Part shown: positions 1 through 64,000 of the stretch, piece by piece
Layout of the letters: each line of letters starts with the position of its first letter
Position numbering within the stretch: position 1 is the stretch's first letter
Origin: Octopus sinensis
Taxonomy: Eukaryota
Length of the DNA: 64,000 bases
Assembly: GCF_006345805.1 (NCBI RefSeq)
Contig: NW_021824954.1
Location: forward strand, 1-64,000
Direction of reading: 5' to 3'
The notes under the pieces: generated by a model
Told to the model about the DNA's origin: nothing
The model's input: only the letters and a program-made list of their open reading frames with translations
Databases searched by the model: none
Made by a program: the position numbers and the translations under genes

Positions 1-304
1 CACAATCCTTCTCCACCTGCTACGATCAACAGCTATAATGCCTTCCCATGTGTCAGGAGAGATGCAAGCATCTCTTAAGGAAGCTTTCAGCAAGTCCTTA
101 TCCTCCTTTTTTGTTTTTGGAGGTCGTTCTCCTTTAGCTAACTCCATAAAAGAGTTTTTTTGACATCCTTGAATCCTTCATCCTGACCAGATGATCACTC
201 CATCTGAGCCTTTGCTTTAACACAAGAGCTTCTATACTTTCACACCGAGAGCCTTCCAATATTTCAAGATCACTGATGCGGTCCTTCCACTTAATGCCAT
301 AGAT
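1..304 (-). mobile_element. RTE-clade LINE (C2H2-tail family), post-RT segment, inverted relative to its own 3' end
   Basis: Minus strand reads IYGIKWKDRISDLEIL...LRWSDHLVRMKDSRMSKKLFYG, then after a frameshift KDLLKASLRDACISPDTWEGIIAVDRSRWRRIV at the window edge. These are typical RTE C-terminal motifs. Confidence 0.85.
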
Positions 305-770
305 CGAGTTGCACATGAGAAAGTAAGGAGGGATATCAAGAAGGGCATCGCTGTTGCACTTCCAGATGGGAAGGGTCTTCCTATGATGCTGACATGCAGT
401 GTCTGTACAAGACTCTGCCTCAGTAAAGCTGGACTCAAGAGTCATCTTCGTAGTCATAAAGCAAGACAGATTAGTGACAACCTGGCCACTGGTGGTGGTG
501 TTACATACCATACCAATCATATCTGTCAGGCATGTGGAAGAGAGTGTAATTCGGCAGGAGGACTTAAACGACATGCAAAGGTACATGAAGCCCAGTTACA
601 ACTACAGCCAGCTATAACCGGTAAAGGCTTTAACTGCCAATTCTGTACAAGACATTGTAGATCTTTGGCTGGGCTAAATAGTCACATTCGATCACGGCAC
701 TAGTAACAGTTAAGCTTCGTGCAATGGCCATACTCGATAACGAGGGGGCAGCTATAATAATAAGTAATAT
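302..770 (+). mobile_element. RTE LINE 3' end encoding three C2H2 zinc fingers, short 3'UTR and (TAA) tail
   Basis: The frame of ORF 383-703 is open from ~302 (DRVAHEKVRRDIKKG...). It has three CX2CX12HX3-4H fingers (CSVC, CQAC, CQFC) and ends in TATAATAATAAG next to TA repeats. Confidence 0.8.
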
Positions 771-913
771 ATATATTTAAACAATATAATATAAATATAT
801 ATATATATATATATAATATATATTTAAACAACATAATATAAATATATATATATATACATATAAACAACATAAATATATATATAGATTTATACAATACATA
901 TATTATAAATATT

Positions 914-1158
914 GTGCTGGTGGCACATAAAAAGCACCATCTGACCATGGCAGTTTGCCAGCCCCGTTTGGTACCTGTGCCGGTGGCGTGTAAATAGCAC
1001 CCACTACACTCACGGAGTGGTTGGCATTAGGAAGGGCATCCAGCCATAGAAACATTGCCAGATCAGACTGGGCCTGGTGCAGCCTTCTGGCTTCCCAGAC
1101 CCCAGTTGAACCACCCAACCCATGCTAGCATGGAAAGCGGACGCTAAATGATGATGAT
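914..1158 (+). mobile_element. RTE LINE 3'UTR fragment, severely 5'-truncated
   Basis: Shares the terminus ...AACCCATGCTAGCATGGAAAGCGGACGCTAAATGATGATG with the long RTE copies at 1451, 45762 and 62467. Confidence 0.9.
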
Positions 1159-1264
1159 TTATATATGAAAATATACATATATCGATATATATGAATATTA
1201 TACATTTATACTATATATAATATACATATAATATATAAGAGATATATAATATATATATATATGA

Positions 1265-1432
1265 GATAGATCGGTAGCCACTACACACATCTTTTTTTTT
1301 CTGTGTCCCTTTCTGTAGAAGAGCGTAGGCTCGAAACGTAAGACTTTTTCAACTCCTGAGTGATATACTAATACATCTGTTTGTTTTGTACATCACCTGT
1401 CTCCGTCTTTTGTTTTTTTCGTGAACTCTCCC
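1265..1432 (+). mobile_element. Penelope-like terminal repeat fragment with minimal hammerhead-like motif
   Basis: CTTT-CTGTAGA-A-GAGCGTAGGCTC-GAAACGTA at 1309-1340. A related copy lies at 45602-45637 with a similar downstream tail. Confidence 0.55.
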
Positions 1433-1450
1433 TATATATATAGATATACA

Positions 1451-3498
1451 CATCATCATCATCATCATCATTTAGCGTCCGCTTTCCATGCTAGCATGGG
1501 TTGGACGGGTCAACTGGGGTCTGTGAAACTGGAAGGCTTCGTCAGGCCCAGTCAGATCTGGCAGTGTTTCTACGGCTGGATGCCCTTTCTAACGCCAACC
1601 ACTCCGCGAGTGTAGTGGGTGTTTTTTACGTGCCACCTGCACAGGTGCCAGACAGAGCTGGTGAACGGCCACGAACGGATGGTGCTTTTACGTGTCACCG
1701 GCACGGGGCCAGGCGATGCTGGCAACGGACACGAATGGATGGTGCTTTTACGTGCCACCGACACGGGGCCAGACAGAGCTGGCAAACGGCCACGAACGGA
1801 CGGTGCTTTTACGTGTCACCGGCACGGGGCCAGGCGATGCTGGCAACGGACACGAACGGATGGTGCTTTTACGTGCCACCGACACGGGGCCAGACAGAGC
1901 TGGCAAACGGCCACGAACGGACGGTGCTTTTACGTGTCACCGGCACGGGGGCCAGCCGAGGCTGGCAACTGACGCGAACGGATGGTGCTTTTACGTGCCA
2001 CCGACACGGTTGCCAGACAGAGCTGGCAAACGGCCACGAACGGACGGTGCTTTTACGTGTCACCGGCACGGGGGCCAGCCGAGGCTGGCAACGAACACGA
2101 ACGGATGGTGCTTTTACGTGCCACCGACACGGGGGCCAGGCAGAGCTGGCAGACGGCCACGAGCGAATGGTGCTTTTACGTATCACCGGCACGGGTGCCA
2201 GACGAGGCTGACAGCGGACATGAACGGATGGGTCACTTAACCCCTGCTTTCTGATATATGATTTGATTTTGATTGTTCTCACTGGTCTTGCCGGGTCTTC
2301 TCACGCACAGCATACTTCCATAGGTCTCGGTCTCTGGTCATTTCCTTGGTGAGACCTAGAGTTCGAAGGTCGTGCTTCACCACCCTCGACCCAGGTTTTT
2401 CCTGGTCTACCTCTTCTACAGGTCCCCTCAACTGCCAGGGTGTGGCACTTTTTCACACACCTATCTTCATCCATTCTCACATGACCATACCAGCGCAATC
2501 GTCTCTCTTGCACACATCTGATGCCTCTTAGGTCCAACTTTTCTCTCAAGGTACTTACACTCTGTCGACTATGAACACTGACATTACACATCCAACGGAG
2601 CATACTAGCTTCATTTCTCGCGAGCTTACGCATGTCCTCAGCAGTCACGGCCCATGTTTCACTGCCATGTAGCATGGCTGTTCGTACACATGCATCATAC
2701 AGTCTGCCTTTTACTCTGAGCGAGAGGCTTTAGTCACCAACAGAGGTAGGAGCTCCCTAAACTTTGCCCAGGCTATTCTTACTCTAGCCGTTACACTTTC
2801 AGCACCCCACCCCCACTACTGACTTGGTCACCAAGATAATGGAAGCTATCAACTACTTCTAGTTTTTCCCCCTGGAAAGTGACGGAAGTTGTTTTCTGCA
2901 GATTCTCAGAGGTTAATGCTCCCGAGCATCTGCCACATACAAAAACCATCTTCCTAGTTAGCCTTCCTATGACATTGCTGCACCTCTTATGTGTCCATAG
3001 CTTACACTTGGTGCATCTTATAGAGTTTCTACCTACACCTTTTCTACAGATCGAGCAGGGCCAACTACCTGAAGGCGTTTGTGATTTGTCTACCTTCCTA
3101 CTTATTACGACTTTGGTTTTAGCTAGGTTGACTCTAAGGCCCTTCGATTCTAAACAATGCTTCAACACCTGAAACTTCTTCTCCAGTTCTGATAATGACT
3201 CAGCAATTAGAGCAAGGTCATCAGCATAGAGGAGCTCCCAGGGGCATCCTGTCTTGAATTCCTCCGTTATTGCCTGGAGGACTATGATAAATAGGAGGGG
3301 GCTGAGGACTGAGCCTTGGTGGACCCCTACCTCCACCCGGAATTCTTCACTGTACTCATTGCCAACCCTCACCTTACTAGCAGCGTCCCTGTACATGGCT
3401 TGCACAGCTCTCACTAACCATTCATCTATTCCTAGTTTCCTCATTGACCACCATATGAGGGATCGGGGGACCCTGTCGAAGGCTTTCTCCATGTCAAC
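1451..3498 (-). mobile_element. RTE LINE (PHD-in-RT family), 3' non-inverted part: RT C-half, PHD finger, 3'UTR VNTR, (GAT)n tail
   Basis: ORFs 2791-3492 (MEKAFDRVPRS...HQGSVLSPLLF...YADDL) and 2301-2675 (LHGSETWAV...RRLRWYGH). The (CAT)n tail on the plus strand is at 1451. Confidence 0.95.
1610..2240 (-). repeat. About 10 x 60-62 bp tandem repeat in the RTE 3'UTR, partly alternating two unit types
   Basis: GGTGCTTTTACGTG(C/T)CACC recurs at ~1618, 1681, 1741, 1802, 1862, 1923, 1984, 2046, 2107 and 2169. Confidence 0.95.
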
Positions 3499-3503
3499 CA
3501 GAG

Positions 3504-5072
3504 AGATAAAGTAATTGAGGTAATCAGAGTATGCGACAGAATACTTAAGATTAGATTAGCGCTTCATCATAGTTTAGCAACCATTATATCAGCCTATGCT
3601 CCTCAGTCGGGGCTACATGATGGACAGAAAGACCGATTCTATGACACTCTACTGCAGACTACCTCGTTGACGAACGACAGAGACCTTCTCTTTGTGGCTG
3701 GTGACTTCAATGGTCACGTTGGACGACATGCTGGGGGCTTCCACGGCGTACATGGAGGTTATGGCTCTGGTTCCCGCAACGAGGAGGGAACCAGGCTGCT
3801 GGAGTTCTGCGATGCAAATAATCTTATGATTTGCAACACTAACTTCAGGAAACCTACCAGCCACCTAGTCACTACCGATCGGGCCAACATACCAGCCAAA
3901 TTGACTACATCCTTGCCAGGCAAAGGGAGAGATGGCTACTTATAAATGCCAAAACCTTCCCAGGCGAAGAATGTACCCCACAACATAGACTGGTAGTTAG
4001 TGACTTTAGGATCAGGAGTAGGAGGACAACCAGAAGGCGACCAACATGGAGAAGAAGGATCTGGAAGCTTAAGGATCCTGTGAATGGACAGAGATTTAGA
4101 GACATGTTACTTGAAGCCTTTGACGAAGTAGAAGGGGATAGAGTATCACATGGGGTAGAGGACAACTGGACGTTTCTAAGGGACAACCTGCTGAGAGCCA
4201 CTGACCAGATCTGTGGCTGGTGCGAAGTCCCCTCTCGTCCCAAGGTAACGTGGTGGTGGAACAGTGTCGTAGACAGGGCTATTAGAGAAAAGAGACAAAC
4301 TTGGAAGCACTGGAAGAATGGTGGTAGCAGGGAATTGTATCAGACTGCTAAAAGGGAAGCTAGGAGACAGGTCTATCTAGCCAGAGGGGAAGCAGATAAG
4401 AAAAAATTTGCCAATGTTCTGCGCCGTGAGGACCAAAGACTGGAGGTGTTTCGCGTTGCAAGACAGTGTGTGAGAGAGAATGTGATGTGGTGGGAGAGAA
4501 GTGTGTTCGCATGAAGATGGTTCACTTGCGCTAAACGAGGATGCAAAGAGAGAGGCTTGGAGACGCCACTATGAAAGGTTGCTGAATAAAGAAAATGAAT
4601 AGGATAAAGAGAGTCTGCCGAACGTTGACCCAACAGAGGGACCAGCTATCAGGGTTGATAGTTCCTTGGTAGCTAAGGCAATTAGAAGCATGAAGACAGG
4701 GAAAGCCCCAGCCCATCAGGTATCACTGCAGAGATGCTCAAAATATCTGGTAGTGTCGGCTATAGCCTAGTCACCTGTATAGTTAATCAGGTGATACATG
4801 AAGGAGTCATACCCAATGACTGGTGTAGCAGCATAATAGTCAACTGCTACAAAGGTAAAGGTGATGCCCTAGATACAAATAATTACAGAGGTATCAAGCT
4901 GTTGGATCAGGTGATGAAGGTTAGAGAGAGGGTCATAAGCCAACTAATTAGAGAGAGTTAGTTTAGATGAGATGCAGTTTGGTTTCGTGCCAGGAAAAAG
5001 TACCACTGATTCTATATTCCTGGTAAGGCAGCTGCAGGAGAAATACCTAGCCAAAGATAAGCCCCTGTACCT
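3504..5072 (+). mobile_element. Inverted 5' part of the same RTE insertion (APE endonuclease to RT N-half)
   Basis: Carries VAGDFNGHVG (APE), then NYRGIKLLDQVMK and MQFGFVPGKSTTD. It ends at AKDKPLYL, about 7 nt before the point where the minus segment starts. Confidence 0.95.
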
Positions 5073-5475
5073 ACATATATATATATATATATAAATATAT
5101 ATATAATATAATAGATATACATAATATATGGCCACAGCTGTGAGCTGAAACTAGAGAGAAAAAATAGATATATATTGAAAGAACTTACAGGCTGAAGTAA
5201 GATATGTGAATGCTTTTGGAAAGTGATCTCTAGATGACATCTTGCAGGTTTTCCTGTTATCTTGTACTATGTAAAAATTCTGAACTACAGAACTCTGTAA
5301 AATTCAAGGTGGCAATATGTGTCACTGTGGAGGCAACCAAATGGTATACCATAAGTACTGACAAAACTTTCAATTTCGCAATTCACGTTATGAAAGTTTC
5401 ATACTTAAAACTGTCAATCTTAATTTATATTTGAACAGCTATTAAAGGAGAAAGCATTTTACTGTCACTCCTTAC

Positions 5476-5955
5476 CTCAGTCTACTTGTAGCCAGGATGG
5501 GTGAAGTTAAATAACACAAAAGTTACTGCAAGGTTTGAACTAATAACACTGGTTAACAAAAATGTTTTATACTCATTATGAATGCAAACCAACTTTTACA
5601 GACTAATTTCAAAATTTCACTCTATTTATATGCAGCACCGATCATGGTGAAGTGCCCAGCTGTAGTCAGCCAGCATACTGTCATTCCAGAAGCTTTGGTA
5701 CCGTTTCTCTATAGCACTTACGTCCTGGTGAAATCCTTATCATGTTCTTTAGATACTGCTCCAATGTCATCTGAAGAAATCCAACTTGCTATTTCACCAG
5801 AAACAATAGAGAAACCCAATTTCACTGAAAAGCCAAGTCCCAACATGGCCTCAGCTAGAGACTGAGGTAATTGAAACGATATACTTGGTAATGATACAAT
5901 AAATTTATTTTCTCACAGCGCATTTGAGTGACAGGCTTCTAACAACAGTATGAAA
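5476..5955 (-). other. Possible distal non-coding exons (5722-5955 or 5722-5861; 5476-5525)
   Basis: Minus-strand acceptors TTTCTCTTCAG| (5955) and AAACCTTGCAG| (5525) pair with donors GAC|GTAAGT (5722) and GAG|GTAAGG (5476). No transcript evidence is available. Confidence 0.3.
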
Positions 5956-6884
5956 CTGAAGAGAAATTCTTTAACACAATGAATTAAATATAAATTAGAA
6001 CTATCTCATGTAGGGTGCAATTGAAATGGTATCAAAAATCTATACATTCAAAATGCCTCAGAATAAAGTTATACTATTTTACATCCAGAGTACAATTCCT
6101 ATTGAGGTCAGCTTCACCTATCATCCTTGCAGGGTTGTTTAAGTAAATACTAGTCACATATTGTGGTTAACAATGTAATTTGCTGTATTTTGTGTATTTC
6201 AAAATACTTAGTGGTACTTCTGGCTCTTTACATCTTTTAGCTCAAATTTGCCTTTCATGGTCGATTACAATTTAGTTATTATCATTCAGCTCTCATTTCC
6301 AGGTTGATAAAATAAAGTACCAGTCAAGTATTCCAGCTAGTTTAATTGACAAGCCCTCTACCCTAAAACTGCTGGCCTGGTGTCAAATTTTGAAACAATT
6401 AAAACAAGCAGTTTCCTGATTACCGATTTGTGAGAGCCAGCCATTTCTTTCAAATCCAAAACAAATCTTGGTAAAATAACAGGGTACCTTTCAGCTCATA
6501 AACTGCAATACAAATATCTGGCTGGCAGTTGGAGCCTGGTGGAACAAACCTAAAAAATCAAGGCTTTTTGTGATTAGTCCTCTTTTAACAAGTGTAGAAT
6601 ATCCAAATTCATACTACCTATCACAACATAATAAGGATATAAAAGCAATTAATCTTCCTCATTAGATTGTGCTCATCAGATGTGTAGTTGAACAGTGCCA
6701 AAATTCAAAACCATGAAATTCAATCATCTAACAAGCATTGGGCATGTCTCATCCCATCAGTAGTCACAGCACAACTTAGAGTTTAAAAAGATCAGTTTAT
6801 CCCTGTGAGTCACCTCAAATGATGACATGCTAAAAAACTATCAATGAATATAGACCTTTCAAAAAAAAAGTGCATGCATGACTG

Positions 6885-7195
6885 TGCACTAAGTTTGCTC
6901 CCCAACCACATGGTTCCAGGTTTAGTCCCATGGCAAGTGTCTTTGACTATAACCTCAGACCAACTGAAGCCTTGTGAGTGGATCTGGGAGACAGAAACTG
7001 AGAGAAGCCTGACGTGTCTTTGTCCCTCTCACATCACTTGATAACCAATGTTGGTGGTTTTATGTCCCCACAACTTAGCAGTCCAGCAAAAAAGACCAAT
7101 AAGTACCAAGCTTACAGAGATTAAGTTCCTTGGTTGATTTCTTCAACTAAAAGGCAGTGGTCCAGCATAGCTGCAATCAAAGTGACTAAAACGTG
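6885..7195 (+). mobile_element. Old, degenerate tRNA-derived SINE of the same family as 23623-24037
   Basis: Colinear with the 23.6-24.0 kb SINE (CCACATGGTTCC..., CCTTGTGAGTGGAT..., TCCAGCAT...). Confidence 0.75.
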
Positions 7196-7744
7196 CACAT
7201 TTCATGGGAAGCCAACTTAAATAGACTGAGCTAATTAATCTTTCATCTGCACAGAAAGTGTTTTTAGTACCATATTTGTCATGATTTTGTTTTTGTACGA
7301 GTGCATCAGCTTGTCTAACTCCCAATAAAGATGGTCATAATTAAACATCTCAATTTCAGACTATTTTTGCAGCTTTTCAGCAATCAAAAGATTTCTCTTT
7401 ACCTAACTAGATACTTGTAAAAATATTAAATTTTCATATGTTTAACAAAATCAAGAACAAAGCAAATTTGTATATACTAGCAGAGGGATTACAGAACCCA
7501 CCCCTACCAGAATTGCAATACCACATACTTAAATTTTGAATACAGAAACTCAATTCAAACATGGATGCCCTTTATTTAACCGAAATCACAAGGGTAACTT
7601 CATAAAAACTTGACAGAGTTGAAACAAGTGGCTGAAACTATTTGTCACCATAAACTTTTAAGACACATCTGCTGACAAGCACTTTGAATTAAGATTTTAA
7701 ATCACTTACTTCCCCAGCATTTATTGAAATAAAACCAGCACAGG

Positions 7745-8257
7745 CAGAAATTATTAAATAAATCTTTATTAAAATCATTTAGATAAAAAGTTCTGAAAAG
7801 AGGCTAATAGCCGCTTGTGGACTCCCCGACTGGATATCTGGTAGAAATCTTGGGATCATCTACTGCACCTTATTACTTAGCTTGACCTAAGCTTACACCT
7901 TTCTGAAAATAAAAGAATAATTTCTCAGCAATGCAAATTTATGAAACAAGGTAGGAAAATATAAAAGCAAAAGTTTCCACAGAAAAAGAAGTTAACTTAC
8001 AAATTTGCAGTACTTTCTCGGAGAGTCCAAACTGCACCTTCAGTCATCAAGGAAGCCAATCCACTTGGTCACTAAGACTGCATCTTGCTACAAAACCAAC
8101 TCCTGGAGCAAATAAGAAATACTAAGCATTAGATGCAGTTAGTAAAGAAACTGCAGTCCTTCCGAGATAATACTCCAGAAGGAAGACAAAATTCAAGTTT
8201 TTAATCACAACCGCTAAATTTGGTTTCTTTTTGGAGTACCAAATCGTTTTAGTATTG

Positions 8258-8298
<41 letters not shown>

Positions 8299-9803
8299 AA
8301 TCTAAAATGTTATCGAAATGAGCTTGTTGCTGACAAACAGCTTCCTTCACCAAATGGAAGTACAATCTGTTGAGCATGATCAAAATATATTTTTGGTTGT
8401 ATTATAAACGTATGCAAATGTTATGCTTACATGATGTTAAATGATTCACTAGTGTTTTCGTTTTTTTTTTTTTAAAGCTTCCCAAAAAAATAAGCTATGA
8501 ACTATGGAAAATTTCGACAAATCTACAAGTTGACAGTCGAACATTGATAAGACAAAAATACAAAGTGAAATGATCGACGTAAGGGACAAGCTAGAAAAGT
8601 TAATCCTACCTACTGAGCAGTAAGCTCAGTTGTATTCCCAATGGCTGTTCTCATTGCTCTCACCTATCAATCACCATTTCCCTGATGCAGTTCACATAGA
8701 TTGAAACTAGTTTCAAGTTGATAGTGTCAACCTTTACTTGATCTTCCTCATAGTCACCTAGCTTCCATGCTGTTCAGTAGTAGTAGTAGTAGGATAGGTA
8801 GAGGTAGTAGTGACAACTAGCATCGCATATGCCTCGTATAAACTGCTAAGGGCTAATCCTGAAATCTTAAGACCAGCTAAATTAGCAAGTTCTAGTTCAA
8901 AGAGCTGAAAATAAAGCAGGTTTAATACATTTAAAGTCATTTAAGACACTGAACTGTTTGTTAAATAATAGTTAAATAACACTAAGTCTTATGTAGATGT
9001 TTATATTAAACCATTGCTCAAGTTTCTAAAATGTTTTAAACTGACATTAAATCGTACATTTATGTTAGTACTACCAATTTCTTTTTATATTATAGTGGAG
9101 GCCTAATGCCTTTAGAATATACAATATATCAGATAAAGAATAAGTAAGTCATCCATACATTACCATTAATTAGGTTAAATTGAACCACCCAAGACTTATT
9201 ATATTACAGACAAATTCACACCTAATTAGTATATAGTCACTTACCTCAATTCCCCAGACATACTTAGAGTAGCGAAAGGCACTAAATGTACTGCTGACAA
9301 CTGCAAATAAGCTCATCTTATCTATCAAACAATACTTATGCCATATTGACCTGAAAAGTAGACTGGTACTGGGTGAAATGACAACAGTAGTAGTGTTGGT
9401 AATGGTTGTTGTTGTAGTAGTAGTAGTAGTAGTAGTATAAACAAGATGACTGACTGCCGACTGACTTACCTACCTACAAGGGTGGCTTACACTAAGATGC
9501 AGCAACCGGGAAGAAAGCAAAATTAAAATTCCCCCAGCACACCCACCTGGCATGCAAACAGTACAGAACTCATCCCTTTCAGCACCGACCTTACCACACA
9601 TGAAAAGGGGCTGGGTGGGGGATCAGGAGAAAGAACGGTAATTTTCATGGTCATGATCAGCTGAGAATAATGTGAAAACTAGGGATGGAACGAAAGTTAA
9701 AACAGACGGTGATAGGGCCATGTGTAAAAAAAAAATTACAGAAGCTCATGCAGAAAGTGGAAGCAAGAAAATCTAAATCGAGTTAATTCTAGAAATACTT
9801 ACC
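7745..9803 (-). other. Putative non-coding 3'UTR exons of the hnRNP A gene
   Basis: Donors TAG|GTAAGT (9803, 9470), GAG|GTAAGT (9245) and TTT|GTAAGT (8001). Acceptors CTTATTTGCAG| (9300), TTATTTGCTCCAG| (8102) and CTTTTATTTTCAG| (7902). Terminal AATAAA at 7765-7770. Exon 8001-8102 has stops in all three frames. Confidence 0.5.
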
Positions 9804-10955
9804 TAACACGAAACTAAACATGACACTAAGTTACTTAAAACAGTAAATCTGCTTGAGGCTAGGTGTATGACTACATCATAGTTCACGTGGTGACCAGCAG
9901 GTCAAAGTTCTGCTGTGATTGTTGATTACAAATACAGATGGTTGACCAGCAACTAATTTAGCGAAAAGTTTAGCAGTTATGAAGATATATACAAATTCAC
10001 TCATACATATAATTATACACACATACTATACATATATAACAGACACAGAATTAGCGACATGCCGACCAAGCAAGATACTAGACATTAACAAAACACGTCA
10101 ACTGTATATGGTGGGTGAGTCTAGTGAAAAGGTCGGAGGTTGGGGGAAAAGAAAAGTGGAGGTTTAAACGAGGTGGTAGGGATTAAGCAAAGTGAAGGTA
10201 AGAGGATGAGTGAAATTTAATAACCAAGTGGCGGCAACTGAAATACTGTTGAGGCTCTTAAACTATCTTGACTAACATGGAAAAAGACCAAACAGGAAAT
10301 GATAATACTATAAAAAAAAAAAACTAACCGACAATTTGTCTAGACAAAATGATGAAATCTAGTTCAAGTTTGTAAATTTTTTTATTTACAAGATACATCT
10401 CAACCAGCAAGTTTGCTGGGGGTAGCCGAAGATAAATGGCTGCTGCAACAGTATTTCATTGGAGTGGCCCTCACTTTCTACACTTAGTAGCTTCTAGTAG
10501 TAATTTTCCTGGAGAATCAACTATAAGACAGTGGCTGGATCAGGTCATAAAAGAATAGACAATTAAAACACGTAAGTTGGTTGGCTCATTTCCTTTTCTT
10601 CAGTAATTAAATTAGAAATTGTAAATAAGATGTAAAAGGGGGCGAAACTGACCATCACCAAAGCACTGCCTTTTGTTTAAAGTCCAAGTTACTCACCACT
10701 GGCTACTCCTTGACCCCTTTTTAAAAAATACATTTGAAAAAAATTGATTGTAGACTGAACTCTAAAAGTAAATTATTAAATAAAGTGTTTATTAGAGACT
10801 TCAATACATGTACTGTGGCCTGTATAAGGTTATTTCATGATATGAAGTGATAAGGGAGGAAAGAAAATGAAGTTACATAAGATGGAAAAAAAAGTACATA
10901 TGTCCATAAAGGAGAAAGCACTAGGTCTCTGATTTTATTTAGCATTATGATGGTG

Positions 10956-10994
<39 letters not shown>

Positions 10995-12049
10995 TATATA
11001 CACCCCAAGTTGTTAGTTTCTGTAGCAGAAATAAGAAAAAAACAACAAGCTGTCATCACCTTGCCTATGTCGACCATTTTAGAGAGAAACTTGTATCAGG
11101 TGGAACAAAGGACTAAACCAGCACCTCCCATTTCCATAAGAGACAATAGATTTCAGTCAAGTTTCCTAAGATCTCCATTCATTACAATATGTATAATACT
11201 AAGTTATTTATCATTTATTTTTTAAAGCTTTTTTTAAACATATCAAATTCCTGCACTTGTGATTTACCTAGATTTAGGTGGATGAATAAAAAAAAGTTTT
11301 TAAAAACTGACGTTGTCAGGACTGAGAAAGCGATGCGAACAAATGAGTGAACATGAAATATATCTAGAATAGTTAACCTACATTAATTATACCTAGATAT
11401 ATTCAATGCGTGTATGTTGTGAAAGAGAGACGATCAGACAAAGAATAATTTAAATAGGTGTTTTATGAATAAAAATAGTCTAAAATAAAGTTTCAATGAC
11501 AAAATGGCTTCTAATTGGATTGAGAACTTAGGCTGTGATGAGGAAGTAACATAAATATTGGTATACTGGTCTGGATAGCTGAATAGTAGTAATATAGTAG
11601 CTGAATCAACTAATCCTTCCTTAGTTTCTGGTAATAATGTCGAGATGCAACATAGATGAGCAGTTTTAAACATGTTTTGCTGTGATTATATATGAGATAC
11701 ATAAATGATAGTAATCAAATGTTTTTTTTTTTTGGTTTGTTCTTTTTTTGGCAGGTACAATTATTCTAAAAGATAAATAATAAAATTATATATATAATGG
11801 CATCAAAAGAATGTACTGAGAAGTGTTTTATATCATCAGACAGGGATATTACCTGGCCGTAGAAGTCCCGATGTGTTGCAGCTTTGTGTTACAGATGTAG
11901 GTGGATGAAGGAGATGGCTTGGCTGCTGTTGGATGTTGCTATTGATGATGGAAGATGTGGAATTTGATTTTCTCTATATTTTTCCTCTGGTGGGAGAGGC
12001 TTATGTGATATTGCTGGTGATGAAGGTTGTGTTCGTTTAGAAAAGCAAA

Positions 12050-13048
12050 TTACCGCCGATAGTTGCTGCCACTACCGTAGCCACTACCATAAGGGCCGCT
12101 ACCTCTGTTGAAACCACCACCACCACCACCACGAGTTGGTCCGCCGCCATTTCCGTAACTGTAACCAGTTCCGAAGTTGTTGTAGCCATCATTGAAGTCA
12201 CCGCCGCCGTAGCGGCCACCACCCATGCTGCCACCGTAGCCTCCGCCTCCATAGCCGCCCTGATTACCTCCGCCGTAGCCTTGTGGACCATTACCGCCGT
12301 AGCCCTGGGGTCCTCCAGCGTTGCCTTGATAGCCCATGTTACAATGGTATCCATAGTTGTCGTTGTAACCGCTGCCGTTTGCACCACCGAAGCCTCCGCG
12401 TCCTCCACCCATTCCACCACGCATACCACCGCCACCTCTTCCTCCACGGCCGCCGCCGATGCCCATTCCACCTTCACGATCCTTGGAGACAGCTTTTTTC
12501 ACTTCCACCATTTTCCCGTTGAGCGAGATGCGACGTTTAAGAACAACCTTGTCTACAGAGTCGAAGTCCTCATAGGTGATAAAACAGAATCCTCTTTGTT
12601 TGCCGGTTGCTTTATCTTTAATCATTTCCAGTTTTTCGATTTTGCCGAAACCACCGAAAGTATCCCGAATATCGTCTTCAGAAGTTTCCTCCTTCAATCC
12701 GCCGACGAACATTTTCTTCACTGATGTTTGTGTTTCGTCCGATTCATTACGAGGCATGGCTCTTTTTGTATCCAAATCACGATTATCAATTTTGTGAGGT
12801 CGGTTCTTCTGTGCATCATCTAACATTTCGGCGCATTTGTAAGTAATGAAACCGAATCCACGAGATCTTTTCGTGCTTGGGTTTTTCATTACGACACAGT
12901 CAACGATTTCGCCCCATTGTTCGAAGTGCTGTTTAATAACTTCTTCCGTCGTCTCATAGTTAAGACCGCCAATAAACAATTTGCGGAATTTTTCTGCTTG
13001 AGGATCATCACTATTCTCCTCTCTGTAGTTATAAAATCTTTCAGGCAT
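12050..13048 (-). CDS. HNRNPA1-like: Heterogeneous nuclear ribonucleoprotein A1/A2-B1 family protein (two RRMs plus Gly/Tyr/Asn-rich C-terminus), intronless CDS
   Basis: Intact 332-aa ORF. RRM1 has KLFIGGL and RSRGFGFITY; RRM2 has KKMFVGGL and KQRGFCFITY; RGG and GY-rich low-complexity tail. The exact paralogue cannot be assigned. Confidence 0.96.
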   Translation of the reverse strand: MPERFYNYREENSDDPQAEKFRKLFIGGLNYETTEEVIKQHFEQWGEIVDCVVMKNPSTKRSRGFGFITYKCAEMLDDAQKNRPHKIDNRDLDTKRAMPRNESDETQTSVKKMFVGGLKEETSEDDIRDTFGGFGKIEKLEMIKDKATGKQRGFCFITYEDFDSVDKVVLKRRISLNGKMVEVKKAVSKDREGGMGIGGGRGGRGGGGMRGGMGGGRGGFGGANGSGYNDNYGYHCNMGYQGNAGGPQGYGGNGPQGYGGGNQGGYGGGGYGGSMGGGRYGGGDFNDGYNNFGTGYSYGNGGGPTRGGGGGGFNRGSGPYGSGYGSGSNYRR

Positions 13049-13119
13049 TTTAAACGAATTACTTTAGCTTGTTTATTCAGCTGGTGTGTAGTAACGCAAA
13101 CGACTACTGTCAGAGAACA

Positions 13120-13210
13120 GCTAATAAGAGAGATACTCAAAATGGAGATATGCGTTAGGATAATCGGCTTAAGTATGGCAGCCTCGTATTGAACTAACCA
13201 ATCATGTTCG
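13120..13210 (-). promoter_or_regulatory. Probable TATA-less promoter and TSS region of the hnRNP A gene
   Basis: YY1/initiator-like CTCCATTTTG (13138-13147) and GGCTGCCATACTT (13171-13183), plus a CCAAT box at 13198-13202, all 90-150 bp upstream of the ATG. Confidence 0.5.
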
Positions 13211-13888
13211 CTTTTTTCAAACCCTTTGTTTTCCTCAAGCCATTGCAAGAAATAATTTCTATTAAATTTTTAAGATAGGAACTAAATCCATAAATATTTT
13301 ATTTATGTTATTCAAGAAAAAAGTTTTAGAAGCAATTTATAATGGAAGAATATGTGAAAATTAATTACCTTATAATTAGATACCGCGTCTTATACCCGTC
13401 TTCGTTGATATGCTTTGAACATGTATAATTTTTTTTGTGGGGGTAGGGCAGGTCTATTCAAATAGTATATACTTTTTATGCGAAGTTAATGCCTAATAAT
13501 GTGAAGATATTCATTTCTAATTATTTACTTAACTACTTTTAAAAATAAGTAAAAATACTCCAATAGGATACATCCTGCGTATGCATATGTGTATATATAT
13601 ATATACAGTGTGTGTATATACATTTGTGCATGTATGTTAATGAATGATTACATTTGTGTCCATGTACATATGTACACGTATATATATATATATATTATAT
13701 ATATATATATATACGTATATATATATATACATATATTTGGATATATGTTTATATATATATAATTGGGCAATAACTATATATATATATACAGTGTGTGTGT
13801 ATACATTCGTGTATGTATATATGTATGTTTATGAATGATTACATTTGTGTTTGTACATATGTATAGGTGTATATATAAATATATATAT

Positions 13889-14165
13889 AATTGGGTAATA
13901 ACTATATATAGTGTGTGTGTATACATTTGTGTATGTACATATGTATACGTATATATATATATACATACACATATATGTTAGAAGTATTGGGGATGATGTA
14001 CATATTTAAAACATGTAAGAAAAAGGCGTTGTTGAGGGCGCTACAAAATATGAAGAAATAATATGTGATATGTAAATAAATATATTTTTTTACAACCATC
14101 CAGTATTCTGAACACCTTTTTCTTTCATATATATATATATATATATATATTTCGATATACCTATG

Positions 14166-14213
<48 letters not shown>

Positions 14214-14497
14214 TATATATAATTGGGTAATAACTATATATAGTGTGTGTGTATACATTTGTGTATGTACATATGTATACGTATATATATATATACATAC
14301 ACATATATGTTAGAAGTATTGGGGATGATGTACATATTTAAAACATGTAAGAAAAAGGCGTTGTTGAGGGCGCTACAAAATATGAAGAAATAATATGTGA
14401 TATGTAAATAAATATATTTTTTTACAACCATCCAGTATTCTGAACACCTTTTTCTTTCATATATATATATATATATATATATTTCGATATACCTATG

Positions 14498-14541
<44 letters not shown>

Positions 14542-14829
14542 TATATATATATAATTGGGTAATAACTATATATAGTGTGTGTGTATACATTTGTGTATGT
14601 ACATATGTATACGTATATATATATATACATACACATATATGTTAGAAGTATTGGGGATGATGTACATATTTAAAACATGTAAGAAAAAGGCGTTGTTGAG
14701 GGCGCTACAAAATATGAAGAAATAATATGTGATATGTAAATAAATATATTTTTTTACAACCATCCAGTATTCTGAACACCTTTTTCTTTCATATATATAT
14801 ATATATATATATATTTCGATATACCTATG

Positions 14830-14873
<44 letters not shown>

Positions 14874-14937
14874 TATATATATATAATTGCGGAATAACTA
14901 TATATATATATAAATATATATATATATAATTGCGGAA

Positions 14938-14980
<43 letters not shown>

Positions 14981-14993
14981 GCGGAATAACTAT

Positions 14994-15028
<35 letters not shown>

Positions 15029-15065
15029 ATTGCGGAATAACTATATATATATATATATATATAAT

Positions 15066-15103
<38 letters not shown>

Positions 15104-15118
15104 ATTGCGGAATAACTA

Positions 15119-15160
<42 letters not shown>

Positions 15161-15172
15161 GCGGAATAACTA
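13889..15172. repeat. 3 x 332-bp tandem repeat followed by 6 x AATTGCGGAATAACT-(TA)n units
   Basis: Long units start at 13889, 14221 and 14553. Short units start at 14885, 14928, 14977, 15028, 15103 and 15157. Confidence 0.95.
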
Positions 15173-16261
15173 TATATATATATTTATATATAGATATGTG
15201 TGTGTGTATAAATATATATATATATATATATTACATACGCAGTAAAAGTGTTTAAATTTTTAGTCTAGATTTTTATTTCCTCTCTGTTACGACTTCTTCA
15301 TTTGTCGTTTATATATCATACTCACTTCTCTCAATTGATAAAGTCAATGAAGGTGACGAGATTTTCGCGGCAGCCATATTTAAACTTCGTAACATGCCAT
15401 GACTTGGAACAGAAATGGAAAACGATAGTAGTACAAGAAAGCGTCTTATATTTCTCCTTTAATTTTACGTTTCGGATTAGATTTATACATTTAACGGCAC
15501 AATAAAGCATTATATAGGAAATATAGATAGAATTTAAAAGAAAAAGATGAATTTCTTTCAGTTGAATTTTCGAAATTGAAAATTATCAATAAAGAAGTCG
15601 GGTATTATTAATCTTAATTTACATTTTATCCGAAAAAAAACTTTACTGTATTGAGTATACATATATATATATTTCGAAGAGGAAGAGAATTAAGAATGTA
15701 GTAGAATCTAATATATCTTCTAAGAAATATTTGGAAACATACTAAATTGCTTTAGTATCTTGTGCGAAAAATTTTGTTATGCACACAGCCTTATATATAT
15801 ATATATTATTAATATTACTAAATTATATATTATATGTGATATATATATATATATATATAATTTTAAAAAGATTGTTGACTCATAACTTCCAGAAAAATGG
15901 ATACTTATTGGGGGATACACATCTGTAGTTATGCCTATATATGTACATATACTGTATATATAATGCATATATATACACATAAATACGAATGTGTATGTAT
16001 ATATATTACACGCATGTGTATATATATATGTACACACGATTATATCACATACGCGTGCGTATGTATGTATATACATACACATCTAAAAACATTACGTTCG
16101 AAATGATTAAGATTCAATGTTCAGTACTCGGATTAACACGTGCATTAAAAAGAAGGGAGTCAGGATTTCGACAGAAACTTATTTATTTATCGTTTTGGTC
16201 TCTTTCGAAGATCCATCATAAATAATTTCTTGTAGAGAAGTCATACCTTTTTTTTTTTAAT

Positions 16262-16463
16262 GCGATTTGGTGCTGAAAAGTTCCTGGCTTTGGGTAAAAG
16301 AAAATTACCAGTTAATTTATGATTTTATTCAACATATTCTCCTCTCATATTCACAAACTTATTGCAGCGGTCCTTCAGTTTTTCTATAAGCCCTGTAAAA
16401 GAACTTGCAACGATGTTCTTTTTGCGACACACTTAAAGCCAGGAAGTTTTCAGTACACCCTCG
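16262..16463. mobile_element. Mariner-derived MITE
   Basis: TIRs GGTGCTGAAAAGTTCCTGGCTTT and AAAGCCAGGAAGTTTTCAGTACACCCTCG, followed by TA. Confidence 0.8.
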
Positions 16464-16737
16464 TATATTGAAAAAAATATGGAGTTGAATTTGTTTTAAC
16501 TCACTCTCATTCATATATCTAAACGTAAGAATTTTCTATAAGAAAGCATTCATGGTGAATACATGAAAGCGCTAAATAATTTCTATCTACCGTGCTTTTC
16601 TTAATATATAAAATCTATAGCCCATTTGAAAGAATCTATACATACACCTACGCAATCTGTGCATATATGTATATGTATGTGCAAGGATATAATCACGTAG
16701 AGTATACTAATGGTTATTTGTATATGTGTGTATATAT

Positions 16738-16916
16738 CAGTGCTTTTCAAACTTTTTGCTGGAGCGGAACACCAAGAAAACATTTCACTGGCTCGAGGAA
16801 TACCTGTGCAATAATTTAATTGTCTGATGCACACATATCTGCACAGGAGAATTAAAAATTACTGTCGATTTTAGCATTTTTGTAACTTCTTGCGGAACCC
16901 TGGTTGAAAACCACTG
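16738..16916. mobile_element. hAT-type MITE, 179 bp
   Basis: TIRs CAGTGCTTTTCAA / TTGAAAACCACTG with a perfect 8-bp TSD GTATATAT on both sides. Confidence 0.9.
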
Positions 16917-17167
16917 GTATATATATCTATATATACACAGTTACAAATTGAGATAGGGGTTGTAAATGCAACCCTCCATGGGATGACATGGATATATGTT
17001 AATACATAAATGTTAAGAATTGCGATGCAATTAATTCATTTACTGTATTATATGGGCAAAGGTAAAATGTTTTACCACAAATTATGTAGTGGTTTAATAA
17101 ATTATGTGATTGGGTATTATCTGGTAGTTGATAATTGATTTAGATGTATTTCTCCATTTTCTTATTT

Positions 17168-17216
<49 letters not shown>

Positions 17217-17219
<3 letters not shown>

Positions 17220-17590
17220 CGATAGAATACGTACTAGGATTACAAAGAATAAGTCCTGGGGTCGATTTGCTCGACTACAGGCGGTGCTCCAGCATGGCCG
17301 CAGTCAAATGACTGAAACATATAAAAGAATATTTGGGGTCGTCCTGGGGGTGATTTGCTCGAATAAAGGCGGTGCTCCAGCTGAAACAAATAAAAGAATC
17401 AAACCCCAATATTCTTTTATTTGCTTCAGTCATTTGACTGCAGCCATGCAGGAGCACCCCTTTACTCGAGCAAATCGACTCCAGGACTTATTGTCAATCT
17501 TTTGTCGAACAGCTAGGTTACTGGGACGTAAATACACCACCATCGGTTGTCAAGCGATGTTGGGGGGGACAAACACAGAGACACAAACAT
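17217..17590. mobile_element. Cluster of SINE 3' halves (two plus, one minus), tail to tail
   Basis: GGGGTCGATTTGCTCGACT...CCAGCATGGCCGCAGTCAAATGACTGAAAC and its reverse complement. Confidence 0.85.
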
Positions 17591-17619
17591 ACATACATAT
17601 ATATATATTTATTTATTGA

Positions 17620-20600
17620 CTAGCAGAGCTACCCGGCATTGCCCAGTTACATTCATTTGAAGAATTAGACTTTTCTGTTATATATATATATATATATATG
17701 GATACACACAAACACACACACATATATATGTATATTAGTATAAATACATGAAAGTACATGAAGTTTGTTAAAAAAAAAAGGGGATCATGTATATACCTCC
17801 TGGCTGTTGAGATTATAACACCTAGTTGTAAACAATGTTCCTTGTTTTTCCTTGTGGAGCATATACAAAAAGGTTTCTTTTGGTTCCTACTCTTGAGCAG
17901 CCAAAATACAGTTGCCCATGTGAGAAGCAGGGCTGTTTCAAGAGAAGACCAGCTACAGAGAGGGTTTGACCCTGAGATTTGTTAATGGGCATGGCAAAGC
18001 TGACACGAAGGGGGAATTGCAGTCTTCTGAATGTAAAAGGAATTTCTGCTCCTGATGGAGTAAGAGGAATTCTTGGAATAAAGACGTCATCACCTTTTCC
18101 ACATCCAGAAAGAATGATCGCCTCGATAATGTGTGACATCATTTTCTTTATCACCAGTTGTGTTCCATTGCAAAGTCTTGGTGGTTCCAGATTGCGGAGT
18201 AGCATTACAGGAGTTCCAACTTTAATTGCTAATATGTGTGGAGGCAGTCCACGAGGCTCCAGTGAATTGTGAAATTCAGGAGGATAGTTCACAACTTCAT
18301 TTATATCTGGAATTGTATCAACAGACTTGTAAGTGTGTATAGTGCCGGGAAGAGAATGCATTAGCTGTTGATTAATTTTGTTAACATCAACGTTTTTTGG
18401 AGCTAATCTTGCTCTTTCACACAGCCAATTGTGATTTTGGTAGTTTTGTGTGAAGTTGGGAGAGACTTTGTTTTTTGAGGTCATCTACAGAATTAACAAC
18501 AGAAGAAAATGACCACACTTCCATTTGTCCTGCAGCATCGAGAAGCATCTTACCTTCACCAAGTGTCAAAATGTCCTGTGCAAACTTTGTGGACATTTTG
18601 TCACTGTGTAGCTGAGCTCTCATGTTAGTGGTGAGACTGTGGATTGTAACATGATGCCACAGTGTAGAGGACTTTAGTGCCTTTCGGAATGACAGGAAGA
18701 ATTTGCCTGAAATCACCTGACAACAGAAGCGTTACACCTCCCATTGGAGCCTGACAGCCTCAGATGTCTTTCAGGGCTCTATCTAATGCTTCCAAAGATC
18801 CCCTGTGAGCCATAGTGCACTCATCCCAGACAATTAGATGACACATTTTAAGTACTTGTCCCTGATCTGAGCTTTTGTTGATGTTGCATGAAGGCATTTC
18901 GGATGTTGCTAAATTGAGAGGGAGTTTAAAAGTTGAGTGTGCTGTCCTGCCACCGGGTAACAAAGTAGCTGCAATGCCAGAGGAGGCTACAGCTACTGCA
19001 ATGTCCTGATGCCGCCTAACGTCTGCAAGGAGAAGCTTTGTAATAAATATTTTCCTGTCCCTCCAGGAGCATCGAGGAAGAAGATTCGTCCCTCGCGTTG
19101 GCGTACACTGTTAAAAATAGTTCTGTAGGCCTGCAGCTGGTCAGGAAGTAATTTAGGCTCATTTTCAACAATGTACTTTGAAAGCGCTTGAGTGTCGTAG
19201 GTTGTTTCACGAATGACAGCAGTGGGAAGGCTATTTGACCCTGACCTGAATGCTTGTGGCAGCCCATACGTCAACAATTCATTTCCACCCAGTTTAGCAA
19301 TTCTGTCTTCAATGTCAATGAGTGTTTTGTTATAGATTTCATTGCTGATACCCTCCATGTCAGGATAAAGCAGTTGAGCTTGGCGCTGAAAGTCTTCAGC
19401 CAGGTTGTTTCTATATTTGAGCCATAGAGTGGCCGGATCACACAGTCCGCATGCCTGTAGTAATACTGCAAATAGTGCCCTAAGACTTTTAGGTGATTGT
19501 GATAATGCAGCCTCTCCTAAAGTTGCATCCCATTGTGCACCATCTTCTAACAGAGCTTGTCGATAGCAGGCTTCTGTGTATGTTGTGCAGACATGTCCAT
19601 GAATGGTTTTTAGGGCCTGGAAAGACGTTGGCCCTCTGATCTCATGCAGTAGTAGACGAAGGTAGAAGCACTCTTGTTGAGTGGGATGCACTGTGTATAC
19701 TCGTCCAAGGCAAGTGTGAAACTTAATGCCAGGGTATCCATGAACATTTTGACCTGCTTTCCGTGGGGCCCATTTTTTTTCCATTCCAAGTGTAGTATGA
19801 TGGAATCTGTGGATGTGGATACAGCAAGGTTTGAGTGAATGGATTCACTTCACAAAGCTTGAAGAATGCAGTGAGTGTGCTATCCCTTTGTTCCTCTGCC
19901 AACAGAGAAGCATTAGCATCGGGGAAGTACACTCTTTGACCATTTTCCAGGTGCACTGCAAGCTGTTGAATGGCGAGGTGTCGTTGGTGAATTGGAAAGC
20001 CAAAGATGCACCAGAAAGCCTCGTTGCTACTTATGTACCGTCCCACCTGATAAAGCGTCACCTCATCCTGGCAGTATTCTTGTTGAAGTCCAAACATTGC
20101 AGCGTCAGAACCCTTGTTTACATATTTGCAAACATACTTGATGGATATTATCAATATCGTGTTGTCCGATAGTTGCTGTGAAACCTCCGTCTTCTGGTTT
20201 TCTGCGTCTGTATGATGGATACCCATCAGCACCTGTCTGAGTTTCTTGTAGGAACCTCCTTCGAAATCTTTTTGAATATATGCTGTCCTTCAAGCATGGT
20301 GTGTTTATGTTGAATCCACGCCCACATAGACCATGTAACATGTTTGCTTTATTTTGTATAGTTCTTTGTCTAAAGCTGGATCAGGAAGCTCTGCAGAGAT
20401 TATCTTGTCGATGTCATTGGAATTGATCTTCGCTGAGAGCCAAAGCAGGTTATGAGCATGTGGAAGGCCCCTTTTTTGCCACTCGATTGTGTACATGTCA
20501 CATTGTATGGGCCCAAAGACTTGCCCTTTTTGTACGACCTCCATGAGAGAGATTAACATCAGATGGAAAACTCGGGCGTTGAGATTCCGGTTCGAATGTA

Positions 20601-21850
20601 AGGCAGGTTTGAAAGTGTTCCCAACAGTTATTAGTTGTAGTGGTAGAGTGTTTATGCCGAATATGTACGTATTCAAGTATATATATGTATGTATACCTGT
20701 ATATATGTACAAAATCCACTGAGAAGGCTTTTGTTGGTCTGAGGCTACAGCAGAAGACACATGCCAAGTCACCACACAGTGGGACTGAACCCAGGACCAT
20801 GTGTTTGGAACGTAGTTTGTTACCACACAGCCACACCTGCCCCTATGTATGTGTGTGTGTGCATATGTGTGTAAGGGTAGATATATTATGCATGTATATA
20901 TGTGTATATATATGTGTACATATTACATGTACATCTATATATAGACATCTACACATAAAATACAAAATACAAAGTTATATCTTGATATCGCTAGTGATAA
21001 CAATACTCAAAATATATAACAGACTGGAATTGTAGGCCCATCTCTTGCAATTTCGATCAATTGGATCTTGTCCTCCCTCTTGTATAGGCTGCAGCGAAAC
21101 TTTCTTCTATCGAAGGCATTTTAACAAAAATGCTTCTGTAAAGACGGTGAAAATATTGTCAATTTCCCCAAACAGGGACAAAATTCAATTTTTAAACAAT
21201 AACCAAAGCACCTTCTCCGAAAGGGGGAGGGTTACGGTTTACAATTATTTAACAAATGCAACACAACAAAGTTTCCCTGACGAGGAACCAACAAACGTGA
21301 TTACAATAGTCAAACAGTAATAATAATAACACCAAACCTTTTTAATATATCCCCATTTATGTGAAACCACTTATTCAAGTTCAAGTCATTGATGCAATTT
21401 TATACGAATTGCTAATACACACACACACACATAATAAGGGTGAAAAATTGAATATTAATTTGATTAATATGAATTGAAAACCAGTGGTGTGGCATATAAG
21501 ACCATAGCGGATCTTCTAGCAAAAAGGATGACCACTATTAATGGTTCATCCCTGTTATATAATACTTTCACTTTATTAGTTTCAGTATTAAAATAAAAGT
21601 GTCTGCATTACAAAAGAGAGATGTTTTTGTTTCATTTTTAACACGTAATACTGAAATAGTGGAGAAGATATGATATTGCTGTGGGGTCGCCCTAGGGAAA
21701 AAGTTAAGATTGTTTTGCCAATGACACTCTCCGGACCTTAAGTAAGACATGTGTAAAATTTGAATGAAATTGGTTGTGTAGTTCTCAAGTTTTAGGGAAA
21801 CACACTGACAGACAGGCAGACACACATTCTCAGTTTTATATTTATAGAGA
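17620..21850 (-). mobile_element. Helitron with both termini and a degenerate Rep-helicase gene
   Basis: 5' A|TCTCTATAAATATAAAAC at 21850; 3' GGCAATGCC hairpin then CTAG|T at 17620. Rep motifs EWQKRGLPHAH and IKYVCKYVNKG. PIF1-type motifs DAPGGTGK, IVWDE, LLRNLEPPRLCNGT and FAMPINKSQGQT, with many frameshifts. A SINE head is inserted at ~20710-20845. Confidence 0.93.
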
Positions 21851-22130
21851 TGTACTTGCGTAGCGAGTGACTTGATCTGAGAGCGTGTGCTGGAACGAAA
21901 CCAATTGCTGCACGAAGCTTTGTCTGTGAACAGGTCGCGGTCTGAAAGCGACGAAAATATTTTGACAAATTAAATTTAAATGTTGAAGTGAATCTAATGG
22001 TTTTGTGTGTTTCTTAAATGGCTTATAAACACCTTCCATGCTGCAATTGTTATATATATATATATTTCGTTTTTGCATTTGGTTTGCAAGATTCTTTATA
22101 TGATTTCGTGTGTTGAAGCATATTCTGTTG

Positions 22131-22373
22131 TGTCTAGGGAGATTCATTTTCTTTTTGTGCCTTATAATTTAACACACTCACCTGTAAAATTTCCACTTAT
22201 TTCTTATTTTTATTCTCCTAAAATTTTCTTTGTGTCTTGCAACCTTTTCAGACTATTGAAAAGGTTGCAAGAAAATTTTAGGAGAATAAAAATAAGAAAT
22301 GAGTGGAAATTTTACCAGTGAATGTGTTAAATTATAAAGCACAAAAAGAAAATAACTCTCCCTTGAAACAAAA
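22131..22373. repeat. Fold-back inverted repeat with ~120-bp arms
   Basis: ...CTTGCAACCTTTTCA-gactat-TGAAAAGGTTGCAAG... with long matching flanks. Part of the right arm recurs at ~23058-23140. Confidence 0.85.
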
Positions 22374-22407
22374 GTATATATATATATACTGTTTTATAAC
22401 TGAATGC

Positions 22408-22835
22408 GGATCTTTTCGGTTTGAACGGCAGTTTTTAAAAATAATTTCCACATAACTAAACACTTTTAAACTTCCTATACTGGTAAAATGTGTTTATAAA
22501 ACATCTTTTTCTCTTGGCTTTATTGAGAAAATTCTATAGTTTGTAAGATATTTGTTGTTTTTTTCTTCAATTTCTGCAATTTCAACCAATCAGTGACGTC
22601 TATTGAGGTAAAAAAATCAGTCTGTGCCGTATGAATATGTCCCTCGTTTAAGAAACAGATTGGGTTTATTTACATTTGTGAAGAAAAAAAGATACCCTTC
22701 CCCCACCCCTAACCCTAACTGACCCAAACCCTAAAACAGATTGAAATGCAATAGATCGATGCTAGGGTCATAATTATGGGTGACAATTTCATATGACACC
22801 GCTAGAAAAAACTGCCATTCAAACCGAAAAGATCC
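22408..22835. mobile_element. MITE with ~28-bp TIRs; partial second copy at ~23148-23374
   Basis: GGATCTTTTCGGTTTGAACGGCAGTTTT ... AAAACTGCCATTCAAACCGAAAAGATCC. Confidence 0.85.
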
Positions 22836-22908
22836 CCGAGTGCTTCTTTTTTCGGATTTATGTTTACGGACAATATATATGTGTATATATATATATGTGT
22901 GTGTATAT

Positions 22909-22966
<58 letters not shown>

Positions 22967-23359
22967 ATATAAATATATACAAATCTCATTTGTGAACCCA
23001 TGGAAAAAGAACCTACGCCAACTATTCAGCCTATATGTCTCTGCACACCTTTGAATGCGTGTGTTAAATTATAAGGCACAAAAAGAAAATGACTCTCCCT
23101 AGACACAAAAGTATATATATATATATATACTATTTTATAACTGAGTGCAGATCTTTTCGGTTTGAACAGCAGTTTTTTAAAATAATTTCCACATAACTAA
23201 ATACTTTTAAACTTCCTATACTGGTAGAATGTGTTTATAAAACATCTTTTTCTCTTGGCTTTATTGAGAAAATTCTATGGTTTGTAAGATATTTGTTGTT
23301 TTTTTCTTCAATTTCTGCAATTTCAACCAATCAGTGACGTCTATTGAGGTAAAAAAAAT

Positions 23360-23600
23360 CATTCTGTGCCGTATGCTAGAAGCTTTGCAAATCTAATGGT
23401 GGCCTCAAAAAACATTTTTAGATCAACAAAGATCAGAACTTATCTGCAGCTCTTGGTGGTCCAAATCGGATATGCTATCTATGTGGATGTCTTTTAAGAA
23501 CATTGTCTGGTTTTCAAAAGTCACATAAGATTCCATGATGGTTCTAAGGTGTAGGTATAGGAGGTGACCAAACTCTGCATAAGGAGCTGGCAACCACCAT
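23360..23600 (+). mobile_element. Degenerate RTE C2H2-tail fragment
   Basis: Reads FCAVC*KLCKSNGGLKKHF and ICYLCGCLLRTLSGFQKSH, resembling the fingers at 383-703. Confidence 0.5.
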
Positions 23601-23622
23601 ATATATACATATATATATATAT

Positions 23623-24037
23623 CTTTACTCTTTTACTCTTTTACTTGTTTCAGTCATTTGACTGCGGCCATGCTGGAGCACCACCTTTAATCAAGCAACT
23701 CGACCCCGGGACTTATTCTTTTGTAAGCCCAGTACTTATTCTATCGGTCTCTTTTGCCGAACCGCTAAGTAACGGGGACATAAACACACCAGCATCGGTT
23801 GTCAAGCAATGCTAGGGGGACAAACACAGACACACAAACATACACGCACACACACATATATATATACATATATACGACGGGCTTCTTTCAGTTTCCATCT
23901 ACCAAATCCACTCACAAGGCATTGGTCGGCCCGGTACTATAGCAGAAGACTCTTGCCCAAGGTGCCACGCAGTGGGACTGAACCCGGAACCATGTGGTTG
24001 GTTAGCAAGCTACTTACCATACAGCCACTCCTGCGCC
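23623..24037 (-). mobile_element. Full-length tRNA-derived SINE (abundant octopus-type family)
   Basis: 5' GGCGCAGGAGTGGCTGTATGG (A box), GGTTCAGTCCC (B box), internal TA/TG microsatellite and (AAAGAGT)n tail. Confidence 0.9.
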
Positions 24038-24226
24038 TATATATATATATATATATATATATTTAAAATTAAATAATAAGGGTAGTAATTGATATTAATC
24101 AATTAAAACCAGTGGCTTAGCATATTTAAAATATCCAAAGATGAAAATTTCTCTTACATACAAAATTAATGACCACTAAAGTGGACACCTAGTGGTCATT
24201 CCTCTTTATATATATATATATATATA

Positions 24227-24423
24227 CTTTATTTAAAGCAGCAGAAAATTCAACAAAACCTGTTACTCTAAGTTTCCCGTTGCCGTTCATGAACGGCAAT
24301 GGGAAACTCAGAGTAACAGGTTTTGTTGAATTTTCTGCTGCTTTAAATAAAGCATATTACTCTACCACTGGTATTTGAGTACTCTTTTTTCCACCTTGTT
24401 TCACATTTATGTGTTTACTCCGG
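24227..24423 (+). mobile_element. Penelope-like terminal repeat with a zero-spacer 126-bp palindrome and a hammerhead remnant
   Basis: 63-bp arms (24227-24289 / 24290-24352, 2 mismatches). The 70-nt extension 24353-24423 matches 62489-62560 in reverse. Confidence 0.7.
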
Positions 24424-24437
24424 TATATATATATATA

Positions 24438-24757
24438 TAAGTAGCGAGATCATCAGAAAGAAGTCCGGCGTGAGAGATGTTATCGTAGAGTATACACGCA
24501 GCAAGTATAGATGGGCTGGACACGTCGCCCAGCTCACTGATAATCGGTAGACGCACGCAGTTGTCGAGTGGTACCCATGTGAGCGGAAAAGACCACCCGG
24601 AAGACCTCCACGACGGTGGAGTTACGATTTCAGGAGGACGATTGGGATCACGTGGATGAGAAAGGCGCAATCCAGAGAGGAGTGGGCAGCGTGCTGTGAC
24701 CAGCGGTGTCAAATGGACGCCTGATGGACTGGTCGGTCAAGGTGATCAAGGTGATAT
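24438..24757 (+). mobile_element. 3' end of a distinct, GC-richer RTE-type LINE
   Basis: Reads SKYRWAGHVAQLTDNR*THAVVEWYPCERKRPPGRPPRRWSYDF...W.RKAQSREEW and ends in a (CAAGGTGAT)2 tail. Confidence 0.8.
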
Positions 24758-24759
24758 AG

Positions 24760-25200
24760 GTACAGGGTTGAGATGCCCTTGATTATGTTATCGAAGGTGG
24801 ATTTGTGGTGATTGGAGTGGATGTTAAGGTATTTAAGGTATTGGTTAGGTTTGTGGTAAAGGGAGTATTGGGATTTTTATAAGTTTAAAGTTGTGTCAAG
24901 AAAGTTAGCAGTTTTGTGAGTGTTTTCAAATGTGATAGAAAGGTTTAGGTTAGAGAAGAATTTATGTAGATCCTTTCTAGTTCTTTCTAAGGAGGATTTA
25001 TTTATGCTTTTAGTAACCAATAAAGCATTGTCCCTGTATAGGCCTCCCTTGATATTAGGGAAGTGTATTTGGGGCTGATGTAGTATATATAGTCCAACTA
25101 AGTCAGTGACCTGAGCTGAATCAGAAGATCCCATGGTTATATCGAATAGGTTGCTATGGTTGTTACTTTGGTTATTGGCCTGGTGCATATACCTACAAGT
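24760..25200 (-). mobile_element. Penelope-like reverse transcriptase fragment
   Basis: LFDITMGSSDSAQVTDLVGLYIL...GGLYRDNAL...NFLDTTLNL, then YLNIHSNHHKSTFDNII after a frameshift. Confidence 0.85.
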
Positions 25201-25240
25201 AAGAGTTGTGTGTGTAGATATTGATATGTATAAAGATCTG

Positions 25241-25283
<43 letters not shown>

Positions 25284-25326
25284 GTTTAATATAAACATAT
25301 GTATATATTTTCTTATATTATTAAGC

Positions 25327-26020
25327 ACTGACCTGCCAAACCATCTAAATTCTTAATTCCTTACTACTAACCCTCTCTGTCCCATTACTTAGACTCTATC
25401 ACTATACATTTGTCACTCCTCTACCTTTTATCACCCCCACCCCTACTATTTTTTTACACTCTAATACCTTTCTCTCTCTATCACCCTTTATCTCCCCACT
25501 CCTACTTTCAAATTATCTCCACTGATCACTAACTGGTACACTTTCCCTTATCTACATCTTTGTTTTTTATTTTTATTATTTCTTTCTTCTCTTTATTCCT
25601 CTCTTCCTGTTTTTTATTATTTTATTATTTTTTCTTTTTTTTCCTTCTCTCTTTTATCTCTTTTTCTCTTTCTTTATTCTTCTCTTCCTGTTTTCAGTTT
25701 GACCCTACTAATACATTCCCTATTTTTAGGTCTCTTTAAATAAAACCCTTGATTCAATAACACTGTATTTTGAATGACCAATTTTAAATACTATTGGATT
25801 TTACTCGATCTACAAATACAATTTCCCTACACATCTCACATCTATTTTCTTTCCTCCACCTCACTCTCTATTTTGTATCTTATCTGAATTAACTATTACT
25901 TAACCATCCTCTCACACAGTCTCCGATGAAGGGATATAATAAATATCCTGGAAACAGCTATAAAACCTTCTATCTATAAATATTCTAAAATCTACACAGC
26001 CTTGGTTTCTTTATCTCATT
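25327..26020 (+). mobile_element. Penelope-like terminal region with a degenerate type-I hammerhead, opposite orientation to the adjacent RT
   Basis: AGTCT-CCGATGA-AGGGATA-taataaa-TATCCTG-GAAAC-AGCT-ATA at 25918-25962. Confidence 0.55.
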
Positions 26021-26026
26021 ACGAAA

Positions 26027-26090
<64 letters not shown>

Positions 26091-26974
26091 TATATATAAT
26101 GTGCATGTGTGTATACATCTACACATGCATACATACACACGTGTAGCTATTTACATCTCTCTCTCTCTCACACACATATATAGCTAGATACTGCCGTAAG
26201 TCCATATAGTGCTTTTCACACTACTTCGTTACATACATTCTCAACATATCTTAAAAATATCACATTACTTCTAGAATTTTACATTTTCACATACACATGC
26301 ACTGAGAAATTCTTACCCTGTTCCACTCCAGATATATACACACACAACATATGGCGAATTTTCAAGTTAAAAGTATAATAAACGACTAACTAGCTGTACA
26401 CACACACATATGTATGTGTATGTGTGAGTATACTTATATATATGTATTGGAGCTTTATTTTCATACCTTACCATAAATGAATTTAAAAGATATATATATA
26501 TATATATCTGTATCTATAAAAGGCATGATGTGATTGTAATTTATGCACGTCCACAAATTAGCATGCACGTTGCTCCAATTGTAGGACATTCGTCAACACC
26601 CTATCTGCGTTTTTGTCAACTTATTTCCACCCCCTCGAGGCACCCTCGGATAGCGGTAAAAAAAAAGTGGATGAGAGGCAGAGCGTCTAAACAAAAAAAG
26701 GGAAAACAAAGTGAGAGAGAGAGAGAGTAAGTGACGACATTCATAAAAGATAAAGTGTAAAATGTTTTGTTTTTTCATAAACACGAGATATATTGTTCAA
26801 ATTCAGGATGGTTTTCAAAGACACTATAGTTTATAATCATAGTATATATACTTTCTCACGCAACAATTACAATATATTTATTTTAAATCATTCATCTTCC
26901 CCCCCCCTCTCTCACACATTACTTTGGGTGCGAAAGAGTTTTGTTTTTATTTTATGCCAAGTAAAAAAGTGTTT

Positions 26975-28292
26975 TGAGATTCCGGTTCGAATGTAAGGCA
27001 GGTTTGAAAGTGTTCCCAACAGTTATTAGTTGTAGTGGTAGAGTGTTTATGCCGAATATGTACGTATTCAAGTATATATATGTATGTATGCCTGTATATA
27101 TGTACAAAATCCACTGAGAAGGCTTTTGTTGGTCTGAGGCTACAGCAGAAGACACATGCCAAGTCACCACACAGTGGGACTGAACCCAGGACCATGTGTT
27201 TGGAACGTAGTTTGTTACCACACAGCCACACCTGCCCCTATGTATGTGTGTGTGTGCATATGTGTGTAAGGGTAGATATATTATGCATGTATATATGTGT
27301 ATATATATGTGTACATATTACATGTACATCTATATATAGACATCTACACATAAAATACAAAATACAAAGTTATATCTTGATATCGCTAGTGATAACAATA
27401 CTCAAAATATATAACAGACTGGAATTGTAGGCCCATCTCTTGCAATTTCGATCAATTGGATCTTGTCCTCCCTCTTGTATAGGCTGCAGCGAAACTTTCT
27501 TCTATCGAAGGCATTTTAACAAAAATGCTTCTGTAAAGACGGTGAAAATATTGTCAATTTCCCCAAACAGGGACAAAATTCAATTTTTAAACAATAACCA
27601 AAGCACCTTCTCCGAAAGGGGGAGGGTTACGGTTTACAATTATTTAACAAATGCAACACAACAAAGTTTCCCTGACGAGGAACCAACAAACGTGATTACA
27701 ATAGTCAAACAGTAATAATAATAACACCAAACCTTTTTAATATATCCCCATTTATGTGAAACCACTTATTCAAGTTCAAGTCATTGATGCAATTTTATAC
27801 GAATTGCTAATACACACACACACATAATAAGGGTGAAAAATTGAATATTAATTTGATTAATATGAATTGAAAACCAGTGGTGTGGCATATAAGACCATAG
27901 CGGATCTTCTAGCAAAAAGGATGACCACTATTAATGGTTCATCCCTGTTATATAATACTTTCACTTTATTAGTTTCAGTATTAAAATGAAAGTGTCTGCA
28001 TTACAAAAGAGAGATGTTTTTGTTTCACTTTTAACACGTAATACTGAAATAGTGGAGAAGATATGATATTGCTGTGGGGTCGCCCTAGGGAAAAAGTTAA
28101 GATTGTTTTGCCGATGACACTCTCCGCATTTAAGTAAGACATGTGTAAAATTTGAATGAAATTGGTTGTGTAGTTCTCAAGTTTTAGGGAAACACACCGA
28201 CAGACAGGCAGACACACATTCTCAGTTTTATATTTATAGAGATGTACTTGCGTAGCGATAGACACACATTCTCAGTTTTATATATATAGAGA
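26975..28292 (-). mobile_element. Near-identical duplicate of the Helitron 5' 1.3 kb, including its SINE insert, with a doubled 5' terminus
   Basis: Matches 20580-21868 almost base for base, followed by a second TCTCTATATATATAAAACTGAGAATGTGTGTC. Confidence 0.92.
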
Positions 28293-28385
28293 CTGCTAGT
28301 AGATATATAAAATGTACTGTTCCGTGATAGAAAATTCAACAAAAAACGTATTCCATCTGCTAAATGATAAATATTATTTATTTAA

Positions 28386-28606
28386 CCCTTTAGTGTTCAC
28401 ATTATTCTGCCAAAATTAATGCTTCTTTATCCACATTGTTTTGAATTAATCATGCATTATCTTGTAGCTAGCAGATTTTGATGAGGTAGCTGTTAATTTT
28501 TTAAACAATATTGTAGGGCTGGTGTGAGAGACCAGATCTGGCCAATTTGAACATAAAACAGGCAGAATACTTTTGGCCAGATATGGCCGGTTTAAATGCT
28601 AAAGGG
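28386..28606. mobile_element. piggyBac-like MITE
   Basis: TTAA|CCCTTTAG ... CTAAAGGG|TTAA. Confidence 0.85.
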
Positions 28607-28959
28607 TTAAAGAACACAATACATGTCTAAAGTGCTACTAATAGTTACATCTGTTGAGAAATATTTCAAACATATTCATCAGGCAGAAACCACATCATAA
28701 CAAACTAAAAAAATTGAATAAGAAAAGAAATGCGAAAAAGCTGAGAGGCGATCATTTTAAATAAATCCTTCATTAGTTCAGACTGCTATTTTACTACCCA
28801 AAGTAGTGTATTCGCCCGACGGATTAGGATTTTGTAAGCCTATGACACTTTAAAGTTGCATGGGGCCGCAACAAACTTTTAAATAATAATATATTGTGTA
28901 TTGTGTGTGTATGTGATGTGTGTGTGTATAGAGGCATACCTACACAATTGCACCCCACT

Positions 28960-29173
28960 GATTTGTTTACTCTTTTACTTGTTTCAGTCATTTGACTGTG
29001 GCCATGCTACCGCCTTTAGTTGAGCAAATCGCCCCCAGGACTTATTCTTGTAAGCCTAGCACCTATTCTATCGGTTTCTTTTGCTGAACCGCTAAGTTAC
29101 GGGGACGTAAACACACCAACATCGGTTGTCAAGTGATGTTGGGGAGGACAAACACAGACACACAAGCATATAT

Positions 29174-29249
<76 letters not shown>

Positions 29250-29402
29250 CATATATACATATATACTACAGGCTTCTTTCGGTTTCCGTCTACCAAATCC
29301 ACTCACAAGGCTTTGGTCAGCCTGAGGCTAGAGTAGAAGACACTTGCCCAAGGTGCCACGCAGTGGGACTGAACCCGGAACCATGTGGTTGGTAAGCAAG
29401 CT
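28960..29402 (-). mobile_element. tRNA-derived SINE, slightly 5'-truncated
   Basis: Colinear with 23623-24037. Confidence 0.9.
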
Positions 29403-29404
29403 AA

Positions 29405-30030
29405 AAGAAGGGTATTTTTTAATGAAATTTTCAACAAATATGCTTCACATGGTGTACATTCTGATTATATCGAAAATTGTTGGGAAAATTTTTTTCCATA
29501 TATGGTGAGAGGGGTTTCAGAAAATTCATACGTGTAAGCTTTGTTTCCTCATAAGTTTCAGAAAAAGGGTATTTTATAATGAAATTTTCAACAAATAGCT
29601 TTCAGAGTGTGTAGATTATGATTATACTGGAATTTAATATGAAAAAAATATTAAAACATTGATGGACTTGCACACATGTATACTAACACATATCATCCCA
29701 TATATCTACAAAATGAAATATGAAATCTCGAAAAACATTGTGATGTGTGTCAGTATGTATGCGTGCATCTTCACCATTTTTTCTATATTTCATTCTGATA
29801 TAATCATAATCTGCACACTTTGAAAGGTGTTTGTAGAAAATTCCATAAAATGTACCCATTTTCTTGAAAGTTATAGGGAAATACAACCAACTTGTGTGTG
29901 AATTTTCCGAAATTCCTCTCTCCACCCAGAAGATTTTTTTCACAAATTCCGATATAATCGGAATCTATACCATCTGAAGTATATAAATAGAAAATTTCAA
30001 TACAAACTATCCATTTTTCTGGAAGTTATG
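29405..30030. repeat. Unclassified dispersed repeat with internal ~100-bp direct and inverted subrepeats; related copy at ~44230-44540
   Basis: Recurring GAAATTTTCAACAAATA and CTACACACTCTGAAAG-like motifs in both orientations. Confidence 0.55.
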
Positions 30031-30671
30031 AGAAGTATCATTTATCAATTTAGACAATTAACCCCAACAGCTGATAGCTGTAGTGGCTGTACCAGCTGAC
30101 TGTTTACTTCAGAATTCAGTGAAGATAGTCATGTATTACCCATCCTTGACATCTGCAGACTGAATAGCAAAATAAGTTCATCACCATACACACTCACACA
30201 CCTCCATCCTCATATAACTATTATTCCTTCCTGTCTTTCCATCATTTTCCCCTCCTACCCACCAAATACACACAAAAATACCCACATAACTCAATCAACC
30301 TTCACACTGGTCAAAAGGGATAAGCAGCCTTCTGTTAAACATTCATTAATGTTATATTACCCAAAGAAATGAATCCATGAAGATGATCAACCTGATGCCC
30401 ATGGATACTATAGACTACATTGTAATCATCCCAGGAATACGAACTGTGATCTTAAGAGACATGTGATTTGTGGAGACATGCATAGCGCCCACTCCTTGGG
30501 CCCAAAATTAAGTAGTACGATGCCTGTTGTCCATCACACAACATTGGATATGGCAAATATGCACAGTTAAAATAGAAAGACGACCTGGATGATGTTTATT
30601 GCTTAGCTGTCCAGTAGCTTTTGTGGATGTGAAACCAATTTCTATGACCAGATATTAAATTTATTACTTTA

Positions 30672-30794
<123 letters not shown>

Positions 30795-30845
30795 ATATAT
30801 ATACATATATAATATATATATTTTTATACATACATACATACATAT

Positions 30846-30909
<64 letters not shown>

Positions 30910-30924
30910 GATAGCTGTGTAAAT

Positions 30925-31662
30925 AAGTGCCATACCCTAGTGATTGAGAGAACCTGTGGAAGAGGTAGACCCTAGGAAGACCTGGGATGAGTTGGTGAAG
31001 CACGATCTTCGAACATTAGGCCTCACCAAGGCAATGACTAGTGACTGAGACCTTTGGAAATATGCTGTGCTTGAGAAGACCCGGCAAGCCAAGTGGCCTA
31101 TACCAGGGGTGTAACCAGCCCACTTATGTGTACCTTTCCTTCATTTGACACTAAACTCTGCTTGCGAAGACCTGTTGAAGCAAGTGAAATCGAAATAAAA
31201 TTCGATAACTGGCATCCGTGCTAGTGGAGTGCTAAGAGCACCATTTGAGTGAGATCGTTGCCAGAGCAACTAACTGGCTTCCGTGCCGGTTGCACGTAAA
31301 AAGTACCATTCGAGCATGATCATTACCAGCGTCGCCTTACTGGCATTTGTGCTGGTGGCACATGAAAAAAACAATCAACCAAGGTCGTTGCCAGTGCCAC
31401 TGGACTGGCTCCTGTGCAGGTGGCACATAAAAAACACCATTTGAGTGTGGCTGTTGCCAGTACCACCTGACTGGCCCTCGTACTGGTGGCACGTAAAAGT
31501 ACCCACTACACTCTTGGAGTGGTTGGCATTAGGAAGGGCATCCAGCAGTAGAAACTCTGCCAGATCAGATTGGAGCTTGGTGCAGCCATCTGATTCACCA
31601 GTCCTCAGTCAAATCGTCCAACCCATGCTAGCATGGAAAGTGGACATTAAATGATGATGATG
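30925..31662 (+). mobile_element. 5'-truncated RTE (last codons plus 3'UTR with ~5 repeat units)
   Basis: CGRGRPRKTWDELVKHDLRTLGLT, then the shared 3' terminus and (GAT)n. Confidence 0.92.
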
Positions 31663-31714
31663 ATATATATAACGAAAAATATAATTGTCACTAAATGTGA
31701 CTAAGGGTCTCAGG

Positions 31715-32588
31715 ACTGGGGTCGATTTGTTCAACTAAAAGCAGTGCTCCAGAAAGTCCACAAATGACTGAAACAAATAAAAGGGGTAAAGACCCCCTTC
31801 GGTCATGAATGACCATGGGATTGCACCTAGAAAGTTACCCTCCTAGACACAAGTCCGGGCAAGGTTGTTTATGGAAGACCAGCAGTCGCCCATGCATACC
31901 AGCCTCCCCTCTCCATGCCACCAGTGTTATCCAAGAGTAAGACAAAGGTCGATACAGCTTGGAACCAGTGACGTCGCAACTCATTTCTACAGCTGAGTGA
32001 AACAAATAAAAGAATTATATATATATACACATACACACACACATATACATACATATATATATGTATAAATATATATATATTTATTTATTTATTTAGCTCT
32101 TATTTCTAGCAATGTGGGTACATTGCTAGAAATAAGAGCTAAATAAATATATATATATATTTATACATATATATATATATATGTATGCATATGTGTATAT
32201 GTGTATATATATATATAATTCTTTTATTTGTTTCAGTCATTTGTGGACTTTCTGGAGCACTGTTTTTAGTTGAACAAATTGACCCCAGGAATTATTCCTT
32301 GTAAGCCTACTACTTATTCTATTGGTCTGTTTTGCTAAACCACTAAGTTACGGGGATGTAAACACACCAACATTGGTTGTCAAACAATGGTTGGGGGACA
32401 AACACAAACACACAAACATACATACGTACATACATGTATGTATGTATGTATGTATGTATGTATGTATGTATGTATGTATGAATGTATGTATGTATGTGTA
32501 TGTATGTATGTGTGTGTATGTATGTATGTGTATGTATGTGTATGTATGAATGTATGTATGTATGTGTGTGTCCCGTCCAGCTGTGGAT

Positions 32589-32629
<41 letters not shown>

Positions 32630-32685
32630 GGCTTCTTTCAGTTTCTGTCTACCAAATCCATTCAGAAGGCTTTGGTCAGCCCGAA
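31715..32685. mobile_element. Nested SINE fragments (plus 3' half, a different minus-strand retroposon at ~31790-32000, and a minus SINE at 32220-32685)
   Basis: Similarity to the 23.6-kb SINE. The middle segment is distinct and ends in GGTCATTCATGACCGAAGGGGTC. Confidence 0.75.
32087..32148. repeat. Perfect 29-bp hairpin palindrome
   Basis: ATTTATTTAGCTCTTATTTCTAGCAATGT-gggt-ACATTGCTAGAAATAAGAGCTAAATAAAT. Confidence 0.9.
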
Positions 32686-32892
32686 AACTATTCTGCATAT
32701 ACAATAACAGTCAAACTAATAATCCAACATATCTCCATCATCAGCTGCCCCATGGATATCATTATGGTTTCGACACCTGGGCAGTACCATTCATTCCGGC
32801 AGTGTCAACAATACTAAAATATGTGTTGTTTGGGAACAAGCATACCATTTATATGTCCACATTCATTCAATCTTAATTCTAGGAAGGTTTAA

Positions 32893-33993
32893 CCCTTTCG
32901 TTACTATATTTCTGACCAAAATACACCCCTCATAAGTTTCAATTAAATTCTAAAATAATCATGAATCTAGGCTTGTTTCATTAAATAACTGTAACTTTTT
33001 TACTTATCAACATTTTAATGTGATATTTGGAACATAATTAAAGAAAGGGTTCTTAATCAATTCTATTGCATAACTTTTGTCTCAAAGTGACTTTAATTAC
33101 AGGTAAATCCAGGTAAATTGAGCAAAAGTTAAAAATATAAAAATTTTAAAATGAGCAAAAGGTGAAAATATTAAAATTTTGTTTAAACATCACCATAGAA
33201 AATGAATCATCAGCTAATATTCAAATGGGTATGCAACAAAATTTTGATAAAGAAGAATTGTGCACATCACTATATCATCAGTTGAATTTAATGCACAACA
33301 GGTGTACCATAAAGGTGAAATAAACTGAAATATTGAAATCCACCGTAAGTTTGACCGAACTAAAGAAATCGGTCAAAAAATAATATACGGCCCTGGTTAT
33401 GGTATGGAAGTGATAAATTCCAGACCACATCGTTCCCTAGGCCGTGCTGACTAACATTATTTTCCCTGTATAAAAACTAAATCCACGCAGTACCCAGTAT
33501 TTGCTTCACAAATTTTCCGAAATTTGAACCCCCATTTTGTGTTTGTTTACAATCTGCGTAAGTTTGTTTCTGCATTGATCGCTTCAAACAATAACTTCCA
33601 GACCACATCATACCCTAAGCCATGCTGACTAACATTAGTTTCCCTGTATAAAAACTAAATCCACAACAGTACCCAGTATTTGTTTCACAAATTTTCCAAT
33701 TCGAAACCAATGCTTGATAACATGAAACTCCTATCTATTTTCAAAGTTGAAGAAAAATCGATGCCGAAAAAAATATGGAAAAAAATCTCCCAAAATTCAG
33801 GGAATTACACGTCGATCTTTGTACAAAACTGTAGATGAACTGTTTACGAAGCATAATCACGTGTTTTCACGAATGTACTAAAGAGATTTGCTCTGATATT
33901 CTCATTTAAATATGAATAGGTAAATTCGGGCGGTTTGGTCACATTAACCAAAATTTTTTTCGGGCGGCTTTGGGCGGTTTGGTAACGAAAGGG
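32893..33993. mobile_element. Non-autonomous piggyBac-like element (1.1 kb) with an internal ~110-bp direct repeat
   Basis: TTAA|CCCTTTCGTTAC ... GTAACGAAAGGG|TTAA. The internal repeat is at ~33419 and ~33597. Confidence 0.88.
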
Positions 33994-34092
33994 TTAAACT
34001 CTAACATTATTAATTAAATTACAACAAAGAAACACATTTACTCTACATACAAAAACAGTATCGGTAAATAAATTCAATAAGTAAGCTATTGT

Positions 34093-34352
34093 GGAGGCGC
34101 GTGGCTTAGTGGTTAGGGTGTCGGCACCATGATTGTAAGATTGTGGTTTCGATTCCTGGACCGGGCGATGTGTTGTGTTCTTGAGCAAAACACTTTATTT
34201 CACGTTGCTCCAGTTCACTCAGCTGGTAAAAATGAGTAACGCTGTGATGGACTGGTGTCCCGTCCAGCTGTGGATCACATACACCATAGAAACCGGGAAA
34301 CCAGGCCCACGAGCCTGACTAGGTTTTAAAAGGGCGCATTTATTATTTTTTT
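34093..34352 (+). mobile_element. tRNA-derived SINE, another family
   Basis: A box TGGCTTAGTGG, B box GGTTTCGATTCC, central TTGAGCAAAACACTT...TTGCTCCAGTTCACTCAGCTG, and a T-rich end. Confidence 0.85.
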
Positions 34353-35289
34353 TATAACTAACTCATAAATTATCTAACTAAATAGCAACCTAGTCCTTGA
34401 AGTCCGTGCAGATAATATTCTCACCAGTCTTTCGTAGTTATTAATATAAAAGTGAAAGCCTTTATATTCTATTCTTTCCAAAACAAAAACAAACTCATTG
34501 AACTTAACTAATAATATAACTATTTCATAACCCAAAAGTTAATAATTAAAACACTACATACGTATTAATTATTCATTAATTAATGTTAAACTTATACCAG
34601 TAATTTAATAGATAATACTAAAATAGCCTTATGATTAGGAACTAATAAAAGAATACCTGTAATTAACAATTATAAATATATAACTGTTTAAAAGATGATA
34701 TAAAATATAAAGTTTTACCACTTACATGTTATATATATATATATATATATATCGTAAGAAAAGGAAAAGAATTTCAATTATCCCTACATGGATTATCCTT
34801 CATTTGGATAATTACTACTTCTGAGGTTCTGCTAGCTATGAAATATATGTAGTCTGGATTCTATCTACATCATTCCCTAACTTTGGATTTATATTCACAT
34901 ACACTTTGGATTTATATTCACATACACTGCAACCTTTGCTGCTTACAATAAGCTATGCAACAATTTTTTCAGCTTATTGAACTTTGATACAGGAAAAACT
35001 TGCAACTTTATACATCAATCTGAAAGTTGTTTTTTATGCCTTTTGTACTGCTCGAAGCTCACTATCTTCCTACACTTTGATCCTTGGATCTTACCTTTAT
35101 TGATATATATATATATTGCACATCAGTAAATGAATGGTTTAGGAGCATTAAGAGATACTGTGCTAGGTAACTACACATATAGCGGGGATCTTTAAAAGAT
35201 CCTATGGTGGTAACTACAAGCTTTGTAAACACTATATAACATACGTAATCAAAATATATGAACATCAATGGAATTTGTATCTTTGTGGT

Positions 35290-35914
35290 ACCAGTGCCGG
35301 TGGCACACAAGAAAACCATCCGAACGTGGCCGTAGCCAGTACCGCACCGACTGGCCTCCATGCTGTGGGCACGTAACAATCACCATCCAATCGTTGCCGA
35401 TCGCCAGCCTAATCTGGCTCCTGTGTCGGTGGCACATAAAAAACACCATCCGAGCGTGGTCGTCTGCTAGCCTTGTCTGGCACCTGTGTCGGTGGCACAT
35501 GAAAACATCATCCGAGTGTGGCCGTTCGCCAGCCTCGTCTGGCACCTGTGGGGGTGGCACATAAAAAAAAAACACCATCCGAGCGTGGTCGTCTGCTAGC
35601 CTTGTCTGGCACCTGTGTCGGTGGCACATAAAAACACCATCCGAGCGTGGCCGTTCGCCAGCCTCGTCTGGCACCTGTGTCGGTGGCACATAAAAACACC
35701 ATCCGAGTGTGGCCGTTCGCCAGCCTCGTCTGGCACCTGTGTCGGTGGCACATAAAATCACCCACTACACTCTCGGAGTGATTGGCGTTAGGAAGGGCAT
35801 CCAGCTGTAGAAACACTGCCAGATCTGACTGGCCTGGTGCAGCCTTCGGGCTCCCCAGACCCCAGTTGAACCGTCCAACCCATGCTAGCATGGAAAGCGG
35901 ACGTTAAATGATGA

Positions 35915-35916
<2 letters not shown>
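35290..35916 (+). mobile_element. RTE 3'UTR fragment with ~7-8 tandem 63-bp units
   Basis: GTGTCGGTGGCACATAAAAACACCATCCGAG units and the shared terminus. Confidence 0.92.
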
Positions 35917-35972
<56 letters not shown>

Positions 35973-35983
35973 TATATATACAT

Positions 35984-36018
<35 letters not shown>

Positions 36019-36025
36019 CATATAT

Positions 36026-36103
<78 letters not shown>

Positions 36104-36127
36104 CATATATACATATATATATATAAC

Positions 36128-36393
36128 TACAAACTGGGACAAGAACACATAACATTTAGAAGACGATACAAAATCACGGACAAGACATTCGAAGCCTTCA
36201 ATCCTCAGTCAAGAACCGGATCATCCTCGCAATTTTGGCTGATTAATCCTGAGATTGCTCCAATCTGGCCAGCCCCAAGGAAAAACTAAGCTAAGCGCAT
36301 TAGATTCCTTGGAAAAAAGCATCGAATGTATACGAAACAAGGACGGAAAACGGACGATGTTACACGAATATGAATACGAAAATAATAAGTAAA

Positions 36394-36429
<36 letters not shown>

Positions 36430-36744
36430 CTGTTGTGATGTTCTGTTATTGTTATTATTATTATTATTATTATTATTTTTACTTATTATTTTCGTATTCA
36501 TATTCGTGTAACATCGTCCATTTTCTGTCCTTGTTTCGTATACATTCGAAGCTTTTTTCCAAGGAATCTAATGCGCTTAGCTTAGTTTTTCCTTGGGGCT
36601 GGCCAGATTGGAGCAATCTCAAGATTAATTAGCCGAAATTGCGAGGATGATCCTGTTCTCGACTGAAGATTGAAGGCTTCGAATGTCCTGTCCGTGTTTT
36701 TTATATCGTCTTCTAAATGTTATGTGTTCTTGTCCCAGTTTGTA
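36128..36744. repeat. Inverted repeat with ~300-bp arms and a 17-nt spacer
   Basis: 36128-36428 is the reverse complement of 36446-36744 with scattered substitutions. The inner ends are (TAA)n/(TTA)n. Confidence 0.95.
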
Positions 36745-36764
36745 TTTTTATATTTCTTTCAAGC

Positions 36765-38015
36765 CTACGCATGTCTTCAGCAGTCACGGCCTATGTTTCA
36801 CTGCTGTGAAGCATTGCAGTTCACACACATGCATTGTACAATCTACCTTTCACTCAGAGCGAGAGGCTCTTTTTCACCACTAGGGGTAGAAGCTTTCTAA
36901 ACTTTGCCCAGGCTATTTTTAATCTAGTGGTAACACTCTCTGAGCATCCACCCCCACCACAGACTTGGTCACCTAGGTAGTGCAAGCTTTCAACTACTTC
37001 TCGTTTCTTTCCCTGGAGTGTAATGGAATTTGTTTTCTGAAGATCTGTGTGTTTATTGCTCCTGTGCATCTACCGCACACGAAAGCTATCTTCCTGGTTA
37101 ACCTTCCTTTCATGTTGCTTACACTGGGTATATCTTATGGAGTTTCTACCTACACCTTTTCTACACATCGAGCAGGGCCATCAACCTGAAGGTGTGTGTG
37201 ATGTGTTTGCCTTCCTACTTACTAGGACTTTGGTTTTTGTGACATTGACTCTAAGGCCTTTTGATTCTAAACTTTGCTTCAACACCTGAAATTTCTTCTT
37301 TAGTTCTGGTAGTGATTCTGCTATGAGGGCTAGGTCATCAGCATAGAGGAGCTCCCAGGAGCAACCTGTCTTGAATTCTTCTGTTATTGTCTGAAGGACT
37401 ATGATGAATAAGAGGGTGCTGAGGGCTAACCCTGGTGGACCCCTACTTCTACCTGGAATTCTTCACTATACTCATTGCCAATCCTAACCTTGCTGATGGC
37501 ATCTCTGTATAGGGCCTGTACAGCCCTTATTAACCATTCCACCAATCCCTAGTTTCGGCATCACCCACCAGATAAGGGATCGGGGGACCCTGTCAAAGGC
37601 TTTCACCGAGTCCACAAAAGCCAAGTATAGGGGTTTATCTTTGGCTAGGTATTTCTTCTGCATTTGCCGTACCAGGAATATAGCATCAGTGGTACTTCTA
37701 CCTGAGACAAAACCGAACTGCATCTCATCTAAGCAGACTCTCTTCCTAATTAGTTGGGCTATGATCCAGCAGTTTGATACCCCTGTAGTTATTTCTATCT
37801 AAAGCATCACCTTTACCCTTGTAGCAGTTGATTATGGTACTACTACGCCAGTCATTGGGTATGACTCCAGCATGAACTACCTGGTTTACAATACAGGTGA
37901 CTAGGCCATAACCCACACCACCAGATGTTTTAAGCCTCTCAGCGGTGATTCCTGATGGGCCGGATGCTTTTCCTGGCTTCATACCCTTAATTGCTTTATC
38001 TACCAGAGTGCTGTC
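36765..38015 (-). mobile_element. Internal RTE fragment (RT plus partial PHD region), decayed
   Basis: GKASGPSGITAE, NYRGIKLLD, MQFGFVSGRSTTDAIF, KAFDRVPRS and YADDL. Confidence 0.92.
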
Positions 38016-38271
38016 TATTTGGATAGCATCATAACAAATTCCTATTAGCAAATGAAACATATTTAATGCGGAATAAATAATACCAATAAATTTTCCTACA
38101 TCCTGTTTTGCTATGCAATAATTCTGCGAACAATATTTCCAGAAGTTTCAATTTCAATATGTACTTTGCATTTATACAACAACAGTAACTACATACTGGA
38201 TTGTAATAATGGAGTAAGCAAATGTTCTTCAAGAACAAACAACTCGGATTTTACCATGACTACCTACATTA

Positions 38272-38315
<44 letters not shown>

Positions 38316-38316
<1 letters not shown>

Positions 38317-38475
38317 CATCATCATCATCATCATCGTTTAGCGTCTGCCTTCCATGCTGGCATAAGTGGGATGGTTTGACAGGAACCAGCCTGGCAGAAG
38401 GCTGCACTAGACTTCTGTGACTGATATGGCAGGATTTTTAGAGCTTTCTAACACCAACCACCCTGCAGAGTGTAC
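38316..38475 (-). mobile_element. RTE 3' terminus only
   Basis: (CAT)n followed by CGTTTAGCGTCTGCCTTCCATGCTGGCAT... Confidence 0.8.
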
Positions 38476-38528
<53 letters not shown>

Positions 38529-38748
38529 AATATAGGATAACATTTTTTCGAAAAAATTTTTTATCAATGGCCAGCATATTAAAAAATACCTTTAAAGGTT
38601 AAATTTATAAACAACTTATAAACAAGGGCAAAAGAAAAACATTTCTAATGCCAAATATGCCGAAACTAGACACATCGTCCATAACCATATAATTCATCAC
38701 TATAAGTATGTATATATATCACTATAAGTTGTATATATATATATATAT

Positions 38749-39815
38749 GGGTTGTTCCATGCGAAATCAACGCAGGTGACCGAGACTGATTTCTTTCAAA
38801 CTTTGTATGCTAAATGGCCTTCATATGAAACCTTTAAATATGAAGTACTTTTTTTAAAAAAAAAGTGACATTTTTTTCGGTTATTCAATAATTTTGAGAC
38901 GTCATATCTCACTTGCTATTTGAGCTAGAAAGCTCAATTGTTTTTGTTTCGTTTTTTTCATTTTAAAGCATTTAAATAGATATACAACTTTAGTTTAGAG
39001 TATTCTTTCATTACAATAAAAAAAAATTGACCTTTGCCTTTTCATAGGTCAAAAGACATGGGCATTGATTTTTTTTTGAAATTTTGTCCAAATATTGCTC
39101 TACTTAGTCACAACTCACATATGAAATTCATACTGGTTTCTCAGTGAGAACTGTAGTTATATAGCCTACTTAAATTATTTAGCTCTTTTTTTTTTTTCAG
39201 ATTAGATATATATGACCATCTTGGTTAATTTCTGGTTACAGATGGATGTAAAAGCAAGATTTCTAGCTAAGCAAGAAAAATGTTGTGAGCCATTTGAAAA
39301 GCAAAAAGCACCTGTGAAAAAGGGTTTAAGGACAATAACTGCAGATTTTGCCACAAAAGGAAACCTAATTCCTGGATAAAAAAATATGTGACTCTTGCAG
39401 AAAAACTTTGCCCAAACTTCAAATTGAACCAGCATTAGAAGATACAAGAGATGATACATCAACTACCACTGAAGTGACTGCATCATCAACAGATGTCTTC
39501 GTAGAAGAAAATGCAGAATTAGAGATCAACACCAATGCTTTGTCTGAAATTGGAGAATCTCCAATAAAAAATAAAAGATAGATACAATCATCATGTATGC
39601 TGAGAAAAAAAGAAAATAAATGGAAAATGCTTTTGCTCAAAAGATGCAAATCATTTCACCTAGAAGAGAAGTCAGTTAATCATCAAAAGATCATCACCCT
39701 GAAAGAGAAATAATCAAACAGTTAAAAGAAAAATTCACAACAGAAAAAATATCAGAAAAACTGCAAATTTTAACAATGCTGCCAAAAAGGCTAAAAATCC
39801 AAAAGGAATTCAAGG
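38749..39815 (+). mobile_element. Degenerate DNA-transposon left part (transposase N-terminus; Sola2-like, tentative)
   Basis: Reads EKCCEPFEKQKAPVKKGLRTIT...IPG*KICDSCRK and IKQLKEKF...EKLQILTMLPK. It starts with GGG directly after (TA)n. The superfamily call is from memory only. Confidence 0.4.
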
Positions 39816-39829
39816 CTCTGAGTAATGGT

Positions 39830-40950
39830 GAACTGTGTGGTAGATTGAATTGATGTGGTAATGGGCATGAACATGATCAACCACGTAGGAGGTGTCATTG
39901 TTAATAGAGACATGGTTTCATTTGGTGGCACAGGGGCATCATGCACTATGAGTCTGCCACAAGAGAGTGGGTAGCATCCCGGGGAGAATTGTATTGTTTA
40001 CACCTTTGAAAATATAGATTTTCTGACAGTGTTCAACAGCCAGTAGTGGACAGTTGAGTGATACTGGAAAGGAGAGACCCCAATGCTGAGCTACAGGCTA
40101 AGCTGTTATCAGCATACCAGGAAAGGAGATACCAGGAGCGAGTTTGAAGGAGAGGTGGATCAAGGAAGGTATCTTAATCCTGTGGAAGGAGAAAGTGAAG
40201 AGCGGAGTGCTGTTGCTAATGGCAGCCAATGAAGGGTAAGGTCAAGCCAGTACTGGACTTTTGAAAGATTAATGGCTATGTATCTGGCAACAAGGTTCTA
40301 ATGTCTGTGGAGAAATGGTGCAAGATTAGAGACAGATGACAAGGGCTGCAACAATTGTCGACTTAAAGTCAGCATATCCGTAGCTCCATGTGAGCGAGAA
40401 ATTGTGGAAGTATCAGCTAGTAAGATGTGAGAGCCAGACATACTGTTTGAAGTTAGGTTTCAGCCTGAATTCAGCACCAAAGATCATGGCAACAGTGCTC
40501 AAATCTATCCAGGGAAAGGTGGACAAGGTAAAAAAGGCCACCAATTCCTATAAAGATTAAGCTGTAGTGTCTGCCACAGAGGCCATAGGTCATCTGAAGA
40601 AGTTTGTGTTAAAGGTGAAACTACCAAAGCCAATGTCTGGAGGAGCTGCACTGGGGTTCAGACTTCAAAGAGACAAAATGAATGTGTTAGTATTTCAGAG
40701 AAGAAATGAGATTCCTGATCTAGGCAACAGCATCAACAGATGAGAATTATTCTTGATGTGTGAGAGACTAGAAGGTCACTATGCAATCATGGGGTGGCTT
40801 TGAGCAGCATGCAGCTATGTTAAGAGATGAACAGATGGGGCAAGCTGTGGAGACAAAGTGGGGGAGAGAATGGTGGCAATGATGCAGGAGATCCTAGAGA
40901 GGGTAAGAGCAGAAGACCCAGTAAGAGGAAGCTGGTATGTACCCTAATTG
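39830..40950 (+). pseudogene. Ty3/Gypsy-like LTR retrotransposon pol relic (protease-adjacent region plus RT)
   Basis: Manual translation gives DVVMGMNMINHVGGV and IVDLKSAYP*LHVSEKLWKYQLVRCESQTYCLKLGFSLNSAPKIMATVL. Many stops keep it out of the ORF track. Confidence 0.75.
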
Positions 40951-42050
40951 AAGTCACAACAATTGTCACTAACTATAAAATATTATAAACAAGATAAACT
41001 GTCATAGCCTATTAATATGAACTTATTGCTTATGGTATGCCAGCAGTTTTGTGGAGTAGTCACATCACCTTATCATACCTCCTTTCCCAGCATACATAAG
41101 ACACACCTCAAATGTGTCTTAAATTATTTAATGACTGTGTTTGAACATTGTTTTAGTTATCTAAATGGAAACTCTCCAAAAAAACTGAAAGGAATGTTAA
41201 ATTTTCATCCACCTATCAGCTATTTGCAACAAATGGACGACAACAAAACCATAGCAGTAAACTCCTGTATAGCAATTCTCTCAACCAAAATATAAACAGC
41301 TACACAGTTAATTTGAAAGAAGACAAAAATAAAATGCAGTACTCATATAATAGTTTATTTATAAAAAATTTATAGTTTCATACTTTATTCCAGTATACTG
41401 TCACAGTATTGTATTTACAAACACAGAATCATGAATTTTCCCTAAATAACTGTCAATAAATGTATGATGAAACATAAATTTATTTTTTCTCCACAAAATA
41501 TAGTTGTAAAATAAGAGTACATCTTATGAACTGTGAGTCTTATATGCCAGCAAATACAGCTCATAGATATATATGTATATTTTATTAATACTAAGCAGAA
41601 GTAACAGAGTGACTCAAAGTCTAAGAGTTTTGTGTGTTGTTGTGTGTGTGTGTGTGTGTGAGTGTGTGTGTGTGAGTGTGTGTGAATCTTATAATTTTAG
41701 CAAAAGATTTGAGAAATAGTATTTTCTATGTAAAATATGCAATTCACTGATAAACTGTTTGTACATAATCTCCTAGCCACTTACATATGTGTGTAGTCTA
41801 CTTGTAGTTTGTTGTTCAAACTTCAATTCATTGGGTGAATATAACTGTTTTCATAAAAATTGCTTGCTGTACAATTTGATCATTTAGCATACTATTTGTA
41901 AATGCTCTCCCAGCACCTATATGCATACTTAGCCTACTTGCAGTTTGTTATTAAAATTTTCACCTTGTTGGCTGAATATAGTTTTCTTCAGATAAAAAAC
42001 CCACAAAAAGTAAAACTGCTTGCTACACAATTTCTTAATAAATTATTATA

Positions 42051-43380
42051 CAAGGTGTTCCATAAAGGGTGCTGAATTTGAAAGGTGATTAATTAAAATG
42101 AATTCTTATAAACATGGTTATATTCTGCATATTTCTAATGAGTTATGTCTCCTGTTTAGGTGTGCAATGCAATGTTGGTCATATATCCACCTGCACTCAG
42201 TCTGCATACAATAATGTGCTCCTTGAAATTCCAATAACTCTCTCACAGATGTGTGGCCTAATGCCACCAATCACACACCTGATTTCAGTTCAGGAATTTG
42301 TGTGATTTCTTGATGTATAACTGTGATTTCACATACCCCCATAAGAAGAAATTACAAGGGGTAATACTGCATGACCTTGGTGGCCATTTCTGGTCACCAT
42401 GCAAGGATATCACTTGTTACAGAAATTTTTTGTGGAGTAATGCAAGTGTTTGGCATGAAGTGTGGCAGGTCACTCCATCCTGCTGAAACCAGAGGTTGTC
42501 AGTCTCCATATCTTCCAAGGTCAGCCATAACTGAGTGGATATCATGTCTTAATAATGTTCTCCATTAATGATAACTGCATTCCCCTTATCATTTTCAAAG
42601 AAGAATGGTTCAAACACTCCACCCACCCCAAAACCACACCACACAGTTGCTTTCAGTGGAGGAATTTCATGCTCTAGCATTATTTGAAGATTTTCCTTTC
42701 CCCAAATCTGGCAGTTCTGTTTGTTGACAAATCTACTCAAGTGGAAGTGAGCCTCGTCACCGAAGATGATTTTCTTTGCAAAATCTTCATCAGCTGCAAG
42801 TCTCTCCACAACCCAGTCAGCAAATTTCCATCACCTCCTGTGGTTAGGTAGCTGAAGATGCTGCATAAGTTGAATTTTGTATGTATATATATGGAGATCT
42901 TTATGCAAAATTCAATGCAATGAAGTGATTGGGATGCCCAACTGCTGCGAACGTCAGTAAATTGATTTTCCTGGACTCAGAGTAACACTGTCTTGCACAA
43001 CAGCAATTTGTTACTATGTCCGATGAAAACAATTCCACCCAGGCAATTTGGCTGTTGCAACTGAATCAGTTGTTTTAAACTTCATCATTAGTCTGTGAAC
43101 CATAGACTTGTTGGGTGCTTCATTTCTCCCCAAAATGGTACAAAGTGTTTGAGCTGTTTGCATCGTACTTTCTCCGTTTTGGTAAAATGGCTTCACAATG
43201 AGAAGGCGTTGCTCAGGTGTAAGCTGTTTCATGACACACTGCACACTATTCTGAAAGACAAACAAAAAACTATTAATCAAAGTGAAGAGAGATAGCAAAC
43301 ATGATAAAAGCATGCCTTCAAACTTCAAAACACAAAAGTGTTGCCCAATTCAAATTTGGCACACTTTATAGAACACCCTA
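42051..43380 (-). mobile_element. Full-length decayed Tc1/mariner-superfamily transposon
   Basis: ~30-bp imperfect TIRs CAAGGTGTTCCATAAAG / CTTTATAGAACACCCT flanked by TA. Transposase remnants LTPEQRLLIV and FGDEAHFHLSRFVNKQNCQIWG. Confidence 0.9.
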
Positions 43381-43621
43381 TATATTCTAAAAATTTGTTC
43401 ATTAAGCATTGTTTGTATATGTTCTTCCAGTACTTATACATACCTAAGAGTTTGCTGTTCAACTTTCAATTGAATGAGCAAATGGGTGCCAGTCACTTAT
43501 GTGCATGCATAGTCTGCTTGTGGTTCATTGATCAAATTTCAGCTCATTATGCATGTTTAATTTTCTTCAGGAAATATATTCATTATTCAATTTGTTCATT
43601 TAAAAAACATTTGTACATGGG

Positions 43622-44212
43622 TGAGGTGGTATCAAAAATTTCCTGGACTAGTTCTGTAGCGTACCAACAGATGGCAGCACACAGTTATGTGCACAGTGAG
43701 AGCTAACAGTGACCTTCATGAGGTATTGTGCTGAGTGACATCACTGTGTTTAATTCACAAGTTGTGAAATTTGTGTTTTTGTAATCACATGTATGCTGCA
43801 GTCTGCAATTTTTTCAGAGACAGGAACAAAGTGTTAATGTGAAATTTTGCATTGAACTTGGGAAGTCTGCTACAGAGACATTGAGCATGATTCAGCAAGC
43901 TTATGGCAACGAGGCAATGGATTGTATGCAATGTTTTGAGTGGCACTGGTGATTCAAATATGGAAGAACGTCCCTGGAAGATGATGAGTGATCTAGAAGA
44001 CCTGCTATGAGCATCACCCCCAGAAATGTGGTATTGTGCATTGAGAATTCCTCCCCCAGGGCCAGACCATCAATCAAGAGTTCTACTGCAACGTTTTGAA
44101 GCATTCAAGGGAGGACATTCAGTGGTGCAAGGTGACTATTTTGAAGAAGATGATGTTAAAACTTGTGTAAATAAATTATTTTTTATTAAACATAACTTTT
44201 GGTACCACCTCG
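43622..44212 (+). mobile_element. Mariner internal-deletion derivative
   Basis: TIRs GAGGTGGTATCAAAAA / TTTTGGTACCACCTCG. HTH remnant VKFCIELGKSATETLSMIQQAYG...GRTSLEDDE. Confidence 0.85.
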
Positions 44213-44593
44213 TCTATATAAATATTGAAAAAAATGTGATGTGTGCCAGCATGTATGTCACAGTACTCACCAATTTTTTTCTTTTTTACATAAAATTCCA
44301 ATATAATCATTATCTACACACTCTGAAAGATATTTGTAGGAAATTTCATTGAAAAATACCCATTTTTCTGAAAATTATGAAAAAACAAGTCTGACTTGCA
44401 TGAATTTTCTGAAACTCCTCTCCCAGCACCCGGAACAATTTTTCACAACAAATTCTGGAATAATCAAAATCTACACTACCTGAAGTGTACTTGTAGGAAA
44501 TTTTTATTAAAAAATATTCGCTTTCTGAAAGTTACAAGAAAACGAATTTGGTTGATGAGCACACATGTGTAGATATGCTCTCTCTCTCTCACT

Positions 44594-44672
<79 letters not shown>

Positions 44673-44844
44673 TTAAGTCACAATATATGGATTTAACTAA
44701 TAAGGAGTGTAAAGAGTTATAAATGTATGTTTTATGTTACGAAACAATTGTTGTGATATAAGCATTTTCAATAGTTAAATTTCATCATACTACTAGTAGA
44801 GATACCCGGCATTGCTTGGGTTTAAAATCGCATAGTTGTTTTTA

Positions 44845-45125
44845 TTCTTTTACTTGTTTCAGTCATTTGACTGTGGCCATACTGGAGCACTACCTTTAGT
44901 CGAACAAATCGGCCCCAGGACTTATTCTTTATAAGCCTTATTCTATCAGTCTCTTTTGCTGAACCTCTGAGTTATGGGGATGTAAACACACCAACATCTG
45001 TTGTCAAACGATGTGGGGTTGGGAGTTAGACAAACACAGACACATAAAAATACACATATATATGACAGGCTTTTTTCAGTTTCTGTCTACCAAATCCACT
45101 CACAAGCCTTTGGCTGGCCCAAAGC
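44845..45125 (-). mobile_element. SINE 3' two-thirds, preceded by a solo Helitron-like 3' end at ~44792-44822
   Basis: SINE colinearity. ACTAGTAGAGATACCCGGCATTGC resembles 17619-17645. Confidence 0.75.
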
Positions 45126-45559
45126 TATAGGATACATATATATATCACACCACACTACACTACACCATACGACATTACACATCACATCACAACACATCAC
45201 CCACAGCACACCGCCCACATTACACATCACATCACAACACACCACCCACAGCATACCGCCCACACACCCATCCCCACATCTTTACACCTACACATACATA
45301 CACATATATCACAACACACTACCCACACACCCATCCCCATATCTCCACACCCACACATACATACATACACACGTCTAGACCACCAGCCCTCTTTCAAACG
45401 CACATACATTCTCTCTTATACACACACGCACCTTCGTGTTGGGGCCACCTTCGTTTTGGAAGTCACTTGACCCTGTTATCTCCCCTACTATCCCTCTAGC
45501 GTCTAACGTCTGACCTCTGACCTCTGCCTGAAGTCAGAACGCCATGATAGACCATTAGC

Positions 45560-45735
45560 TCTTACACGCATTTTTTCTCTCCTTGTTTCTTTTCTCTGTA
45601 TCTTTCTGTCGAAGAACATAGGCTCGAAACGTAAAAGACTTGTTCTATTTGTATTCCTGAGCGCCATACTAGTACATTTGTTTGTTTGTACTCCACCTGC
45701 CTTCGTCTTTTGTTTATTTTTGTAAACCTTCCTGT
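45560..45735 (+). mobile_element. Penelope-like tail with hammerhead-like motif (second copy)
   Basis: CTTT-CTGTCGA-A-GAACATAGGCTC-GAAACGTA-AAAG at 45602-45637. Confidence 0.55.
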
Positions 45736-48700
45736 TATATATATATATATACATATATATATCATCATCATCATCATCATCATTTAGCGTCCGTTTTCCA
45801 TGCTAGCATGGGTTGGACGGTTCTATTGGGGTCTGTGAAGCCAGAAGGCTTCATCAGGCCCAGTCAAATCTGGCAGTGTTTCTACGGCTGGATGCCCTTC
45901 CTAACGCCAACCACTCCGTGAGTGTAGTGGGTGCTTTTTACGTGCCACCCGCACTGGTGCCAGACAGAGCTGGCAAACGGCCACGAACGGATGGTGCTTT
46001 TTATGTACCACCGGCACGAGGGCCAGGCGAGGCTGGCAACGGACACGAAACGGGGCGGTGCTGGCAACGGTCGCGAAACGGAAAGTTCTCTTACATGCCA
46101 CCGGCACTGGTAACACATCTGCAATTTCCATTGATCGATTTCGATTCTGATCCTCACTTGCCTCAATGGTCTTCACAAGCAGAGTTTCGACATGCCACCG
46201 GCACTGGTAGCACATCCGCAATTTCCATTGATCGATTTCGATTCTGATCCTCACTTGCCTCAACACGTCTTCACAAGTAGAGTTTTGTGTCCCAAGAAGG
46301 GAAGGTATGCATACGTAGGCTGGCTCCATCCCATGTAGAAGGCCACGGGTTGTGGACTCACTTGTCCTGCCGGGTCTTCTCGCGCACAGCACACTTCCAG
46401 AGGTCTCGGTCTCTAGTCATTTCCTCAGTGAGACCTAAAGTTCGAAGGTCGTGCTTCACCACCTCGTCCCAGGTTTTCCTGGGTCTGCCTCTTCCATAGG
46501 TTCCCTCAACCGCTAGGGTGTGGCACTTTTTCACACAACTATCTTCATCCATTCTCGCCACATGACCATACCAGCGCAAACGTCTCTCTTGCACACCACA
46601 ACTGATGCTTCTTAGGTCCAGCTTTTCTCTCAAGGTACTTACACTCTGCCGAGTGTGAGTACCGGCATTACACATCCATCGGAGCATACTGGCTTCATTT
46701 CTAGCGAGCTTACGCATATCCTCAGCAGTCACGGCCCATGTTTCACTGCCATGTAGCATGGCTGTTCGTACACACGCATCATACAGTCTGCCTTTCACTC
46801 TGTGCGAGAGGCCTTTTGTCACCAGCAGAGGTAAGAGCTCTCTGAACTTTGCCCAAGCTATTCTTACTCTAGCAGTTACACTTTCAGCACACCCACCCCC
46901 GCTGCTGACTTGGTCACCTAGGTAACGGAAACTATCAACTATTTCTAGTTTTTCTCCCTGGAAAGTGACGGAAGTTGGTCTCAGAGCATTTTCAGTGTTT
47001 ATTGTTCCTGAGCATCTGCCACATACAAAAACCATCTTCCTAGTTAGCCTTCCTTTGACATTGCTGCATCTCTTATGTGTCCATAGCTTACACTTGGTGC
47101 ATCTTATAGAGTTTCTACCTACACCTTTTCTACAGATCGAGCAGGGCCATCTACCTGAAGGTGTTTGTGATTTGTCTACCTTCCTACTGATTACGACTTT
47201 GGTTTTAGCTAGATTGACTCTGAGGCCCTTCGATTCTAATCCTTGTTTCCACACCTGAAACTTCTCCTCCAGTTCTGATAGCGACTCAGCAAAGAGCAAG
47301 GTCATCAGCATAGAGGAGCTCCCAAGGGCATCCTGTCTTGAATTCCTCCGTTATTGCCTGGAGGACTATGATAAATAGGAGGGGGCTGAGTACTGAGCCT
47401 TGGTGGACCCCTACCTCTACCCGGAATTCTTCACTGTACTCATTTCCAACCCTCACCCTACTAGCGGCGTCCCTATACATGGCCCGCACAGCTCTCACTA
47501 ACCATTCATCTATCCCTAGTTTTCTCATTGCCCACCAGATAAGGGATCGGGGGACCCTGTCGAAGGCTTTCTCCATGTCAACAAAAGCCAGGTACAGGGG
47601 CTTATCTTTGGCTAGGTATTTCTCCTGCAGCTGCCTTACCAGGAATATAGCATCAGTAGTACTTTTCCCTGGCACAAACCCAAACTGCATCTTATCTAAA
47701 CTAACTCTCTCTCTAATTAGTTGGGCTATGACCCTCTCCGTAACCTTCATCACCTGGTCCAACAGCTTGATACCTCTGTAGTTATTTGTATCTAGGGCAT
47801 CACCTTTGCCTTTGTAGCAGTTGACTATTATACTGCTACACCAGTCATTGGGTATGACCCCTTTGTGTATCACCTGATTAACTATATGGGTGACTAGGCT
47901 ATAGCCGACACTACCAGACATTTTGAGCATCTCTGCAGTGATCCTGATGGGCCTGGGGCTTTCCCTGTCTTCATGCTTCTAATTGCCTTAGCTACCACAG
48001 AACTATCAACTCGGATAGCTGGTCCCTCTGTTGGGTCAACATTCGGCAGACTCTCTTTATCCCATTCATTTTCTTCATTCAGCAACCTTTCATAGTGGCA
48101 TCTCCAAACCTCTCTCTTCGCATCCTCATTTAGCGCAAGTGAACCATCTTCCATGCGAACACACTTCTCTCCTACCACATCACGATTCTCTCTCAAACAC
48201 TGTCTTGCAACACGAAACACCTCCAGTCTTTGGTCCTCACGGCGCAGAACATTGGCAAATTTTTTCTTATCTGCTTCCCCTCTGGCTAAATAAACCTGTC
48301 TCCTAGCTTCTCTTTTGGCAGTCTGATACAATTCCCTGCTACCCCCATTTTTCCAGACCTTCCAAGCCTGTCTCTTTTCTCTAATAGCCCTGTCTACAAT
48401 ATTGTTCCACCACCACGTTATTCTAGGTCGAGAGGGGACTTTGCACCAGCCACAGATCTGGTCAGTGGCTCTCAGCAGGTTGTCCCTTAGAAACGTCCAG
48501 CTGTCTTCTACCCCCTGTGATGCTCTATCCCCTTCTACTTCGTCAGAGGCTTCAAGTAATATGTCCCTAAATCTCTGTCCATTTGCAGGATCTTTAAGCT
48601 TCCAGATCCTTCTTCTCCATATTTGTCGTCTTCTGGTTGTCCTCCTAGTCCTGATCCTAAAGTCACTAACTACCAGTCTATGTTGTGGGGTACATTCTTC

Positions 48701-49696
48701 ACCTGGGAAGGTTTTGGCATTTATAAGCAGCCATCTCTCCCTTTGCCTTGTAAGGATGTAGTCAATTTGGCTGGTATGTTGGCCCGATTGGTAAGTGACT
48801 AGGTGGCTGGTAGGTTTCCTGAAGTTAGTGTTGCAAATCATAAGATTATTTGCATCGCAGAACTCCAGCAGCCTGGTTCCCTCCTCGTTGCGGGAGCCAT
48901 AGCCATAGCCTCCATGTACGCCATGGAAGCCCCCAGCATGTCGTCCAACGTGACCATTGAAGTCACCAGCCACAAAGATAAGGTCTCTGTCGTTCGTCAA
49001 TGAGGTAGTCTGCAGTAGAGTGTCATAGAATCGGTCTTTCTGTCCATCGGGTAGCCCCGACTGAGGAGCATAGGCTGATATAATGGTTGCTAAACATATG
49101 ATGAAGCACTAATCTAATCTTAAGTATTCTGTCACTTACTCTGATTACCTCAATTACTTTATCTACCCATTTCTCAGCGATAAGTATACCCACGCCACCA
49201 CAACCCCGTCAGTGTTCCCTGCCCAGAAAATCTTGTACCTGCGTTCCTTGCCTGTGAGGAACCTAGCTGATCCTCCTCTCCACCTTATTTCTTGCATGCA
49301 ACATATATCACACATCTCCGTTCAAGCATCTCGACTATCTCACCAGACCTACCTTTCAGAGTGCCAACGTTGAGGGTGCCAACCCTGAGGGTGTGGAAGG
49401 CATGGGCTCTAGAGACCCTGGGACGGTGGACAGTAGCTTCGTGTACCTGAAAAGAAAGCTCGCATTTGGCAGAATTCATGTGCAAGAAATGAAGTAGTAA
49501 AGTAGCCTTCAGTACAACCTGCATAACGCTAGCCTTTCATATTTTGCACTGTATGAACATTACCTTACATAGGTCGAGACTAGGGGTAGGGAGGGGTATG
49601 GATGGTGAGAGCATTTGCAGTCTTCATGGGAAGCAACCCCGGAATGGAAGAGAATAGGAACTTCCGGCATGCGTGGTGGGGGTGGGAGGGCGGGTG

Positions 49697-50685
49697 CACC
49701 GTAGCTGAGTAAAGAGGTTCTGTTAATCGTGAGCTAGCAAATGGGTTTGTATGAATCGGGAGACAATACTAAACGAAAAATTGAAAAATTGAAAAATTGA
49801 AAAATTGAAAAATCAGAGTGGCTATGAACCTGGAGACAAGTCTAAACGAAAAAAAAAAATGTTTGAGCTAGACAGGGTAAGGAGGGAATACTGAAAGAAT
49901 GAGTGACAATACAATGAGATGGAAATTGAAGAATAGAGAAAGAATAAGGATAGGTGCAAGAAAGAAGGTAGTCGTAGCGAGGTTGGACGATTCACTTAAC
50001 TTTTAGCCATTCATGATCTGTGCGTATTCTTTAGATATTTTGAAGCGAGTGGGGTTAACGATAAATGCGTTGGCTCTTTTATGTATGGCGATGATGGTTT
50101 TGGGGAGGGGGGGCATAGAGGACCATGGCGATGATGGTTATGGGAAGGGGGGACATAGCGAGAGAGAGATACGGTTAATTAGAGAGAGAGGTCAAGGGAC
50201 ACGTGACAATAAGCGGTGTGAGGGAATTTGACTGGGGACGGCATTGTCGATAAATAAACATTAGATAAATAGGTTTGAAAATCAGAAAAATCAGAGGGAA
50301 TATCATTATTGATAGCTAATATAACACCGTAGCTGAGTAAAGAGGTTCTGTTAATCGTGAGCTAGCAAATGGGTTTGTATGAATCGGGAGACAATACTAA
50401 ACGAAAAATTGAAAAATTGAAAAATTGAAAAATCAGAGTGGCTATGAACCTGGAGACAAGTCTAAACGAAAAAAAAAAAAAAAAAAAAAAATGTTTGAGC
50501 TAGACAGGGTAATGAGGGAATACTGAAAGAATGAGTGACAATACAATGAGATGGAAATTGAAGAATAGAGAAAGAATAAGGATAAGTGCAAGAAAGAAGG
50601 TAGTCGTAGCGAGGTTGGACGATTCACTTAACTTTTAGCCATTCATGATCTGTGCGTATTCTTTAGATATTTTGAAGCGAGTGGG
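49697..50685 (-). repeat. ~628-bp tandem monomers (A-B-A), continued as B-A at 55954-56580
   Basis: CACCGTAGCTGAGTAAAGAGG starts at 49697, 50325 and 56241. Copies differ by a few substitutions and by (GAAAAATT)n and poly-A length. Confidence 0.95.
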
Positions 50686-50919
50686 TATTTCTTTATTATG
50701 ATTATATAATCACACATAGAAGGACAAATACAGGACATACATGCAAAAAACAGTTAAGAGATTCGTTTTAAAAATTTTCATTTACATTTGGATTATAAAA
50801 ATAAAAATAAATGTCCTTTACATGACCTAGTAGAACAAACCACAGTACATAACTGGAGCTTCTGCACCCCGGCAACTTATGAGGCCCTGCAGCTTCCACT
50901 TCCTCTCTCTCCTCCATGG

Positions 50920-53900
50920 TCAAGCTGGGTTTCTGACACCCACCTTTTTTTCCACTTCCTTCCATCTTTTCTCATACACACGCCGCGGTAAGATCCTCTT
51001 TTCCAGCCCCATTTTGCTCTTCAGATGATATCTGAAGTAAGTGAGCAAGCTGGGGCCGGAGACAAAGGATCCTATCGCGGCTCCTTCCATTCTCGTTCTC
51101 CACATGCATTCCTTTACTACTGCAACCGTGCAGTGAAAACATGCCTCACCTTCCTTCGAGAGTCCAGTTGGCGGTATCATCTTAATCATAGACTCAGCCG
51201 ACAGCTGTACTCGTCCCAGATGCGATAACACGTGTTCTGCGTAACTTATCAAGTCGGACAACTTCCGACAGTGAACAAAAGCGTGCTGGACGGTTTCATC
51301 GTCCAACTCGCACCTTGGACACGTCGGTGGCACTGAAACTCCGTGCCGTGATAACTTCTCGCGAACAGGTAAAGCATTCCTATAACACTGCCAGGCCAGG
51401 GATCTTTGGAAATTATCCAAATACCCCGACCTGGAACGTTTTTTTAACAGGTTGGCAAGCTGGTCTTCATCAAACCCCAGAGCCCCTCCTAGGACGTCGT
51501 CGTTTTTTGCCTCTACCAGCCCTCTATAAAATACCGAGGTGGTATTTCCGCAGCCGGCCTTGCCCACCTTGTGGATCAGCGTGAGTGCCTGTCGGCACTC
51601 CTTTTGCCATGGAGTCAGTTTCCATCTTTTGATGTAACCGGGTTTAAAATTCACTAAGGAGGCCGGTCTCGGGAAAAATCCCCCTGCCAGCGGACTCCAC
51701 ACCTTATCACCTTCCAGGTGGTGCCAGAGATGCCTTAGCCTCAACGCATGTCTGCGCATCATCAACCAAGGCATTCCTAGCCCACCTTTAACGGTTCCTG
51801 GCAGCAAACGGAGCGCCTCACAAGTGGCCTTCCTCCTTTCCACAAAAAGCGGAAAAGGATTCGCTCCAACTTGTTAAGCCATGAATCGGGGCAAGGGACA
51901 ACGGTCAGGCGGTAGGTGATTACAGATGCAATGAACATCTGCACCACCTCCGCCTTTCCTTTCAAGGACAGAAACCTTCCGGACCAGGTCCGTACTATGG
52001 CTTCCACCTTGCTTGTCACCTCACTCCAGTTCTTCTCCGTTTGGGAGTCTGGCCCAAACCAAACTCCCAGCAACTTAACAGGGCCATCCGTCCAGTGTCC
52101 CACGACACTGGACGATATCGACTTGCTCCTCCAGGTGCCGAGGCGCAAGCCAACCGATTTGTCCTTGTTAACCTTTGCTCCTGCCACCGCCTCGTATCCT
52201 CTGATAGCCTCCTCTACACAAGGTAGTTGGGCCTCTTTGGACACGATGAGGGTGACGTCATCCGCATAAGCAGTAACCGTCCTCCCACCTCCGATTTCAT
52301 CCGAGTTACTCCCCAGCCTCTCCAACTTTCGCAGCAATGGCTCAAGAGCCAATACGTACAAAAGTGGTGACAAGGGGCACCCCTGACGCACTGAACACTC
52401 GATCGAAAACGGTTCCGTTAGGTAACCGTTTATCTGGACGGTGGACTTGATGCCGCTATACATAGCGGAGATCCACCCGCGAAATTCAGGGCCCAGCCCA
52501 GCCGCTTCGAGGACCGTCGCCAGGTACCCATGGTCTACCCTATCGAAGGCTTTACTTTGGTCTAAATGGACCATTACCCCGCCTTTGCCGGCTAATTTAC
52601 CCACCCTATCTAAGGTGTAGCGTATAAGGTGAAGGTTGTCCTGGATCGACCTGCCTGGAATTGCACATGTCTGTGCTCTCCCTACAAGTTTCTCCACGAC
52701 AACCGTCAACCTTTTTGCCAACACCTTGGCCAAAATCTTTAACTCTACATTAAGTAGAGTTATGGGCCTGTAGTTACTGATGTTATCCCCCTTGCTCGGG
52801 TCTTTCTGGATTAGCGTCACCACTCCCCGGCTTACAGAACTGGGAATTCTCCCATTCTGCTGCCAGTTCGTGTAGACGCCCGCCAGTATTCCCCCGAACA
52901 AGTCCGGCATACTTTGGTAAAACTCGTAGGGCAGACCATCCAACCCCGGCGACTTATCCCCGGCGCATCCGGCCAGTATCTCCTTTATCTCCGCGGGAGT
53001 GATCGCTCCTTCACAGCACTCCACCTCACGCCCCGCGAGCCGCGGTCCGCCGGCTAGGAAGTCCTTTAAGGCTCTCCCCCGATCCAGCGAACCACCACCC
53101 CCGAACACGCGGGCGAAATGCTGGTGAAGAAACTTTTGCATCTCCTCCTGTCCATAGATCTTTTGTCCCTGTTCGTCAGTCAAAGATTTGATTGAGGCTC
53201 TGTTGCCTCTCTGACTCTCCACACGACGGGCCCATCCGGCCACGTTAATACCTTCTCGTTTCCCAGCGCGCAGCTTAGCTCTGACTCTGCAACCTTCGTG
53301 TTTGGAGTTAAGGTGACGGTACAATACCGTCCTTGCCGCCAACACTCCGGATGCAGAGCCAGCTTCCATTGCCTCGTCTAGATTCTTAACTAAATCGCCC
53401 TCTAGACTAGCCCTATCTATCCTTAGCTGATTGCTAAATCTAACGGACTCTAAACGAATGGCTCTTTTGAGGGCGTGCCACCATCTATTGTTAATGATGG
53501 TGCCACACAATGCCCTCTGAACTAACACCTTAATCCGGGTACGGAAGTCTTCACAATTCAAAATAGCCTTGTTCAGCTTCCAGTACCCGGGTCCCTGTCT
53601 ATGACACTTGTCTAATTGCATCTCACACGTCACAAATTTGTGATCCGAGTAAGGTACAATATGAAATTGTGGACAACTAAACGTATCCTTATCTCTTTTC
53701 TTAATAAATATCCTATCTAGATACGATCTGTGTGAGCCGTCGTTGTTACTCCACGTCCACTGTGGAACGCTCGGCTCATCCAGTCGGTAACGGTCCACTA
53801 GATCAAAGCTCTCTAGTAGACCCTTGAGGCTAGGGTTCCCGTTCCTATTGGTTGAGCCAACATTGTCGATGTGCGCTTCAAGGACAGTGTTAAAGTCCCC

Positions 53901-54308
53901 TACTAGGATTACTGTTTTCGACGTCGCTAAAAAGGGCTCCAGGTTCCGAAAAAAACCCGTCTGTCTACCCTCGTTCGGGGCGTAGACAGCTACCAACCTG
54001 AAGGACTGTTTACTTACGTGAGTCACATCCAGGACAACCAGCCTGCCTTCTGGATCCAGAAAGACAGTACTTACCTGCAAGTCCAAGCTCTTCCTGATGA
54101 AGACTGCCACGCCTCTGCCTCTTCCTCGGCTAGGAGAAATAAATTTCTCGAAACCATTTAGAAGAGGCGAGAACGCTTGGGTCTCGCTCATCTTGGACTC
54201 GGTTGCAATAGCAATATCTACACCATGTGTCGTGAGGTCGTTCAGGAAACAAATTTGTTTCCGTTTCGACCCCATTCCACGTACATTTATACAACCCAGC
54301 TTAGCCAT
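50920..54308 (-). CDS. Tx1 ORF2 (APE + RT + C-terminal CCHC), one 1-nt frameshift at ~51790
   Basis: LGCINVRG, VYAPN, VGDFN and SYLDRIF (APE); KSPGLDG, NYRPITLLN, RQGCPLSPLL and YADD (RT); CPRCELDDETVQHAFVHC. Confidence 0.92.
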
Positions 54309-54336
54309 TGTAGGTTAGAGAGAAAAATGAATGTAC

Positions 54337-55763
54337 TCACGGTTGGGAAAGGGAGCATGACAGTTTAAATCTGCCTGCTTCCCCTTCTTCCGCTGCTGCA
54401 GGGCTCTTGACCGGCGTTGCCACTGGGCTCTGGGTGGGTGTGGTTGCCGGGGTTATTATCAGTTTGCCCTCCATTACCTCTTTGGTCACGTCTCTTATTA
54501 GACGGTTCCTCAGATGTTCCTGAAGAACCTCCTCCTTCCACTCGTCCTCCCCTACCTTCGCGAAGCGAGCGGTTGCTTTCACATCTGTGGCTCTACTATA
54601 CAATACAAATCTTGAAAATTTACAACACTTATACACTCTTTCGTTTTTCTCGTCGAAAGCTATGATCCTCTCGTTCTTCTGTAAACACTTTTTTAAGTCT
54701 TGTTTTATGGGGAGGGACTTGGCAAACTGTTTTCCAATGAAAACAGTGCCATGGGGGTAGGGTTGGGGGATTTGCTTGGTGTGTGTGTCTGCTGTGTTTG
54801 CTGTTTTTTTCTTTGTTTGGGGAGGGGAGTCCTGGGTATTATCCTTTTTTCTTTTATGAGTGACTTGTGTGTAGTCCATTGGTTCTGTATGGTCCGTTTT
54901 TGTTTCCGTACTTGTCTTCGTCTTTTTGTTGTCTTTTCCTGTTTCCTCCCCTTCAGTGTTAGGGACACTTTGAGGAGGCGCTTCTTCTGTTCTCTTCTTT
55001 TTTATACAATTTGATCGGACGTGACCCTTCTCTCCACACTTGAAGCATCTGGGTCTACGTCCCTCTACCGAAACTCTCATGGACGTACCGTCCTCATTGA
55101 AGATTTTATCGGGCAGGTTTTCCAGGATTTTGTTCTCCGCCTGCACGAGGAGCTCCAGGGTCTGACCCTTCCACCGCACCACCTCTTTCCTTCTCATCTG
55201 CAGTATCGATATCTCTCGTTCAATGTTGTGCAGGACCGCCGCTGCTACCCACATGATGTCGTACCCTCTGGGTATGTCTTCTACCAGTAACTTCGCTGTA
55301 CGCTTCCCCATGTACGAGGGTAGCAGCATGATGTCGTCGTTTTTTAGGGTCAACGACGACACCTCTCTCGCTACCTCGGCTGTGTCGAAATGTGCCTCGA
55401 CTGTAGCACTGCGTGCACCTCTAACGACATGACGGATTTTGTCCCACACGGGGACAGGCACTTTTCTACCATTTCATTCTTTACATCCATTATCTTCTTC
55501 TCTTTGAAGCTGTATACCTTGTAAATAACTATTCTCTCCTTAATCTCTTGTACCTTTGCCTGCGGCGGTACAAGCTTTATCTCGCCTCCTTCCACTTTTA
55601 CCAGGTTCCTGAATTCGTACAATTGTTCAATTTTAAACTCGACATCCATCATGGCGCCGCCCACCGCGGCCGAGAATGACTGTTTGGGTACTTCCTTTTC
55701 CATATTTTCACTTTTTCCCATCACGGGAAAATCCTTCTTCGACGTCAAGTCGAAATCCATCAC
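54337..55763 (-). CDS. Tx1 ORF1 (gag-like, CCHC zinc knuckle), one 1-nt frameshift at ~55460
   Basis: ORFs 55371-55763 and 54337-55461 join by adding one A in GAAAAG. Contains CFKCGEKGHVRSNC. Confidence 0.85.
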
Positions 55764-56577
55764 CTCGAAGGTAATAAAAAATGCAGGTAATACAAAATTT
55801 TCTGCCCCGTAGGGCGAAAATTACCGTTTTACAACGGGCACTGTTCAAAACAGTTAGCACAAACAATAGTAGCACAAATCCGAACTCTCTTAAATGAAGG
55901 CAGCAATTTCTCACAACGCAAATGAACAGTAACTCGAGACTAGAATCGAGAAGTTTTGAAGCGCGTGGGGTTAACGATAAATGCGTTGGCTCTTTTATGT
56001 ATGGCGATGATGGTCTTGGGGAGGGGGGGCATAGAGGACCATGGCGATGATGGTTATGGGAAGGGGGGACATAGCGAGAGAGAGATACGGTTAGTTAGAG
56101 AGAGAGGTCAAGGGACACGTGACAATAAGCGGTGTGAGTGAATTTGACTGGGGACGGCATTGTCGATAAATAAACATTAGATAAATAGGTTTGAAAATCA
56201 GAAAAATCAGAGGGAATATCATTATTGATAGCTAATATAACACCGTAGCTGAGTAAAGAGGTTCTGTTAATCGTGAGCTAGCAAATGGGTTTGTATGAAT
56301 CGGGAGACAATACTAAACGAAAAATTGAAAAATTGAAAAATCAGAGTGGCTATGAACCTGGAGACAAGTCTAAACGAAAAAAAAAAAAAAAAAAAAAAAA
56401 AATGTTTGAGCTAGACAGGGTAATGAGGGAATACTGAAAGAATGAGTGACAATACAATGAGATGGAAAATGAAGAATAGAGAAAGAATAAGGATAAGTGC
56501 AAGAAAGAAGGTAGTCGTAGCGAGGTTGGACGATTCACTTAACTTTTAGCCATTCATGATCTGTGCGTATTCCTTAG

Positions 56578-56658
<81 letters not shown>

Positions 56659-57207
56659 TGCAGATATGTGTACAGGACGCCACCAAGAGGACAAATAACA
56701 TAAAATACGTAAACAAACTAGGGAAAATGTGTAAAATACATGAATAAGAAAAATGAAAAACAGGACAAGTAAAGGACCCTTCATCAATTGTTGGTGGTCT
56801 ATCTACTCCTCGTTTCAATGACAGTATGAGTCTTCAAAGACAGTTTCTCCCATAAATTCTAAATTGAAATTTGTGATTTATGGAGGGTCAAATTTGGGAA
56901 CAAAATCATGAAAGTAGAGACATACAAGGAAACTGAACGAAAACAAACATGCAAGGTTGTTAGTCCAGAACAAGAGGAAAATAGTGAACACTGGGAGAAA
57001 TATTTTTTTTGAAAAGAGAAAAGCTAGAGAGAAAAACACTGCCGTTATTTTGAACATCTATGCAGGAAAAGAAAGGTGGTCATGTGAGGAAAAGAAAGAT
57101 GGACGATGGTCATATGTGAGCAACGAGAGAGAGAAAATATATACCCACAAACATATACACATATACACACACACACACAGATATATATATATATATATAT
57201 ATAATAT

Positions 57208-57261
<54 letters not shown>

Positions 57262-57269
57262 TAGGCTTT

Positions 57270-57345
57270 CCCATCCACATGGGACTCGAACAAACATCCC
57301 TTTGTTAATGCAACTAAGTGCGTTACCATTACACAAGTGAACTAG
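57270..57345 (-). mobile_element. tRNA-like head (SINE or tRNA pseudogene)
   Basis: GTGTAATGGTAAC (A-box/D-arm-like) and GTTCGAGTCCC (B box). No clean cloverleaf. Confidence 0.45.
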
Positions 57346-57589
57346 TCTCCCTGTTTCTATCAACTTTATGAACTATATTAGTTAGTAGTTGGTTTTTGTA
57401 AACAAACTTCTATGTGCTTTTGGTGAGAATAGTTTTGTTATATGGTGCTGAGTTTTACAATCCTGTAAATAATAATAATGGTATTTATATAAGTTTAAAG
57501 CTTATAGCCATCACCATGTAATGACTCAGGAAAATAGTAGGCTTTCGCATCCGCTTTAAGCTTATATGAATACCATATATATGTGTACG

Positions 57590-60500
57590 CACGCACATTC
57601 TCCTAATTCCCAGTTCCATATTTCTTGCCGTTCTGTCCCCCAATCAAAACTTCGCTTTCCGCAGCCTGTTTAACCTCTTTACCATTTTCGTCTGTCCCCA
57701 ACCTAAACTCGCTTCCGGTCGGTCTATATTTAAAAAGAAATCGTCCCATGTGATTCCTTCCATTCATTTCTCAGCCAAACGATGTCCAGAAGAAGCTAAG
57801 ATCTTTCTCATTTCTTTCGATCCCTCGTACTACATTCGCCACTAATAATTATTAATTTTTCTATAATTGTTCGTTTCTCTATGATAATTATTTGTTTCTC
57901 TCTGATAATTATTCGTCTCTCCTCGTTCAATTCACATTCTTATTCCCATACTTTTTCCTGTCCCCTATCAAAACTTCGATTGCTTAATTCTCCTCATTCC
58001 TAGTTCCATATTTCTTGCCGTTCTGTCCCCAATCAAAACTTCGCCTTTTGCGGTGCACACCCCCCTCAATACCGGATACCTCTATATTCGCACCATCTAC
58101 ATCGGATATCCCTTCTCCCACCACCATTACGTGTGTCTATTCTTCCAACCCCTCCTCCTCAATGGGCTATTTCACCATGTATTACCTGCACTTCTCACTT
58201 CTAGGACAGATGCAGCCAGTGCAGCTGCTCATCAACCCACCCACTTAACCAGTTATCTTACACTTCGTTCTGTTTAGAAATCTGTCACCACCTCAACCAG
58301 TTATCTCCTCTTCCAATTCCTCCTCCTCACTGGTGCTATCTTACGTTTCGTTCTGTCTAGAACTTGTCACCGCCCCTACCAGTTATCGCTTCTCCCAACT
58401 CCCCCTTCTCACTGGTGCTGTTCCCTACATTACCTGCACTCTCTCTTTTCTATCCCTCTCTCTCTTTCTCTCCCTCTCTCCTTCTCTTTCTCTCCCTCTC
58501 TCTATCTCTCTCCTCTCTCTCTGCCTGAACCCTTCCCCACCGCAAATGCAACCAGTTTTCAGCTGACCCCCTCCTAACCTAACATTGGAATATCCATATT
58601 TCTGCTACACCGCTTAAATCTACATCATTCAATGACCATAATGCTTTTACTTACATAGCTACTAACACCTGGAATATCCATATTTCCACTTAAATCTACA
58701 TCACCGATTACCTTAATGCTGCTAACACCTACCTCCAGCTGGGGCAAAAATCTTAACATGCTTAAATGCTTGAATGTTGTCGGGTCGGAAGAGAGATCAG
58801 ATGAAGCATGCCTAAAAAACGACCACCACAACAACCCTCTTCTTTTCAGGCGCTGAATCACATCCTTCATCCCCAAACCTCACCCCACATTACTTTCCCA
58901 GTTTTTAGAGTTGGCACTGTCAATGTTGGTACACTGAAAGGTAGGTCTAGTGAGATTGTAGAGATGCTTGAAAGGAGACAGGTTGATGTATGCTGCATAC
59001 AAGAGTTAAGATGGAGAGGTGCTTCAGCTAGGGTCCTCATAGGCGGCGAGCTGGCAGAAACGTTAGCATGCCAGGCGAAATGCTTTGCTGTATTTCGTCT
59101 GCCGCTACATTCTGAGTTCAAATTCCGCCCAGGTCAACTTTGTCTTTCATCCTTTCGGGGTCGATTAAATAAGTACCAGTTACGCACTGGGGTCGATATA
59201 ATCGACTTAATCTGTATGTCTGTCCTTGTTTGTCCCCTCTGTGTGTAGCCCCTTGTGGGTAGTAAAAAAATAGGCACATAGGTATAAAGTCTTCTGGCAA
59301 GGTAACATAGATGTTGTAGGGGAGAAATGGGTGGATAAGGTCACAGAGGTTGTCAGAGTATGCGACAGAGTGCTTAAGCTTAGGCTAGTCCAACAGAACA
59401 GCAGAGCTACAATTATCTCCACCTACGCCCCACATACAGGGCTACCAAATGATCAGAAGGACCACTTTTATGACACCCTTCTACAGGCTACCTCAAAGAC
59501 GAGTGGCAATGGCCTCATCTTTGTGGCTGGGGACTTTAATGGGCATGTTGGGCGGTAAGCAGGTATCTTCACTGGGGTACACGGTGGCCATGGTATTGGC
59601 ATCGAAACGATGAGGGAACCAGGATACTGGAGTTCTGTGATGCATGTAACCTTTTAATCTGCAACACTAACTTCAGGAAGCCAGACAGCTACCTTATAAC
59701 CTATCAGTCAGGGGACTCTGCTAACCAGATTGATTTCATCCTCACCAGACAGCGGGACGCAGGGTTGCTCTTAAATACAAAGACCCTCCCGGGTGAAGAA
59801 TGTAGCCCCCAGCATAGGCTAGTCATTAGTGACTTTAGGCGCGAGGCCAGAAGGATAACAAGAAGCAGACCAATCCAGAAAAGAAGGATTTGGAAGCTAA
59901 AAAACCCTTCATATGGTCAGAGATTTAGGGACATCCTCATCAAGAAATTTGATGAGAAGGAGGAGGAACTACAGACGTCGGACATAGAAGGTAGCTGGAA
60001 ATTTCTAGGGGACAGCTTGCTGAGTGCCACAGACCAAGTCTGCGGATGGTGCAAAGTTCCTTCCAGACCTAGACTTACGTGGTGGTAGAATAGTATGGTA
60101 GACAAAGCCATTAGAGCAAAGAAACAGGCCTGGAAAGCTTGGAGGGATGGGTGTAGCAGGAAACTGTACCAGGTAGCCAAAAGGGAGGCTGGGCGACAGG
60201 TGTACATAGCCAAGGGTGAAGCAGAAAAGAAGAAGTTTGCCAATGTCCAGCAATGTGAGGACCAAAGAACTGAGGTATTTCGGATTGCTAGACAGTGCAT
60301 GAGAGAAAATTGTGATGTCACAGGAGAGAAATGTGTCAGCATAGATGATGGTGCACTTGCTTTCAATGTTTCTGAAAAGAAAGAGGCTTGGAGAAGCCAT
60401 TATGAGAGACTGCTGAATGCGGAGAATGAATGGGAGGAGGAGAGCCTGTCAAATGTTGACCTAGTTGAGGGACCAGCTATCCGAATAGACAGCTCCCTAG

Positions 60501-62467
60501 TAGATAAAGCAATTAAAGGTATGAAGCCAGGAAAAGCCCCTGGCCCATCAGGAATCACTGCTGAGAGGCTTAAAACATCTGGTGGTGTGGGTTATGGCCT
60601 AGTCACCCGCATTGTAAACCAGGTAGTTCATAATGGAGTCATACCCAATGACTGGTGTAGCAGCACCATAGTCAACAGCTACAATGGTGATGCTCTAGAT
60701 AGAAATAACCACAGGGGTATTAAATTGTTGGATCAGGTGATGAAGGTCACAGAGAGGGAGAGAGTCTGCTTAGATGAGATGCAGTTCAGTTTGTGCCGGG
60801 TAGAAACACCACTGATGCCATATTCCTGGTTTGACAATTGCAGGAGAAATACCTAGCTAAAGATAAACCCCTCTACATAGCTTTCATGGACTTGGAGAAA
60901 GCCTTTGACAGGGTCCCCCGATCCCTTATCTGGTGTGCGATACGGAAACTGGAGATTGACGAATGGTTAATAAGGGCTGTACAGGCCCTATACAGAGATG
61001 CCGTCAGCAAAGTTAGGATTGCCAATGAGCATAGTGAAGAATTCCGGGTAAGAAGTAGGGGTCCAACAAGGTCCAGCCCTCAGTCGCCTTTTATTCATCA
61101 TAGTCCTCCAAGCAATAACAGAGGAATTCAAGACGGGTTGCTCCTCTATGCTGATGACCTAGACCTCATAGCAGAATCACTACCGGAACTAGAAAAGAAA
61201 TTTTGGGTGTGGAAGCTAGGTTTAGAATCAAAAGGTCTTAGAGTCAATGTAGTAAAGACCAAAGTTCTAGTAAGTAGGAAGGCAAACACACCACACACTC
61301 CTTCAAGTAGGTGACCCTGCTTGATCTGTAGAAAAGGTGTAGGTAGAAACTCCATAAGATATACCCAGTGTAAGCTATGGACACATAAGAGGTGCAGCAA
61401 CATCAAAGGAAAATTAACCGAGAAGATAGCTTTCGTGTGCAGCAGATGCACAGGGGCAACAGAAACCATTGATACTCAGGAAACAGATTCCATTACATTC
61501 CAGGGGGATAAACTAGAAGTAGTTGATAGTTTCCGCTACCTAGGTGACCAAGTTAGTAGTGGGGGTGGATGCTTAGAGAGTGTTACCACTAGAATAAAAA
61601 TAGCCTGGGCAAAGTTTAGAAAGCTCCTACCCCTACTGGTGGCAAAGAGCCTCTTGCTCAGAGTGAAAGGTAGATTGTACAATGCATGTGTGCAAACCGC
61701 CATGCTTCACGGTAGTGAAACATGGACTGTGACTGCAGAGGACATGCGTAGGCTTGAAAGAAATGAAGCTAGCATGATCCGCTGGATGTGTAATGTCAGT
61801 GTGCATACACGACAGAGTGAAAGTGCCCTGAATATAAGAAGCATTGGATGTGGCGTGCAAGAGAGACGTCTGCGCTGGTATGGTCATGTACTACGGATGG
61901 ATGAGGAGAGATGTGTGAAGAAGTGCCACTCCCAAATAGTTGAAGGAATTCCGGGTAGAGGTAGTAGACCCAGGAAGACATGGGATGAGGTGGTCAAACA
62001 TGACCTTCAAACGTTGGGTCTCACAGAGGCAATGACGAAAGACCGAGACCTCTGGAGATATGCTATGACTGCAAAAACCTGACAAATAACGTGAGTTCAT
62101 GGCTGTTTCCTGCACCAGCTTCACATAGAAGCCCCAGCCCATCCAAAGTGCCTTGGATTGCTGGACGGCCTACTGTGCTTACCTTGGATCGTAGGGCGAC
62201 CTGCTGTGCTTGAAGAGACCTATTGAATCAAGTACATCAACATCAAAAAATCAAATGGAAATTGTAGTTGTGATACCTGTGCAGGTGGCACGTAAAAAGC
62301 ACTCACTACACTCACGGAGTGGTTGGCGTTAGGAAGGGCATCCAGCTGTAGAAATACTGCCAGATCAGACTGGAGCCTGGTGCAGCCTCCTGGCTTCCCA
62401 GACCCCAGTCAGACCGTCCAACCCATGCTAGCATGGAAAACGGACGTTAAACGATGATGATGATGAT
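57590..62467 (+). mobile_element. Older near-full-length RTE LINE (sister subfamily), with many stops and frameshifts
   Basis: FRVGTVNVGTLKG (~58900), VAGDFNGHVG, GKAPGPSG, EKAFDRVPRS, PHD-like CLICRKGVG...HKRC and LRWYGH, then the (GAT)n tail. The 5' limit is uncertain. Confidence 0.9.
59042..59271 (+). mobile_element. tRNA-derived SINE inserted in the APE coding region of the RTE
   Basis: GGCGGCGAGCTGGCAGAA..., B box GAGTTCAAATTCC and CTTTCATCCTTTCGGGGTCGAT domain. ATAGGC is repeated at 59039 and 59270. RTE homology resumes afterwards. Confidence 0.9.
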
Positions 62468-62488
62468 ATATATATATATATATATATA

Positions 62489-62822
<334 letters not shown>

Positions 62823-62828
62823 CCAGAA

Positions 62829-62871
<43 letters not shown>

Positions 62872-63039
62872 AGAATGAAAGAAACAGACAGACTAAAAGA
62901 GAGGAACTATTACAGAGAATGAGAGAGAATATGTGTACGCAAGAGAAACAGAGAATAAGAAAAGGAGAGAGAAGAGAGAAATAAACAAAGAGAGAGAGAA
63001 AAGGGAGAGTCGATTGAAAAATGCAGAAAAGTTTTTTTA

Positions 63040-63234
63040 GAAAAATCCGCGTAAAACACCTTTTTTCCTGGTTTCTCGCTTTATGCGGGAGCTCAGGGCA
63101 AAATGTTATAGTTGATTACCATCCTTGGCACATAAGTAATGTGTGTACAAAGTTTGGTGAAAATTGGTTGAAAACTGTAGAAATGCATATGTACTATACA
63201 CACACAGACACATCCTTTGTTTTATATATAGAGA
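63040..63234 (-). mobile_element. Helitron-like 5' end of a related family
   Basis: A|TCTCTATATATAAAACAAAGGATGTGTCTGTG resembles the 21850 terminus. Confidence 0.55.
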
Positions 63235-64000
63235 TATTTCTCTCATCATTTATAACTTGATATATGTGCACACACAATCAACAGTTAAGCTTTACGTACA
63301 CACGTGCATACATATATACATACACATAAACACACAAATATATATATATGCATGCATGTGTGTGTAACAATTTATGTAACATTTCATTTTGTAACAGAGA
63401 GAGGGAAAGCAGAAACAATGACAGCCCAACAACGATTGCAAATACACCGATACACTGATGTGGTTGCGTGCGCGCACACAGAAAAATGCAAGTACTTCTC
63501 AATTTATAAATGTACATATTGGTTGACGGATAGAAGCACGCGTCAACATTCATCTAAAGATTGCACTCTTGCAAATGTTAATAGCATAATTATACAGATG
63601 AGAAAAAAAATTGTGTTCAGGTGACTCAAAAATTATTCAGATATAAATAAGAATAGAGAGAAGAAATGAGGAACGAAGAAGGGAGATACACAAGGAAAAG
63701 CGAACAAATAGAAAGGGTTAGAAGTATACGCTCTCGCAGATGCAGGTAGCGATAAAGATCGATAAAGATGAGTGAGACATGAACAAAAGTAAGCATGAAT
63801 GAGGAGACAGAGAAATTCAGAGTGAAAGAGTTTGGGCGGTAGAGAGGTAAAAAATTGGAATGTAAAGGAGAAAATGAGGGAGATCGTATTAAACATTCTA
63901 ATGGAAGAAATCTTTCTCCATTTTTAAGGAAAATAAATAATGTACAGAGACCAAGTCAGCTCTGACCGAGTAGATCTATGAACGAATACGTTACAGATTG

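What the first reader, a model, noticed from the sequence alone, without database searches (positions are those of the whole stretch)
7745..12049. hnRNP A gene with an intronless CDS but an apparently multi-intron, non-coding 3'UTR: candidate splicing-NMD autoregulation module
Seen: a donor CAG|GTAATA lies 197 nt downstream of the stop codon (11853). Same-strand donors follow at 10697, 9803, 9470, 9245 and 8001, with pyrimidine-rich acceptors defining short exons (9245-9300, 8001-8102) and a terminal exon (7902 to AATAAA 7765). Exon 8001-8102 has stops in all three frames. About 7.2-13.4 kb is nearly free of the TEs that fill the rest of the window. Known: a junction more than 50-55 nt downstream of a stop can trigger EJC-dependent NMD, and mammalian HNRNPA2B1 is autoregulated through 3'UTR splicing. 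Inference: unspliced transcripts ending at AATAAA 11214 or 10788 are productive, and spliced ones are NMD-sensitive. Caveat: GTAAGT is only modestly enriched over AT-rich background.
Basis: partly seen in the sequence, partly recalled or inferred. Interest (0 to 1): 0.72.

Follow-up and report, generated by a model that had tools for sequence, protein, structure and literature searches.

The report
Octopus hnRNP A gene's spliced 3'UTR
An octopus RNA-binding-protein gene (hnRNP A type) with an uninterrupted coding exon has a real, alternatively spliced 3' untranslated region whose layout and several non-coding elements are shared by octopuses, an argonaut and cuttlefish or squid; it looks like a self-regulating switch of a kind known from human hnRNP A2/B1 and TDP-43, but that function has not been tested.

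Summary
The window is Octopus sinensis contig VCDQ01003425.1. A 332-aa hnRNP A1/A2B1-type protein is encoded by one uninterrupted ORF (13048-12050, minus strand).

The donor CAG|GTAATA at 11853, 197 nt past the stop, is really used. An octopod RNA contig joins 11853 to 8102. An annotated O. vulgaris isoform translates exactly (269/269) from window exons joined at 12343|11925 and 11853|8102.

The same layout is found in Argonauta, cuttlefish and another decapodiform: a donor 84-212 nt after the stop, a 3.75-4.0 kb intron, a 102-138 nt exon, a roughly 100 nt intron and a terminal exon. A 32-nt donor core is invariant.

Inside the large intron, one AATAAA (10788) and two blocks (9392-9180 and 8927-8587) are far better conserved than synonymous sites.

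A polyadenylated cuttlefish mRNA retains the large intron but has the small intron spliced out.

Transcripts support only two 3'UTR introns. The donors at 10697, 9803, 9470 and 9245 are conserved but not shown to be used.

NMD sensitivity, self-regulation and its direction remain inference. I file it as a new member of a known kind.

The parts
12050..13048 (-). Uninterrupted CDS of a 332-aa hnRNP A1/A2B1-type protein (2 RRMs, a Gly-rich tail with RGG repeats, and ...RGSGPY).
   Evidence: ORF. Pfam RRM_1 x2, E=2e-35. Best PDB matches are human hnRNP A1 (7e-69) and A2/B1 (5e-58). The CDS is also contiguous in O. bimaculoides, Argonauta and S. pharaonis genome loci.
13049..13149 (-). 5'UTR, minimum extent. 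No 5'UTR intron was seen.
   Evidence: RNA contig L004 aligns colinearly from 13149 and has 28 more diverged bases 5' of that.
11853..12049 (-). 3'UTR segment between the stop and the first 3'UTR donor (197 nt).
   Evidence: Present in L003, L004 and L005.
11831..11862 (-). Invariant 32-nt donor core CTACGGCCAG|GTAATATCCCTGTCTGATGATA. The 5' splice site is suboptimal (U at +5, A at +6).
   Evidence: The 29-nt core CTACGGCCAG|GTAATATCCCTGTCTGATG is identical in O. sinensis, O. bimaculoides, Argonauta, S. pharaonis and octopod L017; the full 32 nt is identical in the four genome loci. Squid-like L006 has a 3-nt insertion in the core and a substitution just after it.
8103..11852 (-). Large alternative 3'UTR intron (3750 nt, GT..AG).
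   Evidence: It is spliced out in L005 and in the O. vulgaris model CAI9737578.1. The homologous 4.0-kb intron is spliced in S. pharaonis models and in L007, and retained in the polyadenylated cuttlefish mRNA L020.
11926..12342 (-). In-CDS intron ('exitron', 417 nt, ATT|GTAACA...AACAG|C). It removes the distal Gly-rich tail and the stop codon.
   Evidence: Deduced from the exact match of the spliced translation to O. vulgaris CAI9737578.1. This is gene-model evidence only. S. pharaonis models have a different exitron (L027 10928-11043).
10766..10816 (-). Conserved internal poly(A) signal context ATGTATTGAAGTCT(C)TAATAAACAC.TTATTTAATAA; AATAAA is at 10793-10788.
   Evidence: It is the only internal PAS hexamer conserved in all four genomes. 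The block 10930-10740 is 99/84/71% identical to O. bimaculoides/Argonauta/Sepia. No transcript was found ending here.
10691..10697 (-). 5' splice-site-like G|GTGAGT about 90 nt downstream of the conserved PAS.
   Evidence: Conserved as AAG|GTGAGTAAC in Sepia and disrupted by a 4-nt deletion in Argonauta. Its use is not shown.
9180..9392 (-). Conserved block A, which contains the candidate 56-nt cassette 9300-9245 (..TTTGCAG|TTGTCAGC...TTGAG|GTAAGTG) and a more conserved flank of about 90 nt upstream.
   Evidence: Mismatches are 0/210 vs O. bimaculoides, 5% vs Argonauta and 17% vs Sepia. 4-fold sites differ by 17/44/69%. An 8-nt length difference in Sepia argues against coding. No transcript shows inclusion.
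8587..8927 (-). Conserved block B, with three UAGGU(G/A) motifs (8760, 8666, 8612) conserved to Sepia.
   Evidence: Mismatches are 0/341 vs O. bimaculoides, 8% vs Argonauta and 25% vs Sepia.
8610..8624 (-). Homologue of a 15-nt micro-exon (GAG|CTTACTGCTCAGTAG|GTAGGA) used in a S. pharaonis gene model.
   Evidence: P0126 residues AYCSI map to L027 14591, which aligns to this site. Gene-model evidence only.
8001..8102 (-). Non-coding 3'UTR exon (102 nt, stops in all frames).
   Evidence: Acceptor use is shown by L005 and CAI9737578.1. Positional homologues are 138 nt in S. pharaonis and 108 nt in L007. The sequence evolves about neutrally.
7903..8000 (-). Short terminal 3'UTR intron (98 nt, T|GTAAGT...TTTTCAG|A).
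   Evidence: GT and AG are conserved in O. bimaculoides and Argonauta. The homologous 101-nt intron is spliced out in cuttlefish mRNA L020 and retained in L007. No octopus junction read was obtained.
7745..7902 (-). Terminal exon with the distal AATAAA (7770-7765).
   Evidence: The high-identity block with O. bimaculoides ends at about 7726. Cuttlefish L020 ends with AATAAA plus a non-templated poly(A) tail at the homologous place.

Best explanation
This is the 3' control region of a coleoid hnRNP A1/A2B1-type gene.

Shown:
- One coding exon is followed by a 3'UTR with two introns: 11852-8103 and 8000-7903.
- The first intron starts at an invariant, deliberately weak 5' splice site 197 nt after the stop, and it is alternatively removed.
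- The layout is shared by octopods and decapodiforms.
- The large intron carries one deeply conserved AATAAA and two deeply conserved non-coding blocks rich in conserved UAGGU motifs and splice-site-like sequences.

Inferred mechanism: the gene's output is set by competition among three fates of the pre-mRNA.
1. Cleavage at the internal poly(A) site (10788) gives a junction-free, translatable mRNA.
2. Read-through to the distal site with the large intron kept gives a long-3'UTR or 'detained-intron' RNA.
3. Removal of the large intron puts exon junctions 197 and 299 nt downstream of the stop, which would mark the mRNA for EJC-dependent NMD.

The hnRNP A protein itself, whose RRMs are conserved with human A1 (a UAGG binder), is proposed to bind the conserved UAGGU clusters and shift this choice. 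That would give negative feedback, as in human HNRNPA2B1 and TARDBP.
For: Junction 11853|8102:
- It is present in RNA contig L005.
- O. vulgaris isoform CAI9737578.1 equals the window exons joined at 12343|11925 and 11853|8102 (269/269).

Conserved layout:
- The same donor is spliced in decapodiform contig L007 and in the S. pharaonis models. It is unspliced in L003, L006, L008-L010 and L012-L016.
- Stop-to-donor distances are 84-212 nt in six species.
- The donor core is invariant.
- The cuttlefish 5.5-kb mRNA L020 retains the large intron, has the small intron spliced out and carries a poly(A) tail.

Constraint:
- The large intron has 3.1% mismatch to O. bimaculoides, against 16.9% at 4-fold sites of the same gene (p=7e-6).
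- Blocks A and B have 0/551 mismatches to O. bimaculoides, 5-8% to Argonauta and 17-25% to Sepia, against 44% and 69% at 4-fold sites.
- AATAAA 10788 is the only internal PAS conserved in all species.

Motifs:
- G|GTRAGT occurs 4 times vs 0.37 expected.
- TAGGT occurs 11 times vs 5.1 expected (6/500 shuffles). Nine are kept in Argonauta and four in Sepia. TAGGTAGG occurs twice vs 0.05 expected.

Precedents:
- HNRNPA2B1 3'UTR AS-NMD autoregulation with a very highly conserved 3'UTR (PMC3091714).
- TARDBP 3'UTR intron splicing coupled to alternative poly(A) sites and NMD (PMC4509932).
Against: - No transcript ending at an internal poly(A) site was recovered. Contig ends there are homopolymer breaks.
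- The long intron-retaining cuttlefish mRNA also carries a spliced junction far downstream of the stop, yet it is abundant enough to assemble in several libraries. So a 3'UTR junction alone may not doom the RNA.
- EJC-dependent NMD has not been shown in molluscs and is weak or absent in Drosophila and C. elegans (my knowledge).
- TAGG as such is not enriched (15 vs 13.6), and TAGGG is absent on the sense strand.
- The UAGGU motifs overlap 5' splice-site consensus, so they may be U1 sites rather than hnRNP A sites.
- No covariation supports any RNA structure.
- The octopus evidence for the spliced form is one short contig from a mislabelled run plus one gene model.
Confidence: 0.5

Rival explanations
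1. Reverse polarity. The fully spliced mRNA, with a compact 3'UTR of about 440 nt, is the productive form. Retention of the 3.75-kb intron is the off-state, through nuclear detention or decay triggered by the long 3'UTR. The protein would repress splicing at the weak donor.
For: The polyadenylated, otherwise spliced, intron-retaining mRNA L020 fits the definition of a detained intron. Human HNRNPA1 is reported to autoregulate by inhibiting splicing of its intron 10, independently of NMD (Suzuki and Matsuoka 2017, as cited in PMC8068773). The functional constraint lies inside the intron, not in the spliced-in exons. In invertebrates NMD often depends on 3'UTR length rather than on the EJC (my knowledge).
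Against: Unspliced contigs dominate the assemblies in several species and libraries. That is unexpected if the unspliced form is the unstable or minor one, though nuclear detained RNAs can be abundant. A conserved internal PAS is not needed in this model.
Confidence: 0.28
2. The conserved blocks are ordinary long-3'UTR control elements (localisation, translation, microRNA or other RBP sites, for example for neurons). They would be unrelated to feedback by the gene's own product, and splicing or alternative polyadenylation simply makes isoforms with or without them.
For: The blocks sit in a bona fide polyadenylated mRNA in cuttlefish. TAGG is not enriched overall. Nothing here links the protein to its own RNA.
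Against: The conserved sequences are dominated by splice-site-like and PAS motifs: AG..GTAAGTG, UAG|GUGAG, UAG|GUAGG and AAUAAA. The donor core is invariant. RBP genes with this architecture are typically auto- or cross-regulated (PMC3091714).
Confidence: 0.15
3. The main purpose of the splicing is to make protein isoforms: the exitron plus downstream exons give a truncated Gly-rich tail with a new C-terminus.
For: The O. vulgaris (269 aa) and S. pharaonis (389 and 406 aa) gene models encode such products. This is analogous to the short TDP-43 isoforms (PMC11848802 appeared in the search but was not read).
Against: Exitron positions differ between octopus and cuttlefish. The new C-termini are unrelated (SAKPSPSS...SWFCSKMQS vs EPNHLISIRIRY.../VSGISGGDVF...). 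The downstream exons evolve neutrally and carry stops in all frames. The evidence is gene models only.
Confidence: 0.05
4. The splice-like motifs are chance matches in AT-rich DNA, and the junctions belong to another transcript.
For: GTAAGT alone is only modestly enriched.
Against: L005 and CAI9737578.1 physically link the hnRNP coding exon to exon 8102. The sites are conserved as far as decapodiforms. L020 shows a single transcript from the 5'UTR to the distal poly(A) tail.
Confidence: 0.02

Closest known systems
Human HNRNPA2B1 3'UTR AS-NMD autoregulation (McGlincy et al. 2010, PMC3091714)
   Same: Same protein family. Both have an alternatively spliced intron in the 3'UTR far enough past the stop to trigger NMD, and a 3'UTR far more conserved than expected. 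Feedback by the protein is proposed here and demonstrated there.
   Different: The human CDS has many introns, whereas this one has none. Homology of the 3'UTR introns was not tested because no vertebrate sequence was available here. Here the intron is 3.75 kb, holds a conserved PAS, and is followed by a second short intron. NMD and feedback are untested.
TARDBP (TDP-43) 3'UTR intron / alternative poly(A) autoregulation (PMC4509932)
   Same: In both, the Gly-rich C-terminus and a long 3'UTR lie in one exon, and a 3'UTR intron encloses the proximal poly(A) site. Additional donors inside the Gly-rich coding part give truncated isoforms. Self-binding sites in the intron are known for TDP-43 and proposed here.
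   Different: It is a different RBP family, with UG-repeat sites rather than the UAGGU motifs seen here. TDP-43 has upstream coding introns. The mechanism here is only inferred.
Human HNRNPA1 intron-10 autoregulation (Suzuki and Matsuoka 2017, cited in PMC8068773)
   Same: Same family. The protein acts on splicing of a 3'-terminal intron of its own pre-mRNA.
   Different: There, retention is the unproductive state and NMD is said not to be involved. This is the basis of the reverse-polarity rival.
Ultraconserved 'poison' cassette exons and elements in SR and hnRNP genes (Lareau 2007 and Ni 2007, as cited in PMC3091714)
   Same: Block A is a short AG..GTAAGTG unit with even better conserved flanks. 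It lies in a splicing-factor gene and is non-coding, which is the classical signature.
   Different: It lies downstream of the stop, so it cannot introduce a premature stop. It could only add a junction or act as a decoy. Inclusion has not been observed.
Detained introns (Boutz et al. 2015; my knowledge)
   Same: The cuttlefish transcript is polyadenylated and has its neighbouring intron spliced, but keeps this one conserved intron. The gene class (RBP) also fits.
   Different: Nuclear localisation and delayed splicing have not been tested.

Membership tests
hnRNP A/B (A1, A2/B1, A3) protein family | Two tandem N-terminal RRMs with conserved RNP1 and RNP2 motifs | tested here: met
   Pfam RRM_1 x2, E=2e-35. 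Best PDB matches are human hnRNP A1 (7e-69) and A2/B1 (5e-58) over residues 14-192. The motifs KLFIGGL/RGFGFITY and KMFVGGL/RGFCFITY are visible.
hnRNP A/B (A1, A2/B1, A3) protein family | Gly-rich low-complexity C-terminus with RGG repeats and a PY-type nuclear import signal | tested here: met
   Read directly from the sequence: GGGRGGRGGGGMRGG... and ...FNRGSGPYGSGY. The full-length human A1 match extends to residue 323. Function as an NLS was not tested.
AS-NMD autoregulated RNA-binding-protein genes | Alternative splice junction more than 50-55 nt downstream of the termination codon | tested here: met
   Junction 11853|8102 lies 197 nt past the stop and is alternatively used: L005 is spliced, L003 reads through. 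Distances are 84-212 nt in five other cephalopods.
AS-NMD autoregulated RNA-binding-protein genes | The spliced isoform is stabilised when NMD is blocked | not testable with these tools
   Needs cycloheximide treatment or UPF1 knock-down, followed by RNA-seq or qPCR.
AS-NMD autoregulated RNA-binding-protein genes | The gene's own protein shifts the splice or poly(A) choice | not testable with these tools
   The only support is indirect: TAGGT 11 vs 5.1 expected, 4 conserved to Sepia, and TAGGTAGG 2 vs 0.05.
AS-NMD autoregulated RNA-binding-protein genes | Unusually high conservation of the non-coding region involved | tested here: met
   Blocks A and B have 0/551 mismatches vs O. bimaculoides and 17-25% vs Sepia, where 4-fold sites differ by 69%.
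TDP-43-type switch (3'UTR intron enclosing the productive poly(A) site) | A functional poly(A) site inside the alternative 3'UTR intron | tested here: inconclusive
   AATAAA 10788 and its context are conserved in all four genomes. No transcript with a non-templated tail at that site was recovered.
Detained intron | A polyadenylated transcript with its other introns removed but this intron retained | tested here: met
   Met in cuttlefish only. L020 is colinear with the S. pharaonis genome through the 4-kb intron, has the 101-nt intron removed, and ends in AATAAA plus a poly(A) tail. Octopus and nuclear retention were not tested.
Retrogene (processed copy) | Intronless CDS when the parental or family genes are multi-exon | tested here: inconclusive
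   The CDS is contiguous in four cephalopod genomes. The cephalopod paralogues P0012 and P0026 could not be fetched. The one paralogue that was fetched (Argonauta P0118) is itself intronless.
Retrogene (processed copy) | Poly(A) remnant and target-site duplications at the copy's ends | tested here: inconclusive
   An A-rich tract lies at 11760-11720, with counterparts in squid and Sepia. No target-site duplications were sought. The gene predates the octopod-decapodiform split, so such marks should have decayed.

The most novel reading that the evidence does not exclude
A coleoid-wide 3'UTR switch has been frozen in an intronless hnRNP A gene. Its age is set by the octopod-decapodiform split, roughly 250-300 Myr by my knowledge of published estimates. 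The switch would consist of an invariant weak donor, an embedded poly(A) site, a 56-nt decoy or poison unit, and UAGGU clusters.

The gene may have begun as a retrocopy of the intron-retaining, proximal-poly(A) mRNA of a multi-exon parent. That would have carried the family's autoregulatory donor with it while it lost all coding introns. If so, retroposition can transmit a splicing-based feedback circuit, and the hnRNP A 3'UTR intron would be a bilaterian-old regulatory device.
Probability: 0.12. Interest if true: 0.8.

Novelty: new member of a known kind. Interest (0 to 1): 0.5.

Why it matters
Feedback control of splicing factors through unproductive 3'UTR splicing, tied to ultraconserved non-coding DNA, is well documented in vertebrates but hardly at all in lophotrochozoans. 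Here the same signature appears in cephalopods. Its elements are conserved across the deepest coleoid split at a distance where synonymous sites are saturated.

This gives three things:
- concrete, testable non-coding elements for cephalopod RNA biology, a group noted for heavy post-transcriptional regulation;
- a natural test of whether EJC-dependent NMD operates in molluscs;
- a case for asking whether such circuits are ancestral or convergent.

Practically, it also warns annotators that the alternative C-terminal 'isoforms' in the octopus and cuttlefish gene sets are probably non-productive transcripts.

Tried and rejected
- **Rfam** at E<=1 on 5-15 kb gave only low-complexity (TA/CA) hits to mir-297/466-type models, far below gathering scores. 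There is no snoRNA or miRNA in the intron.
- **RNAalifold** on the donor region and on blocks A and B gave weak energies and essentially no compensatory changes. The 4-bp CAGG/CCUG hairpin over the donor is unsupported.
- **Motifs.** TAGG and TAGGG enrichment is absent. Only TAGGT and TAGGTAGG stand out.
- **Proximal poly(A) evidence.** The contig ends of L006, L009-L016, L023 and L024 lie at genomic homopolymer runs, so I rejected them as evidence.
- **Paralogue gene structure.** P0012 and P0026 are not on record. Argonauta P0118 turned out to be another intronless copy without the donor motif.
- **Metagenome scans** for JGI squid-like transcripts, one by protein and one by donor motif, both found nothing.
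- **Coding potential of block A** is rejected: Sepia has an 8-nt length difference and there are stops in one frame.
- **Literature.** I found no paper describing this locus or cephalopod hnRNP 3'UTR splicing.
- **Species of the SRA runs.** Only SRR16213284 was traceable, and it is labelled as a mealybug.


Full report
**What the window is.** The 332-aa ORF at 13048-12050 (minus strand) is found verbatim on Octopus sinensis contig VCDQ01003425.1, and window coordinates equal contig coordinates. The protein has two RRM_1 domains (E=2e-35). Its best solved relatives are human hnRNP A1 (7e-69, matching to residue 323) and A2/B1 (5e-58). NCBI names its O. bimaculoides orthologue 'hnRNP A1, A2/B1 homolog'. 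The CDS is one uninterrupted ORF here. It is also uninterrupted in the genome loci of O. bimaculoides (L002), Argonauta hians (L028) and Acanthosepion (Sepia) pharaonis (L027, up to residue 309 of the gene model, and on through the normal stop). The intronless coding exon is therefore older than the octopod-decapodiform split.

**Checking the observation.** The stop-to-donor distance is 197 nt, and exon 8102-8001 is closed in all three frames. Strong donors of the form G|GTRAGT occur four times on the sense strand of 12049-7745, against 0.37 expected from dinucleotide shuffles (1 of 500 shuffles reaches four) and 0.4 from the rest of the window. GTRAGT alone is 5 vs 2.1. The interval of roughly 5.1-13.6 kb holds no copy of the LINE/RT, Pif1-helicase-like or SINE-like families found elsewhere in the window.

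**Direct evidence for splicing in octopods.**
- Logan contig L005 is colinear with the window from 13086 to the donor. It then continues, 100% identical, into 8106-8077. Allowing for the shared CCAG, the junction is ...ACGGCCAG|GAGTTGGTTTTG..., that is 11853 joined to 8102 at canonical GT..AG.
- The sister contig L004 stops exactly at the donor, as expected for an assembly-graph branch.
- L003, which carries the O. bimaculoides protein, reads through the donor unspliced.
- Independently, the annotated O. vulgaris isoform CAI9737578.1 (269 aa, found among the cluster members) is reproduced residue for residue when the window exons 13048-12343, 11925-11853 and 8102... are joined.
- That model therefore uses the 11853|8102 junction. 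It also uses an in-CDS intron (12342-11926, 417 nt) that deletes the end of the Gly-rich tail and the stop codon.
- Caveat: L004 and L005 come from runs that a paper lists as mealybug RNA-seq. The contigs are 95.8% identical to O. bimaculoides, so they are octopod RNA, presumably carried over from another library.

**The layout is coleoid-wide.**
- Transcripts of the orthologue from cuttlefish and from a second decapodiform carry the same donor (P0004/P0128 cluster, which includes S. pharaonis HNRNPA1_3; and P0003).
- The 32-nt core CTACGGCCAG|GTAATATCCCTGTCTGATGATA is identical in O. sinensis, O. bimaculoides, Argonauta and S. pharaonis; its first 29 nt are also identical in octopod L017. L006 has a 3-nt insertion in the core and a substitution just after it. 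The rest of the proximal 3'UTR cannot be aligned.
- Contig L007 is spliced at that donor into a 108-nt exon, which is followed by a retained short intron.
- The S. pharaonis gene models use the donor after L027:11109, a 4.0-kb intron, an exon 15136-15273, a 101-nt intron and a terminal exon.
- Stop-to-donor distances are 197, 203, 212, 207, 95 and 84 nt in six species, all beyond the 50-55 nt rule.
- The 5.5-kb cuttlefish contig L020 starts 137 nt upstream of the ATG and is colinear with the S. pharaonis genome through the whole 4-kb intron. It lacks the short intron and ends in AATAAA plus a tail of As that the genome does not encode. The intron-retaining form is thus a mature polyadenylated RNA, and it still carries one 3'UTR junction.

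**Conservation.** I used 4-fold degenerate sites of the RRM region of the same gene as a local neutral yardstick. Against O. bimaculoides, Argonauta and S. pharaonis, O. sinensis differs at 17%, 44% and 69% of those sites.
- The large intron as a whole differs from O. bimaculoides at only 3.1% (p=7e-6). The flanks outside the transcription unit are 8-18% different with many gaps, and the high-identity block ends at about 7726, just past the distal AATAAA.
- Three islands survive to cuttlefish: the AATAAA-10788 context, block A (9392-9180) and block B (8927-8587).
- Their mismatch rates are 1/16/29% for the PAS block, 0/5/17% for block A and 0/8/25% for block B. Blocks A and B are thus better conserved than the coding sequence itself (4/15/24%).
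- By contrast the exons that are actually spliced in (8102-8001 and 7902-7745) evolve at about the neutral rate (43% vs 44% in Argonauta). What is conserved there is position and the GT/AG dinucleotides, not sequence.

**What the conserved islands contain.**
An 8-nt length difference in Sepia rules out coding. No transcript shows inclusion.
- Block B holds three UAGGU(G/A) motifs (8760, 8666, 8612) at positions conserved to Sepia. It also holds the homologue (8624-8610) of a 15-nt micro-exon used in one S. pharaonis model.
- Over the whole 3' region TAGGT occurs 11 times against 5.1 expected (6/500 shuffles). Nine are conserved in Argonauta and four in Sepia. TAGGTAGG occurs twice against 0.05 expected. 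TAGG alone is not enriched.
- AATAAA 10788 is the only internal PAS hexamer kept in all four genomes. AATAAA 11214 is Octopus-only.
- About 90 nt downstream of 10788 lies G|GTGAGTAAC, which is kept in Sepia and damaged in Argonauta.
- Donors 9803 and 9470 are kept in Argonauta and cannot be aligned in Sepia.

**Mechanism.** Three things are shown: an alternatively removed 3'UTR intron that starts at an invariant weak donor, a second short 3'UTR intron, and strongly constrained elements inside the large intron. The rest is inference.
- My preferred reading is a homeostatic switch. Cleavage at the embedded PAS gives a junction-free mRNA. Read-through with retention gives a long or 'detained' RNA. 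Removal of the intron puts junctions 197 and 299 nt after the stop and makes an NMD target.
- The gene's own product, or its paralogues, would act on the UAGGU clusters. This copies what is documented for human HNRNPA2B1, which has a highly conserved 3'UTR, a spliced form that rises 3.5-fold on UPF1 knock-down, and over-expression that shifts isoforms (PMC3091714).
- It also copies TARDBP, where 3'UTR intron removal is coupled to distal poly(A) use and NMD, and where there are extra donors within the Gly-rich coding part (PMC4509932).
- The chief rival is the opposite polarity: spliced means productive and retention means off. That is what is reported for HNRNPA1 intron 10 (cited in PMC8068773). 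It would be favoured if molluscan NMD does not read exon junctions.
- The sequence cannot decide between the two. I put about 0.5 on the first, 0.28 on the second, and the rest on non-autoregulatory 3'UTR function or protein-isoform production.

**Origin.** An uninterrupted CDS in a family whose members are normally multi-exon (my knowledge) suggests an ancient retrocopy or wholesale intron loss.
- I could not fetch the multi-exon paralogues.
- The one paralogue I did obtain (Argonauta P0118) is another intronless copy. It has an A-run about 85 nt after its stop and no donor motif.
- An A-rich tract 60-130 nt after the donor is shared by octopus, squid and Sepia.
- The idea that the gene descends from a retrocopied intron-retaining mRNA, carrying the regulatory donor with it, is not excluded but is unsupported.

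**Novelty.** The splice junctions are already implicit in public gene models: O. vulgaris CAI9737578.1, S. pharaonis CAE1164076/79, and several O. bimaculoides RefSeq records with the same protein. I found no paper that describes the architecture or its conservation. Mechanistically it belongs to a well-known class, so I file it as a new member of a known kind. It is moderately interesting because of the depth of non-coding conservation, the TDP-43-like layout within an hnRNP A gene, and the handle it gives on NMD rules in molluscs.

Noticed in passing
L004, L005 (Logan SRR16213285, SRR16213284): SRR16213284, the run that yielded L005 (its sister run SRR16213285 gave L004), is listed in PMC13340311 as Planococcus ficus (mealybug) RNA-seq from Mexico. 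The contigs are nevertheless 95.8% identical to O. bimaculoides. This is probably cross-library carry-over from an American Octopus species.
   Followed up: partly
L029:6001-6864 (Argonauta hians BAAFZT010000056.1): A second hnRNP A-like gene (P0118, 287 aa) is also intronless. It lacks the conserved 3' donor and has an A10 run about 85 nt after its stop, so it looks like a retrogene.
   Followed up: partly
window 13800-14763 (and TA/CA-rich 13570-15300): Three tandem copies of a 332-bp unit (90% identical), embedded in TA/CA microsatellite, lie just upstream of the gene's promoter region. Most of it does not align to O. bimaculoides. It produces spurious mir-297/466 Rfam hits.
   Followed up: partly
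window 50920-55461 (-), 2791-3492 (-), 46358-49000 (-): There is a near-complete LINE-type element: an 843-aa ORF with endonuclease and RVT_1, flanked by zf-RVT and zf-CCHC ORFs. There are also older RT/PHD fragments that repeat one another within the window.
   Followed up: partly
window 17822-19784 (-): Two ORFs hit the Pif1 helicase domains (PF21530, PF05970). They may be a Helitron-type remnant.
   Followed up: no
window 17407, 23631, 28965, 32210, 44840 (about 90-250 nt each): A SINE-like dispersed repeat family (core ...TTTCAGTCATTTGACTG.GGCCATGCTGGAGCAC...) has five or more copies. None lies within the gene.
   Followed up: no
window 11720-11760 (-), L006:~1385-1400, L027:~11150-11180: An A-rich tract lies 60-130 nt downstream of the conserved donor in octopus, squid-like and cuttlefish sequences. 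Its meaning is unknown; it could be an old poly(A) remnant or an A-rich element.
   Followed up: no
L027 (S. pharaonis) 10928-11043; window 12342-11926: Public gene models in cuttlefish and O. vulgaris contain different in-CDS introns that remove the stop codon and create unrelated, non-conserved C-termini. These are likely non-productive transcripts annotated as protein isoforms.
   Followed up: partly
L028:19083-19502 (Argonauta): A histone H2A gene lies about 8 kb downstream of the Argonauta orthologue. I did not look for a counterpart in the window.
   Followed up: no
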